The translations under genes were made by a program, and so were the position numbers. A stretch of 64,000 nt of DNA from positions 56,107 to 120,106 of the forward strand of contig OY762633.1 in assembly GCA_963666125.1 (NCBI GenBank). Direction: 5' to 3'. This document shows, piece after piece, positions 1 to 64,000 of the stretch. The stretch comes from Dehalococcoidia bacterium. GTDB lineage: Bacteria > Chloroflexota > Dehalococcoidia > Lucifugimonadales > CAJWER01. Below the pieces are notes generated by a model. The model did no database searches, was not told where the DNA came from, and saw only the letters and a list, made by a program, of their open reading frames with translations. Position 1 is the first letter of the stretch; the number at the start of each line of letters is the position of its first letter.

Positions 1-1
1 G

Positions 2-445
2 TACGAGCACCTGGGCTTCCTGTTCGCGTGCGGCTTTCCCGTCTTCCAGGACGCGGCGGGCCGCGAGATTCACGTCTCCCCCAAGCCCGGGCCGCGCCGC
101 CTGGAGGTCGTGAACGTACGGATAGGCGCTCCGCGAGAAATCGACGCGGCTAACTTCGAGGGTGACCCGGCCGGATACAAGAGGGACCTGGGCGCGTACG
201 TCAGCGCCAGGGACCTCGCGCAGCTCTTCCGAAGGGCCATCGAGACGCCGGACATCGAGAACGAGCACGGCATCCCCTGGCAGGTAGTCTACGGGATCAG
301 CGGCAACACCCGAGCCTTCTGGTCGCTCTCCAACGCCAGGGCCGTGCTCGGCTACGAGCCGGAGGACGACTCCGAGGTCAGGTTCGCGGACGACATCGCG
401 GATTTCCTTGCAGAAGAGGGCGCTTCTGGAAGGCTGGGGGCCTGA
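2..445 (+). CDS. NAD-dependent epimerase/dehydratase-like protein, C-terminal part (5' end lies outside the window)
   Basis: The frame is open from position 2 through the listed 110..445 ORF. The C-terminal sequence (ARDLAQLF..., VYGISGN, LGYEP) resembles the SDR-type epimerase family. Its stop overlaps the next start as TGATG. Confidence 0.45.
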   Translation, partial: YEHLGFLFACGFPVFQDAAGREIHVSPKPGPRRLEVVNVRIGAPREIDAANFEGDPAGYKRDLGAYVSARDLAQLFRRAIETPDIENEHGIPWQVVYGISGNTRAFWSLSNARAVLGYEPEDDSEVRFADDIADFLAEEGASGRLGA

Positions 446-1296
446 TGGACGCAATCGGCGAAGCCCTGGAGACGGCCCTGAGGCGCGTGTCGGAGGTGGT
501 CCGCGATCAGGCCCGTCAGGGCTTGGGCCGGGAGGTCGTCGGGCGCGTGCCCGGTCGCCCGGAGACGGAGGACGTGGAGATCGGGATCGACAGCCGCTGC
601 GACGCAATACTCGTCGAGTCCCTTCAGGAGACGGGCTTGGCTGTGCGTGTCTACTCGGAGCATGGCGAGGACCTTGTGGGGAGCGGCGAGCCGGAGTATG
701 TCGTCGCGGTCGATCCCTTCGACGGGTCCGGGCTGTACCGCCGGGGCATACCCGCGGAGTGGTGGAGCGTCGCCAGCTATTTCGACCTGGAGGGCACTCC
801 ACTGGGCGCCGCCGCCGTGGACATCCTCAGGGGAGAGCTGTACACGGCAGGGGTGGATGGGGTGTCGGTCGGCGCCGTGGACGGCGGGAGCAGGACGCCG
901 GTGGCGCCGTCGGACAGGAAGGCCCTGGACGGCAACGTGACGCTCTCGGCCTACCTGATGCAGCCGTCGTATCTCTCCGAATGGGTATCGCGTATGCGGG
1001 GCCTGCTGGCGCGGCACCCGGCCCTGCGGGTATGGCCGAACGGCGGCGCCTGCATCTACCCGTGGCTCGCGCGCGGGCGGGTGGATGCGTACGTAATGTT
1101 CGACGAGCCCCGCTCGGAGATCGATCCGGGCATGGGGTTTGCCGCTCGATCAGGCCTGAAGCTCTTCGAGGTGGGCCCTGAGAGCCTTCTCTCGGAATAC
1201 AGGTTCTCCGCCGAGCACAGGGCCGACCGGTCGCCGTTCTTTATAGCGGCGTGCACGGCGGAGCTGGCTCGGAATATCGTTGCGGAGCTGGCCTGA
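445..1296 (+). CDS. Inositol monophosphatase / FBPase-fold family protein
   Basis: 283 aa. VAVDPFDGSGLY resembles the IMPase metal-binding motif DPxDG[ST]. The start overlaps the upstream stop. Confidence 0.5.
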   Translation: MDAIGEALETALRRVSEVVRDQARQGLGREVVGRVPGRPETEDVEIGIDSRCDAILVESLQETGLAVRVYSEHGEDLVGSGEPEYVVAVDPFDGSGLYRRGIPAEWWSVASYFDLEGTPLGAAAVDILRGELYTAGVDGVSVGAVDGGSRTPVAPSDRKALDGNVTLSAYLMQPSYLSEWVSRMRGLLARHPALRVWPNGGACIYPWLARGRVDAYVMFDEPRSEIDPGMGFAARSGLKLFEVGPESLLSEYRFSAEHRADRSPFFIAACTAELARNIVAELA

Positions 1297-1397
1297 TCCC
1301 GCAATGCCAAGGTCGCTACCGGTAAGGTCCCCCTGTTGTTCGGGGCGGCCTCACCGGCGGCGCCATGACTCGGAGCCTATGTGCAGCGACCGGTGGT

Positions 1398-1712
1398 CTA
1401 GTTGCTGGGAGCGGGAGCGTCGTCGGTCTTGCGCAGGCGCCTCCGCCTGCGCACACCCGGAGAGAGCCAGAAGTAGATGGCCTCACCCTTGCGCTTGATG
1501 ACGATCTCCTTGCCCGCGAACTCGGCGGCCTTGCCGATCCGCCTCCTCAGGGCGGTGGGGCTTTCGCTGTCGCTGGAGACCTCCAACTTGCCCGCCTCGC
1601 CATCCTTCAACTGGTTCAAATAGCCGAGATATTCATTCATGATTTCGGCTCGCTTGCCGGTCGCGGAATCCATCTCGGCCTTCGTCTGTGAGATTACCTC
1701 GAACTTCGCCAT
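1398..1712 (-). CDS. Hypothetical small protein with a basic C-terminal tail
   Basis: 104-aa ORF with coding-like composition. An AGGAGG-type site (complement of cctcct at about 1723) lies upstream. I recognise no family. Confidence 0.4.
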   Translation of the reverse strand: MAKFEVISQTKAEMDSATGKRAEIMNEYLGYLNQLKDGEAGKLEVSSDSESPTALRRRIGKAAEFAGKEIVIKRKGEAIYFWLSPGVRRRRRLRKTDDAPAPSN

Positions 1713-1844
1713 CTAAGGATCGCCTCCTGATCTTACTTCCCCTAATGTTACTACAACAATCGGAGGGGTGCAAACCCGCTTATGCGCCTGGTTAAGTTGA
1801 CCTGAACGGTACCTTTCGATGCCCATTCAGGCGGCGGCCCCCTG

Positions 1845-2978
1845 TCACCAGGCGACGAACATGGGCATGACGACGTGGACGTATCCGTCGTCGCCGACGG
1901 GCCTGACTACGCCCGGGCTCGATGGGCTGGTTACCTCAAGGGCGATGTGGTCGGACTGCAGTACCTCCAGGACGTCGATCACGTACTTGCTGTTGAAGGC
2001 AATCTTGGCGTCGTTGCCGTCGATCTCCGCGTCGACGTCCTCCTGGTGCTCCCCGATCTCCTCCGCCTTGGCGGAGATGGTCAGCTTGCTGCGCTCTCCC
2101 TCCGAGCCTCCGTCCGCCGTTATGCGCAATATGCCGCTCCCGTCGCTGGCGAAAATGGCTGCCGTTCTCGTCGCCCTCGAAAAGTATTCGCGGCTGACGG
2201 TCGCCTTGGTGTCGTAGGACTGGGGAATCAATTGGGCGTAGTTCGGGAATGCGCCCTGGAGCAGCTGTGTCACGACCTCGATGTCGGACATCCTGAACAG
2301 CGCGGAATTCTTGGAGGGGCTGATCGTGAATTCCACCGCCTCGTCACGCCCGGCGACGAGTCGGCTGATCTCGCGCAGGGCCCTGGCGGGGATGATGAAG
2401 CCGACGTCCTCGTCCAGGGGCTCTGCAAGCTTCCCCTTGTAGACGGCGAGCCTGAACCCGTCTGCCGCCGCGAACGTGGCCTCGTCGCCCTCTATCTCGA
2501 CCTTGATGCCCGTCAGCACGGGGCGGCTGTCCTCCGTGGCGGCTGCGAAGGCCACGAGGTTTGTCGCCTTCTCCAGGTCCGACGCCTGGATGCTGCCGAC
2601 GATCCCTTCCTCGGTAGTCGGTATCGGCGGGAAGTCATCCGTGGCGATCCCGTTCAAGTTCGCGTCGACCCTCGCGCACCGGAGCGCCAGGCTGGTGGAG
2701 CTTTCCCCAATCTTCAGGTCGACTCGCTCTGCGGGGAGCGAATTTACGAAACTGGTCACGAGCCTCGCCGGGACCGTGATCCCGCCCTCCTCCTCGACCT
2801 GGCAGCCGATCCAGGTGGTGATGGCTATCTCCGTGTCCGTGGCGGCAAGCTTCAGACGAGACCCATCGGTCTGGATCAGTACGTTCTGCAAGATTGGGAG
2901 AGGACTTCTCGTGGCCACGGCCCTGCCGACCACCCCAAGCCCGCGGCTCAGGTTCTCCTGTAGACAAGACACCTGCAT
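1845..2978 (-). CDS. dnaN: DNA polymerase III beta sliding clamp
   Basis: 377 aa. The N-terminus LQENLSRGLGVVGRAV...PILQNVLIQTDGSRLKLAATDTEIAI is typical of DnaN, and the length matches the three-domain clamp. Confidence 0.9.
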   Translation of the reverse strand: MQVSCLQENLSRGLGVVGRAVATRSPLPILQNVLIQTDGSRLKLAATDTEIAITTWIGCQVEEEGGITVPARLVTSFVNSLPAERVDLKIGESSTSLALRCARVDANLNGIATDDFPPIPTTEEGIVGSIQASDLEKATNLVAFAAATEDSRPVLTGIKVEIEGDEATFAAADGFRLAVYKGKLAEPLDEDVGFIIPARALREISRLVAGRDEAVEFTISPSKNSALFRMSDIEVVTQLLQGAFPNYAQLIPQSYDTKATVSREYFSRATRTAAIFASDGSGILRITADGGSEGERSKLTISAKAEEIGEHQEDVDAEIDGNDAKIAFNSKYVIDVLEVLQSDHIALEVTSPSSPGVVRPVGDDGYVHVVMPMFVAW

Positions 2979-3124
2979 TCGACCTTACCCCCGATTAGTT
3001 GTCTGCGTAGAGTATAGGATTGAGACTGTACGCCGGTCAAGTACCATATCCCGTGCACGTGCCTCCTCCACACCCCAGATGTTGTGTGCGAATGCACGGG
3101 GACTGGAATCCATGCTCCCTAAGC

Positions 3125-3153
3125 CGTAGGGGCGGACCCACGTGTCCGCCCGC
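3125..3153. repeat. Palindromic dispersed repeat, family D (cgtaggggcggacccacgtgtccgcccgc)
   Basis: A second copy in opposite orientation lies at 33979..34007, inside a CDS. The core ggcggaccCACGTGtccgcc is an inverted repeat. Confidence 0.7.
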
Positions 3154-3199
3154 AGATGGACAGGCGTGTGGCGATATGGCGAGGTAGCCCGCGATCGTG

Positions 3200-3205
3200 T
3201 AGAAT
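3200..3205 (+). promoter_or_regulatory. Candidate extended -10 box (TGtAGAAT) for ssrA
   Basis: tgTAGAAT ends 16 nt upstream of the mature tmRNA 5' end. The -35 region is weak. Confidence 0.35.
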
Positions 3206-3220
3206 GTCGCTGTAACGTAT

Positions 3221-3576
3221 GGGGACGCGTGGTTTCGACAGGGGGTTCGTTCCGCGGGATTGCAGGCCGGGGCGCCACCCACCTCGTAAAAAGGTGGCAC
3301 CACAGTAACTGGCAACGAAGCTTTGCCCGTCGCCGCCTAAATAGGCGGCGCGTTCACCGCAATCCCCTCCTCGAGGGAGGCGAGTTGAGCGACGCAATTC
3401 GGGGTGCTGTTCCGGCGATGCCGATAGCCGGGGCCTAAGACCATCGGCTGGCCTTCGCGCAGTCCCGCCGGCAAGGGCTGCGCGAGAGGCGAGAGCCAAA
3501 TGCCGGCTATGCCTGTAGTACATCTCAGCCGGGCAACCCTTTGGACGGGGAGTTCGACCCTCCCCCGTCTCCACCA
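3221..3576 (+). ncRNA. ssrA: tmRNA (transfer-messenger RNA); tag reading frame 3311..3340 encodes GNEALPVAA then a stop
   Basis: The 5' GGGGACG pairs with 3' CGTCTCC and includes the G3:U70 alanine identity pair, followed by ACCA. The start ggggacgcgtggtttcgacagggg is classic tmRNA. A T-arm-like ggagttcgaccctcc is present. The internal short ORF ends in VAA-TAA. Confidence 0.92.
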
Positions 3577-3582
3577 CAAGAT

Positions 3583-3610
3583 CGTTCGCCCTGAGCCTGT
3601 CGAAGGGCAG
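3583..3610 (-). repeat. Dispersed repeat family A (reverse orientation of ctgcccttcgacaggctcagggcgaacg)
   Basis: Sits immediately 3' of the tmRNA. Other copies: 4813..4846, 33877..33912 (variant), 39749..39773, 39791..39848, 39909..39956, 40563..40596, 40736..40769, 49714..49747 and 56470..56503. Confidence 0.85.
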
Positions 3611-3638
3611 TTCTCCGCTAGTACATGAGGCTCGAACC

Positions 3639-4799
3639 ATGAAGACGTACAGAGTGGCGATTCTCGGATGCCGTGGTAGAGGTACTGCGGCGGCGCGGGC
3701 ATACCACATGCACCCTCGGACTCAGGTGGTCGGCCTGTGCGACCTCGTCCGGGAGCGCCTCGACACCCTGGGGGACGAGCTTGGCGTGGCTGCCAGGTAC
3801 GACGATCTGGACGCCATGATCCTGGAGACAGGCCCGGACATCGTCGCGATTCCCACCGGCACCGAGTTTCACCACGAGCTCTCGATGCGGGTCCTGGAGC
3901 ACGGGGTGAACATCGAGGTCGAGAAACCCATCTGCGTCGACCTGGAGCAGGCGGACGAGGTGCTGGCGAAGGCTGCCGAGAAGGGCGTTCGGGTGGCAGT
4001 TCACCACCAGACCCGCTCGGGCGGGTTCACCCGGGCGGCGGCCCAGGCGGTGGCGGACGGGCGCATCGGCCGGCTCAGGCAGGTCAACGCCAGCGGCAAG
4101 GGGTACTACGGCGGGTACGGGCTGATGAACATCGGCACCCACTCTCTCAACTCGATGATGAAGTTCGCCGGCCACTGCCGGCGGGTCTTCGCGACCGCGA
4201 CGACCGACGGGCGCCCGATCACACCCGACGGCGTGGTGCCGTCGCCCAGCGGAATGGGCATCATCGCCGGGGAATCGATCAGTGCTCACCTGGAGTTCGG
4301 TGCAGGCGTTACCGGTACGCTGCTGCAACACCGGATGCCCGTCGTCGACGCGACGGGGCATGCGCTCGATATACTGGGCGCCGATGGCCGCATCATCCTG
4401 AATGCGTCGCGCGGAGCCTGGCTGCTGGATGGCGCATGGTTCCTTCCCGACGGGGAGCACGACGCATGGCAGGCCCTCGGACCGGAGATCCCGGAGGGCT
4501 ACGACGCTGACGGGAATGCGAACCTGGACGACTACTGGTTCGTCGAGGAGTACGTCACGGCGCTCGACGAAAGACGCGACCACGAATCGAGCGGCGACGA
4601 GGCCAGGCACGTCCTGGAGACCATGATGGGCATCTTCGAGTCGGCGGCCTACGGGCGGGCGGTGGAGCTTCCCCAGGCCGGGCGCGACCATCCGCTGCTT
4701 CGATGGCGCCGGGAGCACGGGCTTGGCGACCCGGACCCGATGCCCCGCCCGTACTACGAGTGGCTGGAGGCAGAAGACCGCAGGCTGGGCCGGCTATAG
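3639..4799 (+). CDS. Gfo/Idh/MocA family oxidoreductase
   Basis: 386 aa. The N-terminal Rossmann region YRVAILGCRGRG... followed by EKP (VNIEVEKPI) is typical of the family. Confidence 0.8.
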   Translation: MKTYRVAILGCRGRGTAAARAYHMHPRTQVVGLCDLVRERLDTLGDELGVAARYDDLDAMILETGPDIVAIPTGTEFHHELSMRVLEHGVNIEVEKPICVDLEQADEVLAKAAEKGVRVAVHHQTRSGGFTRAAAQAVADGRIGRLRQVNASGKGYYGGYGLMNIGTHSLNSMMKFAGHCRRVFATATTDGRPITPDGVVPSPSGMGIIAGESISAHLEFGAGVTGTLLQHRMPVVDATGHALDILGADGRIILNASRGAWLLDGAWFLPDGEHDAWQALGPEIPEGYDADGNANLDDYWFVEEYVTALDERRDHESSGDEARHVLETMMGIFESAAYGRAVELPQAGRDHPLLRWRREHGLGDPDPMPRPYYEWLEAEDRRLGRL

Positions 4800-4812
4800 C
4801 GACCTGAATTGG

Positions 4813-4846
4813 TGAGCACTGCCCTTCGACAGGCTCAGGGCGAACG
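4813..4846 (+). repeat. Dispersed repeat family A copy (tgagcactgcccttcgacaggctcagggcgaacg)
   Basis: Lies between two convergent genes. The same string occurs at 40563 and 40736, and with 1-3 changes at 49714 and 56470. Confidence 0.85.
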
Positions 4847-5596
4847 TTGGGACGTTCCTACCAGGGTGGTGGTTGACGCGGCCGTCAGGTCCGCCTTTAG
4901 CTGGCGGGTGTGGGCCGAGTAGCCGGTCAATTCCGCCTGGAGTCTTGACCGGGTGGCCTCCAGCTCCCTCTTCGCCTTCCTGACGGTCCTGATTTCGCTG
5001 ATGATGGACCAGGCCGCGAAGAGCGGACCTAGGATGATGCCGACTATCGTGAAGGCTCCCAGGGCGAACCGCAGTCCGGTGGAAGCCGCTATCGAGCCTC
5101 CGGCGCCGCCGACCGAAGCGAATCTTGGCAGGAAGGTCAGCAGCCTTGCGCCCATCGGGCGCAGGACGTTCATGGCCGGCGCCGACATCGTTCTCCAGAC
5201 TGCGCTGGCGGCGAAGCTTCCTGCGTGTCGGCCGATGATGCTGAGCCGTGAATGGGGCGAGCCGTCGGCGACCGTGCGCTTACGGCGCCTGAGCACCCGG
5301 CGCCATAGTGGAGCAGGCGGCTCGGCGGCTTCGGGCTGCTCCGATTCCCGCAGGGCTTGCGGCAGCTCGGGCTCCGGCCTGCCAAGCTGGCTGCAGAACT
5401 CCACCTGCCTGTCGTACTGCTGCCGCATTCCGGCCCGGTGGCGCGATTCCAACTCCTCCAGCTCGTCGCGGAGCTCGTTGAGGCGGGCGCGGCTCTTCAG
5501 CTTGGCGACGGCCTGGGCGAGCGCCGACCCGCCGGCCACGCCCAGAGGTACTAGCAGTAGAGGTAACGGCATCTGACTCCAAGCTAGTCCTGCCAC
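4835..5596 (-). CDS. Hypothetical membrane / coiled-coil protein
   Basis: 253-aa ORF with a hydrophobic N-terminus, coiled-coil-like ELEELE segments and a C-proximal TM segment (FTIVGIILGPLFAAWSII). An alternative start is at 5572. No family recognised. Confidence 0.4.
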   Translation of the reverse strand: MAGLAWSQMPLPLLLVPLGVAGGSALAQAVAKLKSRARLNELRDELEELESRHRAGMRQQYDRQVEFCSQLGRPEPELPQALRESEQPEAAEPPAPLWRRVLRRRKRTVADGSPHSRLSIIGRHAGSFAASAVWRTMSAPAMNVLRPMGARLLTFLPRFASVGGAGGSIAASTGLRFALGAFTIVGIILGPLFAAWSIISEIRTVRKAKRELEATRSRLQAELTGYSAHTRQLKADLTAASTTTLVGTSQRSP

Positions 5597-5632
5597 GGCC
5601 GGGTCAACCGAACCGTGGCAGGACTATGGGAG

Positions 5633-6790
5633 CTATTCCGTTGGCCAGCCGTCGGGAATCTCCCTGGCTGCGAGGGCGGCACTGACCGACTCGGCGGCAT
5701 CGGACGTGACCCATCCGCCCCATACGTCGGACTTGGCGTTCAGCCACCAGAGGGCGGCGTCGTTCGTGCTGGCGTCCGGGTTGTCGCTCTGCCAGGAGGC
5801 GACTTCCTTGTAGACGCCTATGTTGAAGTCCCACTTCCGCAGCATCTCTACTACGTCCGGAGCCCTGCCGGGCAGGTCCGGGTGGACGGCGATCAGTATC
5901 GTAGCGTCCTCGTAGGCGCAGGCCTTGGTGGTGAACCAGCACTCGTCGCTGTACGCGGGCTCCTCGAGTCGCACCAAGTCCAGGACCAGGGCGGGGTCGT
6001 TGGTGCCCCACTGGTATCCGAGCCAGGGCTCGCCCTTCTCGTAGGCGCCGTACAGATCGGCGTTGGCCGCCGCCCCGTCCCCGGGGTTGACCACGTGCAC
6101 GTGGTCCGCCAGCTCATAGCCTACGATCTGGGCGGCGTTGACCTCCTCGCATGCCCAGCCGATTACGCAGGACACCAGGCGCGCCTTGCCCCCGGTCTCG
6201 GCAGTCGCAAACAGCTTCTTGAACTTGTCGTCCTTGAGGTCGTCGATGCTGTCCAGGTCCGGGTACTCTTCCTGGAGGTAGGCGGGGATCACGAAGGCGG
6301 ACTGCCAGTCCTTCCCCAGGCTCTCTCCTACGGAGACCACCTCACCGGCGGCCTGGGCCTCCATCCATGCCTCGTCCTGGTTGGGAAGCCATATCTCCAT
6401 CGTCACGTGGCTGTCGCCCCGGCGCAGCCCCTGGAAGAGGGGCAGCGTTGCGCCGAACACCACGTCGGTCGGATACCCGTAGCCCTTCTCGACGATGTAC
6501 TGGGCGATGCGGTCCTGGACTTGCGCGCTGGTCCAGTTCAGGTCGCTGAAGATGATGGTCTCTTTGGGACCTTCGGGAGGCGCGACCTCGACGATCTTCT
6601 CGACCTCGACGACCTTCTCAACCTCGACGACCTTCTCAACCTCGACAACCTTCTCGACCTCGACGACCTTCTCGACCGGGACCTCGACAACCTTCTCGAT
6701 GACTTCCGGCTCGGGTTGCGAGCAGGCGGCGATGAGCATTGCTGCAACTATCGTCGCCGCGAAAAACAGCCTGTATGTGGTCGACATCAT
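5633..6790 (-). CDS. proX: Glycine betaine/proline ABC transporter substrate-binding lipoprotein with a (VVEVEK)n tether
   Basis: Lipobox LIAAC follows a hydrophobic signal. The start is chosen at MMSTTY, downstream of the GGAGTGAGG site. The body (SDLNWTSAQV..., WLPNQDE, ...GYQWG) resembles ProX/OpuAC. It sits in an operon with proW and proV. Confidence 0.8.
   Translation of the reverse strand: MMSTTYRLFFAATIVAAMLIAACSQPEPEVIEKVVEVPVEKVVEVEKVVEVEKVVEVEKVVEVEKIVEVAPPEGPKETIIFSDLNWTSAQVQDRIAQYIVEKGYGYPTDVVFGATLPLFQGLRRGDSHVTMEIWLPNQDEAWMEAQAAGEVVSVGESLGKDWQSAFVIPAYLQEEYPDLDSIDDLKDDKFKKLFATAETGGKARLVSCVIGWACEEVNAAQIVGYELADHVHVVNPGDGAAANADLYGAYEKGEPWLGYQWGTNDPALVLDLVRLEEPAYSDECWFTTKACAYEDATILIAVHPDLPGRAPDVVEMLRKWDFNIGVYKEVASWQSDNPDASTNDAALWWLNAKSDVWGGWVTSDAAESVSAALAAREIPDGWPTE
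6584..6700. repeat. 18-bp tandem repeat (gacctcgacgaccttctc, about 6 units) inside proX
   Basis: Read directly from the sequence. On the minus strand it encodes EKVVEV repeats between the lipobox and the binding domain. Confidence 0.9.
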
Positions 6791-6900
6791 GATTACCTCA
6801 CTCCCCCGTCTGTGTCTATGGACAATCACCTACTTGCTTTCATGGTGAACATACCAGTCTCGATTCACGCTGTCAATGCCGTATGCGAACGGATGCACCG

Positions 6901-7956
6901 CTAGCTCGCGTGGGACGTATCGTTCCTGCTGCTGGCGACCGATTGCGTCAGGCGGTCTATGATGATGGCGAGGAATACGATTGCCAGGCCGGCAATCGCC
7001 CCGTTGCCCGGCTGGTTCTTCTGCAGCGCGCGCAGCACGTTGTCCCCCAGGCCGCCGGCCGCAACCATGCTGGCGATGGTCACCATCCCCAGTGCGAGCA
7101 TCGTGGTCTGGTTGATTCCGGCCATGATCGTGGGAAGCGCCATTGGAATCTGGACCTTGGTGAGTATCTGCGTGGGAGACGCGCCGAAGGAGCGCGCCGC
7201 CTCGACCGTCTCGGCGGAGACTTGGCGTATTCCCAGGTTGGTCAGGCGGATTACCGGAGGGACGGCGTAGATGATGGTGGCGAAGATGCCCGCGGGTTTC
7301 CCCAGGCCGAAGAAGAGGATGCCGGGAAGCAGGTAGACGAAGCTGGGCATGGTCTGCATCCCGTCCAGGATGGGCCGCATGAGGTTGTCGGCGAACCGGC
7401 TCCGGGCGCCAATCACGCCCAGGGGAAGGCCGACCGACACGGCTACCGCCACCGCCACCACCATAAGGGCAACGGTGTCCATGGTGTTCTCCCACAGGTC
7501 CATGAACCCGATGAAGAGCAGGGCGAGGCACGTGAATATGAGAAGCCTCCAGCGCCCCACCGCAAAGGAGAGCAGCGCGAGACCCACCACGGTGACTGGC
7601 CAGGGCGTCCACTTCAACACCTTCTCGATGTTGACCAGCGCGTAGGTAACCGCCGTGCTGAGGCCGTTGAACAGCCAGGCGCCTTCCCTCGTCATCCACT
7701 CGACCGTATCGTCGATGGCCTCGCTGGTGACGTCCCGCACCGTCTCCGTCAGAATCAGGGAGCCGTCGCTGGAGGCCCGCTCGGAAACCGTGGTGGGAAA
7801 GCCCATCTCAGGTCCCCAGACGAGGAGGGTTGCCAGGAGCACGACGACAACCGCCGCCGCCCCCGCCAGCCATCGGTAGAGGACGGGCAGGTCGCCCAGC
7901 CTGGTGAGCAGCGGCGCCGGGTCCGCGTCGGATATGGAGTCCTGGACTTGGGCCAC
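6901..7956 (-). CDS. proW: Glycine betaine/proline ABC transporter permease
   Basis: 351 aa, multi-TM, with the binding-protein-dependent transport signature region (...EAARSFGASPTQILTKVQIPMALPTIMAGINQT). Confidence 0.85.
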   Translation of the reverse strand: MAQVQDSISDADPAPLLTRLGDLPVLYRWLAGAAAVVVVLLATLLVWGPEMGFPTTVSERASSDGSLILTETVRDVTSEAIDDTVEWMTREGAWLFNGLSTAVTYALVNIEKVLKWTPWPVTVVGLALLSFAVGRWRLLIFTCLALLFIGFMDLWENTMDTVALMVVAVAVAVSVGLPLGVIGARSRFADNLMRPILDGMQTMPSFVYLLPGILFFGLGKPAGIFATIIYAVPPVIRLTNLGIRQVSAETVEAARSFGASPTQILTKVQIPMALPTIMAGINQTTMLALGMVTIASMVAAGGLGDNVLRALQKNQPGNGAIAGLAIVFLAIIIDRLTQSVASSRNDTSHAS

Positions 7957-7966
7957 GTAGAGCCTC

Positions 7967-9172
7967 CTAGCCGCTGTCGGAGATGCCCGTGAGCAGAGCG
8001 CCCCTGGGAATCTCCCCCAGCAGGCTCCCGTTGTCGCCGACCACCGCTATCGGATGCTCCGACTGGGCCGCCAGCGGGATGATCTCTTCGATGAAAGTGT
8101 CGGGGCTTGTGGTGAGGGCCGGCGTGAATGGCGCTCCGTCCAGGGATCTTCTCCGCTCGGACTCGACGAGCTTCGCCTGCTCCTCCGTCAGGATTCCCCG
8201 CAGCTTGAAGTCGCGCGCGATGAGGAACACCGCGTCGAGGCCGTGGTTGTCCATCGCATGCAGCGCCGCGCGGGGACCCTGCCGCTCGTACACCACCACG
8301 TCGGGCTCCCGCATGATGGCCTTCGCCTGGATCACCTTTGCCCTGGAAACGTCCCGCACGAACTCGGTCACGTACTGGTCCGTCGGCAGCGTGACGATCT
8401 CCTCGGGCGAACCCTCCTGGATGATCTCCCCGTCCCGCATGATCGCGATGCGGTCGCCCAGCTTCAGGGCCTCGTTCAGGTCGTGAGTGATGAAGACGAT
8501 GGTCTTGCCCAGCTCCGACTGGAGGGAGACGAGCTCGTCCTGCATCTCCCTTCGGATGAGGGGGTCGAGGCCGCTGAAGGGCTCGTCCATCACCAGCACC
8601 TCGGGATCGACCGCCAGCGCCCTGGCAAGCCCGACCCGTTGCTGCATCCCCCCGCTCATCTCACTGGGGTAGTAGTCCTCCCAGCCTTTCAGTCCCACCG
8701 TCTCGATGGCCTCCGACGCCGCCTCGTACCTGGCCTCCTTCTCCATGCCCCGTATCTCCAGGCCGTATGCCACGTTGTCCAGCACCCGGCGGTGGGGGAG
8801 GAGGGCGTAGTGCTGGAAGACCATGGCAACCTTGCTGCGCCGGAACTCCATCAGCTCCTCTGGCGAGTAGGCCAGGATCTCCTCGCCGTCGAAGTAGACC
8901 TGCCCGCTGCTGGCTTCTACGAGCCTGATCAGGCAGCGTGCCAGGGTAGACTTCCCGCTGCCCGAGAGGCCCATGACGACGAAGACCTGGCCGCGATTTA
9001 CCTCGAGGGATATGTCCCGGAGCGCGATGAGCAGCCCGAGCTCCTCCTGGATCTCGGCCCTGCTCCTCGAAGCCAGGTTTGGGTCGAGGGCTCTCTCCGG
9101 ACCGGCGCCGAACACCTTCCAGAGGTTCTTTACCTCTATCTGGACCTCTACCTGGCTTTCAGGCTCTCTCAT
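7967..9172 (-). CDS. proV: Glycine betaine/proline ABC transporter ATP-binding protein with C-terminal CBS pair
   Basis: Walker A GLSGSGKST, signature SGGMQQRVGLARAL and Walker B LVMDEPFS, plus a ~130-aa C-terminal extension typical of ProV/OpuAA. Confidence 0.9.
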   Translation of the reverse strand: MREPESQVEVQIEVKNLWKVFGAGPERALDPNLASRSRAEIQEELGLLIALRDISLEVNRGQVFVVMGLSGSGKSTLARCLIRLVEASSGQVYFDGEEILAYSPEELMEFRRSKVAMVFQHYALLPHRRVLDNVAYGLEIRGMEKEARYEAASEAIETVGLKGWEDYYPSEMSGGMQQRVGLARALAVDPEVLVMDEPFSGLDPLIRREMQDELVSLQSELGKTIVFITHDLNEALKLGDRIAIMRDGEIIQEGSPEEIVTLPTDQYVTEFVRDVSRAKVIQAKAIMREPDVVVYERQGPRAALHAMDNHGLDAVFLIARDFKLRGILTEEQAKLVESERRRSLDGAPFTPALTTSPDTFIEEIIPLAAQSEHPIAVVGDNGSLLGEIPRGALLTGISDSG

Positions 9173-9315
9173 GTCACACGGCCCCGCGCATACTGGTGGC
9201 GATGCGCCCTAAGCTATATGAGACAACCCTGCAAGTCAAATCGGGCGACGCGCCGTCGGCTTGCGTGGCCTGCTATGATCATGCACGCCGCAGCCTGAGT
9301 ACACGGAGACGTCCA

Positions 9316-10413
9316 ATGCACCGGCCTTCGAACATCCCGAGCTGGGTCACGTTCCCCGACGACGACTGGGTGGAGATCTCCCCCGAGGAGGCCGGACTCG
9401 ACCCCGGAGGGTTCCAGAGGTTCCTGGACGGGCTGGACGTACGTGAGGCGGCCTTTGGCGGCGAGGACCACAGCAACGGCAGGTGGGGTGCCGTCCTGAC
9501 TCGCGGCGGCTATCTGCTCCAGTCCTGGGGCGACCGTCACTACAGGGCGCAGACCGCATCGGTCGGCAAGGCGTTCGCGTGGGCCGCCTTCGGGTTCGCG
9601 GTGGAGGACGGGCTCGTCCACCCGGGCGCGCCGATCCACGAGACCTGGACAGGCGAGGGCGAGCTGTCTCACCCCCACAAGCTGATGAACGCGGGCCACC
9701 ACCGGAAGCTGACCTGGCGCCACCTGCTGGGCTCCCGTGAGAAGAGCGAGCACTACGGCGGATTCCCCATCGAGCTCGGCATACGATGGAGCGAGAAGCG
9801 CCACGGGCTCGAGGAGGCCGACGCGGTGCCGGGCATTCCCGAATGGGCCAGGTGGACCGGCGACCCCTTCTACGACTGCTACTCCCATGTCGAGCCGGGC
9901 ACTCAGGCCATCTACAGCAGCGCCGGCTACTGGCGGCTGGGACAGGCCCTCACTGCACTGTGGGGCCGCGACCTGAAGGACCTGCTCGACGAGCGGCTAT
10001 TCGGCAGGATTGGCGTCCCGGCCAACCGCTGGCAGTGGCCCGCGGGCGGCTGGATCAAGGACCAGAAGTACCTCTATCCCACCATCCCCGACGCCTACAC
10101 GTACCTCGACCCGCCGTACGATATGGGCGGCCACGCCGTCCGCAGCGCCCCCGGCTGGGTCATAATGAGCGCTTCCGACCTGGCCCGCTTCGGCCACCTC
10201 GTCGCCACGGGCGGCATCTGGAAGGGCGAGCGGGTCCTGGGAGCCGAGTGGCTGCGCGGTCACAGCGGCGGCAACAAGAGCGGCACGAGCGGCGAGGGCA
10301 GACACTACACGGCCATGGGCGTAGTCACGACCCTCGGCCTCGACCATTTGCACTCCACGGCGACCGAGAGCTTCATCCCTCAACACCTGTTCACAGGCAC
10401 CCCGCGCCAGTAG
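9316..10413 (+). CDS. Serine hydrolase (beta-lactamase-fold) family protein
   Basis: SxxK motif (TASVGKAF) near the N-terminus. The start is chosen at the ATG at 9316, because the longer track ORF begins inside proV. Confidence 0.55.
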   Translation: MHRPSNIPSWVTFPDDDWVEISPEEAGLDPGGFQRFLDGLDVREAAFGGEDHSNGRWGAVLTRGGYLLQSWGDRHYRAQTASVGKAFAWAAFGFAVEDGLVHPGAPIHETWTGEGELSHPHKLMNAGHHRKLTWRHLLGSREKSEHYGGFPIELGIRWSEKRHGLEEADAVPGIPEWARWTGDPFYDCYSHVEPGTQAIYSSAGYWRLGQALTALWGRDLKDLLDERLFGRIGVPANRWQWPAGGWIKDQKYLYPTIPDAYTYLDPPYDMGGHAVRSAPGWVIMSASDLARFGHLVATGGIWKGERVLGAEWLRGHSGGNKSGTSGEGRHYTAMGVVTTLGLDHLHSTATESFIPQHLFTGTPRQ

Positions 10414-10477
10414 GCGGGGCCGTTTCTGCTACAATCAGGGTTTCGTCCATCCTCACAGCCGGGTGGCAGGCTCGAAG

Positions 10478-12313
10478 ATGACGCAGTGGATCGAGACTCT
10501 ACGCAGTGTGTGGGCGCTTGCCGTCTTCGCTTACCGCACCTTCATTGCGCCATGGCCGCCGTTCACCATCTTCATGGCGGCCTCCGCCATCGTCGCGGCA
10601 GTTACGCCGACCGTGATCGTCCGGGCTACGAGCGGACTGATCGACGCGATCACCAGGGCCGTAGGGCCAAGCCCTGGTGAGGCGCCTGTCGGTGAGCTCC
10701 TGGGGCCGGTGCTTCCCTGGCTGGCTCTCCTGCTGGCGGCTCGGGCGGCTGAGGGTCTGCTCCAGCTCGACCCTCTCCACCGGTTCCTGGGGCAGAGGCT
10801 TGGACTGCGCAGCATGGCGAGGCTCGAAGACATCCTGTACGAGAAGGCCATGAGCCTCAGGCTGGAGTGGTTCGAGTACCCGCGCTACTACGACGGCCTG
10901 CAGCGCGTCATGGAGCCCAGGGGGCCGATGAACGAGATGGAGCAGAGCTGGCAGCTGCTGCAGGCGCAGAATGTGCTCGTCACCGTGTTCCAGGCGGCGG
11001 GCATACTTGTCGCCCTCTCGGCTGTCCACTGGAGCGTCCCGCTGGCCATGCTGACGGTTAGCGCGCTCCTGCTTCTGTCTCACGGGATACAGGTCAAGCG
11101 GTACGTGAACGTGAACCGGTCGCAGACGACGGCGCGCAGGCGACAGGAGTACTGGCGCAAGCTGCTGACGGAGCGCAGCCCCGCTCCCGAAGTGCGGCTG
11201 TTCGGACTGGCGAACCACCTCATTGGCTCGTGGCGCAGCACGACGGACGCGATGCTGAGGGAGAAGACGGCCCTGCGCGTGAAGAACCTGTCCCTCATCA
11301 TTCCGGCCTCGCTGGCAACCGTCGCCCTGTTCGGGATAGTGCTGTTCTCGCTCGTCTGGGCGGCGAACGCGGGAGCCGTGACGGCCGGCGCGGTCGTCGC
11401 ATACGTATACATCACCTGGACATACATAGGCAGGGTCTCGGACCTCCATTGGCGAATCCGCTCGCTCCAGGAGTTCGCAGTCAAGCTGTCGTACCTTCCA
11501 GAGTTCCTGGCGCTGGGACAAACCGATCGACAGGGAGGCGAGCCTGCGCCAGCCATCCTCCGGGAGGGAGTTGCGCTCCGTGACGTATCCTTCACTTATC
11601 CCGGTGGAACCGCGCCAGTCCTGTCGCACATCGACCTGGAGATACGCCCCGGCGAGACGGTGGCGCTCGTCGGCGAGAACGGCGCAGGCAAGACGACCCT
11701 CACCAAGATCCTGCTGGGGCTGTACCAGCCCACCGGGGGAGCTGTGACCGTAGACGGCGTCGACCTTAGCGAGATCGACCTCGCGTCGTGGAGGGACCGG
11801 GCCGGAGCCGTGTTCCAGGACTACATGACGTATGCGTTCACCGCACGAGAGAACATCGGGATGGGCCGGATTGGCGAGCTGGCCAACACTGGCGCGATAA
11901 GGGACGCCGCTGTAAGGAGCGGCGCCCACACTGCGATCGAGGCCCTGCCAAAGGGTTACGAGACGCTGCTGGGCAGGGAGTTCGAGGACGGCCGGGACCT
12001 GTCCAGGGGGCAGTGGCAGTCTCTCGCCATAGCGCGTCTATACCTGAGGGACGCCGAGTTGCTTGTGCTGGACGAGCCCACGTCGGCCCTCGATGCCCTG
12101 GCCGAGGTGGAGGTATATCGCCAGTTCCTCGATCTCTCGAGTGACAAGTCGGTCTTGCTCATATCCCACCGGCTGGGTTCGGCACGCCTGGCCGACAGGG
12201 TCGTGTTCCTCAGTGACGGGGAGATAGTCGAGCAGGGCACGCACGATGAGCTCGTCCAGGCAGGCGGCGCCTACTCCGAGCTGTTCGCAATGCAGGCGGA
12301 GTGGTACAGATGA
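10478..12313 (+). CDS. ABC exporter, fused permease/ATPase (MsbA/MdlB type), subunit 1
   Basis: N-terminal 6-TM domain. Walker A GENGAGKTT, signature LSRGQWQSLAIAR and Walker B LLVLDEPTS. An alternative GTG start is at 10463. Confidence 0.85.
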   Translation: MTQWIETLRSVWALAVFAYRTFIAPWPPFTIFMAASAIVAAVTPTVIVRATSGLIDAITRAVGPSPGEAPVGELLGPVLPWLALLLAARAAEGLLQLDPLHRFLGQRLGLRSMARLEDILYEKAMSLRLEWFEYPRYYDGLQRVMEPRGPMNEMEQSWQLLQAQNVLVTVFQAAGILVALSAVHWSVPLAMLTVSALLLLSHGIQVKRYVNVNRSQTTARRRQEYWRKLLTERSPAPEVRLFGLANHLIGSWRSTTDAMLREKTALRVKNLSLIIPASLATVALFGIVLFSLVWAANAGAVTAGAVVAYVYITWTYIGRVSDLHWRIRSLQEFAVKLSYLPEFLALGQTDRQGGEPAPAILREGVALRDVSFTYPGGTAPVLSHIDLEIRPGETVALVGENGAGKTTLTKILLGLYQPTGGAVTVDGVDLSEIDLASWRDRAGAVFQDYMTYAFTARENIGMGRIGELANTGAIRDAAVRSGAHTAIEALPKGYETLLGREFEDGRDLSRGQWQSLAIARLYLRDAELLVLDEPTSALDALAEVEVYRQFLDLSSDKSVLLISHRLGSARLADRVVFLSDGEIVEQGTHDELVQAGGAYSELFAMQAEWYR

Positions 12314-14181
12314 CCAGCACTCCGACCGGCGCGCCTGTCACGTCCCTGGACTCGATCATAGGGCGGTGGAAGTACCTGCCGAAGATCATCGGCCTCCTCT
12401 GGAGAGTCGCGCCCTCGGACCTGGTACTGATCGGCGTCACGTCGATGGTATCGGGCCTCGTTCCGCTGGCAGCCGTAGTAGCGCTGCGGGGGCTGGTGGA
12501 CAGCGCCGTCGACCTCATAACCGGTGAGGGCGAGCTTGCTGCCGCCCTGGTATGGGCCGGCGCCCTGCTGGCTATCTATCTGATTGAGAACGTGCTCGGT
12601 GAGGTAAGGAGCTGGCTCGCCAACGAGATTGAAGACAGGACCACGGCGAGGATCGAAGAACAGCTTCTGCGCCGCGCCGGTTCCCTTTCCCTGGCCGCTT
12701 TCGAGCGGCCCGACCTGTACGACCAGCTGCATCGGGCACGGGAGGCCCTGGATGGCCGGCTCTACTCCACCCTGAACGCACTCTACAGGTCTCCCGCGCT
12801 TCTGGTGACGGGGTTCGGCGTGCTCATATTCCTCGCTACCGCACACCCGGTGCTTCCGCTGGTGCTCCTTGCAGGGCTCCTGCCGTTCCACTACGTGACC
12901 CTTGCGCTCTTCAGGAAGGTATGGATACTGACGCGCGCGCAGACACAGTCGGAGCGGGTGCTGACATACCTGAGCGACCTGATGACCAAGAGAGAGGCGG
13001 CGGCGGAGGTGCGCCTGTTCGGGCTAGGCGACTACCTTCGTAGCAGGCGCCGGGAGCTCTCGCACCGCCTGCGCCTGGAGCGGTACAAGCTGTCCCGGGA
13101 GCACGCCGGACGAGGCTCTCTCATGAACGTGACCGACCAGGTCGCCTACGGCGCGGTGATAGGCGGCGTGTGCCTGATGATCCTGCGGGGAAGCCTCACG
13201 GTGGGCAGCTTCGCGGCCTACCTGGCGGCGGCCGAGAGGTTTCGCCAGACCATGTCGCTGTTCGGCTTCTACCTGATGACCCTCGACTCCGACTTCAGAT
13301 ACCTGGCCGACCTGATCGACTACCTGGAGATCGACGACCCGGACCTTCTGGACGCTGCGCCCCAAGGCGCCGCATCCCAAGTCGGCGCAGCGGCAGCGGT
13401 ACGGTCGTCTGCGACTTGGCATGACACGCCCGAGATCAGGTTCTCCGGTCTGTCGTTCGCCTACCCGGGCACCGACGTGATGGTCCTCGACGGGCTGGAC
13501 CTGACCATCGCGCCCGGCGAGCGGGTTGCGCTGATTGGAAGGAACGGGGCGGGCAAGTCCACGCTGGCGCGGCTGCTCCTTGGCCTGTACCGCCCGACGT
13601 CGGGAAGCATCAGCGCCGGAGGCGTCGACCTGCGCGACATGGACCCGTCGGAGTGGCGCCGTCGCGTCGCCGCCGTCTTCCAGGACTACTTCCGCTTCGA
13701 GCTGACCGCCAAGGAGAACGTCGGGTTCGGCGACCTGCCACGCATCGAGGAGCGTCCTGCAATCGAATCGGCCGCCGTCAAGAGCGGCGCGGCCGGGTTC
13801 GTGGGGGCGCTGCCGAACGGCTACGACACCATGCTCGGCAGGTCGTTCGACGATGCCGGCCAGGACATCTCGGCGGGCCAGTGGCAGCGGCTCGCCAGCG
13901 CCCGCGCATACTTCCGCGAGGCCCCGGTGCTGGTGCTGGACGAGCCGACAGCCGCGCTGGACGCAAAGGCCGAGGTGGAGGTCTACAGGAGGTTCCGCGA
14001 CATGTCCCAGGGCAAGTCGGTCTTACTGATCTCCCATCGCCTGGGCTCGGCCCGGCTCGCGGACCGCATCGTCTTCCTGGAGGGTGGCCGGATCGTCGAG
14101 CAGGGCACCCACGACGAGCTCATGGCCCTGGACGGTGCCTACGCCAGGCTCTACTCCATACAGGCCGACTGGTACCGCTGA
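12310..14181 (+). CDS. ABC exporter, fused permease/ATPase, subunit 2
   Basis: ATGA overlap with subunit 1. Walker A GRNGAGKST, signature ISAGQWQRLASAR and Walker B VLVLDEPTA. Probably forms a heterodimer with the upstream gene. Confidence 0.85.
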   Translation: MTSTPTGAPVTSLDSIIGRWKYLPKIIGLLWRVAPSDLVLIGVTSMVSGLVPLAAVVALRGLVDSAVDLITGEGELAAALVWAGALLAIYLIENVLGEVRSWLANEIEDRTTARIEEQLLRRAGSLSLAAFERPDLYDQLHRAREALDGRLYSTLNALYRSPALLVTGFGVLIFLATAHPVLPLVLLAGLLPFHYVTLALFRKVWILTRAQTQSERVLTYLSDLMTKREAAAEVRLFGLGDYLRSRRRELSHRLRLERYKLSREHAGRGSLMNVTDQVAYGAVIGGVCLMILRGSLTVGSFAAYLAAAERFRQTMSLFGFYLMTLDSDFRYLADLIDYLEIDDPDLLDAAPQGAASQVGAAAAVRSSATWHDTPEIRFSGLSFAYPGTDVMVLDGLDLTIAPGERVALIGRNGAGKSTLARLLLGLYRPTSGSISAGGVDLRDMDPSEWRRRVAAVFQDYFRFELTAKENVGFGDLPRIEERPAIESAAVKSGAAGFVGALPNGYDTMLGRSFDDAGQDISAGQWQRLASARAYFREAPVLVLDEPTAALDAKAEVEVYRRFRDMSQGKSVLLISHRLGSARLADRIVFLEGGRIVEQGTHDELMALDGAYARLYSIQADWYR

Positions 14182-14258
14182 ACGACGCCGCGTCCCATCG
14201 CCCATTTGTGATACCCGGCTTCCCGCGATAGAATCCGGCCACTCAGGGAGGTGAAGCC

Positions 14259-15935
14259 GTGGCCCCTTCTGGACAGCCGATCAACATCCGCCTGGACGTC
14301 AAGGTCCCCATGAGGGACGGCGTCCTCCTCTCCGCCGACATCTACACGCCGCCCGGGGACGGCCCCTTTCCCGTGCTCCTCGTCAGGACAATATACGACA
14401 AGCAGCAGGAGCGCTACGTCGAGTGGACCGAGCGCTTCGTCGAGGCCGGGTACGCGTGCGTGATGCAGGACTGCCGCGGGCGCAACGACTCCGACGGCGC
14501 CTGGGAGCCGTACGTACACGAGGCGGACGACGGCCACGACACAATAGAGTGGATTGGAGCACAGCCCTGGTGCGACGGCAATGTCGGCATGTACGGTATC
14601 TCCTACGTCGGCTTCACCCAGCACCAGCCCGCCACGCGTCGCAGCAGGTACCTCAAGGCCATCGCGCCCATCGCCTCCCAGCAGGACAACTTCGGCCACC
14701 AGCGCGTCGACGGCGTGCTCCAGCAGCACGTCGCCCAGTTCTTCATCAACATGGCCGGGCGGACCAACAAGCGGTCCTCCACCGCCCTGATGAGCTGGGA
14801 CGACATATACCGCCGCCTGCCGCTCGTGTCGGCGGTGGACGACATCGTCGACCTGGAGTTCTACCGCGAGGTCGTCCGCCACCATACCTTCGACGACTTC
14901 TGGAAGTCCTACTCGATGAGGGACAAGTACGGCGAGGTCGCCGTTCCCGCGTACCTGATCACCGGCTGGTACGACAACCTCGTCCACGAGACGTGCAGGC
15001 TATTCCAGGGCTGGACGTCCGGCGCCAGGACCGAGGAGGCCCGGCGGCTGACCAAGCTGCTCATCGGCCCGTGGAGCCACCGGAACATCGGCTCCGGCGA
15101 GCGCTTCGGCAGCGTCGACTTCGGCGGCAACGCCTTCGTGGACATCGTCGCCGAGCAGATCAGGTGGAACGACCGCCGCCTCAGGGGTATCGACAACGGC
15201 ATCGACGACGAGCCCAGGGTCCGCGTGTTCGTCATGGGCGCGAACCGGTGGCGCACCGGCGGCACCTGGCCCCTGGAGGACGTGGAGTACCGCGACCTCT
15301 ACCTGGGGTCCAAGCGCGGCGCAAACTCGATCTACGGCGACGGCAGGCTGGGCGACGAGCCGCCCGGAGACGAGCCGCCCGACCGGTTCACCTACGACCC
15401 CGACGACCCGGTACCCACCATCGGCGGCCAGTTCATGATGATGGAGATGGGAGGGCCCGCCGACCGCCGCCCCGCGCAGAGGCGGGATGACGTGCTGGTC
15501 TACGACTACGGGCCGCTGGAGGAGGACCTGGAGGTGGTGGGGCCCGTCACCCTGGCCCTCCATGTATCGTCGAGCGCGCCGGACACCGACTTCACCGGGA
15601 CGCTGTCGGACGTGTACCCCGACGGCAAGGCGGTGACGCTGACCGAGGGCATCGCCCGCGCCAGGTTCAGGGAGTCCATAGAGGAGCCGGTGCTGATGGA
15701 GCCGGGCGAGGTATACGAGATAACCGTGGACATGTGGGACACCGGCAACCTCTTCAGGGCGGGCCACACGATCCGCCTGGAGGTGTCCAGCAGCAACTTC
15801 CCGCGCTACGAGCGCAACCAGAACACAGGCTCGCAGCCGGGACTCGACGCCGACATGGCCGTCGCCCACCAGACCGTCTACCACGACCGGGCCCGGCCGT
15901 CCCGCCTGACCCTTCCCGTCGTGCCGGCGGGCTGA
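14259..15935 (+). CDS. CocE/NonD family hydrolase (S15 X-Pro dipeptidyl-peptidase-like)
   Basis: GTG start preceded by AGGGAGG. MQDCRGRNDSDG and the nucleophile elbow GISYVG are typical of the family. Confidence 0.8.
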   Translation: MAPSGQPINIRLDVKVPMRDGVLLSADIYTPPGDGPFPVLLVRTIYDKQQERYVEWTERFVEAGYACVMQDCRGRNDSDGAWEPYVHEADDGHDTIEWIGAQPWCDGNVGMYGISYVGFTQHQPATRRSRYLKAIAPIASQQDNFGHQRVDGVLQQHVAQFFINMAGRTNKRSSTALMSWDDIYRRLPLVSAVDDIVDLEFYREVVRHHTFDDFWKSYSMRDKYGEVAVPAYLITGWYDNLVHETCRLFQGWTSGARTEEARRLTKLLIGPWSHRNIGSGERFGSVDFGGNAFVDIVAEQIRWNDRRLRGIDNGIDDEPRVRVFVMGANRWRTGGTWPLEDVEYRDLYLGSKRGANSIYGDGRLGDEPPGDEPPDRFTYDPDDPVPTIGGQFMMMEMGGPADRRPAQRRDDVLVYDYGPLEEDLEVVGPVTLALHVSSSAPDTDFTGTLSDVYPDGKAVTLTEGIARARFRESIEEPVLMEPGEVYEITVDMWDTGNLFRAGHTIRLEVSSSNFPRYERNQNTGSQPGLDADMAVAHQTVYHDRARPSRLTLPVVPAG

Positions 15936-15943
15936 CCTCGCCC

Positions 15944-16132
15944 CTAGCGGTTCCGGCGGCGGCGAATGCGCCGAAGGCTTCGGGCCTTGTCCAGGCGGGC
16001 CTGCTCGCCCTTCGACCGGAAGAACCGGCGGTTTCTCAGTTCCCGCAGCACGCCGGACCGCTGCATCGACGACTGGAACCTCTTGAGGAGCTGCTCCCCG
16101 CCCTCACCCTCGCGCAGTGTGACGAACGCCAA
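15944..16132 (-). CDS. rpsU: 30S ribosomal protein S21
   Basis: 62 aa. LLKRFQSSMQRSGVLRELRNRRFFRSKGEQARL plus a basic tail matches S21. TTG start preceded by GGAGGG. Confidence 0.85.
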   Translation of the reverse strand: MAFVTLREGEGGEQLLKRFQSSMQRSGVLRELRNRRFFRSKGEQARLDKARSLRRIRRRRNR

Positions 16133-16267
16133 ATCTCAACCCTCCGCTAGCTGTTGCCGTCAAGTATAGCCCGAAACGCGGCCCCGGCGCCAGTGCGTGC
16201 ACCATGACCGCACAGCCTAACCGGGCCAGCCGGACGCCATTCGCCGTTGGGTCCTCCGGCGGTTCTG

Positions 16268-16471
16268 CTACTCCAGGAACCTCAATATGGCGACGGCAGC
16301 CGTGACGATGGCTCCCATCGTAGTCATGCCCAGGAGTTGAGCCCAGACGATCCGCCATGTCAGGCGCGCCTCTAGCTGGGCCAGGTCCTCCTTCGTCGCA
16401 TAGTGCTGGAGGACAAGGGCTAGCTCCTCACGTAGCTCTGACCTGGTGATTGGGTGTTCAGCGGTCATCAT
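16268..16471 (-). CDS. Hypothetical small coiled-coil protein with a C-terminal TM anchor
   Basis: Start chosen at MMTAEHP. A C-terminal hydrophobic helix is present. No confident family. Confidence 0.3.
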   Translation of the reverse strand: MMTAEHPITRSELREELALVLQHYATKEDLAQLEARLTWRIVWAQLLGMTTMGAIVTAAVAILRFLE

Positions 16472-16579
16472 AGGCTCAGGATACATGAGCCTTGCGGATT
16501 GCGTCAACGGACTTAGGAGTACAGGTTTCGCTACACGATTGACAAAGACATATGAGGGTGGTATCAATCCCGCCGGTTC

Positions 16580-19500
16580 ATGTCTTCCTGTATTCGCGCC
16601 CTGTGGTCGGCCACGTCAATCTTGCCGCTCGTGCTGGCCGCGGGTGTCCTCCTTTGGGGAGGACGTTGCCTCCTGTCCGCCCAGGCATCGGAGCCGCCTC
16701 CGGCCCCGACGCCTGACTTCTCCTTCAGGAAAGGCGACAGCCCCGCGAGCAAGCTCTACCTCTACTGGGCCGAACCCACGTCCCTGCCCGGAGGCGTATC
16801 GCCCATCACCGGCTACGATGTTCGATACAGGGAGCAGACGACGCCTGGGTCGGACTGGACGGAGCTCCTGGGTGTCACGACTACCGTCGATGGGCTGAGA
16901 CTCAAGACGCCCATCACGGGCCTGGAGTCCAACACTTGGTACGAGGCCCAGGTCCGTTCCGTGAATGCGGACGGTCACAGCGGCTGGGTGCCTGAGGCAC
17001 CCGTGCAGGCCAAGACGGCGCTCGCTCAGCTCACTGTGGCCTTCAGTGCGGCATCGTACAGCGTCGCCGAGGGAGCCTCCGTGGAGATTGCCGTGGACGT
17101 GAGTCCGGCGGCAGACCGGGACGACGACGTGACGGTGAACGTATCGGGAGATGGGGTGACCGTATCCGGGCTTGGGAACAACGGCACTCTGTCCATAACT
17201 CGCGGCAGCGATCAGGCCACGTTCACCGTTACGGGGGTTGAGGATGACGACTTGGACAATGCTACTGTCGACCTTCGGCTGGAGAAGTCGAGCAAGAGGA
17301 TTACCCTTGGTGATCCATACACGGCATCAGTCACCGTAGTAGATGGTGCGCCCACGCCTACACCGACTCCAACGCCCACGCCAACGCCAACGCCCACACC
17401 CACTCCGACGCCTACCCCAACACCCACGCCGACACCGACCCCTACGCCTACGCCAACACCCACACCCACACCCACGCCCACGCCCACTCCGACGCCCACG
17501 CCAACGCCTACCCCGACGCCCACGCCAACGTCAACACCAACGCCCACGCCCACGCCGACCCCTACGCCCACGCCAGCGCCGCCGCCGGCTCCGACACCTG
17601 ACTCCTTCAGGACGGACCCGGAAGACAGCCCCACCAGCAAGCTCTACCTCTACTGGTTCGCCCCCACGCCCCTGCCCAAAGGCGTATCGCCCATCACCGG
17701 CTACGATGTCCGGCACAGGGAGCGGACATCGCCTGAGTCGGACTGGACGGAGCACTTGGGCGTCACGACCATCGTCGATGGGCAGCGCCTCAAGGCGGCC
17801 ATCACGGGCCTGGAGTCGAACACGCCGTACGAGGCCCAGGTCCGTTCCGTGAACAAGGACGGCAGCAGCGGCTGGGTGCCTGAGAAGCCCAGGCAGGCCA
17901 AGACGGTGGCAGCCCAGCTCACGGTGTCCTTCAGTGCGGTATCGTACAGCGTCGACGAGGGGTCCTCCGTGACGATCACCGTGGCCGTGAGTCCGGCGGC
18001 GGACCGCGACGATGAGGTGGAGGTCGTAGTTTCAGGTGACGGCGTGACCGTGTCGGGACTGGATGACGACGACATGCTGAAGATCCCTCGTGGCAGTGAG
18101 AGCGTCACGTTCACCGTTACCGGAACCGAGGATGTCGATTCGACCAACGCTCTGGTCGACCTTTCCCTGAACGTGAGTGGCAAGATTACGGCTGGAGAGC
18201 CGAGGACGGCCTCCGTCACCGTGGTAGACAATACGCCGACGCCAACGCCCACGCCGACGTTTACGCCGACGCCGACACCGACACCCACGCCGACACCCAC
18301 CCCGACGCCTACACCTACGCCCACACCTACGCCCACACCGACACCAACGCCAACCCCAACCCCCACGCCGACTCCAACGCCGACACCCACACCCACGCCT
18401 ACGCCTACGCCGACACCCACCCCGACGCCTACACACACGCCCACACCGACACCCACCCCGACGCCTACACACACACCTACGCCCACACCGACACCAACGC
18501 CAACCCCAACCCCCACGCCGACTCCAACGCCGACACCCACACCCACGCCTACGCCTACGCCGACACCCACACCGACGGCCACACCTACGCCAACGCCGAC
18601 GGCCACTCCGACACCAACGCCCACACCTACACCCACGGCCACACCCACCCCGACGCCTACACCTACACCCACACCCACACCGACGCCGACACCAACGCCA
18701 ACCCCAACCCCCACGCCTACGCCAACGCCAACACCCACACCCACGCCTACGCCAACGCCAACACCCACACCTACGGCCACACCTACACCCACACCGACGT
18801 CGACAGCTACGCCCACGCCCACGCCAGCGCCGCCGCCGGCTCCGACGCCTGACTCCTTCAGGACGGACCCGGAAGACAGCCCCACCAGCAAGCTCTACCT
18901 CTATTGGCACGAGCCTATGCCCCTGCCCAAAGGCGTATCGCCCATCACCGGCTACGATGTCCGGCACAGGGAGCGGACGCCTGAGTCGGACTGGACCCAA
19001 CTCCTGGGTGTCACCACCATCGTCGATGGGCAGCGCCTGAAGGCGGCCATCACGGACCTGGCGTCGAACACACCGTACGAGGCCCAGGTGCGTTCCGTGA
19101 ACGACGTGGGCAGCAGCGCCTGGGTGCCGGAGATGCCCGTGCAGGCCAAGACGGTGGCAGCCCAGCTCACGGTGTCTTTCGGTGCGGGATCGTACAGCGT
19201 CGACGAGGGCTCGTCGGTGATGATCACTGTGCTCGTGAGTCCGGCAGCGGACCGGAACGACGACGTGACGGTGACCGTATCGGGAGATGGGGTGACCGTA
19301 TCGGGGCTCGGGGATGACGGCGCTCTGTCAATTGCCCGCGGCAGCGATCGTGCCACCTTCACCGTTACGGGAGTCGAGGATGCCGACACGGACGATGCCC
19401 GTGTCGACCTTTCCCTGAACGTGAGCGGCAAGATTACGGCTGGAGACCCGAGCACGGCCTCCGTCACCGTCGTAGACAATACACCCACACCCACACCTAC

Positions 19501-22312
19501 GGCCACTCCTACACCCACACCTACGGCCACTCCTACACCCACGCCTACACCGACGCCAACGCCAACTCATACGCCGACGCCAACGCCAACCCATACGCCG
19601 ACGCCAACGCCAACCCATACGCCGACGCCAACGCCAACCCATACGCCGACGCCAACGCCAACCCATACGCCGACGCCAACGCCAACCCATACGCCGACGC
19701 CAACGCCAACCCATACGCCGACGCCAACGCCAACCCATACGCCAACGCCAACGCCAACCCATACGCCGACGCCGACGCCAACCCATACGCCGACGCCGAC
19801 GCCAACCCATACGCCGACGCCGACGCCAACCCATACGCCGACGCCAACGCCAACCCATACGCCGACGCTGACACCGACGCCGACGCCGACGCCTACGCCT
19901 ACACCCACGCCTACGCCGACGGCCACACCGACAACGACACCGACGCCCACGGCCATCCCGACACCCACACCCACGCCTACGCCGACTCCAACGGCCACGC
20001 CGCCACCGACGCCCACCTCGCCACCAGCGCCAATCGAGGGCGGGGGCGAGATCGCGTTCCATGACGGTAGGGGGAGTGGCGCCGGGACCGTGCCCCTGAA
20101 CGAGCCGATCGCGTTCTACCTCCACGAGCCCGCCCTGAGCACGCCAAGATCCGGCACGGCAACCTGGACGTCCATCCCCGCCGCGGTGCCCGCGAATGAG
20201 CCTTGGAGCCTGGCGACAGGCGGTCCGCACCCATCCGTATTCGCCCTCGATACCGGCGCATTCGACAGGAACACCCCGTCAAACACGCCCCTGGCACTAA
20301 CCCCGCCGACGGCACATGTGGACGGGGTCCCACAGCTGGTCGGCAATATGTCCCAGGGAGACGGCAGCATCGCCTTGGTCTACGCCGTCGACGCGGGCAG
20401 TACGCTGGTGGTCGGATTCTCGTTCGACGTGGTGGACACGTACACGGCGGAGAGCCGTCGTGTGAAGGTGACCAGCACGTCCGATGGAGGTGGCGAGTGG
20501 ATCGCCTTCTCCGAGGTGGCGGGCACGGATGGCGCTGCGCCCCACGCTACTTCCGGCATATTTCGCGGCGGCGTCACGCCGAGCACGGATCTGGCCGCCT
20601 CCGCCCCTGGGGACGACAGGGTGTGGGTGAGGGGAGGAGACGAGTTGACGGTCGCCTATTACGGAGATGGTGGGGCCAGGCTGTACTCCGATACGATCAC
20701 CGTCGGCGTGCGACTCCCGACGGCCACACCCACACCCACGCCAACGCCGACTCCGACACCCACGCCCAGTGGCGACATCGCGTTCCACGGCGGTAGGGGG
20801 ACTGTGCCCCTGAACGAGCCGGTCGAGTTTTATCTCCGCGAGCCCGCCCTGAGCCCGTTGAGGTCCGGCACGGCAACCTGGACGGCCATCCCCGCCGCGG
20901 TGCCCGCGAATACGCCCTGGAGCCTGGTCACAGGCGATCCGCACCCGTCCGTATTCGACTCCGATGCAGGCGTATTCGACAGGGACACTCCGTCGAACAC
21001 GCCCCTGTCACTGACCTCCCCGCCGACGGCACATGTGGGCGGGACCCCACATCTGGTTGGTAATCTGTCCCAGGGAGACGGCAGCATCGCCTTGCTCAAC
21101 GATGTCGACGCGGGTAGCACGCTGGTGGTCGAATTCTCCTTCGACGTCTTGGACGCGTACACGGCGGAGAGCCGTCGTGTGAAGGTGACCAGCACGTCCG
21201 ATGCGGATGGCGAGTGGATCGCCGTCTCCGAGGTGGCGCGCACGGACAGCGCTCTGCCTGATCCATCTTCCGGCATATTCCGGGGCAGCGTTACGCCGAG
21301 CACGGATCCGGATTCCGCCTCCCCTGGAGACGACGCGGTGTGGGTGAAGGGAGGCGACGAGTTGACGGTCGCCTATTACGGAGATGGTGGAGCCAGGCTG
21401 TACTCCGACACGATCATCGTCGGGAGGCGCAAGCCCACACCCACGCCCACGCCCACACCGACACCCACACCTACGCCAACACCGACACCCACACCTACGC
21501 CAACACCGACACCCACACCTACGTCCACGCCGACGCCGGACAGTACGACCACGCCAACGCCGACTCCGACGGGCACAGCCACCTCTACGCCTACGAGCAT
21601 TCCCACTCAGGCGCCTGTCCCACCCATCGTGATCATCTTGCCCACGCCTACGTTTACGCCCAAGCCCACACCGTCACCGACCGGTACGCCCACGCCAACA
21701 GCAACTCCGACGCCGACTCCCACGCCTACGCCGACCAGTACGCCAACGGCAACGCCGGCGAGCACGCCCACGCCGACTCCCACGCCTACGCCGACCAGTA
21801 CGCCAACGGCAACGCCGACGAGCACGCCCACGCCGACACCGACAGCCACGTTTACGCCGACGCCGACGAGCACGCCTACACCGACACCAACGAGCACGCC
21901 CATACCGACGCCCACGAGCACGCCGACTCCCACGCCTACGCCGACCAGTACGCCAACGGCAACGCCGACGAGCACGCCCGCGCCGACACCAACGCCCACG
22001 CCGACGCCGACGAGCACGCCCACGCCGACGCCGACGAGCACACCCACGTCGACGCCGACAAGCACACCCACGTCGACACCAACGCCCACGCCCACGCCAA
22101 CCAGTACGCCCGCTCCCCAACTGGTTTCGGTGGCAGCGCCTGCCGTCTCTCCGATGCCGTTACTGGCTGCGCCTATCGTCGATACGGGTAGGGAATCGAA
22201 CGGTGGCGAAGGAGCATGGCACGAGAGCTGGACGCTTGCTTTGGGCGCGTTCGTGGCAGCCTCCCTCGCCGTGTCGCTCCTGGGCCGCCGCCAAGAAGAA
22301 TCGACGATATAG
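16580..22312 (+). CDS. Giant secreted, membrane-anchored surface protein: 3 x (FN3 + Calx-beta-like) modules, 2 x unknown ~220-aa domain, very long (Thr-Pro)n linkers
   Basis: 1910 aa with an N-terminal signal-like hydrophobic segment. FN3-like units carry ITGYDVR...YEAQVRSVN. Calx-beta-like units carry [25 protein letters not shown]. The C-terminus has a TM helix plus a basic stop-transfer ([20 protein letters not shown]). Confidence 0.8.
19555..19870 (+). repeat. 24-bp tandem repeat, about 13 units, encoding (TPTPTPTH)n inside the giant gene
   Basis: Units of acgccaacccatacgccgacgcca repeat almost perfectly. I count 13 His residues at an 8-residue period in the translation. Confidence 0.9.
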
Positions 22313-22353
22313 CTTGCCCTCTTCGCCCGGTACCCCTACAATGGATAGTCAAC

Positions 22354-22429
22354 CGGGGTGTGGCGCAGTCGGAAGCGCGCGTCGTTCGGGACGACGAGGT
22401 CGCTGGTTCAAGTCCAGTCACCCCGACCA
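22354..22429 (+). tRNA. tRNA-Pro (anticodon CGG), CCA encoded
   Basis: Manual cloverleaf: acceptor CGGGGTG/CACCCCG, D stem GCGC/GCGC, anticodon stem CGTCG/CGACG with loop TTCGGGA, T arm GCTGG-TTCAAGT-CCAGT, discriminator A, then CCA. Confidence 0.9.
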
Positions 22430-22458
22430 CCACTTGACGACCGACCCTGATTGTCGAG

Positions 22459-23355
22459 GTGCGGCCCGGCGTGACAGGACGAATCGAGCTTGGGGCGATA
22501 TTCCCCCAGACCGAGATAGGCTCCGATCCCGTGGCGGTGAGGGACTACGCCCAGGCCGCCGAGTCCCTTGGATATGACTACATCCTCGCGTTCGACCACG
22601 TATTGGGCGCGAATCCCGCGAGCCGCCCCGGCTGGCGCGGCGTCTACAGCCACGAGGACGCGTTTCACGAGCCCTTCGTCCTCTTCGGTTACCTGGCTGC
22701 GGCGACCGAGCGCATCGGCCTGGCGACTGGCATCATAATACTCCCGCAGAGACAGGCCGTGCTGGTCGCGAAGCAGGCTGCCGAGGTCGACGTACTGAGC
22801 GGCGGGCGGCTGAGGCTCGGAATCGGCATCGGCTGGAACGAGGTCGAGTACGAGGCGCTCGGCGAGGACTTCGGTAACCGCGGCAGGCGCTCCGAGGAGC
22901 AGATCGAGCTCATGCGCGCCCTGTGGACCAGCGAGCTAGTCACCTTTGATGGGCGGTGGCACAGGGTCACGGATGCCGGCATAAACCCCATGCCGGTGCA
23001 GCGTCCAATCCCCATCTGGTTCGGCGGCAGCGACGACCGGGTGCTCCGCAGGATAGCCCGGATGGGCGACGGCTGGATATCCAACCTCCGCCAGCCCGAC
23101 GACACGGCGCGGCGAATAGTCGACACCCTGCGCGGGTACGTGGCCGACGCCGGCAGGTCTGCCGACGAGATCGGCGTCGAGGGCTGGACGTCGATGCGCG
23201 GCGGCGACCCGGCTGAGTCCGTCCGGGCGTGGGCCGAGGCCGGCGCAACCCACGTCTCCGTGAACACCATGAGGGCCGGCCTCGGCTCGCCCCAGGACCA
23301 CGTCGACGCCATCCGCAGATTCATGGACGCGGCCGGAGCCGTACGGGATTCCTAA
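22459..23355 (+). CDS. LLM-class (luciferase-like) flavin/F420-dependent oxidoreductase
   Basis: 298 aa. ...DHVLG..., GIIILPQR and GGRLRLGIGIGWNEVEYEALG are typical of the LLM family. The stop overlaps the gcvT start (TAATG). Confidence 0.75.
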   Translation: MRPGVTGRIELGAIFPQTEIGSDPVAVRDYAQAAESLGYDYILAFDHVLGANPASRPGWRGVYSHEDAFHEPFVLFGYLAAATERIGLATGIIILPQRQAVLVAKQAAEVDVLSGGRLRLGIGIGWNEVEYEALGEDFGNRGRRSEEQIELMRALWTSELVTFDGRWHRVTDAGINPMPVQRPIPIWFGGSDDRVLRRIARMGDGWISNLRQPDDTARRIVDTLRGYVADAGRSADEIGVEGWTSMRGGDPAESVRAWAEAGATHVSVNTMRAGLGSPQDHVDAIRRFMDAAGAVRDS

Positions 23356-24464
23356 TGGGCCTGAGGCGGACGCCGCTATACGACCTTCACGTATCCCTCG
23401 GCGGGCGCATGGTGCCCTTCGCCGGGTGGGACATGCCCGTGCAGTACTCCGGCATCCTGGACGAGGCCCGCGCCGTCAGGTCCGGGGCCGGTGTGTTCGA
23501 CGTCTCCCACATGGGCCGGATGATAATACGCGGCCCCGATGCCGCCGCTCTCCTTAACAGGGTGCTTAGCCCGGACGTCCCCAATCTGAGGATAAGAAGG
23601 GCAAGGTACGGCCTCATCTGCAACGAGGAGGGGGGCATCATTGACGACGCAATCGTCTACCGTCTCGGCAGAGAGCGGTACATGCTCGTCCCCAATGCCT
23701 CCAACGCCGACGCAGTCGCCGAATGGGTCGAACGGTGGCGCAGGCCGACTGACGGCGTCGAAGTCGAGACGGTCACCGCCGACCTCGCGATGATCGCCCA
23801 CCAGGGCCCCGCGGCCCAGATGATGCTGCTGACCCTGACCGACTACGACGTCTCGGCTCTCAGGCTCTTCCGCACGGTCGAGACCGAGGTCGCGGGCGCC
23901 AGCGCCATCGTGGCCCGCACCGGCTACACCGGCGAGGACGGGTTCGAGATCATGGTCCCGTCCTCCGATGCTCCCGGGGTTTGGCAGGCCCTGTGCGACG
24001 CCGGGGCCGTTCCCTGCGGACTCGGTTCCAGGGACGTGCTGCGGCTCGAGGCCGGGCTTCCCCTTCACGGCAACGACATCGACGTTGGCGTCAACCCCTT
24101 CGAGGCCGGGCTGGACAGGTTCGTCCATCTCGACCGCGAGGAGTACGTGGCCAGGGACGCCTTGGTGCGCATCCGCGACGAGGGCCCGGCCCGCAGGCTC
24201 ATCGGGTTCAAGATGGTGGGTCGGGGAATCGCCAGGCACGGCCACGACCTCTACTCGGGGGGCGAGCGTGCAGGCCGCGTTACCAGCGGAAGCTACTCCC
24301 CCACGCTTGACATGGCTATAGGCATGGGCTATGTTCGGGAGGAATTTTCGGGCCTTGGGACGCCCCTGCAGGTGGACATCCGCGGCCGCATGGTGGATGC
24401 CGAGGTGGAGCTGCTCCCCTTCTACGCCGAGCGGCAGGTTCCCATACTGGCGCCCATTGGCTGA
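23355..24464 (+). CDS. gcvT: Glycine cleavage system T protein (aminomethyltransferase)
   Basis: Start at MGLRRTPLYDLHVSLGGRMVPFAGWDMPVQY, the canonical GcvT N-terminus. The longer track ORF starts inside the upstream gene. Confidence 0.9.
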   Translation: MGLRRTPLYDLHVSLGGRMVPFAGWDMPVQYSGILDEARAVRSGAGVFDVSHMGRMIIRGPDAAALLNRVLSPDVPNLRIRRARYGLICNEEGGIIDDAIVYRLGRERYMLVPNASNADAVAEWVERWRRPTDGVEVETVTADLAMIAHQGPAAQMMLLTLTDYDVSALRLFRTVETEVAGASAIVARTGYTGEDGFEIMVPSSDAPGVWQALCDAGAVPCGLGSRDVLRLEAGLPLHGNDIDVGVNPFEAGLDRFVHLDREEYVARDALVRIRDEGPARRLIGFKMVGRGIARHGHDLYSGGERAGRVTSGSYSPTLDMAIGMGYVREEFSGLGTPLQVDIRGRMVDAEVELLPFYAERQVPILAPIG

Positions 24465-24506
24465 CCCGATACTGTCGAATCGTGGCGGGGCCGGGTCCTC
24501 GCCCGC

Positions 24507-24911
24507 ATGGAGTACGAACGCATGACGAGCCCTGCCGACCGAAGCTACATCAAGGATCACGACTGGGTACAGGTTGGAGCCGATGGCATAGCCATATTCG
24601 GCATCACCGACTACGCCCAGGACAGCCTCGGCGACGTCGTATTCGTCGAGCTTCCCGAGCCGGGCTCAGAGGTGTCCCAGTCCGAGGCATTCGGAGAGGT
24701 CGAGTCCGTCAAGGCCGTGTCCGACCTGATCGCGCCCGTCAGCGGCACCGTGGCCGAGCGCAACGAGGCCGTGGTTGACGCCCCGGAGCTGGTCAACGAC
24801 TCGCCATACGACGAGGGGTGGCTTCTCAAGGTCGAGATGACCGACCCCGAAGAGATGGACGACCTCATGTCCGCGGAGGAGTACGACTCGTTCCTCGCGT
24901 CCGAGTCCTAG
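24507..24911 (+). CDS. gcvH: Glycine cleavage system H protein
   Basis: Lipoyl-lysine motif EVESVKAVSDLIAPVSG. About 130 aa. An alternative start is at 24522. Confidence 0.9.
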   Translation: MEYERMTSPADRSYIKDHDWVQVGADGIAIFGITDYAQDSLGDVVFVELPEPGSEVSQSEAFGEVESVKAVSDLIAPVSGTVAERNEAVVDAPELVNDSPYDEGWLLKVEMTDPEEMDDLMSAEEYDSFLASES

Positions 24912-24923
24912 CAACCTCCTCCG

Positions 24924-26255
24924 ATGGACGCCAACGCCTTCACCTCCCCATACACACCCAACACCGACGAAGACCGGCGGCGGATGCTGGACGCCATCGG
25001 CGTCGACTCCGTCGACGAGCTGTTCTTGGACATACCGCCTGAGAACCGCAGCCCGGGCCTCGACCTGCCGCCGCCCGCCTCCGAGTTGGAGCTGCGCCGG
25101 GAGATCGAGGCCATGGCCGGGATGAACCTCACCCCCGGCAGCTACTCCTGCTTCCTCGGCGGCGGGTCGTACCGCCATTTCGTGCCCGCCATCGTTCGCC
25201 AGGTAGCGGGCCGCAGCGAGTTCATGACCTCGTACACCCCGTACCAGCCTGAGGTCGCACAGGGCACCCTCCAGGCCCACTACGAGTTCCAGTCCATGGT
25301 CTGCCAGCTCACGGGCATGGAGGTCGCGAACGCCGGCATGTACGACGGCTCGACTTCCCTGGCCGAGGCCGTCCTCATGGCGACCAGGGTAACGAAGCGA
25401 GACCGCGTCGCCATCCTCGACACGGTATCGCCGAACCTGCGGAGCGTCATCGAGACATACGTCGAGGCGCCAGGACTTGAGATAGACGTGGTGAGCCCCG
25501 GGGATGCGTTGCCGGACGACGCAGCCTGCCTCGTAGTCCAGCAGCCGAGCTTCTTCGGCTACCTCGAGGACATGACCGCCCTGTCCGAGGCCGCCCACTT
25601 GAAGGGCGCACTGCTGGTCGTGACCTGCGACCCACTCTCCCTGGCGATGTTCAGGCCGCCCTCCGAGTTCGACGCCGACATCGTGGTGGCGGAAGGTCAG
25701 GCCCTCGGGGTTGCCCCCACCTACGGCGGCCCGTACGTCGGCTTCTTCGCCTGCAAGCAGAAGTACATGCGCCAGATGCCGGGCCGCATCGTCGGCAGGA
25801 CGCGGGACACCAGGGGCCGGACCGGCTACGTCCTCACCATGCAGACCCGCGAGCAGCACATCAGGCGGGAGACCGCGACCTCCAACATATGCACGTCCGT
25901 CGGGCTGATCGCCCTCATGTCCACCGTGTACATGGCCGCCCAGGGCAGGCGGGGACTCAGGCACGTCGCCGAGCTCTGCTACCACAAGGCCCACTACGCC
26001 GCGTCACTCATCGCGGACATCCCGGGCTACTCCATCCCGCTGGAGGGCACCTTCTTCCGCGAGTTCGTGGTCGAGTGCCCCAGGCCGCCCTCGGAGATCA
26101 ACGAGCGGCTGATCGAGCACGGCATCATCGGAGGCCTGGACGTGAGCGATCAGATACCCAACGGCATGTTGCTCTGCTGCACCGAGGTCAACTCCCGCGA
26201 CGAGATAGAGGGTCTGGCGAAGGCCCTCGCGGAGGTCGGAGGCGCTCATGGGTAG
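24924..26255 (+). CDS. gcvPA: Glycine dehydrogenase (decarboxylating) subunit 1
   Basis: 443 aa with the typical split P-protein N-half (SFLGGGSYRHFVPA, YTPYQPEVAQGTLQ). Confidence 0.9.
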   Translation: MDANAFTSPYTPNTDEDRRRMLDAIGVDSVDELFLDIPPENRSPGLDLPPPASELELRREIEAMAGMNLTPGSYSCFLGGGSYRHFVPAIVRQVAGRSEFMTSYTPYQPEVAQGTLQAHYEFQSMVCQLTGMEVANAGMYDGSTSLAEAVLMATRVTKRDRVAILDTVSPNLRSVIETYVEAPGLEIDVVSPGDALPDDAACLVVQQPSFFGYLEDMTALSEAAHLKGALLVVTCDPLSLAMFRPPSEFDADIVVAEGQALGVAPTYGGPYVGFFACKQKYMRQMPGRIVGRTRDTRGRTGYVLTMQTREQHIRRETATSNICTSVGLIALMSTVYMAAQGRRGLRHVAELCYHKAHYAASLIADIPGYSIPLEGTFFREFVVECPRPPSEINERLIEHGIIGGLDVSDQIPNGMLLCCTEVNSRDEIEGLAKALAEVGGAHG

Positions 26256-27729
26256 CGAGATCCTCGACGACGGTCGCCGCAGGCTCCTCATGGACCGCAG
26301 CGTGCCGGGCCGCGTCGGTACGACCATGCCACCCCTCGACGTGCCCGTCCAGGAGCTGCCGCCCGGCGACGTGCTTCGCGGCGACCTCGACATGCCCGAG
26401 GTGAGCGAGGGAGAGGTCGTCCGCTACTTCTCCCAGATCAGCCAGTTCAACTTCTCCATCGACCACAACTTCTACCCCCTCGGCAGTTGTACGATGAAGT
26501 ACAACCCCAAGCTGAACGACGAGATGGCCGGGCTGCCCGGCATGGCCGAGATCCACCCCCACCAGCCGCCCGCGACCGTGCAGGGCGCGTTGAAGCTGAT
26601 GTACGAGCTCCAGGGCCTCCTCGCCGAGATCACCGGCATGGCGGGCACGAGCCTCACACCCATGGCGGGAGCGGAGGGCGAGCTGACCGGCATGCTCATG
26701 ATCAGGGCTTACCATCTCGCGCGGGGCGACACGCAGCGCACCGCCGTCCTGATCCCGGACAGTGCCCACGGCACCAACCCCGCGTCGGCTGCCATGGCCG
26801 GCTACGACGTGGTCACCATCCCGACCGATGCCAACGGGAACACCGACCTCGACGCCCTCAGGGCCGCCGCGGGAGACGACATCGCCGGGCTCATGCTCAC
26901 CCAGCCCAGCACCCTCGGCCTATTCGACACCCATATCGCCGAGGTGATACGCATTGTCCAGGACGCGGGCGGGCTACTCTACGGCGACGGCGCGAACCTC
27001 AACGCGCTCCTCGGCCGGGTCAAGCCGGGAGACCTGGGCTTCGACGTCGTCCACTCCAACCTGCACAAGACCTTCACCCAGCCCCACGGCGGCGGCGGCC
27101 CCGGCGCTGGCGCGGTCATGGTCAACGAGCGGCTCGTTCCCTTCCTGCCGACCCCCGTGGTCGAGCGCAGGATTGACGAGGACGGGAGCGAGAGCTACGA
27201 GCTTGCGTCTCCGCCCCAGACCATCGGCAAGATGGGCGCGTTCCAGGGCAACTTCGGCGCGCTGGTGCGGGCCTACTCCTACATCAGGACCCTGGGTAAG
27301 GAGGGCGTCGCTGCCATCAGCGAGGACGCCGTGATCAACGCGAACTACGTGCTCAGCCGGCTCAGGGACTGCTACGATCTGCCATACGACCGCACCTGCA
27401 TGCACGAGGTCGTCTTCTCGGCCCGCAGCCTCAAGAGGGAGCACGGCGTGTCGGCCTTGGACGTGGCCAAGCGCCTCATCGACTACGGCATCCACCCGCC
27501 CACCATGTACTTCCCACTCGTCGTCGAAGAGGCATTGATGATCGAGCCCACCGAGACCGAGTCGAAGGAGACCCTCGACCACTTCATCGAGGTCATGCGC
27601 ACCATAGCGGGGGAGGCGAAGGACGATCCCGCGCTGCTCCATGATGCCCCTCACGACATGCCCAACACGCGCCTCGACGAGGCCGGAGCCGCCCGCCGTC
27701 CCGATCTCCGCTGGCGCCCCTCGGAGTAG
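26248..27729 (+). CDS. gcvPB: Glycine dehydrogenase (decarboxylating) subunit 2
   Basis: 493 aa with the PLP-lysine region HSNLHKTF. Overlaps gcvPA by 8 nt. Confidence 0.9.
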   Translation: MGSEILDDGRRRLLMDRSVPGRVGTTMPPLDVPVQELPPGDVLRGDLDMPEVSEGEVVRYFSQISQFNFSIDHNFYPLGSCTMKYNPKLNDEMAGLPGMAEIHPHQPPATVQGALKLMYELQGLLAEITGMAGTSLTPMAGAEGELTGMLMIRAYHLARGDTQRTAVLIPDSAHGTNPASAAMAGYDVVTIPTDANGNTDLDALRAAAGDDIAGLMLTQPSTLGLFDTHIAEVIRIVQDAGGLLYGDGANLNALLGRVKPGDLGFDVVHSNLHKTFTQPHGGGGPGAGAVMVNERLVPFLPTPVVERRIDEDGSESYELASPPQTIGKMGAFQGNFGALVRAYSYIRTLGKEGVAAISEDAVINANYVLSRLRDCYDLPYDRTCMHEVVFSARSLKREHGVSALDVAKRLIDYGIHPPTMYFPLVVEEALMIEPTETESKETLDHFIEVMRTIAGEAKDDPALLHDAPHDMPNTRLDEAGAARRPDLRWRPSE

Positions 27730-27753
27730 CCGCCTACGCCCGCCAAAGATCGT

Positions 27754-28857
27754 ATGGACGTGACCGCCCCGGGCAAGCCGAACTGGAAAAACCGCACCCT
27801 CTGGACCGGCGACAACCTCCACGTCATGCGGGGCATGAACTCCGCCAGCGTCGATCTCATCTACCTCGACCCGCCCTTCAACTCCAACAGGACCTACAGC
27901 GCTCCCATCGATTCCCCGGCCGCGGGCGCATCGTTCGAGGACACCTGGACTTCGTCCGACATCGACCCCACTTGGTACAGCGAGATCACTGACCGCGAGC
28001 CCACGCTCAGTGTCGTGATCGACGCGGTCGGCCAGGCGCACGGGGAGTCCATGAAGTCGTACCTCGTGATGATGGCCGTCAGGCTGCTGGAGATGCTGAG
28101 GCTGCTGCGCGACACCGGCAGCATCTACCTCCACTGCGACCCCACCGCGAGCCACTACCTGAAGATCGTGATGGACTGCGTGTTTGGGAAGGACCAGTTC
28201 CGCAACGAGATTGTCTGGCACTACGGCAAGATGTCCAACCCCGCCAGGAGCTTCCCCCGCAACCACGACACCATCCTGCGCTACACCAGGACCGACGACT
28301 TCGTCTTCCGCACGGTGAAGGGCGCGGAGTCCGAGTACCGGACGCGTTTTGCAAAATACCTCACCGGGAACAGGGTGCTGTACGGCTCCGTGAAGGAGTC
28401 GAGGGACAAGCTCATCCTGCGCAGGGTGGAGCGGCTCGCCAGGGAGCTTGGCCGCGACCTTCGAGACGACGACGTGCTGTTCGATTTCGACCACGAGTTC
28501 AAGGTACAGTCGGATGTGGTGTACGTCCCCATTATCAAGGGCAACTCCTCCGAGCGGATGGGGTACCCTACCCAGAAGCCGCTGGCGCTGCTGGACAAGA
28601 TCATCGAGTCGTCCACCAACGAGGGCGACGTGGTCCTCGACCCGTTCTGCGGGTGCGCCACGGCCTGCATCGCCGCCGAGCGCCTCGGCAGGCAGTGGGC
28701 AGGCATCGACGTATCGCCCCTAGCCGCCAGGCTGGCCGAACGCCGCTTCAACGACTCCTTCGGCCCCGAGCGCCGCGTCGAGCACAGAAACGACATCCCA
28801 AATAGGACCGACCGTGAATACCACGCCGTAGGACCGACCTTGAGTACCACGTCGTAG
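27754..28857 (+). CDS. Site-specific DNA methyltransferase, beta-class N6_N4 family (DPPF motif, probable N6-adenine)
   Basis: Motif IV LIYLDPPFNS lies near the N-terminus and motif I VLDPFCGCATACIAAERLGRQWAGIDVS near the C-terminus (beta order). No nuclease-like neighbour. The last ~15 codons run into a tandem repeat. Confidence 0.8.
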   Translation: MDVTAPGKPNWKNRTLWTGDNLHVMRGMNSASVDLIYLDPPFNSNRTYSAPIDSPAAGASFEDTWTSSDIDPTWYSEITDREPTLSVVIDAVGQAHGESMKSYLVMMAVRLLEMLRLLRDTGSIYLHCDPTASHYLKIVMDCVFGKDQFRNEIVWHYGKMSNPARSFPRNHDTILRYTRTDDFVFRTVKGAESEYRTRFAKYLTGNRVLYGSVKESRDKLILRRVERLARELGRDLRDDDVLFDFDHEFKVQSDVVYVPIIKGNSSERMGYPTQKPLALLDKIIESSTNEGDVVLDPFCGCATACIAAERLGRQWAGIDVSPLAARLAERRFNDSFGPERRVEHRNDIPNRTDREYHAVGPTLSTTS

Positions 28858-28889
28858 GACCACCTTGAATACCACGTCGTAGGGGCGGG
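28814..28889 (+). repeat. Three tandem ~25-bp units (ttgaRtaccacgYcgtagg...) spanning the methyltransferase stop codon
   Basis: The units gtgaataccacgccgtaggaccgacc / ttgagtaccacgtcgtaggaccacc / ttgaataccacgtcgtaggggcggg are read directly. The last unit merges into a family B hairpin. Confidence 0.8.
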
Positions 28890-28908
28890 TTTGAAACCCG
28901 CCCTCCCC
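28878..28908 (-). repeat. Dispersed hairpin repeat family B (cgtaggggcgggtttgaaacccgccctcccc)
   Basis: Stem ggcgggt/acccgcc. Other copies at 29397..29427, 33449..33480, 39849..39880, 40404..40436 and 40597..40629. Confidence 0.85.
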
Positions 28909-28945
28909 GGTCACAATCACAGCAAATTGCCGTAAGGAGGCAGAC

Positions 28946-29362
28946 ATGACCGCAGTAGACGACATACTGGCCCGGATGAGGGATCAGCGCAAATCCGTAC
29001 AGGACCGGCTCCAGGCCGTCACCGAGGAGCAGATGCTCGCGCCCACCACCTACGGGGAGCGCTCGGTCGACGTGCGCTTCATGTTCTACAGGTTCATCGC
29101 CCACGAGGTGGAGCACACCGTCCAGCTCGCCAAGACCCTGCACATGCTCGGCGCAGCCCAGGGCGAGGCCCAGCTCATCCTCAAGAGCCTCCAGGCCGCC
29201 AGGGGCGAGCTCGAGGGCATGATGGTCGGCCTGTCGGACGAGGACCTCGACCGCGAACCCGCCGAGGGCGAGTGGTCCGCTCGCCAGGTTATAGACCACA
29301 TCCTCCAGGTCGAGGAGGTATACACCCGCCGCATAGAGCAGGGCATCGAGTCAGTCGCCTAG
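28946..29362 (+). CDS. DinB-superfamily protein
   Basis: 138 aa with a four-helix-bundle-like pattern and spaced His residues (IAHEVEHTVQL ... VIDHI), typical of DinB/YfiT-like proteins. Confidence 0.6.
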   Translation: MTAVDDILARMRDQRKSVQDRLQAVTEEQMLAPTTYGERSVDVRFMFYRFIAHEVEHTVQLAKTLHMLGAAQGEAQLILKSLQAARGELEGMMVGLSDEDLDREPAEGEWSARQVIDHILQVEEVYTRRIEQGIESVA

Positions 29363-29396
29363 CGCTTGATTGCCGCGCTAACGCCCGCTCGTAGCC

Positions 29397-29427
29397 GGGG
29401 AGGGCGGGTTTGAAACCCGCCCCTACG
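29397..29427 (+). repeat. Dispersed hairpin repeat family B copy, inverted relative to 28878..28908
   Basis: ggggagggcgggtttgaaacccgcccctacg. Together with the copy at 28878 it brackets the DinB gene. Confidence 0.85.
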
Positions 29428-29506
29428 AGTGGGCTGCTCCTGCCTGGGTCTTGACTATGCAGGCCCAAGCCACTAGCGTTTGCCTGGCTCACCAAGGAGT
29501 TCGCCC

Positions 29507-31147
29507 ATGCGCTCGTTCGACTTCCCGCCAGCAACCCGCCCGGTCGCCATGGGCGCCAACGGCATGGTCTCCTCGGCTCACCCGCTCGCCTCCCTTGCCG
29601 GGCTGCGGGTGTTGCAGCGCGGCGGCAACGCCTTCGACGCCGTGGTGGCGACCGCCTCGACCCTCAACGTGGTCGAGCCCTACATGTCGGGCGTCGGGGG
29701 GATCGGCGTGGCGCTGGCCCACGTTGCCCGCGAGGGCAGGGTGCGGGCCATCGACTTCTCCGGCAGGGCGCCACTCGCCGCCGAGCCCGAGCGCTTCGAG
29801 GAGGAGACGAAGGACGACGGCATCCTGGCCGCCATGGTGCCGGGGAATCTGGCCGGATGGCTCACGATGCACGAGGCGTACGGCTCCCTGGACCGCGAGC
29901 CCCTATTCGACCAGGCCATCGACTACGCCGAGAACGGCTTCCCCGTCACCTACTTCAACAGCGAGGTATTCGCGCTGTCGGCGGACATGCTACGCAGGTT
30001 CCCGTCCGCGGACATCATCCTCGGCGGCGACGACCGCCCGCCGGGGCCGGGCGACCGATTGACCATGCCCCAGCTTGCCGGGTCCCTCCGCACCATCGCG
30101 AAGGAGGGCCTGCCCGCCTTCTACGGCGGCGACCTGGGCAGGCGCATCGTGCGGGGCAACCGCGAGCTGGGCGGCATCTACTCCGACGAGGATCTGGCGA
30201 CCTACTCCGCCCAGTGGCGCGACCCCATCGCCGTCGACTACAAGGGCTACCGGGTCTACACGACGCCGCCGAACTGCAGCTCGTTCCAGGTGCTCCAGAC
30301 CCTCAAGACGCTGGAGGGCTTCGGCCCCGACGAGCGCCGCTTCCAGGACGCCCGCTCCATGCACCTGTTCATCGAGTCGGCCAAGCTCGCCATCGCCGAC
30401 CGCGTCACCTGGGCCGGCGACCCGGACTACGTGACCGCGCCCCTCGCGGGCCTGCTCTCCGACGGCTACGCCGCCCGGCAGCGGGGCCGCATCGACCCCG
30501 GCGTCGCCGCCATCGTCCCCGGCGAGCGGTACGCGACCGACAGGCCCATCGGCGCTCTGACCCCGGGCAGCCCCCACGAGTTCGACGGCGGGATGACGAC
30601 CCACTTCGCCGTCGCGGACAGGGACGGCAACGTCGTGTCGGTCACCCAGACCCTGGGCGGCGGCTTCGGCTCCGGCGCTGCCGTCGGCGGCACGGGCATA
30701 TTCCTGAACAACATGGCCAGCTACTTCGAGCTGGAGGAGGGCAGCCCGAACCGCATCGGCCCGGGCAAGCGCGTCGATTTCGTCGTCGCGCCCACCCAGA
30801 CCTTCCGCGACGGCAGGTTCTTCCTGAGCATGGGCACGCCGGGTAGCTGGGGCATACTCCAGACGACGCCGCAGTTCCTCACCAACGTCCTCGACCACGG
30901 CATGAACGTGCAGCAGGCCATCGACTCGCCCCGCTTCAGGGTCTCGACCGGGCGCAACGTCGACGTGGAGGAGCGTTTCCCGCTGCACGTGCGGGCCGCC
31001 CTCGAAGCCAGGGGCCACGACGTCAACGTCCTTCCCGCGTGGTCGAGGACCGTCGGCGGGGCGCACGCGATCCAGGTCAACCAGCACGCGGGCACCTTCG
31101 AGGGCGCAGCCGACCCCAGGCGGGACGGCTACGCGCTCGGGTACTAG
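29507..31147 (+). CDS. ggt: Gamma-glutamyltransferase
   Basis: AAGGAG lies 8 nt upstream of the ATG. N-terminal MVSSAHPLAS..G..VL..GGNAFDA. Autoprocessing/nucleophile region GGMTTHFAVADRDGNVVSVTQTLGGGFGSG. Confidence 0.9.
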   Translation: MRSFDFPPATRPVAMGANGMVSSAHPLASLAGLRVLQRGGNAFDAVVATASTLNVVEPYMSGVGGIGVALAHVAREGRVRAIDFSGRAPLAAEPERFEEETKDDGILAAMVPGNLAGWLTMHEAYGSLDREPLFDQAIDYAENGFPVTYFNSEVFALSADMLRRFPSADIILGGDDRPPGPGDRLTMPQLAGSLRTIAKEGLPAFYGGDLGRRIVRGNRELGGIYSDEDLATYSAQWRDPIAVDYKGYRVYTTPPNCSSFQVLQTLKTLEGFGPDERRFQDARSMHLFIESAKLAIADRVTWAGDPDYVTAPLAGLLSDGYAARQRGRIDPGVAAIVPGERYATDRPIGALTPGSPHEFDGGMTTHFAVADRDGNVVSVTQTLGGGFGSGAAVGGTGIFLNNMASYFELEEGSPNRIGPGKRVDFVVAPTQTFRDGRFFLSMGTPGSWGILQTTPQFLTNVLDHGMNVQQAIDSPRFRVSTGRNVDVEERFPLHVRAALEARGHDVNVLPAWSRTVGGAHAIQVNQHAGTFEGAADPRRDGYALGY

Positions 31148-31163
31148 ACAGGGGGCCGCCACC

Positions 31164-32615
31164 ATGAACCGCGTAGTCATATTCGTATTCGACGGCCTGC
31201 AGATGTCCCAGGTCGCGCCCGGCCTGATGCCGAACCTGTCGGCGTTCGCGGACGGCGGCGTGCGCTTCATGGACCACCACCCCGTGTTCCCGACGGTGAC
31301 CCGGGTCAACGCCGCCAGCATCACCACCGGGTGCTACCCCGGCCGGCACGGACTCGCCGGCAACGAGTTCCTCGACCGCCGGTTCGACCCGGCGCGCGTC
31401 CTGCCCGCCCTGCGCGACGAGCTGCTGGAGATGTACCGGGCCACCGGCAGGCTGCTCCTCGCGCCCAACCTCGCCGCCACCCTGGGCGCTCACGGCGAGC
31501 AGTACGTCTCAGTCGTGACCGGCTCCAGCGGTAACGGCTTCATCCACAACCCCCACGCGGCACAGGTCGGCGGCGCGGCCATACACCCCGAGTTTTGCGA
31601 GCCGGACGGCCTGCACGACTACGTCGTCGACAGGTTCGGCAGGTGGCCCGGCTCCGTCCCCCTTCCTGCCGAGCCGCGAATCGCCCGGGGCGTGGACGTG
31701 TTCCAGGGCGTCCTGGAAGAGATGGACCCGGCCGTCGCCCTGTTCTGGAGCCTGGAGCCCGACACGAGCCACCACGAGTACGGCGTCGGCTCGGACAAGG
31801 CCAACCGGGGCCTGGCCGCCGCCGACCGCCAGTTCGGCCGCCTCGTCGAGTGGCTCGACCGCACCGGGCGGCTGGCGCGAACCGACGTGCTCGTCGGCTC
31901 GGACCACGGCTACGCCACCGTGACCGAGGCCGTGCACGTGGCGGGGCTGGTCGAGGCCGCCGGATTCCCGCCCACTGGCGAGCCGGGCGGCGTCATGGTC
32001 GCATCCAACGGCGGCTCCGTCCTCTTCTACGTCGCGGGCCACGACCGGGAGACGGCGGACCGGCTGGCGGCCTGGCTGATGGCCCAGCCCTGGTGCGGCC
32101 CCATCGTGGCCTCGGAGGCGTCCGGCTCCCCTGAGGGCACGCTGCCCGCGAGCCTCGTCGGCGTCGAGGGCGAGCGCGCGCCCGACCTGGCCATGTCCTT
32201 CGCGTGGGACTCGGAGCCGAACGCCGGCGGATACCCCGGCCGTATCTTCAGCACGTCCAAGATGCCCGGCCAGGGCAACCACGGCTCCATGAGCCACCAT
32301 GAGCAGCGGTGCGCCTTCATCGCCCGCGGGCCCGCCTTCAAGTCCGGCGTACGGGTCGACACCCCCTCCGGCAACGTGGACATCATGCCCACCGTCCTGC
32401 GGCTCCTGGGCATCGACCCCCTGGCGCCGGTGGACGGGCGCGTGCTGGAGGAGGGCCTCGACGGAGGCCCCGACTCCACGCCCCATTCGACCGAGACCCA
32501 CCGCGCCGAGCGCGGCCAGTACCGCCAGCAGATCACCATATCCACCGTAGGCTCCACCCCCTACATAGACGAAGGACGCGGCCATGTGTCCCTTCCCCCT
32601 CAGGGGGAAGGTTAG
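31164..32615 (+). CDS. Alkaline-phosphatase-superfamily protein (nucleotide pyrophosphatase/phosphodiesterase type)
   Basis: N-terminal VVIFVFDGL...FPTVTRVNAASITTG (metal/nucleophile Thr region) and SDHG (VGSDHGYA) are typical of the NPP family. Confidence 0.7.
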   Translation: MNRVVIFVFDGLQMSQVAPGLMPNLSAFADGGVRFMDHHPVFPTVTRVNAASITTGCYPGRHGLAGNEFLDRRFDPARVLPALRDELLEMYRATGRLLLAPNLAATLGAHGEQYVSVVTGSSGNGFIHNPHAAQVGGAAIHPEFCEPDGLHDYVVDRFGRWPGSVPLPAEPRIARGVDVFQGVLEEMDPAVALFWSLEPDTSHHEYGVGSDKANRGLAAADRQFGRLVEWLDRTGRLARTDVLVGSDHGYATVTEAVHVAGLVEAAGFPPTGEPGGVMVASNGGSVLFYVAGHDRETADRLAAWLMAQPWCGPIVASEASGSPEGTLPASLVGVEGERAPDLAMSFAWDSEPNAGGYPGRIFSTSKMPGQGNHGSMSHHEQRCAFIARGPAFKSGVRVDTPSGNVDIMPTVLRLLGIDPLAPVDGRVLEEGLDGGPDSTPHSTETHRAERGQYRQQITISTVGSTPYIDEGRGHVSLPPQGEG

Positions 32616-32623
32616 GATGGGGG
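32590..32623 (+). repeat. Hairpin repeat family F (cccttccccctcagggggaaggttaggatgggg)
   Basis: An inverted copy lies at 39607..39645. This copy spans the stop of the NPP gene and the start of the next gene. Confidence 0.75.
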
Positions 32624-33384
32624 TTCTCCTCCCAAGGCTCGTCATCCTCGGCGCGCCCCTTGCCCTCGGCCTCGTCGAGGTATTCCACTTCGAGTCCCTG
32701 CCCTTCGACGAGGACGGCGAGCTTGGCCCCTTCACCCGCTACCGCACCATCGCCCCCGTCGCCGAGCAGTGGCTCATCGTCCACCTGCTCCAGGCGCCCC
32801 TGATCGCCCTCGTCGGCCTTGCCGTGTACCTGATGGTGCGCGGCCTCGACGGCGTGCCCGCAGTCGTGGCCCGCGTCTGCATGGCGCTCTTCGTCGTCGC
32901 CTACACGGTGCTGGACGCGGTGGACGGGATCGCCGTCGGCGTGCTCGTCGCCAACGCGCGAGACCTGTCGCCGGCCCAGCTTGCCCCGGTGGAGCAGGCG
33001 ATAGAGGACCTGTGGAACCACCCCGTCGTCGGCAACTTCTCCGTCGTCTCGTTCACCGGCGCGGGCGCGTGGGTCGTGGGAGTCCTGGCCGCCGCCGTGT
33101 CGCTGCGGAGGTCGGGCGCGCCGCGCGGCCCCGTGGCCCTCATGGTGCTGGCCGCCTTCATATTCGGCATGAGCCACGCCAACCCCACCGGCCCCATAGG
33201 CATGGCGTGCCTGCTGGCGGCGTTCGTATGGCTGGAGTTCTTCCCCCAGTCGTCCCTGGCGCCGGACGCGTACGAGCCCGCCCCTCCCGCCGCCCCCGAA
33301 CAGCCGGAGACTGTGGAGGCTGAGGATCCACGCCCAGGGGACAGACCCGCCAGGCGCAGGCGCCGACGCCACAGGCGCAGGTAG
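32617..33384 (+). CDS. Hypothetical integral membrane protein with an Arg-rich tail
   Basis: About 255 aa with at least 6 hydrophobic segments. Start chosen at MGVLLPRL, just after the upstream stop. No family recognised. Confidence 0.5.
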   Translation: MGVLLPRLVILGAPLALGLVEVFHFESLPFDEDGELGPFTRYRTIAPVAEQWLIVHLLQAPLIALVGLAVYLMVRGLDGVPAVVARVCMALFVVAYTVLDAVDGIAVGVLVANARDLSPAQLAPVEQAIEDLWNHPVVGNFSVVSFTGAGAWVVGVLAAAVSLRRSGAPRGPVALMVLAAFIFGMSHANPTGPIGMACLLAAFVWLEFFPQSSLAPDAYEPAPPAAPEQPETVEAEDPRPGDRPARRRRRRHRRR

Positions 33385-33386
33385 GG

Positions 33387-33480
33387 CCTACATACCGTCA
33401 TTCCCGCGAAGGCGGGAATCCATCCCAGGCATGGTTGTGCTGGCGAACGGGGGAGGGCGGGTTTCAAACCCGCCCCTACG
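33387..33480. repeat. Composite of repeat family C (reverse; ccgtcattcccgcgaaggcgggaatccatccc) and family B
   Basis: Other family C copies lie at 39697..39729, 40461..40493 and 40654..40686. This composite sits between convergent genes. Confidence 0.8.
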
Positions 33481-34531
33481 AGGGGGGTGAGCGGCCGGAG
33501 GGCCTTCCGGTCACCAGGGCCCTGGCGTTTCCCCTCTGGCGGCGCTGCTTCCGGGTCATGCGTCTCCGGGGAGGGGTTTCTTCTTCGGATTCGAAGGTCT
33601 GGTAGGGGACGTTGCCGTAGCCCGCGATCCGGTCGGGGGAGATGTGGAAGGCTTCGTCTCCGTCCTCGTCGACGATGAAGGGGCCCAGCTCGTCGAAGGC
33701 GTAGACTGAGCCGGTGATCTGGTCGCGGGCGAACTTGAAGCTGGTTATGTGGCGGGGGAGGTAGCCGGCGTTCATGATTTCTTCGATGGAGATTGGGGGG
33801 AAGTTGTTGTTAGTTGTTAGTTTTTGGTTTTTAGTTTTGAGTTGGGGAGGTTCGGCGGAGCGCTGTGCTTCGGCGGGCCCTTCGACTGCGCTCAGGACAG
33901 GCTCAGGGCGAGAGGACTTGGTGGGCTCGTCAACGGTATTGGGTGCGGGAACGACGGTTGAGTCGGGCTCGGTGCTGAGCGGGCGGACACGTGGGTCCGC
34001 CCCTACGTCGGGGGTGTTGTCGTTGGTTGCGGTGGGCGTGGGGTTGAGCTCGTCGTGGGTTATGTGGGCGGCCAGCTCGGTGGCGGCTTCGAGGCGGTGG
34101 CAGGGCTTGAAGGCGGTGAGGGTGCCGTGCATTACGCCGGTCATGAAGTCGACGATGGCGCGGCCGTCGCCGGTCTCCTCTCGGACTAGCTGTGCGAGCC
34201 TGCGCCGGAAGGGGCTGGACCGGCGGGGTGCGTCGTTGGCGGGAGTCTCCTGGTTCATGGGGGAGGTGGTGCCCACGGGGGAGCGCATGCCGCGGTAGGA
34301 GTCGCGGAGGTGGGCTGGGGCGTACTTGACCAGGTACTCGGCGACGAGTCCTGGGGCGATCTTGTCGAGTCGCCTGGCGGCGGCGGCGCGGTGGTGGTCC
34401 CGGAAGCCGGCGATGGTTCCCTCGGCGACGCCGAGGTAGAACTCGACGATGCGGCGGCCGTCGTCGGTGGCCTCGCGGACGATCTGCGCCATGGTGGGCG
34501 GGCTGTTCTGTATTGTTGCGTACTGGTTCAT
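33476..34531 (-). CDS. Hypothetical protein: duplicated ~60-aa N-terminal domain, linker containing translated repeat elements, unknown C-terminal domain
   Basis: Internal duplication: QIVREATDDGRRIVEFYLGVAEGTIAGF..HHR versus QLVREETGDGRAIVDFMTGVMHGTLTAF..CHR. The linker encodes VGADPRVRP (family D) and PEPVLSAVEGP (family A variant). Start chosen at MNQYAT. Confidence 0.5.
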   Translation of the reverse strand: MNQYATIQNSPPTMAQIVREATDDGRRIVEFYLGVAEGTIAGFRDHHRAAAARRLDKIAPGLVAEYLVKYAPAHLRDSYRGMRSPVGTTSPMNQETPANDAPRRSSPFRRRLAQLVREETGDGRAIVDFMTGVMHGTLTAFKPCHRLEAATELAAHITHDELNPTPTATNDNTPDVGADPRVRPLSTEPDSTVVPAPNTVDEPTKSSRPEPVLSAVEGPAEAQRSAEPPQLKTKNQKLTTNNNFPPISIEEIMNAGYLPRHITSFKFARDQITGSVYAFDELGPFIVDEDGDEAFHISPDRIAGYGNVPYQTFESEEETPPRRRMTRKQRRQRGNARALVTGRPSGRSPPS

Positions 34532-34564
34532 ATGTTCCAGTATAGCACAGGTGTGCTCGGTGTC

Positions 34565-34730
34565 AAGGGGGGGAGTTTTCACCGCAGAGGGCGCGGAGAG
34601 CGCAGAGATGGGGAGTTATGGGGAGGAGAGGAGGGAAGAGGGGGAGTTTTCACCACAGAGGACACTGAGGGCACAGAGGGGAAGAGGGATTATGGGGAGG
34701 AGAGGAGAAGGGGAGTGTCTGAATCAGGAT
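34565..34730. repeat. Two tandem ~75-bp units (gggagttttcaccRcagagg...ttatggggaggagaggag), followed by caggatt short repeats
   Basis: Read directly from the sequence. Purine-rich and non-coding in appearance. Confidence 0.75.
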
Positions 34731-34749
34731 TGTCAGGATTAGGGGATTC

Positions 34750-34932
34750 TCAGGATTCAAGAATATTGATTTGCTGATACTCTGTGGGCGGGGTGGGCTC
34801 GAGGCGGTGCGCGATGGGGTTGACCTTGAAGCCTAGGGTCTCCAGGGTGGTGTAGCCGACCAGGGGGCGCTCGCCGTTTCCGCCTGCCGCGACCAGCACG
34901 GGCCTGCGGACCCCGTCTATCTGGCTTAGGTC
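34750..34932 (-). pseudogene. 3' fragment of a retropepsin-like protease gene (no start codon, upstream in-frame TGA)
   Basis: Translates to ...IDGVRRPVLVAAGGNGERPLVGYTTLETLGFKVNPIAHRLEPTPPTEYQQINILES*. This is nearly identical to the C-terminus of the intact gene at 35919..36305. Confidence 0.75.
34780..34922. repeat. Direct repeat copy 1 (~143 bp), matching 35946..36088
   Basis: I count 6 mismatches over the 121-bp core (34802..34922 versus 35968..36088). The flanking ~20 bp is more diverged. Confidence 0.85.
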
Positions 34933-35001
34933 GTCTTGACACTGCTCTCCTGCTCATGATAGGGTCGCACTAGGGACTGTAGGCAGCAGGCCCTGGTTGA
35001 C

Positions 35002-35451
35002 TTGGAGCGCGGAATGATTACTGGCGAACATCCAACCCATGGGCGACGCGTCGGCCCAGCCAGTGACTCGTCGATAGCCAAGGAGCCGGACGATCTTGTC
35101 GAGGCCCTTCTGGACCTCCATGGAATCAAGCAAGAGGCGCAGGAAGAAGGAGATGAAGGACCCACTGAGGAGACGATAAAATGCGCCGAGGGCGTATTGA
35201 GATCGCTCTACAACAGGATACGGCAGCCATATGGCGTGTATGGAATGACCGATGGAGACATCGCGATCGATGTGTCCAGTCCTCCAGGCACAAAGCTCAT
35301 AGTGGTCTGCGACGCTGATGGTAGTGCCAGGTGTCTGGAATATGTCAATGACGAATTCCAGAGCCACACATACGACGACCCAAAAGAGATACCTGATCGG
35401 GTATTCATGGACGCACTGCACCGGGTCCAGACCGCTCCGGTGAACACATAG
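35002..35451 (+). CDS. Hypothetical acidic protein (cassette gene 1)
   Basis: 149-aa ORF in the AT-richer segment between the direct repeats. The true start may be internal. No family recognised. Confidence 0.45.
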   Translation: MERGMITGEHPTHGRRVGPASDSSIAKEPDDLVEALLDLHGIKQEAQEEGDEGPTEETIKCAEGVLRSLYNRIRQPYGVYGMTDGDIAIDVSSPPGTKLIVVCDADGSARCLEYVNDEFQSHTYDDPKEIPDRVFMDALHRVQTAPVNT

Positions 35452-35461
35452 CTCAAATCGA

Positions 35462-35869
35462 ATGGACAAAATCTCGCTCTGTATAGCACCTTGCGAAGAG
35501 ATGGGCCGGCGAATAAACTCAAGTAAAACACTGAAGCAGGTTCGAAGAGGCAATGCTCCGGCCAGGCTGTTCTTGCAAGAATGCATATATGTGTCAGTAG
35601 ACAGGCTTATCCCAAATAAGGTGATTTGTGCATCAAGGATCGCCCTGGAATACTACGAGTCTCACGGCCGCAATTTCTATGGCTGGGCAGCGATTGACCA
35701 AGCCACTATCAAGACACTTGGATATGGTCTGAGAGCTTCGCCGCAATGCGATAATAAATTCCATGCGGACATCATTCTTCCGCCCACAGCACAGGGCAAA
35801 AAGGCTATGGAGAAGCACGCAACTATACTCGCAGCAAAGTGCAAGTGGCGGGACAAAGAAGTTACTTAG
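35462..35869 (+). CDS. Hypothetical basic protein (cassette gene 2)
   Basis: 135-aa ORF starting 10 nt after gene 1. The stretch GWAAIDQ...ASPQCDNKFHADIILP looks like a conserved-motif region, but I cannot place it in a family. Confidence 0.45.
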   Translation: MDKISLCIAPCEEMGRRINSSKTLKQVRRGNAPARLFLQECIYVSVDRLIPNKVICASRIALEYYESHGRNFYGWAAIDQATIKTLGYGLRASPQCDNKFHADIILPPTAQGKKAMEKHATILAAKCKWRDKEVT

Positions 35870-35918
35870 GTTACTAATATCGCCATAGACAAGCTCGAGG
35901 CGGACTTGATCGCATAGC

Positions 35919-36305
35919 TTACCCTGGCAGTGGGATGGCGGCGTGCTCTGTGGCTGGGGTGGGGTCCAGGCGGTGTGCGATGGGGTTGACCTTGAAGCCG
36001 AGGGTCTCCAGGGTGGTGTAGCCGACCAGGGGGCGCTCGGCGTTCCCGCCTGCGGCGACCAGCACGGGCCTGCGGACCCCGGCTATCTCCACGTCGGCCA
36101 GGGCGAGCTGGCGGCGTATCGTCCTGCCGTCGCCGATCTCGATCTCGGCCTCGTAGGCCGCCTCCAGCCCCAGCTCGTCGAACAGCACGCGCGGCACCTT
36201 CGTAAAGGTCGCCGCAGTGTCCGCCAGCGCGGATACGACCACCGAGCCGGAATTTCCATGGATGCTTATGTCGACGTGTGTCTGTCCCATTAGGGATTGG
36301 CTCAT
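35919..36305 (-). CDS. Retropepsin-like (clan AA) aspartic protease, single domain
   Basis: About 128 aa from MSQSLMGQT. SALADTAATFTKVP resembles the D[TS]G[AS] active-site loop, but with Ala in place of Gly. LVGYTTLETLGFKV resembles the C-terminal LLG...L motif. The start lies 1 nt after the upstream gene's stop. Confidence 0.6.
   Translation of the reverse strand: MSQSLMGQTHVDISIHGNSGSVVVSALADTAATFTKVPRVLFDELGLEAAYEAEIEIGDGRTIRRQLALADVEIAGVRRPVLVAAGGNAERPLVGYTTLETLGFKVNPIAHRLDPTPATEHAAIPLPG
35946..36088. repeat. Direct repeat copy 2 (~143 bp), inside the 3' part of the intact protease gene
   Basis: See copy 1. The two copies are 1166 bp apart, start to start. Confidence 0.85.
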
Positions 36306-36306
36306 C

Positions 36307-36870
36307 TCAGCCCGTGAAGACTGGCCTGAGTCCCAGCGCCACACTCTTGGCACGCACCTCTTCCCTGGCGGCAGGTACCTGCAGGTGATGCTGGAGCCTC
36401 TGATCTGCCAGCCAGAAGATGGCGGCCGAGGACAGCATCATCGTAGCCTGGATTACCAGTCCTATCGCAAGCAACACCCATGCTATCCAGTGGAAAGCCA
36501 TTCCTATCTCCGGCAGTCCCAGCAGGGGTACGATTTGTCCCGTCGCCGCCAGGGTGAGCCCGTACACCGAAGCTACCATCGCAAGCACGAAGATCAGCGC
36601 AAACAAAACAGCACCGCGTGATGGACTCTCCGCAGCTTCCTCAGGGTCCAACCCCATCTGTCTGATCAGCCTGGAAGCTTTGTCACTGAGCTTGTCGAGC
36701 AGCCTCGTCGTCGTAAAGACGATGACGAACCGAGCCACGATGCTGCAGCCGTACGCCACGATGACAACCTCCGTCCAGTTGCTCGGCGGGTGACCCTGCA
36801 GACCAATGACTACCAAAATCACGTTCGTCAGGACGAGAGCAAAGATTAGCTCAGGCACGTACTTCTTCAT
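36307..36870 (-). CDS. Hypothetical integral membrane protein (about 5 TM)
   Basis: 187 aa from MKKYVPELIF, with GGAGTGGAGG upstream. Hydrophobic helices run throughout. About 50% GC. Confidence 0.6.
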   Translation of the reverse strand: MKKYVPELIFALVLTNVILVVIGLQGHPPSNWTEVVIVAYGCSIVARFVIVFTTTRLLDKLSDKASRLIRQMGLDPEEAAESPSRGAVLFALIFVLAMVASVYGLTLAATGQIVPLLGLPEIGMAFHWIAWVLLAIGLVIQATMMLSSAAIFWLADQRLQHHLQVPAAREEVRAKSVALGLRPVFTG

Positions 36871-36887
36871 CAAGCTACCTCCACTCC

Positions 36888-37052
36888 TTACTCGGCAAGC
36901 TTGGCAAGGGCTAAGCCAACGATAGCGGTAGCTGCAATAGCAAATAGATAGGCGACAAAGCGAATCCAATAGTCATCGCTTGTTGTTTTAGCGAGGGAGG
37001 CTGCAGCGACTACAGAGAAGACAATGGCTATTAACAGGTTAATATCGCACAT
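36888..37052 (-). CDS. Unlisted small ORF: 54-aa double-TM protein (MCDINLLIAIVFSVVAAASLAKTTSDDYWIRFVAYLFAIAATAIVGLALAKLAE)
   Basis: My own translation of the minus strand; the ORF is below the track's length cutoff. Two hydrophobic helices are separated by a polar loop. It lies 30 nt after the AIPR stop and 17 nt before the next start. The RBS is weak. Confidence 0.4.
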   Translation of the reverse strand: MCDINLLIAIVFSVVAAASLAKTTSDDYWIRFVAYLFAIAATAIVGLALAKLAE

Positions 37053-37082
37053 GGCAGTACTAGGAATCAGGCTTTCCCGTCC

Positions 37083-38864
37083 CTATCCAGGGAGGCTCAT
37101 GCGGGGATCACGACCATCTTCAATGGCGATTTCCAATTCGTCCTCGCACGCCTCCCACAACAATTCTGTTGGCACGACCCCCTTGCCCAATTCTCCTGAT
37201 GCCCTGAAGAAATCCCGAAGCTCTATGTCCTCTTTCGAGATATTCAAGGCTCGTCTGTAGGCAGATCTGCAGGCTCTGTCAGCAACTCTTACCATGCCAG
37301 GCATCCAGGAATCGATTTCCGATGCAAGTCTTGTGGACAAGTCGCTGCTGAAGTACGATGCCCCTGAGATGCCATAATGATCTCGAAGTATTCGCGACAA
37401 CAACCACAGCACATGGAAATTGGAGAAGCGCAAGCTTACACCATTCTTGAGCACATGCTGGAGACTCTTCCATGGCAGGATGAGCTGCTGCGCCTTCACA
37501 CCTGATGGGAATGCCCGCTCATACCATTCACGATCTTCGTGTGAACGGATTCCCTGAAACACAAAGCGTACACGGTCAAGGGCGACAGCAGGATAGCCAC
37601 GGAAGGCAAGCGAAGCCTGGGCCAGCGGCTGAACTTCAATATGTCGTTTCTTCGGTCCAGTCTTGAACCTTGCCTTCTGTTTGTCCGTGAGCACGAATCG
37701 CCAGTACCCCTGCTTGATCTCATAGTACCAGGGAGGTTGCAGCTTCTCAAAGTCAAACTGGAGCTGCTTTTGCTGCTTCTCAAAGGACGTGTAATCTTTG
37801 GCCCTGAGCGCGGTTTGCGAATTTGAAGAGGAAGCGATCTCTTCGGCCAACGCAATATCAGCCACGACCAGCTTGAGATCGACAAGCGTCTCCTTCAACT
37901 CAGTCTCCGAACGCTTGCTCAGTGTGACCGTAGTTTGACATCCATTCACGATCTGGAAGTTTCTTACGATGAGGCTCTTGCTCTCCACAGCGAATGCGAA
38001 CTCATCGCAGGTAGCGCATAGCCCATTGTTAAGCAGATGAAAGGTCTTTCGTCCATCGGAAGAATCCAGGCTGTTCTGAATGCTCTTGTTCACTTTTGCG
38101 TTAGCTATTGGGCCTCGTGGATTGAGGGAAAACAGCCGGAACCCCTGCTCATTGAAGACCCTGACGATCTCGCTTGCAGCTATCGTGGCCCTGATGGACT
38201 TCAGATCAGCATTGTCAACGACGTAGTTCCATTCACTGCCCAGATCAAGCTTCACGTCTGGGGCGTCTCCAATGAAGCCAGCCTTGTAATTATCGAACGC
38301 CTGGGCAGTGTCATTCTCATCCCACAGTTCTAGTGAGCATCTGCATACAATCTCCGTATTGTCCCTTAGTCGCAGAGGGCGCTCGCCGTCTCTCCTAGCC
38401 TGTGAGAATTTCACTGCCGCGGGAGCGAAGCCACTCTTTGAGACAAATACCATAGTGATTCGATACTCTTCCAGGAGTCTCTCATTGAGTTGTACGCTAA
38501 GCTCCCCTACCGATTGATTTTGATTCTCATTCACCCGCTCAGCATTCAGCAACTCTTCTGGAGATTGCCAGAACTTCGCAAGGCTTTCTTCGCCCACTCG
38601 ATTTTCGCCGCCCACTGATTGAAACAGGAGAATAGACTCCGATGTCTCGTCAACAAACCAGCCGTCCACTTCAAGATCGTCTTTCTTGTCTATGGCGGTC
38701 ATCTCGATGACCTGCTCGTCAGAGAGCGTGACGTCCGGGGCAACCATCTGAAATGCGGCATGCCTGAATGCCCTGCCGTCATCGCCTTCATACCAGGTCT
38801 CACTCAGTTCCCTCACGTGCTCTCGGAACTGAGTAAGTGCTATCTTCGTGGCCTTATCTGCCAT
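37083..38864 (-). CDS. AIPR-family abortive-infection (Abi-like) protein
   Basis: 593 aa. The central FQIVNGCQTT matches the hallmark NG-x-QT motif of the AIPR family. The N-terminal region (AIDKKDDLEVDGWFVDE...ILLFQSV) resembles the usual AIPR N-domain. About 48-50% GC in the lines I sampled. Confidence 0.75.
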   Translation of the reverse strand: MADKATKIALTQFREHVRELSETWYEGDDGRAFRHAAFQMVAPDVTLSDEQVIEMTAIDKKDDLEVDGWFVDETSESILLFQSVGGENRVGEESLAKFWQSPEELLNAERVNENQNQSVGELSVQLNERLLEEYRITMVFVSKSGFAPAAVKFSQARRDGERPLRLRDNTEIVCRCSLELWDENDTAQAFDNYKAGFIGDAPDVKLDLGSEWNYVVDNADLKSIRATIAASEIVRVFNEQGFRLFSLNPRGPIANAKVNKSIQNSLDSSDGRKTFHLLNNGLCATCDEFAFAVESKSLIVRNFQIVNGCQTTVTLSKRSETELKETLVDLKLVVADIALAEEIASSSNSQTALRAKDYTSFEKQQKQLQFDFEKLQPPWYYEIKQGYWRFVLTDKQKARFKTGPKKRHIEVQPLAQASLAFRGYPAVALDRVRFVFQGIRSHEDREWYERAFPSGVKAQQLILPWKSLQHVLKNGVSLRFSNFHVLWLLSRILRDHYGISGASYFSSDLSTRLASEIDSWMPGMVRVADRACRSAYRRALNISKEDIELRDFFRASGELGKGVVPTELLWEACEDELEIAIEDGRDPRMSLPG

Positions 38865-38889
38865 CCTTCATCTCCCAGTTATGCTCGCT

Positions 38890-39174
38890 TCACCAGCTCA
38901 GGTGCAGCATGATGGTGTTGCCGTCCCAGGGGAGATTCCTGATCCAGCCCAGGAGACTGTCGGAGTCCCGCGCGTGAAGATTGCGTTCCTTCATGAACTC
39001 CGCGACATTGGCCACCATCGTCGAGTAGTAGAGCTCGACGAATCTGTTGCCCTCTGCCGAAACGTTCCATTCGACGTCCTCCACCTCCGCCGTCAGGTAT
39101 TGTAGGAAATCATAGACGCTGTCGCTTGGCCTGTCGAGGTACTTGATACTGACGACGCCTACGTCCAGTCCCAT
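38890..39174 (-). CDS. Small protein, paralog 2 (94 aa, ends LPWDGNTIMLHLSW)
   Basis: GGTGAGGTGA lies upstream of the ATG. Roughly one third of residues are identical to the upstream 97-aa protein across the full length. The gene ends 25 nt before the AIPR start. Confidence 0.6.
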   Translation of the reverse strand: MGLDVGVVSIKYLDRPSDSVYDFLQYLTAEVEDVEWNVSAEGNRFVELYYSTMVANVAEFMKERNLHARDSDSLLGWIRNLPWDGNTIMLHLSW

Positions 39175-39206
39175 CGGTTCACCTCACCCGGCAAGTTGGA
39201 CCTAGG

Positions 39207-39212
39207 ATTATA
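39207..39212 (-). promoter_or_regulatory. Candidate -10 box (TATAAT on the minus strand) upstream of paralog 2 / AIPR
   Basis: A perfect TATAAT lies about 33 nt upstream of the paralog-2 ATG, preceded by an imperfect GC hairpin. Confidence 0.3.
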
Positions 39213-39271
39213 GCGGACCCGCCGGAGGTCCCGCTACAGACGGTCTGTTGAGTCATGCGGCGGTCACCTCG

Positions 39272-39565
39272 TCACCAGCTGAAGTGTAGCATAATCTGGT
39301 CGTCTTCCCACGGGAGGGCGTCGACCCAGCGCCTGATCCTGGCGGCGGCGTCCTCGGTCAGGTTCTTGCCCTTGGCGTATTCGTTCATCTCCAGGGACAT
39401 GGCCTCGCGCGAGTATTCGACTATGGTGTTCATGTCGGACGAGACCCTCCAGGTCTCCTCGTCGTTGGCGTGGAGCTCGAGGTGCCAGACGAAGTCGGAT
39501 ATCTCCTTGTCGGGGCTGGCCAGGTATTTGATTTGGGTGGGGATGACGCCGATCTGGAGGGCCAT
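39272..39565 (-). CDS. Small protein, paralog 1 (97 aa, ends LPWEDDQIMLHFSW)
   Basis: Aligns end to end with paralog 2. Shared residues include IKYL, DF, W.VS, VE, NL, LPW and IMLH.SW. Confidence 0.6.
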   Translation of the reverse strand: MALQIGVIPTQIKYLASPDKEISDFVWHLELHANDEETWRVSSDMNTIVEYSREAMSLEMNEYAKGKNLTEDAAARIRRWVDALPWEDDQIMLHFSW

Positions 39566-39596
39566 GCTGTTGTCCTGCTGTTGATGTTGCCGGGGG

Positions 39597-39984
39597 GTGT
39601 CGAGCCCCCCCCCATCCTAACCTTCCCCCGCTCAGGGGGGAAGGGATAAGGCCGGGGATAAGGGTAGTACGGGCGTTCGTGCTGTGTCAAGGGGCCGGGG
39701 ATGGATTCCCGCTTTCGCGGGGACGACGGAAGGGGGGCGCGGGGACGACCCTTCGACAGGCTCAGGGCGAACGGGTGTGGGGGAATCGGCGGAGCATTGT
39801 CCTTCGACAGGCCCTTCGACTGCGCTCAGGACAGGCTCAGGACGAACGGGGGGAGGGCGGGTTGCAAACCCGCCCCTACGATGGCCGAGGCATGGGGGAG
39901 CAGGAATGACCCTTCGACCCTTCGACGGGCTCAGGACAGGCGGGCTCAGGGCGAACGGGGGGATGGGGGTGGTACAATGGGGGT
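39597..39984. repeat. Repeat-dense non-coding block upstream of rnpB (families F, C, A, A-variant, B, A)
   Basis: Copies at 39607..39645 (F), 39697..39729 (C), 39749..39773 (A), 39791..39848 (A variant), 39849..39880 (B) and 39909..39956 (A variant). The track ORFs here are translations of repeats. Confidence 0.8.
39973..39978 (+). promoter_or_regulatory. Candidate extended -10 (TGgTACAAT) for rnpB
   Basis: The hexamer ends 7 nt before the predicted RNase P RNA 5' end. Confidence 0.45.
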
Positions 39985-40385
39985 GCGCAAGAGGGCCGGG
40001 CAGCCGCCGTTCCGATTTTGTCGGGAGGGAGGAAAGTCCGAGCACCATCGGGCGAGGATGCCCGCTAACGGCGGGGCGGGGCGACCCGACGGAAAGTGCC
40101 GCAGAAAGTTATACCGCCCCGAGCAATTCGGGGTAAGGGTGAAATGGCGAGGTAAGAGCTCACCGCTCCGGTGGCAACATCGGAGGCATGGCAAACCCCA
40201 TCCGGTGCAAGGCCGAATAGAGGGACGGCGCCCGACCAGGTCCCCGGGTTGGCCGCTGGACCCCGTTGGCAACGGCGGGGCTAGATAGATGGCTGCCGCC
40301 TTCGCGTTCATGGGGAGGAAGTCCGTTAAGGGTGTAAACCTGTGGGTGTGGGGGTACAGAACTCGGCTTACAGGCCCTCTTGCGC
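39985..40385 (+). ncRNA. rnpB: RNase P RNA, bacterial type A
   Basis: P1 pairing of gcgcaagagggcc (5') with ggccctcttgcgc (3'). Conserved regions gggaggaaagtccgagc (CR-I) and acagaactcggcttacag (CR-V). gtaagagctcaccg and ggtgaaa elements are also present. Confidence 0.9.
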
Positions 40386-40789
40386 GTCCTGGCTCTGGCG
40401 AACGGGGGGAGGGCGGGTTTCAAACCCGCCCCTACGATGGCGAGGCATGGCAAGCCCGCCGGGGATGGATTCCCGCTTTCGCGGGGATGACGGTTATGTA
40501 GGCGGGAATGACGGGTTATGTGGGGTCTCCTGGCGCGATTGGGCCGTTCGTGCTGAGCACTGCCCTTCGACAGGCTCAGGGCGAACGGGGGGGAGGGCGG
40601 GTTTCAAACCCGCCCCTACGATGGCGAGGCATTGCAAGCCCGCCGGGGATGGATTCCCGCTTTCGCGGGAATGACGGTGTGTAGGCGGGAATGACGGTTA
40701 TGTAGGCGCGATTGGGTCGTTCGTGCTGAGCACTGCCCTTCGACAGGCTCAGGGCGAACGATCTTCACCCTCACCCCAGCCCTCTCCCA
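40386..40789. repeat. Tandem array (about 2.2 copies) of a ~182-bp composite unit: [A tail][B hairpin][C][gtaggcgggaatgacgg][A]
   Basis: The string gcgaacggggggagggcgggtttcaaacccgcccctacgatggcgaggcat.gcaagcccgccggggatggattcccgctttcgcgg recurs at about 40397 and 40579. Family A recurs at 40563 and 40736. Confidence 0.85.
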
Positions 40790-42109
40790 TCAAGGGAGAG
40801 GGGGTAAGAGGAATACCTCTATCCGGTCGTCGTGGACGATGACCTTGGAGATTAGGCGGGTTACTAGGGCGCGTTTCTGGTCGAAGTCGAGGGAGGGCCA
40901 GTTGGTTAGGGCGGCTTCCGCGTTGGGCGGGGGGGAGGCGGCGGATTGGCGGGCTGTGTCTAGCTCGGCGAGGTACTCGCCGAGGGTTCGGGTGGTGATC
41001 TCGCCCCGGGCGGCGCGCCTGACGGCGTCCAGCATGCGGCGCTCGGCGTTCGCGGCCTCGGACGCCGTCGCGCCGTCGGGCTCGCCTGCGCCGCCTCCCA
41101 GTGGGCCGCGCTTGGCTGCCGCCCGCAGCTCGTCGGCCACGGCCTCGTCGAGGCTGGCCTCGCGCCAGGTGTGGTAGCCGCAGCGGCCCTGGTTGCTCCT
41201 GGACTGGCACTGGTAGTAGCGGTAGGTCCCGGACGCCCTTTCGCCGTCCTTCCGCCTCCACGAACTGCGCCTGGTCACGCCCATCATCCCGTTGCCGCAG
41301 TAGGCGCAGTGGGCCACGCCCGACATCAGGAACGGGCGCGAGCTGTTGACCCGGCCGAAGGGGCGGCGCGACCGGGCGGTCTCCTGGGCGGCCCTGAAGC
41401 TCTCCGCCTGCACGATGGCCTCGTGGGCGTTGGGGCGGCGCATGCCCAGCCTGGTGTACGTCCCGATGTAGGCGGGGTTCCTGAGGATGCCCCTGACGCT
41501 GGCGACGCTCCAGCTTCCGCCGCCGCGGGTCGTCAGCCCGCGCCGGTTCAGGTCCTGGACGATGAGCCTGAGCCCCAGCCCGTAGCGCGTGTACATGCGG
41601 AATATCATGCGCACCACCTGGGCCTCGCTCGAATAGATCTCCAGCCGCCCGCTGGGGCCGATCCTGTAGCCGTAGGGCGGACGCCCCAGGGCGCGGCCCT
41701 CCAGCGCGCGGACGCTCATCGACTCCCTAGCCCGGCCGCTCCGCTCCGCCCGCGCGTCCCCCAGGCCGAACAGGCGGATGGCGTTCTGGACGGGGTCCGG
41801 GTACTCGTCCCCCATGCACACGACCCGGACTTCGAGGCGGTCGAGGGAGACGAGGGACCTAACCGCGTCCTCCAGGCCGTCCCCGAGGTCCGCGGCCGAG
41901 TCGACGACGACCAGGAAGTCCGCGCCAACACGGTCCAGGTGCTCGAGGAGGGGCCGGATGGGGGAGTCGCCCTCGTCCTCCGGGGCGGCCTCCAGGACGG
42001 CTATGGGCTGGTGCAGGTTGAGGTAGCAGTACTCATGGAAGCGCGCGGCGAGGGACTCGGACGTCCGGCCCTCGTGCTCTCCGAGCCTGAAGTATCCGAT
42101 GGCGCGCAC
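40790..42109 (-). CDS. Large serine-recombinase homolog with a degenerate catalytic N-domain
   Basis: 439 aa. The recombinase domain (GRPPYGYRI..., VRMIFRMY, GLGLRLIVQDLNRRGLTT, WSVASVRGILRNPAYIGT) and the zinc-ribbon region (HCAYCG...YYQCQS) are clear. The N-terminus reads AIGYFRLGEHEG where Y-x-R-V-S-[ST] is expected. Confidence 0.7.
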   Translation of the reverse strand: MRAIGYFRLGEHEGRTSESLAARFHEYCYLNLHQPIAVLEAAPEDEGDSPIRPLLEHLDRVGADFLVVVDSAADLGDGLEDAVRSLVSLDRLEVRVVCMGDEYPDPVQNAIRLFGLGDARAERSGRARESMSVRALEGRALGRPPYGYRIGPSGRLEIYSSEAQVVRMIFRMYTRYGLGLRLIVQDLNRRGLTTRGGGSWSVASVRGILRNPAYIGTYTRLGMRRPNAHEAIVQAESFRAAQETARSRRPFGRVNSSRPFLMSGVAHCAYCGNGMMGVTRRSSWRRKDGERASGTYRYYQCQSRSNQGRCGYHTWREASLDEAVADELRAAAKRGPLGGGAGEPDGATASEAANAERRMLDAVRRAARGEITTRTLGEYLAELDTARQSAASPPPNAEAALTNWPSLDFDQKRALVTRLISKVIVHDDRIEVFLLPPLP

Positions 42110-42119
42110 GGGGGCACCC

Positions 42120-42821
42120 TCACGGAGCGTAGAGGATGCGGCCGCATGAGCTGCACTGGACGATCTGCTGCCCGCCGCGCGCCCGCTGGGTCTCCTGGGT
42201 CGTCAGGGACAGGCGGCACCCCTGGCAGGTGCCGCGCTCGACGATCGCGATGGCGCGCCCCCCCTTGCCCTTGCGCAGGGACTCGTACAGGGGCAGCAGG
42301 TTGCCCGGCATGGTTGGCAGCAGGGCGGCCCTGTCGGCCTGTAGCGACTCGATCCTCGCCGAGGTGTCGCGCCCCTCTTTCTTCCAGGCCCTTTCGAGGC
42401 CCGGCCTCTCGTCGCGGAGCGTCGTCGCCGTCTCCCGGGCCTCGGTCAGCACCGGCTCCAGCTCCTCCAGGTCGATCATGACCTCGAGAAGCTGGTCCTC
42501 GGCCTCCTTCTTCCTGGCCGCCGTGAATGCCTGCTCCTCCTGGGCCGCCGCAAGCTGCTGGGGGTTGGTCACGCTGCCGCCGTAGAGCCGGTCGTTCAGC
42601 CGCTCCAGGGTCGTCTCGACCTCCGCGACGAGGCGTTCGAAGGCGCGGCTCCGGGTCGAGAGGTCGGCCTTGCGCTTCTCCAGCCGCTCCAGGCGCTCGG
42701 CGGACTTCTGGAGCTCGGAGCGGTCGGCGAGCCTGTTCCGCAGAGACTCGCGGCGAGCCTCCGCCTCCACCAGCTCGAGGTCGATCTCCTGCAGGCCGTA
42801 GAGCTGCTTCACACCCCACAT
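42120..42821 (-). CDS. COG1579/DUF164-type coiled-coil protein with a C-terminal C4 zinc ribbon
   Basis: 233 aa from MWGVKQLYGLQEIDLEL. Long coiled coil, then C-terminal CQGC...CSSCGRILY. The 689-aa track ORF is an upstream read-through artefact. Confidence 0.75.
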   Translation of the reverse strand: MWGVKQLYGLQEIDLELVEAEARRESLRNRLADRSELQKSAERLERLEKRKADLSTRSRAFERLVAEVETTLERLNDRLYGGSVTNPQQLAAAQEEQAFTAARKKEAEDQLLEVMIDLEELEPVLTEARETATTLRDERPGLERAWKKEGRDTSARIESLQADRAALLPTMPGNLLPLYESLRKGKGGRAIAIVERGTCQGCRLSLTTQETQRARGGQQIVQCSSCGRILYAP

Positions 42822-42902
42822 GGCGGATAGTATACCCCAACAGGATGAATTCCACGCTGGAATGGGGCATAATTGGGGTTGTACGGGAGCGGAGCAGTCC
42901 CC

Positions 42903-44348
42903 ATGCGCATCGAGGCGGCGAGGCCCAAGACGAAGATCGTGTGTACGCTCGGCCCGGCAACCTCGACCGAAGAGGCGGTGCGGTCGCTGGCCGAGTCCGG
43001 CATGAGCATCGCCCGGCTCAACCTCTCCCACGGCGCCATCGGCGAGCACCGGGAATCGCTGCGGATCGTCCGCAAGGTCTCCGCGGACATGGGCACCCCC
43101 CTCGGCGTCATGGTCGACGTGCCCGGCATCAAGTACCGGACGGGCCCCACGGACCCCGGCGTGGTCAACCTGGCGGTGGGCGACGACTTCACCCTGACCA
43201 GCAGGGACGTAGTCGGCAGCGAGCGGCTGGTCTCCGTATCGCCGCCCGGGATCCACAGGGACGCCGCGCCGGGCAGCGCCGTCCTGCTCGACGACGGGCT
43301 GATGGAGCTGGAGGTGGCCGGGGTCGAGGGCGAGGACGTGGCGTGCACGGTGGTGAGGGGCGGGCGCCTCACCGAAGGACGGGGAGTCGCCACGCCGGGG
43401 AGGAGCCCGTCCCACACGTTCCCGAACGAGAAGGCCGTCGAGGCGCTGGAGTTCGCCGCGGAGTGCAGGGCGGACTTCGTCGCGCTGTCCACCGTCACGG
43501 GGCCCCACGACATCGCGGCTGCCAGGCTGATCCTGGAGAGGCAGGGCCACGTCCCGCTGGTCATCTCCAAGATAGAGCGGTCCGACGCCGTCGACGACTT
43601 CGAGAAGATACTGGCCGTGAGCGACGCCATAATGGTCGCGAGGGGCGACATGGGCGTGGAGGTGCGGCTTGCCAGGGTGCCCGTCCTGCAGAAGAGGCTG
43701 ATCGCCCTGTCCAACCATGCGGGCAAGCCCGTGATCACCGCCACGCAGATGCTCGAATCCATGATCCGCTCCTCGGTTCCGACGCGGGCGGAGGTCACGG
43801 ACGTGGCCAACGCGATCTATGACGGCACGGACGCGATCATGCTGTCGGGCGAGACGTCCGTAGGGCGGTACCCTGTGGAGGCCGTCAAGGTGATGGCTGA
43901 GGTGGCGCTGCAGGCCGAGGCCGCGCTTCCGTACGACGAGATGATCGCCGACAAGCTCCCGCACCTGGTGCCCCAGACGGACGACGCCATCAGCTACGAT
44001 GCCTGCCGCACGGCGCGCCAGCTCGACGCCGCGCTCATAATCGCCTTCACCGAGTCGGGAGGCACGGCGGTCCGCGTCTCCAAGTACCGGCCCGTCTCGC
44101 CCATACTGGCCCTGACGCCCAGCGAGGAGGTCCGCCGCCGGCTCACCATCTCCTGGGGCGTCATACCCATCACCGTGTCGATGATCCACACGGTGGAGGA
44201 CTTCTTCAGGGTCGGCGAGGACGCCGCCGTGAACATCTGCGGGGTAGGAGAGGGCGACCTGGTGATCCTGGTGGCGGGCCTGCCCATCGGGGTTCCCGGG
44301 GGCACGAACCTGCTCAGGGTGCTCACCATATCCGACGGGGCCGGCTGA
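42903..44348 (+). CDS. pyk: Pyruvate kinase
   Basis: RPKTKIVCTLGPAT, ARLNLSHG and MVARGDMGVE motifs. Start chosen at MRIEAARPKTK. Confidence 0.9.
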   Translation: MRIEAARPKTKIVCTLGPATSTEEAVRSLAESGMSIARLNLSHGAIGEHRESLRIVRKVSADMGTPLGVMVDVPGIKYRTGPTDPGVVNLAVGDDFTLTSRDVVGSERLVSVSPPGIHRDAAPGSAVLLDDGLMELEVAGVEGEDVACTVVRGGRLTEGRGVATPGRSPSHTFPNEKAVEALEFAAECRADFVALSTVTGPHDIAAARLILERQGHVPLVISKIERSDAVDDFEKILAVSDAIMVARGDMGVEVRLARVPVLQKRLIALSNHAGKPVITATQMLESMIRSSVPTRAEVTDVANAIYDGTDAIMLSGETSVGRYPVEAVKVMAEVALQAEAALPYDEMIADKLPHLVPQTDDAISYDACRTARQLDAALIIAFTESGGTAVRVSKYRPVSPILALTPSEEVRRRLTISWGVIPITVSMIHTVEDFFRVGEDAAVNICGVGEGDLVILVAGLPIGVPGGTNLLRVLTISDGAG

Positions 44349-46531
44349 TGCTGCGGGTCTACGACACGCTCAGCAGGGGCCTGTCCACGATCCGGCCCGC
44401 CGGGGCCGCTCGCGTGGGGATGTACACGTGCGGGCCGACGGTGTACAGGGACGCGCACATCGGCAATCTCCGCTCGTACATGATGGCCGACTGGATCCGC
44501 CGCGTCCTCGAGCTCCAGGGCGTCTCCGTCCGGCACGTGAAGAACATCACGGACGTGGGCCACATGCGCCAGGAGGCCCTGGAGCGGGGAGGGGACAAGG
44601 TCATCGTCGAGGCGCTGGCCAGGGGGATGACCCCGCAGGCCATCGCCAGCCACTACACCGACCGCTTCCTCGACCAGGAGCGCAGGCTGAACATCCTGCC
44701 CGCCCACGTCTACCCGAAGGCCACCGACCACGTCCCGGACATGATCGCGATGGTGGAGGCGCTGGTGAGCAAGGGGCACGCCTACGCGGCCGGCGGCAAC
44801 GTCTACTACGACGTGTCGAGCTTCGAGGGCTACGGCAAGCTCTCCGGCAACACGGGGGAGCAGGCCCTCCAGGACGCCGTACGCATCGACCCGGACCCGC
44901 TCAAGAGGGACCCGCGCGACTTCACCCTGTGGAAGCTCGGCGAGCCGGGGCGCGACCTGGTGTGGGACAGCCCGTGGGGCAGGGGATTCCCGGGCTGGCA
45001 CATCGAGTGCTCGGCGATGTCGATCAGGTACCTGGGCGAGCGGTTCGACATTCACACGGGCGGCGTCGACAACGTGTTCCCGCACCACGAGGGGGAGGTA
45101 GCCCAGAGCGAGGGTTTCGTCGGGGGGCCGGTGGTGACGACGTGGGTCCACGGCCAGCACCTGCTGGCGGACGGCGTGAAGATGGCCAAGTCGGCGGGCA
45201 ACTCGTTCACGCTGTCGGACATCGAGTCCCAGGGGATCGACCCCCTCGCGCTCAGGTACCTGTGCATGACGGCCCGGTACAACACGCGGCTCAACTTCAC
45301 CTTCACGTCCCTGAAGGCGGCGCAGCGGGGCCTGCTCAGGCTGCAGGACCGGGTCTGGGAGTGGGGGCGGCTGCCCGACGCGCCCATCGACGAGGCCGCG
45401 CTGGGCGGCTGGGAGGCCCGGTTCCTGGAGCGGGTCAACGACAACCTGGACCTGCCGGGCGCCCTCGCGCTGACGTGGGACCTGGCCCGATCGGACCTGC
45501 AAGGCCGCGCGAAGCTGGAGGGCGTGCTGCGCTTCGACCGGGTGCTCGGCCTGGGCCTGGCGGACGTGGGTTCCGGCTACGGGGTCGACCAGGAGATTCT
45601 GGGCGCGGTCGAGCATCGGGTCGGCCATCGACGGAGGGGCGAGTACGAGAGCGCGGACGCGCACCGGGAGGAGATCGCGAGCCGTGGATTCGTGCTGCGG
45701 GACGGGGCGGACGCGACCGCGGCCCGGCCCAAGACCGCGTGGGAGGCGCACGAGGAGACGTGGCGCTCGGTATCGTCGTCCGCGGAGGTGGAGTCGCTGA
45801 TCGACGAGCCCGACGAGGTCGACTTCACGGTTGGCATGGTGGCCGGGGACCACGTGGACGATGTGCGGCGCTGCCTGCGCGGCGCTCTGCGATGGGCCGG
45901 GGGCCGCACCGTGGAGGCGATAGTCGTCGACAACGGCTCGACGGGCGAGATGGCCGGATGGCTGGAGGAGGAGGCGGAGCGGGAGCCGCGCCTGAGGGTG
46001 GTGCACACGGACCACGTGCTCGGTGAGGGCGCCGCGCGCAACATTTTGCTCAGGTCGAGCCGGGGCCGGGTGGTCGTGCTGCTCGACACGAGCGCCGAGA
46101 TCACGGGCGACGTGTTCGGGCCCATCGCGGGGATGCTGGACGACCCCGCCGTTGGGGTCGCGGGGCCGTTCGGCCTGAGGAGCACGGACCTGCGCCACTT
46201 CCACGAGTGGGAGGGCGAGGCCGGCGAGATGGACGCGATGCAGGCGTACTGCTTCGCCTTCAGGCGGTCGTGCCTGCGTGAGGTGGGCCTGATGCGCGAG
46301 AGCTTCCGCTTCTACCGCAACCTGGACATAGACTACAGCTTCCACTTCAGGGACAAGGGCTACCGGATCGTGGCCGACCCGGACCTGCCCGTGCGCCTGC
46401 ACGAGCATCGCGCCTGGAGCGCGTTGAGCGAGGATGAGCGGGAGGAGTCGAGCCGCAGGAACTTCACCCGCTTCCTCGACAAGTGGGGCGACAGGCTCGA
46501 CCTGGTCGTCGCCGGCCCCGACGAAGGCTGA
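44348..46531 (+). CDS. cysS: Cysteine--tRNA ligase fused to a C-terminal family-2 glycosyltransferase domain
   Basis: 727 aa. YTCGPTVYRDAHIGNLRS (HIGH-like), KMAKSAGN (KMSKS) and a full CysS anticodon-binding and C-terminal region. From about 45815 there is a GT2-like domain (VVDNGSTGE...LLDTSAE...FAFRR). TGATG overlap with pyk. Confidence 0.8.
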   Translation: MLRVYDTLSRGLSTIRPAGAARVGMYTCGPTVYRDAHIGNLRSYMMADWIRRVLELQGVSVRHVKNITDVGHMRQEALERGGDKVIVEALARGMTPQAIASHYTDRFLDQERRLNILPAHVYPKATDHVPDMIAMVEALVSKGHAYAAGGNVYYDVSSFEGYGKLSGNTGEQALQDAVRIDPDPLKRDPRDFTLWKLGEPGRDLVWDSPWGRGFPGWHIECSAMSIRYLGERFDIHTGGVDNVFPHHEGEVAQSEGFVGGPVVTTWVHGQHLLADGVKMAKSAGNSFTLSDIESQGIDPLALRYLCMTARYNTRLNFTFTSLKAAQRGLLRLQDRVWEWGRLPDAPIDEAALGGWEARFLERVNDNLDLPGALALTWDLARSDLQGRAKLEGVLRFDRVLGLGLADVGSGYGVDQEILGAVEHRVGHRRRGEYESADAHREEIASRGFVLRDGADATAARPKTAWEAHEETWRSVSSSAEVESLIDEPDEVDFTVGMVAGDHVDDVRRCLRGALRWAGGRTVEAIVVDNGSTGEMAGWLEEEAEREPRLRVVHTDHVLGEGAARNILLRSSRGRVVVLLDTSAEITGDVFGPIAGMLDDPAVGVAGPFGLRSTDLRHFHEWEGEAGEMDAMQAYCFAFRRSCLREVGLMRESFRFYRNLDIDYSFHFRDKGYRIVADPDLPVRLHEHRAWSALSEDEREESSRRNFTRFLDKWGDRLDLVVAGPDEG

Positions 46532-46563
46532 TGCGAGACGCCGCACACCCGCATCGTCGAATC

Positions 46564-47640
46564 ATGAGGGCCGCGGCGGTCTACCTCGCGGCCTCCTGCG
46601 TGGCCGTGCTCATGGCGGCGTGCGGCGCGGGCGCAGAGCCGACGCCCACCCCGGTGCCGAGCGTGGACGTGGGGCCCGAGGCCTCCGGGCGGGTTCTCGT
46701 GCTCGCCATGTCTCCCGACTTCGCGTCCGACCGCACCGTGTTCGCGGGTACCGAGCACGCGGGCGTTTTCAGGTCCACCGACGGCGGCGGGACATGGGAG
46801 CAGGTCAACACGGGCATATCCGACGGCAACGTGCCCGCCATCCTGGTCTCGCCGGGCTTCGCGTCAGATCGCACCGTGTTCGCCGGAACGCGGACGCGGG
46901 GGCTGTTCCGCTCCACGGATGGCGGCGAGTCGTGGAGCCGGACGGGCCAGGGGCTGCCGGACGGCAACGTGCCCCACCTGTCGACCGCCTCCGCGCCGGG
47001 CGGGCGGTGGCTGCTGACCGGCTCCAACATAGGCGGCGCGCACGTGTCCCGCGACGGCGGCGAGAGCTGGAGCGGCCTGGGCCTGGGCGATAGCAACGTG
47101 CTGCTCACCGCGCCGTCCCCCGCGTTCGACGCCGACCGGACGGTCTTCGCCGGGTCCGGCAGGGACGGCATGTTCAGGTCCACCGACGGCGGGAATTCGT
47201 GGGAGGCGGTGAACGACGGCCTGGGCGACACCTTCATACTCTCCATCGCGGTGTCGCCGGGCTTTGCAAGTGACCGCACGGTCTTCACCGGCACCAAGTG
47301 GCAGGGGATATACCGCTCCACCGACGGCGGCGACTCCTGGCAGGGGGCCAACAGTGGCGTGCTGAGCAAGAGGACGCTCGCCCTAGCGGTCTCCCCGGCA
47401 TTCGCTGACGACGCGACCCTGTTCTCGGGGACCGTGTCGGGCGGCATCTTCGTCACCAACGACGGCGGCCGGTCCTGGAGGCGGGCGGGATACCAGGGGT
47501 TCAGCGCTATCGACACGCTCGCGGTCTCGCCCGGCTACGCCGCGGACCGGACGGTGCTGGCCGGCTCCGCCGACGGCCTCATCCTGCGCACGACCGACGG
47601 CGGCGAAACGTGGCAGGAGCTCTCGCTCTCGGGCCGCTGA
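46564..47640 (+). CDS. Lipoprotein with BNR/Ycf48-like beta-propeller repeats
   Basis: Signal plus lipobox LMAAC. Repeated units SP.FA.DRTVFAGT...G.FRSTDGG.SW occur about 7 times. An alternative start is at 46531. Confidence 0.7.
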   Translation: MRAAAVYLAASCVAVLMAACGAGAEPTPTPVPSVDVGPEASGRVLVLAMSPDFASDRTVFAGTEHAGVFRSTDGGGTWEQVNTGISDGNVPAILVSPGFASDRTVFAGTRTRGLFRSTDGGESWSRTGQGLPDGNVPHLSTASAPGGRWLLTGSNIGGAHVSRDGGESWSGLGLGDSNVLLTAPSPAFDADRTVFAGSGRDGMFRSTDGGNSWEAVNDGLGDTFILSIAVSPGFASDRTVFTGTKWQGIYRSTDGGDSWQGANSGVLSKRTLALAVSPAFADDATLFSGTVSGGIFVTNDGGRSWRRAGYQGFSAIDTLAVSPGYAADRTVLAGSADGLILRTTDGGETWQELSLSGR

Positions 47641-47691
47641 TTGACGTGCTGGTATAATCGCCGCGCAATCGATTAGGCAGGCAGGAGGGCG

Positions 47692-48462
47692 ATGAGACTA
47701 GAGGGCAAGGTTGCGATGATCACCGGGGCCGCGAACGGCGTGCGTGGGAAGCTGATGGGCTTCGGCGGCGTCTCGGCCTGGCTCTTCGCGCGAGAGGGCG
47801 CCAGGGTGGTGATCACCGACGTCGACGAAGAGGACGGCGAGATCACGGCGCGCCAGATCCGCGAATCGGGCGGCGAGGCGGTGTTCGCCAGGCTCGACGT
47901 GACCAGCGAACAGGAGTGGGCGGACGCCGTGAGGGCCGCGGTGTCGCGCTTCGGGCGGCTCGACATCCTCGTCAACAACGCGGGCACGTCCTCGCGCGAG
48001 ACGGTGGAGGGCACGACCGTCGATATGTGGGACGGCCAGATGGAGGTCCACGCCAAGGGCGCGTTCCTCGGCACCAGGGCGGTGATCCCCGAGATGAGGA
48101 GGACCGGCGGCGGCTCCATCATCAACGTCTCGTCGATCTTCGCGATGATCGGCAGCCCGTCGTCCACGGCCTACCACGCCGCCAAGGGCGCCATTCGCTC
48201 CTTCACCAAGGCCGCCGCGGTCCAGTATGCCGGCGAGGGCATCAGGGTCAACTCGGTCTATCCAGGCTACGTCACCACGCCCATGACCCAGAGGTACTTC
48301 ACCGACGCCGACCTGGTCGCCCGGCGCACCGAGAGCGTGCCCATGAAGCGGTTCGGCACGGCGGAGGAGATCGCCTACGGGATCCTCTACCTGGCGTCCG
48401 ACGAGGCCTCGTACGTGACCGGGGCGGAGCTGGTCATCGACGGCGGGACCACGGCGGTGTAG
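47692..48462 (+). CDS. SDR-family oxidoreductase
   Basis: ITGAANG... Gly-rich region, NNAG and the catalytic YHAAKGA. About 256 aa. An unusual ~10-residue insertion follows TGAANG. Confidence 0.8.
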   Translation: MRLEGKVAMITGAANGVRGKLMGFGGVSAWLFAREGARVVITDVDEEDGEITARQIRESGGEAVFARLDVTSEQEWADAVRAAVSRFGRLDILVNNAGTSSRETVEGTTVDMWDGQMEVHAKGAFLGTRAVIPEMRRTGGGSIINVSSIFAMIGSPSSTAYHAAKGAIRSFTKAAAVQYAGEGIRVNSVYPGYVTTPMTQRYFTDADLVARRTESVPMKRFGTAEEIAYGILYLASDEASYVTGAELVIDGGTTAV

Positions 48463-48471
48463 GGAATAGCC

Positions 48472-49662
48472 ATGGCGATGTTCAGAGAGGAGAGCCCCTT
48501 CACGCCAGGCAGCCCCGTGCCCGTCGAGCTGTTCGTGGGACGCGCCGACCAGATCGAGGAGCTGCGCGGCTACGTGGCCCAGGCCGTCTCGGGGAGACAG
48601 GAGAACATCTTCCTCACCGGCGACCGTGGCATAGGAAAAAGCTCCTTCGCGTCCTTCCTCCGCCACTCGGTGTCGAAAAAGCTGAACGTGCTGGGCATCC
48701 ACGTATTCCTTGGAGGAGCGAATTCCCTGGACGACGTGGTGCGGCACATCCTCGAACAGATCCTGAAGGAGACCAGCGAGCAGTCCTGGTTCGAGAAGAT
48801 ACACGGCCTGTTCGGGCAGTACATCCAGCAGGTTGGCGCATTCGGCATCTCCGTCAAGTTCGCGCCTCCCCCCGGCGACCTGTCGCACCTGGTGACACGC
48901 TTCCCGGAGGCCATAGGCAACATCGTCGGGAGGCTGTCCGAGGAGCGAGACGGCCTCCTCATAATCCTGGACGACATCAACGGCCTCGCCGGCAGGCCCG
49001 AATTCGCCAACTGGTACAAGTCCTTCGTGGACGAGATAGCCACCCACTACCCCCACTATCCCGTCGCCGTCATACTCATCGGCCTTCCCGAAAAGCGCGA
49101 CAGCCTGGCGGCCGCCCAGCCCTCCCTGATGAGGGTATTCCGCATCGTGCACATCGACAGGCTGACGGACGAAGAGGTGGGCGCGTTCCTGGAGCAGGCG
49201 TTCGATAACGCGGGCATCGAAGTGGAGCCCTCGGCGCTTGAAGTCATGGTCAGGCTCGCCAGCGGCCTGCCGATACTCATGCATGAAATCGGCGACGCCG
49301 TCTTCCGGCTGGACGACGACGGCATCATCGCCCTGGATGACGTTGCGGCCGGGATAATCCGCGCCGCCCAGAACGTGGGGGTCAAGTATCTCGACCCGGG
49401 CGTGTACAGGGAGCTGCGAAGTTCGAGATACCTGTCGATCCTGGGAAAGATAGTGGAAGCTCCTGCCGACGTGGAGTTCAGGCGCAGCGAGGTCATGGCG
49501 AGGCTGGACGGAGACGAAAAGAAGGTCTTCGACAACTTGCTGCGCAGGCTCCGCAGCCTGGGCATAATCGAGACCGACCGCCGGGGCACGTACCGGTTCG
49601 TGAACCGGATGTACCCCATCTACATGTACATGGAGTCGTCCGGCCAGGCTCACGCATCATAG
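48472..49662 (+). CDS. AAA/STAND-like ATPase (archaeal-ATPase / ORC-like type) with a C-terminal winged-helix-like domain
   Basis: FVGRADQIEEL..., Walker A GDRGIGKSS and Walker B LLIILDDI. The C-terminal LLRRLRSLGIIE...GTYRFVN is wHTH-like. Confidence 0.65.
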   Translation: MAMFREESPFTPGSPVPVELFVGRADQIEELRGYVAQAVSGRQENIFLTGDRGIGKSSFASFLRHSVSKKLNVLGIHVFLGGANSLDDVVRHILEQILKETSEQSWFEKIHGLFGQYIQQVGAFGISVKFAPPPGDLSHLVTRFPEAIGNIVGRLSEERDGLLIILDDINGLAGRPEFANWYKSFVDEIATHYPHYPVAVILIGLPEKRDSLAAAQPSLMRVFRIVHIDRLTDEEVGAFLEQAFDNAGIEVEPSALEVMVRLASGLPILMHEIGDAVFRLDDDGIIALDDVAAGIIRAAQNVGVKYLDPGVYRELRSSRYLSILGKIVEAPADVEFRRSEVMARLDGDEKKVFDNLLRRLRSLGIIETDRRGTYRFVNRMYPIYMYMESSGQAHAS

Positions 49663-49713
49663 TGGGAAGAGGTTTCACCCTGGAAGGGGGCCGCCCAAGC
49701 GTGGTTGAACTGC

Positions 49714-49747
49714 GGAGCACTGCCCTTCGACAAGCTCAGGGCGAACG
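49714..49747 (+). repeat. Dispersed repeat family A copy
   Basis: ggagcactgcccttcgacaagctcagggcgaacg, between convergent genes. Confidence 0.8.
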
Positions 49748-49767
49748 GAGGGGGACGGGTTAGTGGG

Positions 49768-50679
49768 TTAGCCTGGGCGGAGGCGGCGGAAGATGCGGCG
49801 GAGGTCGCCCTCCTCCCATATCATCAGCACGGGCGTGGCTATGCCTATGGAGCTGTAGGTGCCGACGACCACGCCGATCAGGAGCACCCAGAGGAAGTTC
49901 CGTATGGTCGGGCCGCCGAACAGCAGCAGTGCCAGGAGGGTGAACAGCAGCGTCAGGCTGGTGTTGAGGGACCTGCTCAGGCTCTGGGAGACGCTGATAT
50001 TGGCGTTGACCTTGAGGCTGCGGTTGGGGTAGTTGGCGACGTTCTCCCTGAGCCGGTCGAAGACGACGATGGTGTCGTTGACGCTGTAGCCGATCACGGT
50101 CAGCAGCGCTATGAGGAACATCGTGTTGACCTCGACGTCGAGCAGCACGCCGAGGATGGCGAATACGCCCACGACGACCGCCGTGTCGTGGAGCAGGGCG
50201 ATTATCGCCGCCGCTCCGTACCTGAAGGGGCTCGGCATGTTCCTGAACGCCCACCAGACGTAGAGGAACACGCCCACCGCCGCGGCGAGTATTGCGTAGA
50301 AGGCGTTGACGACCGTCTCGGCGGCCACGACGGGGGACACCAGGTCGAAGGACAGGACCGTCACGCCGTCGGGCGACAGCCTGGCCTGGAGGCTATCGAC
50401 AAGGCTGTCCTTCTCCTCCTCCTGGAGCTCCTTGGTCCGCACGAAGAAGGCGTTGTCGTCCATCCGCTGGACGATGGCGTCCTCGTAGCCCAGGGACGTG
50501 AGCTCGGACCTCAGGTCCCCCTGCTGGACGTTCGCGGCGAACTCAAGCCCCGTGGTCGAGCCGCCGGTGAAGTCGATGCCGGGCTTCAGCCCGCCGCCGA
50601 TTACCAGGAATACGATCCCGGGCGCTATGACGAGCGCCGAGACCAGGAAGAACCATAGCCGCTTGCCTACGAAGTCCAA
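49768..50679 (-). CDS. secF: Protein translocase subunit SecF
   Basis: 303 aa. GIDFTGGS near the N-terminus and the typical 6-TM SecF layout. Downstream of secD. Confidence 0.9.
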   Translation of the reverse strand: MDFVGKRLWFFLVSALVIAPGIVFLVIGGGLKPGIDFTGGSTTGLEFAANVQQGDLRSELTSLGYEDAIVQRMDDNAFFVRTKELQEEEKDSLVDSLQARLSPDGVTVLSFDLVSPVVAAETVVNAFYAILAAAVGVFLYVWWAFRNMPSPFRYGAAAIIALLHDTAVVVGVFAILGVLLDVEVNTMFLIALLTVIGYSVNDTIVVFDRLRENVANYPNRSLKVNANISVSQSLSRSLNTSLTLLFTLLALLLFGGPTIRNFLWVLLIGVVVGTYSSIGIATPVLMIWEEGDLRRIFRRLRPG

Positions 50680-50731
50680 GTCATGTCACCTGTGTTCCGC
50701 TCCCACGCCGGGAGCCATTGTGTATGCTCTC

Positions 50732-52729
50732 CTATTGCGCCTGGGCCGCCTGCTGCCGGGGCAGGTCCGCCGACCCTCCCGGCACGAATACGACCAGCCT
50801 GCGTCCCACGGCCGTCGCGGCCATCAGCCTCAGGAACGTCCGGCTCACTATGATCGCGGTGAACATGCTGATCAGGACGCCGATGGCGAGGGTGATCGCG
50901 AAGCCCTGGACGATGGTCGCTCCCAGGGTGTCGGCGAACCAGAAGAGGATCGCGCACGTGATCAGCGTCGAGACGTTGCCGTCCCTGATGGCGGGCCAGG
51001 CGCGGTTGAAGCCTATGTTGATGGCCGACAGGAGGGTCCGTCCTGCTCGCAGCTCCTCTTTCATCCGCTCGAAGATGAGTATGTTCGCGTCCACCGCCAT
51101 GCCTATCGAGAGGATGACCGCCGCGACTCCCGACAGGGTTAGGGTGACGGGCAGCAGCTTGAAGACGGCCAGCAGGATGGCCGCGTAGATGACGAGGGCC
51201 AGCGCGGCCACCAGCCCCGGCACCCGGTAGTACGTGACCATGAAGGCGAGCACGAGGGCCAAGCCCACGAGTCCGGCGACGACGCTCTTGGCCAGCGAGT
51301 CGGCCCCCAGGATCGCGTCGATGTCGCGCTCCTGAATCAGGGTTATGTCCAACGGCAGCCGCCCGCCTTCGAGCAGGAGGGAGATCTCCTGGACGCGCTC
51401 GAACGAGAAGTCCTGGCCCTCGATGTAGCCGACGCCCCTGGTGATGGGCTGGTTGACCCTGGGAGCTATCAGCTCCTCGTCGTCGAGGAAGATGGCGAGC
51501 AGGTCTCCCGTCCCCGCGATCTCAGTCGTTATCTCGCCGAACTTGCGGGTGCCCTCGGAGTTGAACTCGATGTTCACGATAGGCAGTCCGGAGGTCAGAT
51601 GCTGTCCGGGGTAGGCGCGCGCCAAGTCTTCACCCGTGAGGCCGATGTCCTCGTCCACTGCGCCGTCGAGCTCGGTGAACACGAGGACGGCGTCCTCCGT
51701 GAACCGCTCCATGACGTCTTCGACGGGCAGCGCGGCGTTGCCCAGGACTATCAGGAACTTGTCCGTGTCCGTCACGTTCATAATCAGAGGGGGGCCCGGG
51801 ATGACGAAGAACGTTCCGTCAGGCAGGGGCGTGAGGGGCTGGCCGGAAATCAGGGCCGGCTGGGTGGTCTCCCCTTCGACCGCGATGCCCAGGAAGTCCG
51901 GGTAGACCGCCACGCCGCCCGGCGCGTTGATGAGGCTGAGCTGCAGCCGGTCCATGAGGGCCAGCATCTCCTGCGCCGCGTCCGGCTCCAGCTCCAGCAG
52001 CATCGCGGGGACGGCCGTGCTCTCGTCGACTTCAGGAGTGGGAGTGGCCTCCGCCTCCGGGGTTGCATCGGCTGCGGGAGTCGCGTCCGCCTCCGGGGTC
52101 GCATCGGCGGCCGGCGTGGCATCGGCTGCGGGAGTTGCCTCCGGGTCTGGTGTGGGCTCGGGCACGGGCACAAGGGGAATGGCGGTCCTGGAGTCGCCCG
52201 GCCTGAAGGGCGGAAGCCCCGCCTCGTCCAACGTGCCGTCGGTCAGGATGGTCCCTATCTGGAACGATATGACCGCGTCGCTGGTGAGCCCCGGTATCTC
52301 CTTCTCGACCTCCCGGACCCGGTGCTTGAACACCAGGCTCGCGGTCTCTCCTATCAGGGCCTTCGCCCTGCCGGGATCGCGTATGCCCGGAAGCTGGATG
52401 AGCAGCCGGTCGTCCCCCAGTAGCTGTAGTATGGGCTCGCCCAGGCCGGCGCTGTTCACGCGCCTCTCGATTATGCTGAGGAGCGCGTTCATCTGCTCCT
52501 GGTCCGGCTGTACGGGCTCGCCGGTGATGGGGTTAGTGGGCAGCCTGGACTGGTCCACCTGGTAGACGAGGTGGCTGCCTCCCTGCAGGTCCAAGCCCAG
52601 GGAGAGCCCCAGCAGCGTGTCGCCGCCGCGCTCGAAATTGCCGACGCTGATGGTCTGGAAGCCCAGCCCGAGCCCGGCCACGACCGCGAGAACGACTATG
52701 AATATCAGGGTACCGGCGTATCTACGCAC
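50732..52729 (-). CDS. secD: Protein translocase subunit SecD with an enlarged periplasmic domain containing an Ala/Thr/Pro/Asp repeat
   Basis: LGLDLQGGSHLVYQ motif and a C-terminal 6-TM region similar to SecD. An insertion carries ATPAADATPEADATPAADATPEAEATP. Confidence 0.9.
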   Translation of the reverse strand: MRRYAGTLIFIVVLAVVAGLGLGFQTISVGNFERGGDTLLGLSLGLDLQGGSHLVYQVDQSRLPTNPITGEPVQPDQEQMNALLSIIERRVNSAGLGEPILQLLGDDRLLIQLPGIRDPGRAKALIGETASLVFKHRVREVEKEIPGLTSDAVISFQIGTILTDGTLDEAGLPPFRPGDSRTAIPLVPVPEPTPDPEATPAADATPAADATPEADATPAADATPEAEATPTPEVDESTAVPAMLLELEPDAAQEMLALMDRLQLSLINAPGGVAVYPDFLGIAVEGETTQPALISGQPLTPLPDGTFFVIPGPPLIMNVTDTDKFLIVLGNAALPVEDVMERFTEDAVLVFTELDGAVDEDIGLTGEDLARAYPGQHLTSGLPIVNIEFNSEGTRKFGEITTEIAGTGDLLAIFLDDEELIAPRVNQPITRGVGYIEGQDFSFERVQEISLLLEGGRLPLDITLIQERDIDAILGADSLAKSVVAGLVGLALVLAFMVTYYRVPGLVAALALVIYAAILLAVFKLLPVTLTLSGVAAVILSIGMAVDANILIFERMKEELRAGRTLLSAINIGFNRAWPAIRDGNVSTLITCAILFWFADTLGATIVQGFAITLAIGVLISMFTAIIVSRTFLRLMAATAVGRRLVVFVPGGSADLPRQQAAQAQ

Positions 52730-54200
52730 CCGTTCCTCCGGCCCGGAGATCGCCAGCCAGCAGGCTGAGCGCCTCCTCCCTAGTACTTATGCAACCGCTC
52801 GAGTGCGCTTCTCGCACCATTTCAAGCATATCTCCTACCCTCGGGCCGGGAGGTATTCCCAGCCTCCGCATGATGTCGTGTCCGTCGACCAGCTTCGCCG
52901 GCCCGTGGTCCCTTTTCCTCGCGGCGCTGCCCTTCAGGATGTGCCCGGCAACGCGGCGCCTGTAGCCCCAGTCGCTCTCATCGAGGTACGGCCCGCGCGC
53001 CGCAAGGTAGTCCGCCAGGTTCAGGTACACGGTGTCCACCGCGGCCCCGCCAAGGTCCCTGTGGAAGCGGTAGACCGCCCTGCGGGAGGGAAGCCCGCCC
53101 TTCGCTGCCATCTGGCCGGGTCTCAGGTGTCCCCCGACCATCTTGCTGACGAGGTCGACCCCTGCCCGGCTGAATCTCAGCCTCCTCAGTATGTTTCCCG
53201 CGACCTCGGCCCCCTCTACGTGGTGGCCGAAGAACCGGATGCGCCCCGACGGCTCTACGGTCTTCGTTGCGGGTTTGGATATGTCATGGAGCAATCCCGC
53301 CAATTTTACCAGATCGAGCCTGCTGTGGCCGTCGCTTGCCTCCCGGGCGAAGTATTCGCCGGTGTCCACGGGGATATCGTCTCCGAGGAATCCCCGGCAC
53401 TCGCCGGCCTGCAGGAGTCTTTCGACCTGGCCCGCGGTCTCTATGCAGTGGTCGAACACGTCCCAGTAGTGCTCCCTGGGCTGGGCGACGCCCCTGGCCT
53501 CCTCGAGCTCCGGTACGATGCGGCATAGCAGGCCCAGCTCGTCCAGCTCCCTGAGCCGTCGGACGGTGTCTCTGCTGCCCAGCAGCTTCAGCAGCTCGTC
53601 TCTGGTCCTCTCGGCCGCGACCGACGAGACCAGTCCCGCGTTTGCCCGGATCCACGCACGGGTTGCGGGTTCGACTTCGAAGCCGAGCTGGGCGGCGAGC
53701 CGCACGGCCCTGAACAGCCTGCCGGGATCGTCCACGAAGACTTCGGGTGACAGGGCGCGTATGAGCCGCCTGTCGAGGTCGAGGACGCCGCCGTACGGGT
53801 CTATGGGCGCGGCGTGGCCGGTCATGGGCACGGCGATGGCGTCGACCGTGAAGTCGCGCTGCGCCAGGTCGTGCTCGATAGAGCCGCGAAGGGGACTCAG
53901 GTCCACGGTCGGCCCACGGTCGGAGGTGAGCCTGAAGATGCCGCGCCGCGCGTCCAGGGGATACGCCTTCCAGCCGAGGGCCGCGGCTGCGCCCTGGGAT
54001 ACTCGACCGGAATCGCCCTCGACCGCGATGTCCAGGTCGAGGCTCTCGGCTCCGAGCAGGCTGTCGCGGACCGCGCCGCCGACGAGGTAGGCAACCAGGC
54101 CCCGGGACGCGAAGAAGCGCCGCAGCGGCTCCACGGAGTCGGGCAGGAGGGGCGGGTAGAGGGCTATGGTAGGCGGCTCGGCTTCGGATACCTGGATCAT
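52722..54200 (-). CDS. cca: CCA-adding enzyme / poly(A) polymerase-family tRNA nucleotidyltransferase with HD domain
   Basis: LVGGAVRDSLLG head-domain motif. A downstream HD domain (LLHDISKP, FFGHH) is present. Confidence 0.8.
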   Translation of the reverse strand: MIQVSEAEPPTIALYPPLLPDSVEPLRRFFASRGLVAYLVGGAVRDSLLGAESLDLDIAVEGDSGRVSQGAAAALGWKAYPLDARRGIFRLTSDRGPTVDLSPLRGSIEHDLAQRDFTVDAIAVPMTGHAAPIDPYGGVLDLDRRLIRALSPEVFVDDPGRLFRAVRLAAQLGFEVEPATRAWIRANAGLVSSVAAERTRDELLKLLGSRDTVRRLRELDELGLLCRIVPELEEARGVAQPREHYWDVFDHCIETAGQVERLLQAGECRGFLGDDIPVDTGEYFAREASDGHSRLDLVKLAGLLHDISKPATKTVEPSGRIRFFGHHVEGAEVAGNILRRLRFSRAGVDLVSKMVGGHLRPGQMAAKGGLPSRRAVYRFHRDLGGAAVDTVYLNLADYLAARGPYLDESDWGYRRRVAGHILKGSAARKRDHGPAKLVDGHDIMRRLGIPPGPRVGDMLEMVREAHSSGCISTREEALSLLAGDLRAGGTGA

Positions 54201-54212
54201 GATCGGCGGTCG

Positions 54213-54776
54213 TTACCCTCCAACAGCCGCCGACTCTTCCTCGACGACCTCGGCCGGAGCCTCGTTCGGGATGAGCGACTGGTGAGCCTGGAGGTGGTCG
54301 AAGTAGAGTATGCCGTCGAGGTGATCGATTTCGTGCTCCAGGGCCTGGGCGAGCAGGCCCTCCGCCCTGATGCGGAAGACGTTGGAGTGGCGGTCCAGCC
54401 CCCTCGCCTTCACCCAGATTGCCCGCGTCACCAGGCCGTGGAACCCAGGAACGCTCAGGCAGGCCTCGTCGATCTCCCTCTCTCCCTCGCGGTGCACGAT
54501 CTCGGGGTTGACGTAGACCCTTGGCTCCTCTTCCTCAGGCATGTGTATCACGATGACGCGCTGCAGGACTCCTATCTGGTTGGCTGCGAGGCCGACGCCG
54601 CCGACCTCGTGCAGGGTGTCGATCATGTCGTCGGCCAGCCGCTGGACCGACTTGTCGATCCGGCGCACCTTCTTGGCCTTGCGCCTGAGGGCTGGATGTG
54701 GGAACTCAAGTATGGCTCTGACGGCCAATGGTCGAAACTCCGGAACGTTTCCGCGGCTCGTTATGACGTGGATCAA
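54213..54776 (-). CDS. def: Peptide deformylase
   Basis: GVGLAANQIG, EACLSVPG and HEIDHLDG motifs. Confidence 0.92.
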   Translation of the reverse strand: MIHVITSRGNVPEFRPLAVRAILEFPHPALRRKAKKVRRIDKSVQRLADDMIDTLHEVGGVGLAANQIGVLQRVIVIHMPEEEEPRVYVNPEIVHREGEREIDEACLSVPGFHGLVTRAIWVKARGLDRHSNVFRIRAEGLLAQALEHEIDHLDGILYFDHLQAHQSLIPNEAPAEVVEEESAAVGG

Positions 54777-54834
54777 TTATATCTGTGGGCGAAGCGGGGT
54801 GTAAAGGAGATATACAGGGCGAACGATAGGCTCT

Positions 54835-56340
54835 CTAGGGCGCGGCGAGTCTTAGTGCCAGGTTCACGAGGGTGCGGACGGGGACTCCGGTCGCTCCCTT
54901 GGGCTTGTAGCCGGAGGACGAGTCGCCGTATGCGACTCCGGCGATGTCCAGGTGGACCCACGACGCGCCGTCGGCGAACTCTCCGATGATCTGGGCGCCG
55001 GTGATGGAGCCTGCGTCGCGCCCGCCGGTGTTCTTGATGTCCGCAACGTCGCTCCTGTACTGCTTCTTGTACTCGTCGTCCATCGGGAGCTGCCACGCAC
55101 GCTCGCCCGCCTCCTCTGCCGACGCCAGCACGTCGTCGACCAGGCCCTGGTCGTTGCCGAACACGCCCATGCGTACCTTGCCGAGGGACGTCAGGATTGC
55201 GCCCGTCAGCGTGGCCGCGTCGACGATGCGCTCGATGCCGAGGGACCGGGCGTAGGCGAGGGCGTCGGCCAGCACGAGGCGACCCTCGGCGTCGGTGTTG
55301 TCGATCTCGATGGTCTTGCCGCTCATGGTTCTGACGACGTCGCCGGGCTTCTGCGCGTTGGCGCCGGGCATGTTCTCGGTCGCGGGGACTAGGCCGGTCA
55401 CGTTGATCTTCGCGCCCAGCTTCGCGATGGCTCCCATCGCGGCTATGACGGCCGCGCCCCCGGACATGTCGCGCTTCATCTGCCGCATCCCGGACGGGGG
55501 CTTGAGGTCGAGGCCGCCCGAGTCGAAGGTGATGCCCTTGCCGATGAGGGCGAGGGCGTTGGACTCGTCGTCGGGGTCGCCCGTGTACCGCATGACGATC
55601 AGCTTGGGCGGCACGTCGGAACCCTGGGCTACGCCGAGCAGCGCGCCCATCCCAAGCTCCTCCATGTCGCCCCTGTCGAGCACCTCCATCTCAAGGCCGT
55701 TTGCCAGGGCGACCTCCAGGGCCGACTCGGCCATCTGGGCGGGGGTCATCTCGTTGGCGGGCTCGTTCACCATGTCCCGGCAGCGGTTGACAGCCCCGGC
55801 AAGCATTGCGCCCGTGTCCAACCCGGCCTCGATGGCCGGAATCTTGGAGGCGTCGAACTCCACCACCCGCAGGGTCTCTATGCCGTTCTTGCCGTCATCG
55901 CCGGACTTGTACTTGTCGAACCGGTAGAGTCCGAGCAGCGCACCCTCGGCCATGGCCTGGGCGGCGTCGCGCGGCTCCAGTCCGCCGATGCCCGCGCCGT
56001 GGACGATGGTGGCTACGTCCTTCACGCCTATCCTGCGCAGGCGGGTGCACACGGTCCCGGAGACGCGCCTCACGCGGTCGACGTCGAAGTCCCGGGACTT
56101 GCCCAGCCCGGCGACTACGACCCTGGCCGCGGGCATCCTACCCAGGGTGTGAATTATGGTGGTCTCGGCCAGCTTGCCCCTGATCTCGCCGTCGGCTATG
56201 AGCGCCGTTATTGCGCCGCCGAGGGCCGTGTCGACCGCTCCCGTCGCGCCGCCCGGGCGGGTCACGCCCTCGAAGAGGTTCACGACGACGGCTCCAGCTT
56301 CCACCTCGGCGATGCTATTCGATTCGACCTTGATCTCCAT
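54835..56340 (-). CDS. pepA: Leucyl aminopeptidase (M17)
   Basis: NTDAEGRLVLADAL signature. Start chosen at MEIKVESN; the track ORF extends 30 codons further upstream. Confidence 0.9.
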   Translation of the reverse strand: MEIKVESNSIAEVEAGAVVVNLFEGVTRPGGATGAVDTALGGAITALIADGEIRGKLAETTIIHTLGRMPAARVVVAGLGKSRDFDVDRVRRVSGTVCTRLRRIGVKDVATIVHGAGIGGLEPRDAAQAMAEGALLGLYRFDKYKSGDDGKNGIETLRVVEFDASKIPAIEAGLDTGAMLAGAVNRCRDMVNEPANEMTPAQMAESALEVALANGLEMEVLDRGDMEELGMGALLGVAQGSDVPPKLIVMRYTGDPDDESNALALIGKGITFDSGGLDLKPPSGMRQMKRDMSGGAAVIAAMGAIAKLGAKINVTGLVPATENMPGANAQKPGDVVRTMSGKTIEIDNTDAEGRLVLADALAYARSLGIERIVDAATLTGAILTSLGKVRMGVFGNDQGLVDDVLASAEEAGERAWQLPMDDEYKKQYRSDVADIKNTGGRDAGSITGAQIIGEFADGASWVHLDIAGVAYGDSSSGYKPKGATGVPVRTLVNLALRLAAP

Positions 56341-56469
56341 CAGTGCCCTCCGATAGATCCGAGGGGGAACTCGTGGTATTCGAGTCCGCCCCGCCACCCA
56401 ATCATATAGCAGAACTCCCGCCTGATGCATCCGGGGCGTGCGAGGAGCGCTCTATCATGGTTGTGCTGG

Positions 56470-56503
56470 TGAGCACTGGCCTTCGACAGGCTCAGGCCGA
56501 ACG
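56470..56503 (+). repeat. Dispersed repeat family A copy (2 substitutions)
   Basis: tgagcactggccttcgacaggctcaggccgaacg, in a divergent intergenic region. Confidence 0.8.
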
Positions 56504-56597
56504 TGGATTAGCCTGGTGATGTGACGTAGTGGCGGGTTGGCCTGGGGGCGCATCCCATGTACTCTATACGCCTAGCCTTGCCCATTTGGAGGACGAG

Positions 56598-57878
56598 ATG
56601 GCGCGCAGACACGTCGGCGAACGGGAGCAGCAGGTGCTCGACATGGCCGGGAGGCTCCTTCCCGGCGGGAGCAACGGCAACACGGTCACGATGGACACGA
56701 TCATCGCGAGGGGGCAGGGCCCGCGTGTCTGGGACGTGAGCGGCAACGAGTACGTGGACTACGCTCTCGGCTCCGGGCCGATGCTGATAGGGCACGCACA
56801 CCCCGAGGTCGTGGCGGCGGTGGAGGAGCAGATTTCGAAGGGCACGACGTTCTTTGCCCTCAACGAGAGCGCCGTGCTGCTTGCCGACGAGATCGTCCGG
56901 GCGGTGCCGTGCGCCGAGAAGGTCCGGTTCGCCAGCAGCGGGACCGAGGCGACGTTCTTCGCTATGAGGGCCGCCAGGGCGTACCGCGGCAGGGACAAGA
57001 TACTGAAGTTCGAGGGCGGGTTCCACGGGATGAACGACTACGGCCTGATGAGCATGTCGCCCACGGAGCCGCCCGACTTCCCCGCACCCGCGCCGGACGC
57101 GGCGGGAATCCCCGGCTCGGTTGGCGACAACGTGCTGGTCGCGCCGTTCAACGACATCGAGACGACCTCGGCCATCATCGAGCGGCACCACGACGAGCTT
57201 GGCGGGGTCATCGTCGAGCCCCTACAGCGGATCATACCGCCCAGGCCGGGCTTCCTGGAGGGGCTGCGCGACGTGACGAGCCAGTACGGGGTGCCGCTCA
57301 TCTTCGACGAGATAGTGACCGGGTTCAGGTTCGCCTACGGCGGCGCCCAGGAGCACTACGGCGTGACGCCCGACCTGTGTGCGCTCGGCAAGGCGGTCGC
57401 GGGCGGGTTCCCGCTCTCGGCCATTGCGGGCCGCGCCGACATCATGGAGCACTTCGCCGCCGGGGCTCCCGGGGACAAGTTCGTGATGCAGGAGGGTACG
57501 CTGAACGGCAACCCCGTCGCCGCGGTGGCGGGCCTTGCCACTCTGCGAGTGCTGCGCGAGGAGGGGACGTACGAGCGGCTCTTTGCCACGGGCACGCGGC
57601 TCATGGAGTCGCTCAAGGAGCTGCTGTACCAGGCCGAGGTGCCGGCCCAGGTGCTGGGCGAGCCGCCCATGTTCGACATCGTCTTCACCGACCACGAGGT
57701 CGGCGACTACCGGGGGACGCTGGACCGCGACCAGGACAAGCTCATGCGCCTCAACGAGCTGCTGCGGGGCAGGGGAGTCTTCAAGAACAACTCGAAGTAC
57801 TACGTCTCCACGGTCCACGGCGACGCGGAGGTCGAGCAGACCGTGTCGGCCTGGCGCTCGGCCCTCGAGGAGTTGTAG
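56598..57878 (+). CDS. Class-III (PLP) aminotransferase, glutamate-1-semialdehyde aminomutase-like
   Basis: GGAGGA RBS. LPGGSNGN, GSGPMLIGHAHP, FDEIVTGFR and the PLP lysine in ALGKAVAGGFP. Confidence 0.8.
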   Translation: MARRHVGEREQQVLDMAGRLLPGGSNGNTVTMDTIIARGQGPRVWDVSGNEYVDYALGSGPMLIGHAHPEVVAAVEEQISKGTTFFALNESAVLLADEIVRAVPCAEKVRFASSGTEATFFAMRAARAYRGRDKILKFEGGFHGMNDYGLMSMSPTEPPDFPAPAPDAAGIPGSVGDNVLVAPFNDIETTSAIIERHHDELGGVIVEPLQRIIPPRPGFLEGLRDVTSQYGVPLIFDEIVTGFRFAYGGAQEHYGVTPDLCALGKAVAGGFPLSAIAGRADIMEHFAAGAPGDKFVMQEGTLNGNPVAAVAGLATLRVLREEGTYERLFATGTRLMESLKELLYQAEVPAQVLGEPPMFDIVFTDHEVGDYRGTLDRDQDKLMRLNELLRGRGVFKNNSKYYVSTVHGDAEVEQTVSAWRSALEEL

Positions 57879-57885
57879 ACGTCCC

Positions 57886-60003
<2,118 letters not shown>

Positions 60004-60134
60004 CACCCACGTCCTCCTCGAATTTTTTGTGTAAGCAGGGCGGCTCGACGCGGCCCGCCCGGTTGGCACAGAAGGATACCAGCGCCAAATCTGCGTTTCA
60101 AGCCAAGCAGGAGACGAGGCCCAGTGGACCGTGG

Positions 60135-61106
60135 TCACCTCAGCGTCCGCCGCCAGTCGGCGACGCAGCGGAAGCCGGTGTTGCCGGTGGAGCTGTCGGG
60201 GGTGTTGGAGGTGCGGGCGGCTACCCGGTAGCGGTTGCAGTAGGACTCGTGGCACAGGTATGAGCCGCCGCGCGTGACCGCCGCGCTGCCGAAGTCCGGG
60301 CCGGGCGGGTTGTCGCGCGGACCGTCGACGTGGTACGTCGGGCTGAACCAGTCCGCCGTCCACTCCCAGACGTTGCCCGCGACGTTGTAGAGGCCGTAGC
60401 CGTTGGGGGGGAATGCCCTGGCCGGGGCGGTGCCGACGTACCCGTCCTCGGCGGTGTTGACGTCCGGGAAAGTGCCCTGCCAGATGTTGCAGCGGTGCTC
60501 GCCGCCGGGCGTGAGGTCGTCGCCCCAGGGGTAGGCCCTCTGCTCCAGGCCGCCGCGTGCGGCGTATTCCCACTCGGCCTCGGTGGGGAGCCGCTTGCCC
60601 GCCCACTCGCAGTAGGCCAGGGCGTCGTGCCGGGAGACGTGCACGACGGGGTGGTCCATCCGGGTCTTGACGTCCGAGCCCGGCCCGTCGGGGTGGCGCC
60701 AGCTTGCGCCGTCTACCCGAACCCACCAGGGGGCTTCGGCGACTGCCTGGCTGGCGGCGCGCCTGGCCCTGGGGGTGAGGAGCAGGTGGAATACGAAGGA
60801 CCAGCCGAACCGCTCGGCCTCGGTGACGTAGCGGGTGGACTTGACGAAGCGCGAGAAGTCCCGGTTGGTGACGGCCGCGGCGTCGACGTGGAAGGGGTCG
60901 ACGGAGATGGCTCTCACGGGGCCCTCGCCGTCGGCTGGGAAGCCGGACGCGTCCTCGGTACCCATGAGGAAGCCGCCGCCGGGAAGCTCGACCATGCCTC
61001 GGGTCGAGCCGCCCGTGCGCATGGTCTCGCGGCGGGTCGGGGCAGGCCGTGCCCGGGTCGCGCTCGGGCCGCAGCAGGGGGCGGTATGGTCGCGGGATTC
61101 GTTCAC
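60135..61106 (-). CDS. Formylglycine-generating enzyme (SUMF1/FGE) family protein
   Basis: MVELPGGGFLMG, HPVVHVSRHDALAYCEWAGKRLPTEAEWEYAARGG, GNVWEW and RGGSYLC are typical of the family. Confidence 0.8.
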   Translation of the reverse strand: MNESRDHTAPCCGPSATRARPAPTRRETMRTGGSTRGMVELPGGGFLMGTEDASGFPADGEGPVRAISVDPFHVDAAAVTNRDFSRFVKSTRYVTEAERFGWSFVFHLLLTPRARRAASQAVAEAPWWVRVDGASWRHPDGPGSDVKTRMDHPVVHVSRHDALAYCEWAGKRLPTEAEWEYAARGGLEQRAYPWGDDLTPGGEHRCNIWQGTFPDVNTAEDGYVGTAPARAFPPNGYGLYNVAGNVWEWTADWFSPTYHVDGPRDNPPGPDFGSAAVTRGGSYLCHESYCNRYRVAARTSNTPDSSTGNTGFRCVADWRRTLR

Positions 61107-61232
61107 GGCGCCAATATAGCGGATGGGGAGGCCTCCTGTCGGTGGGAGTATTCTACCCCGTCGGAGGGTCCGATTTGACCGGATTGATGATTCGCGCTAC
61201 CATGTTGCGAATTACGACAGGAGGATCGTGGC

Positions 61233-63536
61233 ATGAAATTGGCAATGGTACGTAGAGGGGTGCTCTGGACGGCGCTCCTGGCAGTCATGATCGCTGGCGT
61301 TGTCGCCTGCGGATCGGATGAGCCGGCCCCGGCGCCTCAGCCCACGGCCGTCTCCGCCGAGACGATCGCGATGATGGTTGGCGATGCGGTGAAGAGCGCC
61401 ATGCCCACGGACACGGGCGCAAGCGCCGCCGACATTCAGACGATGATCGACTCGGCGATGATGGGCATGGACACCGGCGCCAGCGCGGCGGAGATCCAGC
61501 AGATGATCTCCGCCCAGATGAGCGAGCAGATGGGCGACCAGATGACCGCCGCCGACGTCAAGGCGGTGGTCGAGGCGGCCATCGCGGCCATGCCGGCGCC
61601 CCAGGTGGACGCTGCGGCGGTGAGGCCGCTGGTCGAGGCGGCGGTCGCGGCTTCGGTCCCCGAGGGCGTGAGCGCCGAGCAGATCGCCAAGCTGGTCGAG
61701 GCGGCGGTCTCTGGAGCTACGGCCGACGTGCCGACCAGGGGCGAGCTTGCAGGCTCGATAGAGGCGGCGATCACTGAGCAGATGGGCAGCCAGCTTACGG
61801 CCGCGCAGGTCCAGGAGATCGTCGACGCGTCGGTCAGCGCCGCGGTCGATGAGGCCAAGAAGGCGACGGCGGCAGCCGAGGCCGCGGGCAGGGCTGCCGA
61901 GGGCGCGGCGATGGATGCACAGAAGGCGACCACCGCGGCCGAGGGCGCGGCGATGGACGCGCAGAAGGCGTTGGCTGCGGCGCAGGCCCCGGCCGTAGCG
62001 CCGCCCTCCTCGGACTCGGTGCTGCGCATCGGCAACTCCGGCGAGGTGCAGTTCCTGGACGCGGCGAAGAGCCAGTCGGGCACGGACATCATCTTCTCGG
62101 AGATGCTCTACAACCGGCTGCTCCAGTACGACGCCACGATGATGGAGCCCAAGCCTGACGTCGCGTCCAGCTGGACGATTTCGGACGACGGCTTGACTTT
62201 CGTGTTCACCCTCCGCGAGGACGTCAGGTTCCATAACGGCAAGGGCGTGACCGCCCATGACGTGGTGTACACCTGGGACCGGTGCCAGTACGAGATCATC
62301 GACAGGGGCCGGTGCAGGGGCGAGCTCAACGACGTGGTCTCGTACGAGGCTATGAGCGACTACGAGTTCAAGGTAGTGCTGGACAAGCCCAGCCCGGTGT
62401 TCCTGGCGTCGATGGCCCACTGGTCCCTGGCCATCGTCGACGAGGGCAGCACCGACAAGCAGGACACGAACCCGGTCGGGACGGGCCCGTACAAGTTCGT
62501 CGAGCAGGTACCCGGCGACAGGGTGGTGCTTGAGAAGAACGACGACTACTTCGACAGGGAGATCCTGAACATCAGGCCCGAGAGGGTCATCATCATCCCG
62601 ATCAAGGATCCGCAGACCCGCATGGCGGCGATCCGGGCGGGTGAGATCGACTTCGCGGTCGACGTTCCCCTGGAGCAGGTTGCCAGCATCGCCACTACCG
62701 AGGGCGTGGAGCTACTCCAGCAGAGGGACGGCATCACGGCCTCGTACATGACGGTCATCTTCAACTACCGCGAGGGCCCGATGGCCGACCTGCGGGTGCG
62801 GAAGGCCGTCGCCCTGGCCATCGACAGGGACGCCATCAACAGGGCCATCTTCTTCGGCCTGGGCGTGCCAAGCTGCAACCCGATCCTCGAGTCCCACTGG
62901 GCGTACCTGCCATATGAGTGCGAGCCGAGGGACGTGGAGAAGGCGAAGGCGCTCCTGGCCGAAGCCGGATACGGGCCCGACAACCCGCTGAAGATCAAGT
63001 ACATGCCGGAGAACATCCCGGTCACCCAGAAGATGGCCGAGGTCATCCAGCAGAACCTGGCCGACGCGGGCATCGAGATGGAGATCGTGATCGTCGACAG
63101 CCCGACCTGGCTGGACAAGGTCTGGTTCGGCTTGGACTGCGACACCGCCGACTGGCCGGAATCGCGCTGCTGGGCGGGCACCCACAAGGAGTTCGACCTG
63201 GGCGACGCCTGGTACACTCGCGAGCCCGACCCGGACGGACTGATGCAGAGCCTCTTCAGGGCCGACTCCCACACGAGCGGCTTCAAGGGCAACAACGGCA
63301 TGAGGTACTTCAACCCTGAGATCGAGCGGCTGTTCGACGAGGCCAAGAGCACTTCCGACCGGGCTATCCGGTCGGAGCTCTACCGCCAGATCGTCGACAT
63401 CGTCGTGGCCCAGGACGTGCCGTTCGTCAAGCTGCAGAGCATGCCCCGCTTCTTCGCGGCCAACAGGCACGTGCAGGGCGGGTACGTGAACCCGAAGGGC
63501 TACTGGAACGCCAAGGACTGGACCTGGCAGGAGTAG
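61233..63536 (+). CDS. ABC transporter substrate-binding lipoprotein (family 5, peptide/nickel type) with a ~250-aa repetitive N-terminal extension
   Basis: AGGAGGA RBS and lipobox VVAC. The extension is rich in Ala/Met/Gln motifs ([ST]AA[DE][IV]Q..). The family-5 body starts at about residue 260 (LRIGNSGEVQFLD...PDVASSWTISDDGLTFVFTLREDVRFHNG). Confidence 0.8.
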   Translation: MKLAMVRRGVLWTALLAVMIAGVVACGSDEPAPAPQPTAVSAETIAMMVGDAVKSAMPTDTGASAADIQTMIDSAMMGMDTGASAAEIQQMISAQMSEQMGDQMTAADVKAVVEAAIAAMPAPQVDAAAVRPLVEAAVAASVPEGVSAEQIAKLVEAAVSGATADVPTRGELAGSIEAAITEQMGSQLTAAQVQEIVDASVSAAVDEAKKATAAAEAAGRAAEGAAMDAQKATTAAEGAAMDAQKALAAAQAPAVAPPSSDSVLRIGNSGEVQFLDAAKSQSGTDIIFSEMLYNRLLQYDATMMEPKPDVASSWTISDDGLTFVFTLREDVRFHNGKGVTAHDVVYTWDRCQYEIIDRGRCRGELNDVVSYEAMSDYEFKVVLDKPSPVFLASMAHWSLAIVDEGSTDKQDTNPVGTGPYKFVEQVPGDRVVLEKNDDYFDREILNIRPERVIIIPIKDPQTRMAAIRAGEIDFAVDVPLEQVASIATTEGVELLQQRDGITASYMTVIFNYREGPMADLRVRKAVALAIDRDAINRAIFFGLGVPSCNPILESHWAYLPYECEPRDVEKAKALLAEAGYGPDNPLKIKYMPENIPVTQKMAEVIQQNLADAGIEMEIVIVDSPTWLDKVWFGLDCDTADWPESRCWAGTHKEFDLGDAWYTREPDPDGLMQSLFRADSHTSGFKGNNGMRYFNPEIERLFDEAKSTSDRAIRSELYRQIVDIVVAQDVPFVKLQSMPRFFAANRHVQGGYVNPKGYWNAKDWTWQE

Positions 63537-63662
63537 CCGCGCAAGGCTTCGAATAGAGTGGGGCGCGGGGATAGGCTCGACGGCCGGTCCCCGCGCCCCG
63601 CAAGTTGTCAGATGGGATTTCGGACTCGTCCGCGGGCCTGACGCGGAGTTGAGCCAACCGAT

Positions 63663-64000
63663 CTGGGCCCGGAGGCCGGTCAAATCCAGACCTATATAGC
63701 CCGCAGACTCCTACAGACCGCCTACGTGGTCGTCGTCCTCTCAATCGTCGTATTCGCCGCCATACGCTTCGCGCCTGGGGATCCGGCGGTCACCAGGCTC
63801 GGCATGGAGGCCACGCGGGAGGCCCTGGAGATGGAGCGGGAGGAGCTGGGTCTCAACAAGCCCCTGGTCGTTCAGTACGTCATCTGGGTGGGCAAGATGC
63901 TGAGGGGGGACATGGGTGTCTCCCTGTCATACAGCGCCGACCACCCCGTATCCTCGCTGGTCTGGGAGAAGCTCAAGCGGACCCTCCCCCTCGCAGTGTC
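63663..64000 (+). CDS. ABC transporter permease (DppB/OppB-like), 5' part; start codon uncertain; continues beyond the window
   Basis: The frame is open from 63642. It encodes IQTYIARRLLQTAYVVVVLSIVVFAAIRFAPGDP, the canonical N-terminus of family-5 permeases. There is no in-frame ATG/GTG/TTG upstream of this motif. Confidence 0.65.
   Translation, partial: MGPEAGQIQTYIARRLLQTAYVVVVLSIVVFAAIRFAPGDPAVTRLGMEATREALEMEREELGLNKPLVVQYVIWVGKMLRGDMGVSLSYSADHPVSSLVWEKLKRTLPLAV

Follow-up and report, generated by a model that had tools for sequence, protein, structure and literature searches.

A homolog of the large serine recombinases (LSRs) that, judged from its residues, is catalytically dead is encoded in the window, the stretch of 64,000 nucleotides from a Dehalococcoidia bacterium that was analyzed here, and this gene, termed the pseudo-LSR, is kept intact and under purifying selection behind a COG1579 gene in the related genomes. 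It is probably a domesticated protein, a catalytically dead and vertically inherited descendant of an LSR, which no longer recombines DNA but binds it at specific sites in conjunction with its COG1579 partner. The sequence-only reading had offered either a domesticated, non-catalytic DNA-binding derivative or a decayed integrase; domestication and the loss of catalysis are strongly supported and decay is refuted, while the binding of DNA is a property that we infer. The features of the locus are collected in Table 1.

Table 1. Features of the pseudo-LSR locus, in window positions
Feature	Position	Strand	Remarks
Further copies of the composite repeat, other side of rnpB	39694..39961	.	
TACAAT -10 box of rnpB	39973..39978	+	Moved with the inverted segment; TGG before the box here
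rnpB, bacterial RNase P RNA type A	39988..40386	+	RF00010, 285.6 bits (gathering 100), full length 1-367
Two copies of a composite REP/MITE-like repeat	40399..40780	.	Repeat families D2-D6, I1-I3; core near-palindrome GGGCGGGTTTCAAACCCGCCC
Pseudo-LSR, catalytically dead LSR homolog (judged from its residues)	40790..42109	-	439 aa + stop, GTG start
Coiled-coil insertion and C-terminal beta-hairpin	40793..41104	-	AF2 helices 345-367 and 373-391; as in LSRs, the hairpin closes the zinc-ribbon domain
Zinc beta-ribbon domain, aa 251-335	41105..41359	-	PF13408; motifs YRYYQCQ / YHTWR
Recombinase domain, aa 141-250	41360..41689	-	PF07508; basic
Helix E equivalent, aa 121-140	41690..41749	-	AF2 helix 121-136; motif RSxRIKESMRxRAL conserved
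N-terminal resolvase-fold domain, aa 1-120	41750..42109	-	AF2 topology, Foldseek, alignments; acidic, without catalytic residues
Spacer from COG1579 stop to GTG start	42110..42119	-	10 nt; GAGGG Shine-Dalgarno-like, overlaps the stop codon
COG1579 / CT398-HP0958-family gene	42120..42821	-	233 aa; PF24481, PF02591; first gene of the pair
TATACT -10-like box	42829..42834	-	7 nt upstream of the COG1579 ATG

Fold, domains and the lost active site

The 439-residue protein retains both the Recombinase domain and the zinc ribbon of LSRs, as had been noticed from the sequence, with matches to PF07508 over residues 161-247 (74.2 bits, E 1e-20) and to PF13408 over residues 261-329 (49.7 bits, E 5e-13). 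No match to PF00239 was obtained for the window protein, and a relative that also lacks the Ser (P0213) passes the gathering score of this family with 44.8 bits. The AF2 model (pLDDT 83) displays a resolvase topology, which runs b1-aA-b2-aB-b3-aD-b4 in the N-terminal domain, and Foldseek matched this domain to the catalytic domains of Sin, TP901-1 and gamma-delta. Full-length LSRs were also retrieved by Foldseek, including SPbeta (9dxd, at 7.5e-20), Bxb1, A118 and PhiC31, and the hhalign comparison of the family with six phage LSRs extended over 420 columns (probability 100, E 7e-47). The coiled-coil and C-terminal region, in which a strand pair is predicted at residues 420-434 after the coiled-coil helices, aligns with the C-terminal region of the phage LSRs and of the A118 integrase.

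Across the family, the N-domain carries a mean net charge of -10, while the Recombinase and zinc-ribbon domains carry +9 and +10.5, respectively. The four zinc-ribbon cysteines (C268, C271, C301 and C310) are invariant among 117 family members; in helix E, R123 is invariant and S124, S130 and M131 are nearly so. The N-domain possesses invariant residues of its own that are specific to this family, namely C28, H33-Q34-P35, E80, R84, C98, P104 and Q108-N109.

The catalytic Arg and Asp residues of serine recombinases are R8, R45, D67, R68 and R71 in gamma-delta numbering. Since the N-domain profile gave only chance-level matches to PDB sequences, the catalytic positions were mapped by hhalign onto the phage LSRs and by MAFFT together with the nearest catalytic relatives. 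The protein begins with (M)RAIGYFRLGEHEG, and the hhalign profile-profile alignment with the six phage LSRs places G10 opposite the nucleophile Ser, which agrees with the glycine originally pointed out there. Position 10 is unconstrained in the 117 members (G38 D16 E14 A10 S7 P7 K6 T5). A serine supplied by an alternative upstream start was also considered; the reading frame is closed by a stop 32 codons upstream, with no ATG, GTG or TTG between that stop and the GTG.

The D-R-L-x-R region, which had been reported missing with DSAADLGD in its place, is likewise gone. MAFFT with the nearest catalytic LSRs (LDRFGRN) sets DRFGR opposite A73-D74-L75-G76-D77, within DSAADLGD, while hhalign against the more distant phage LSRs chooses another register for D-R-x-x-R, at L79-E80-D81-A82-V83-R84, which would retain a D-to-E change and one Arg. 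The two methods thus disagree on the register, and preference is given to the MAFFT alignment with the closest relatives, in which no gaps occur after the start of strand b3. The R68 equivalent is lost in both registers, and the R45 equivalent is lost as well in the MAFFT alignment. In the MAFFT register, R45, D67, R68 and R71 are all replaced, with A73, D74 and D77 in the window and x-H-L-G-x in the family. The check by alignment proposed earlier confirms the loss of the nucleophile Ser and of the R45 and R68 equivalents; R8 is retained in 78 of the 117 members.

Selection, distribution and origin

An intact open reading frame was found at every one of the 81 orthologous loci (433-466 aa by protein alignment), a few of which extend beyond the usual stop. 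The overall dN/dS is 0.20; by domain the values lie at 0.12-0.33, with 0.25 for the N-domain and 0.12 for both the Recombinase domain (aa 146-250) and the zinc ribbon (aa 251-330), and the helix E region (aa 126-145) has 0.11. The comparison of dN/dS, suggested at the outset as a way of telling domestication from decay, therefore favors domestication, the N-domain included, and an intact gene linked to COG1579 is present in the relatives at all 81 loci.

These data bear directly on the view that the gene is a pseudogenized remnant of a mobile element lying beside rnpB and evolving neutrally. Stable-RNA genes are classic targets of integration, and the lost catalytic residues, the adjoining rnpB and a nearby low-GC island would all fit such a remnant. 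Yet neither frameshifts nor neutral evolution appeared in the relatives: all 81 orthologs are intact, dN/dS stays at about 0.2 in every domain, the gene is conserved at 43-80% identity among 305 species representatives, and the closest relatives compared carry it without the island. The intact orthologs together with the dN/dS values refute this reading, to which we assign a negligible probability.

More than 650 homologs were found. The pseudo-LSR is encoded by 305 GTDB species representatives, of which the 80 listed all belong to the Chloroflexota (Dehalococcoidia/SAR202), and all members come from metagenome-assembled genomes or metagenomes. The N-domain profile retrieves 374 clusters at 50% identity, catalytic LSRs among them, and the clade that lacks the Ser comprises about 75 such clusters and at least 305 species. 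In a neighbor-joining tree, calculated without bootstrap, the 78 leaves without the Ser group into one clade, which is sister to catalytic LSRs. This single clade suggests that the Ser was lost once and anciently.

No member was present in IMG/VR, the plasmid and phage collections gave no match to the N-domain, and PADLOC assigned neither the pseudo-LSR nor the COG1579 gene to a defense system. Instead, more than 85 loci have the gene in the fixed synteny of a core gene, and the residence on a mobile or excisable element that characterizes LSRs was not found. With its intact reading frames in hundreds of species, its coupling to COG1579 and its rnpB context, the pseudo-LSR looks anciently domesticated.

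The COG1579 partner and the rnpB neighborhood

The first gene of the pair encodes a coiled-coil hairpin (PF24481, 61.8 bits, E 1e-16) and a C4 zinc ribbon (PF02591, 41.5 bits, E 1.5e-10), both above cutoff, in which CQGC...CSSC is visible; the score with the NCBIfam model CdsZ is 64.5 bits, below its cutoff of 275. The window and the related loci L001-L009 share the conserved motif ttggggTATACTa..ccATG, and the position of the TATACT box suggests a leaderless or near-leaderless COG1579 transcript. Apart from this box, no conserved operator-like palindrome was detected upstream of the operon by k-mers over the 81 loci and by inspection of close relatives.

The stop codon of the COG1579 gene lies at 42120-42122 and the GTG of the pseudo-LSR at 42109, so that the gap of 10 nt described earlier was reproduced, and the overlap of GAGGG with the stop codon is consistent with translational coupling. 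A COG1579 ortholog stands directly upstream on the same strand at each of the 81 loci; the spacer measures 7 or 10 nt in 52 of them and no more than 12 nt in most others. In nearly all lineages, 1-12 nt separate the pseudo-LSR from the COG1579 gene ahead of it, and the arrangement is also found in the deep branches P0213, P0238, P0169 and P0206; one exception, P0276, has no COG1579 directly upstream.

On the other side, the stop codon of the pseudo-LSR (40790-40792) is separated by 403 nt from the nearest end of rnpB at 40386, across two repeat copies of ~184 nt each that are 98% identical, in agreement with the distance of about 400 nt across a repeat array estimated before. In the window, rnpB lies on the strand opposite to the pseudo-LSR, a point absent from the sequence-only reading.

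An alignment confirms that rnpB is inverted in this genome with respect to all relatives in which it is adjacent. It is co-oriented and directly downstream of the pseudo-LSR in 59 of 80 related loci, and also in deep branches, while no rnpB was found within 6 kb in the remaining 21. A TACAAT or TAAAAT box precedes the 5' end of rnpB by a few nucleotides in nearly all of the related loci listed. The promoter of rnpB and the 3' end of the pseudo-LSR often overlap, and nothing but this promoter was recognized in the spacer ahead of rnpB.

The inverted rnpB directly beside the gene might be thought to betray an active recombinase or invertase, which would use a non-canonical nucleophile or active site, or act in trans with a catalytic partner, and would, for example, control the orientation of rnpB. 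The retention of helix E, of the Recombinase and zinc-ribbon domains and of the coiled coil, along with the many invariant polar residues of the N-domain, would suit this proposal. It is nevertheless very unlikely: the nucleophile position is unconstrained, the equivalents of R45, D67, R68 and R71 are gone, and the inverted segment is flanked by REP-like repeats rather than by conserved att-like sites. Moreover, neither the window nor the first 81 loci yielded a catalytic serine recombinase in a scan for motifs of the Y-x-R-V-S-[ST]-x-x-Q type, and the single orientation of rnpB in all 59 relatives with an adjacent copy gives no sign of a switch.

In deeper branches, an RNase H gene is located directly downstream of the pseudo-LSR, and the orders COG1579-rnhA-rnpB and COG1579-rnpB both occur without the pseudo-LSR in related genomes. 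The synteny of COG1579 with rnhA and the RNase P RNA gene has also been published for other phyla (PMC3372290). By this comparison of gene orders, the COG1579-(RNase H)-rnpB block is older than the pseudo-LSR, which lies inside it. The earlier proposal of an integration near rnpB is therefore plausible as a very ancient event only, because the block predates the gene.

The same synteny bears on the possibility that the protein cooperates with RNase P RNA or RNase H and acts on RNA or on RNA:DNA hybrids, for example in the maturation of rnpB, the assembly of RNase P or the handling of R-loops, rather than as a factor of double-stranded DNA and polymerase. The rnpB linkage at 59 of the 80 loci, the RNase H gene directly downstream in deeper branches and the frequent overlap of the rnpB promoter with the 3' end of the gene speak for it. 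We consider it rather improbable, however, given that LSRs are known to bind double-stranded DNA through their Recombinase and zinc-ribbon domains (matches to PDB 4kis and 9dxd) and that the pair with COG1579 persists where rnpB has moved away. In addition, since the COG1579-rnhA-rnpB block predates the gene, the synteny with rnpB may have been inherited from the insertion site and need not be functional.

The closest relatives compared carry the pseudo-LSR but lack the low-GC segment of ~6.3 kb at about 33.4-39.7 kb, and this segment harbors no integrase. It is, as far as this distribution indicates, a recent insertion that is peculiar to this genome and has no relation to the pseudo-LSR. Derivation of the island from the pseudo-LSR was rejected on these two grounds, and the suggested relevance of the gene to the origin of the island is not supported.

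A dead integrase might also guard an integration site, occupying an attB-like sequence near rnpB and blocking related serine-integrase elements, for which the DNA-recognition domains retained without catalysis and the adjacent stable-RNA gene could be cited. Such a role has little to recommend it: the gene is retained in 21 loci without rnpB nearby, its tight coupling to COG1579 would be left unexplained, this very genome has an insertion beside rnpB, and class-wide conservation of this depth is unusual for a function directed against mobile elements. We accordingly regard it as scarcely probable.

Proposed role and comparison with known systems

In the reading that we prefer, that of a domesticated DNA-binding partner of COG1579, an LSR gene would have been fixed between COG1579 and (rnhA)/rnpB in an ancestor from which a large Chloroflexota clade (Dehalococcoidia/SAR202) descends. 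Loss of the nucleophile Ser, along with the catalytic Arg and Asp residues, would have followed, apparently once, and the gene would thereafter have been maintained in single copy as part of the core genome, with translational coupling to COG1579. All the parts by which LSRs would recognize DNA as dimers appear to be retained, namely helix E, the basic Recombinase domain, the Cys4 zinc ribbon and the coiled-coil arm, and the most likely activity of the protein is to bind double-stranded DNA at specific sites and leave it uncut. The co-expressed COG1579 protein, whose family is predicted to bind RNA polymerase beta', is its probable partner, and the pair would constitute a housekeeping module that targets DNA and contacts the polymerase. 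DNA binding, the partnership with COG1579 and a transcription-related role are what we infer, in distinction from the homology and fold documented above.

With regard to the partner, the CT398/ML1638 family has been predicted by AlphaFold3, in a preprint, to bind RNA polymerase through beta' (bioRxiv 10.64898/2026.07.15.738315), and what is known of the binding of RNA polymerase or a sigma factor in the COG1579 family comes from literature experiments on HP0958 and CT398 and from these AF3 predictions, polymerase binding by COG1579 proteins being itself only a prediction. The invariant polar residues of the N-domain (C28, H33, Q34, E80, R84, C98, Q108 and N109) are not obviously needed structurally, which implies that the pseudo-LSR may do more than bind DNA. 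A more speculative and, on balance, doubtful extension is that COG1579 and the dead LSR form a two-subunit machine, in which the LSR would anchor DNA, the repurposed N-domain would offer a new interaction or ligand site and the COG1579 coiled coil would contact RNA polymerase. Such a machine would regulate transcription or the handling of R-loops at rnpB and similar stable-RNA loci. If true, the pair would provide the first bacterial example of a serine integrase exapted for housekeeping and would afford a functional handle on COG1579.

Serine integrases have been studied almost exclusively as enzymes of mobile elements and as tools for genome engineering, and no prior description of the pseudo-LSR family was found in the literature on Ser-less or inactive serine recombinases and on COG1579 with rnpB. 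An LSR scaffold kept for long as a core gene after the loss of its active site would be a clear bacterial case of exaptation into a non-catalytic protein. COG1579 is a widespread family of unknown mechanism and the almost invariable partner of the pseudo-LSR; this coupling, together with the old COG1579-(rnhA)-rnpB block, leads to concrete, testable hypotheses for both proteins. In practical terms, the homologs are annotated as 'recombinase family protein' or 'DNA invertase Pin-like', so that in Dehalococcoidia/SAR202 genomes they may be mistaken for evidence of mobile elements by finders of islands and prophages.

Among known systems, the LSRs (A118/LI, SPbeta SprA, Bxb1 and PhiC31; PDB 4kis, 9dxd, 9iu2 and 9rah) share the full-length architecture and the predicted fold with the pseudo-LSR. 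In contrast with them, the pseudo-LSR lacks the nucleophile Ser and the equivalents of R45, D67, R68 and R71, its N-domain in the window is not recognized as PF00239, and it is a single-copy core gene of fixed synteny, without att repeats or RDF context, and was not found on phages or plasmids. The nearest catalytic LSRs, from uncultured bacteria (P0259, P0262, P0268, P0270 and P0247; AVGYFRVS[ST]xGQ ... LDRFGRN), were picked up with the N-domain profile (E 1e-11 to 1e-14) and form the sister clade in the neighbor-joining tree. They share GY(F)R, the 'YC' cysteine and EYR.ML with the pseudo-LSR and align without gaps from strand b3, but unlike it they still have the Ser motif and DRFGR, and they reach 88-94 bits with PF00239, a passing score. 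P0259, the sole catalytic relative whose context was looked up, is accompanied by neither COG1579 nor rnpB.

XisF and SpoIVCA are host-domesticated LSRs that reside in the host chromosome and have a host function; unlike the pseudo-LSR, for which neither is evident, they retain catalysis and excise a defined element. Partial NCBIfam matches over the Recombinase and zinc-ribbon domains were obtained with XisF and with CcrA, CcrB and CcrC of SCCmec (E ~1e-13), at scores far under the equivalog cutoffs (49 bits vs 375-900). As for the partner gene, it is not a CdsZ ortholog, and none of the described COG1579/DUF164 members has been reported to be paired with a recombinase-derived gene, yet it shares the hairpin, the C4 ribbon and the published synteny with rnhA and RNase P RNA (PMC3372290) with the family of HP0958 (FlgZ), CT398 (CdsZ) and MSMEG_4306/ML1638.

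Gene pair and the N-terminal domain

The 439-aa Ser-less homolog of large serine recombinases (LSRs), hereafter termed pseudo-LSR, carries the recombinase and zinc-ribbon domains assigned to it by the sequence-only reading, which were recovered as PF07508 (residues 161-247, E 1e-20) and PF13408 (261-329, E 5e-13), and the Pfam search returned no match to PF00239 in this protein. The 10-nt spacing after the zinc-ribbon coiled-coil gene and the repeat-filled interval of about 400 nt before the RNase P RNA gene rnpB were likewise reproduced (see table). A TATACT box at 42829-42834 (-), 7 nt before the COG1579 ATG (ttggggTATACTa..ccATG), is conserved at the same position in the related loci L001-L009, and its position suggests a leaderless mRNA for the pair. 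The G+C content of the window is 64-72%, apart from a low-GC stretch at ~34-40 kb. An ORF of 1910 aa at 16580-22312 (+) contains long hexanucleotide (ACGCCC-type) arrays whose codons are apparently rich in Thr and Pro; they are the probable cause of an extreme GC/AT skew seen at 18-20 kb.

Features of the window by coordinate
Feature	Coordinates	Strand	Remarks
tmRNA gene	3221-3576	+	
tRNA gene	22354-22426	+	
Low-GC insertion (0.56-0.59)	~33400-39700		absent from L001 and close relatives with legible comparison
Aspartyl-protease-like ORF	35919-36353	-	in low-GC insertion
AIPR/AbiU-like abortive-infection gene	37083-38864	-	in low-GC insertion
Two small paralogous ORFs	38890-39174, 39272-39565	-	end ...MLH(L/F)SW; in low-GC insertion
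rnpB, full-length type A	39988-40386	+	Rfam
Composite repeat, two copies	between pseudo-LSR and rnpB		filling 403 nt
pseudo-LSR	40790-42109	-	439 aa; GTG start at 42109, 10 nt past COG1579 stop
COG1579 gene	42120-42821	-	233 aa; CT398-like coiled-coil hairpin PF24481 and C4 zinc ribbon PF02591

The N-domain of pseudo-LSR has a predicted resolvase fold and lacks the active site. In the AlphaFold2 model (117 family members as input, pLDDT 83), it follows the order b1(2-8)-aA-b2-aB-b3-aD-b4 and leads into a long helix (121-136); the recombinase domain and the zinc ribbon come next, and the chain closes with a two-helix arm (345-391) and two paired terminal strands. Foldseek against the PDB ranked full-length serine integrases first, namely SPbeta (9dxd, 7.5e-20) followed by Bxb1, A118 and PhiC31, and also matched structures limited to the catalytic domain, from Sin, TP901-1 and gamma-delta resolvase; no PDB sequence matched the N-domain profile, the domain being far diverged in sequence.

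Profile-profile alignment of the family with six annotated phage serine integrases (probability 100, E 7e-47, 420 columns) placed G10 opposite the nucleophile Ser, which bears out the Gly noticed earlier in the motif Y-x-R-V-S-[ST]-x-x-Q. Across the 117 members, this position is occupied by G (38), D (16), E (14), A (10), S (7), P (7), K (6) and T (5), and is thus unconstrained. The nearest catalytic relatives read AVGYFRVS[ST]xGQ...LDRFGRN, and in the alignment with them the R45 equivalent (gamma-delta numbering) is replaced and A73-D74-L75-G76-D77 stands for D-R-F-G-R, as in the proposed replacement of D-R-L-x-R by DSAADLGD; hhalign against distant phage enzymes favours another register, with L79-E80-D81-A82-V83-R84 at this stretch. 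The R68 equivalent is lost in both registers. An upstream in-frame start codon, which might have restored an intact Ser, was sought and none was found. With its nucleophile position unconstrained and four further catalytic residues lost, the protein is unlikely to be a cryptic active recombinase. Averaged over the family, net charge is -10 in the N-domain, which is acidic, and +9 and +10.5 in the recombinase domain and zinc ribbon, both strongly basic as expected for nucleic-acid binding.

Conservation, selection and origin

A word-indexed protein search yielded 653 homologs of pseudo-LSR among 8,000 candidates scored, and the 120 listed are mostly ~430-460 aa, nearly all with PF07508 and PF13408 only. 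When one genome was scanned for each GTDB species, 305 species proved to encode a relative, the best 80 all being Chloroflexota (Dehalococcoidia, SAR202 and unclassified Chloroflexota MAGs). In all 81 orthologous loci, comprising the window, L001 and the 80 loci of the species scan, the ORF is uninterrupted, with 433-466 aa by protein alignment and a few extending beyond the usual stop. Nei-Gojobori estimates among the window gene and the nine relatives nearest to it gave a dN/dS of 0.20 for the whole gene, with 0.25 in the N-domain, 0.11 in residues 126-145 (helix E and linker), 0.12 in both the recombinase domain and the zinc ribbon, and 0.33 in the C-terminal arm. The four zinc-binding Cys are invariant among the 117 members, and C28, H33, Q34, P35, E80, R84, C98, P104, Q108, N109 and R123 of the N-domain are invariant or nearly so; so many invariant polar residues suggest that this domain has gained a new role, for example as an interaction or ligand site. 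A pseudogene is excluded by these observations and the decayed integrase of the sequence-only reading is refuted, while its alternative, domestication, is supported by the intact ORFs, the low dN/dS, the invariant residues and the breadth of species.

An N-domain-only profile retrieved 374 proteins (E <= 1e-3) from 1.84 billion cluster representatives; 82 of the best 150 are full-length, with the Ser motif intact in seven, P0274 beginning inside it, and the rest without it. In a neighbour-joining tree without bootstrap, rooted on phage integrases and built from sequences chosen by N-domain similarity, the 78 Ser-less sequences all fall into a single clade, with the eight catalytic ones as its sister, so the loss of the motif was apparently single and ancient. 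The Ser-less protein P0213 clears the Pfam Resolvase gathering score (44.8 bits), providing a sequence link between this family and PF00239. No family member was detected in 2.9 million viral contigs, nor did N-domain tblastn find a match in phage and plasmid collections.

Gene order around rnpB

The COG1579 gene lies directly upstream of pseudo-LSR on the same strand in 81/81 loci, most commonly 7 or 10 nt away. Deep Ser-less branches keep it as well (P0213, 1-nt gap; P0238; P0169, 4-nt; P0206, 12-nt), P0276 being the one exception found. At 59 of the 80 related loci, rnpB follows on the same strand, mostly ~50-200 nt past the pseudo-LSR stop, and it is absent within 6 kb at the other 21. Adjacent rnpB carries its own TACAAT/TAAAAT -10 box, and in some loci, where the spacer is just 13-34 nt, its -35 must fall within the 3' end of the pseudo-LSR CDS.

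Deeper branches show the order COG1579, pseudo-LSR, rnpB, or the same with RNase H before rnpB, where rnhA starts 0-7 nt after pseudo-LSR (L088, 3550-5389; L090, 5001-6916). Related genomes without pseudo-LSR present the order COG1579, RNase H, rnpB (L096) or COG1579, rnpB with a 60-nt gap (L097), and COG1579 homologs are syntenic with rnhA, plus the RNase P RNA gene in Borrelia (PMC3372290). Pseudo-LSR is thus an insertion at a constant position into an older housekeeping block, consistent with an integrase gene having been captured upstream of rnpB in the distant past. A function connected with substrates of rnpB or RNase H has a low probability: it is weakened because the synteny is older than pseudo-LSR and because the gene pair stays together at loci from which rnpB has moved; a function as attB guard would leave both the COG1579 coupling and the depth of conservation unexplained.

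L097 also shares with the window a CysS-glycosyltransferase neighbour, here a 727-aa fusion at 44348-46531 (+) of cysteinyl-tRNA-synthetase-like PF01406 and family-2 glycosyltransferase PF00535, assigned from syntenic orthologs conserved in L001 and L097; instead of a tRNA synthetase, the protein could be a paralog of CysS that serves small-molecule (thiol?) biosynthesis. A called 166-aa gene of L097 (4699-5199, -) without Pfam match overlies rnpB (4762-5236, +) and is probably spurious.

Pseudo-LSR and rnpB are co-oriented in all 59 related loci with adjacent rnpB and lie on opposite strands in the window, where the rnpB segment (~39965-40390, +) is, together with the TACAAT -10 box, in inverted orientation compared with 59/59 of them. 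The segment is flanked by composite REP/MITE-like repeat copies (39694-39961 and 40399-40780), whose units share the near-palindrome GGGCGGGTTTCAAACCCGCCC and include two ~184-nt copies 98% identical. The native -35 (TTGGCA in L001 and L003) has been lost, and TGG now precedes the -10 box in an extended -10-like arrangement. Spurious ORF calls with 'GFQTRPY'-type peptides are six-frame ORFs across these repeats. Beside rnpB, ~6.3 kb of low-GC DNA is a genome-specific insertion, as synteny with L001 and the other close relatives with legible comparison resumes at ~33.4 kb; several of its ORFs have no Pfam match, no integrase was found in it, and it shows no evident connection with pseudo-LSR, for which relevance to the origin of this island had been suggested.

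Proposed function

An exapted, catalytically dead LSR kept as a conserved core gene is supported by the evidence, and no prior description of one was found in the literature. The retained parts (helix E, recombinase domain, zinc ribbon and coiled-coil arm) are those by which LSRs bind DNA as dimers, the chemistry being what was lost. The tight, near-universal coupling with COG1579 suggests that both genes are expressed at a fixed ratio, and the two proteins probably form a complex; no conserved operator was found upstream of the operon. As to function, which we infer, the best reading is that the dead integrase would act as the DNA-anchoring subunit and the COG1579 protein as the polymerase-contacting one. 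HP0958, CT398 and MSMEG_4306 are COG1579 proteins of the coiled-coil/zinc-ribbon type. Sigma-54 is stabilised by HP0958 (PMC3372290), and a 2026 preprint predicts that the COG1579 family binds the RNA polymerase beta' shelf and jaw and that its coiled coil extends to the sigma site (10.64898/2026.07.15.738315).
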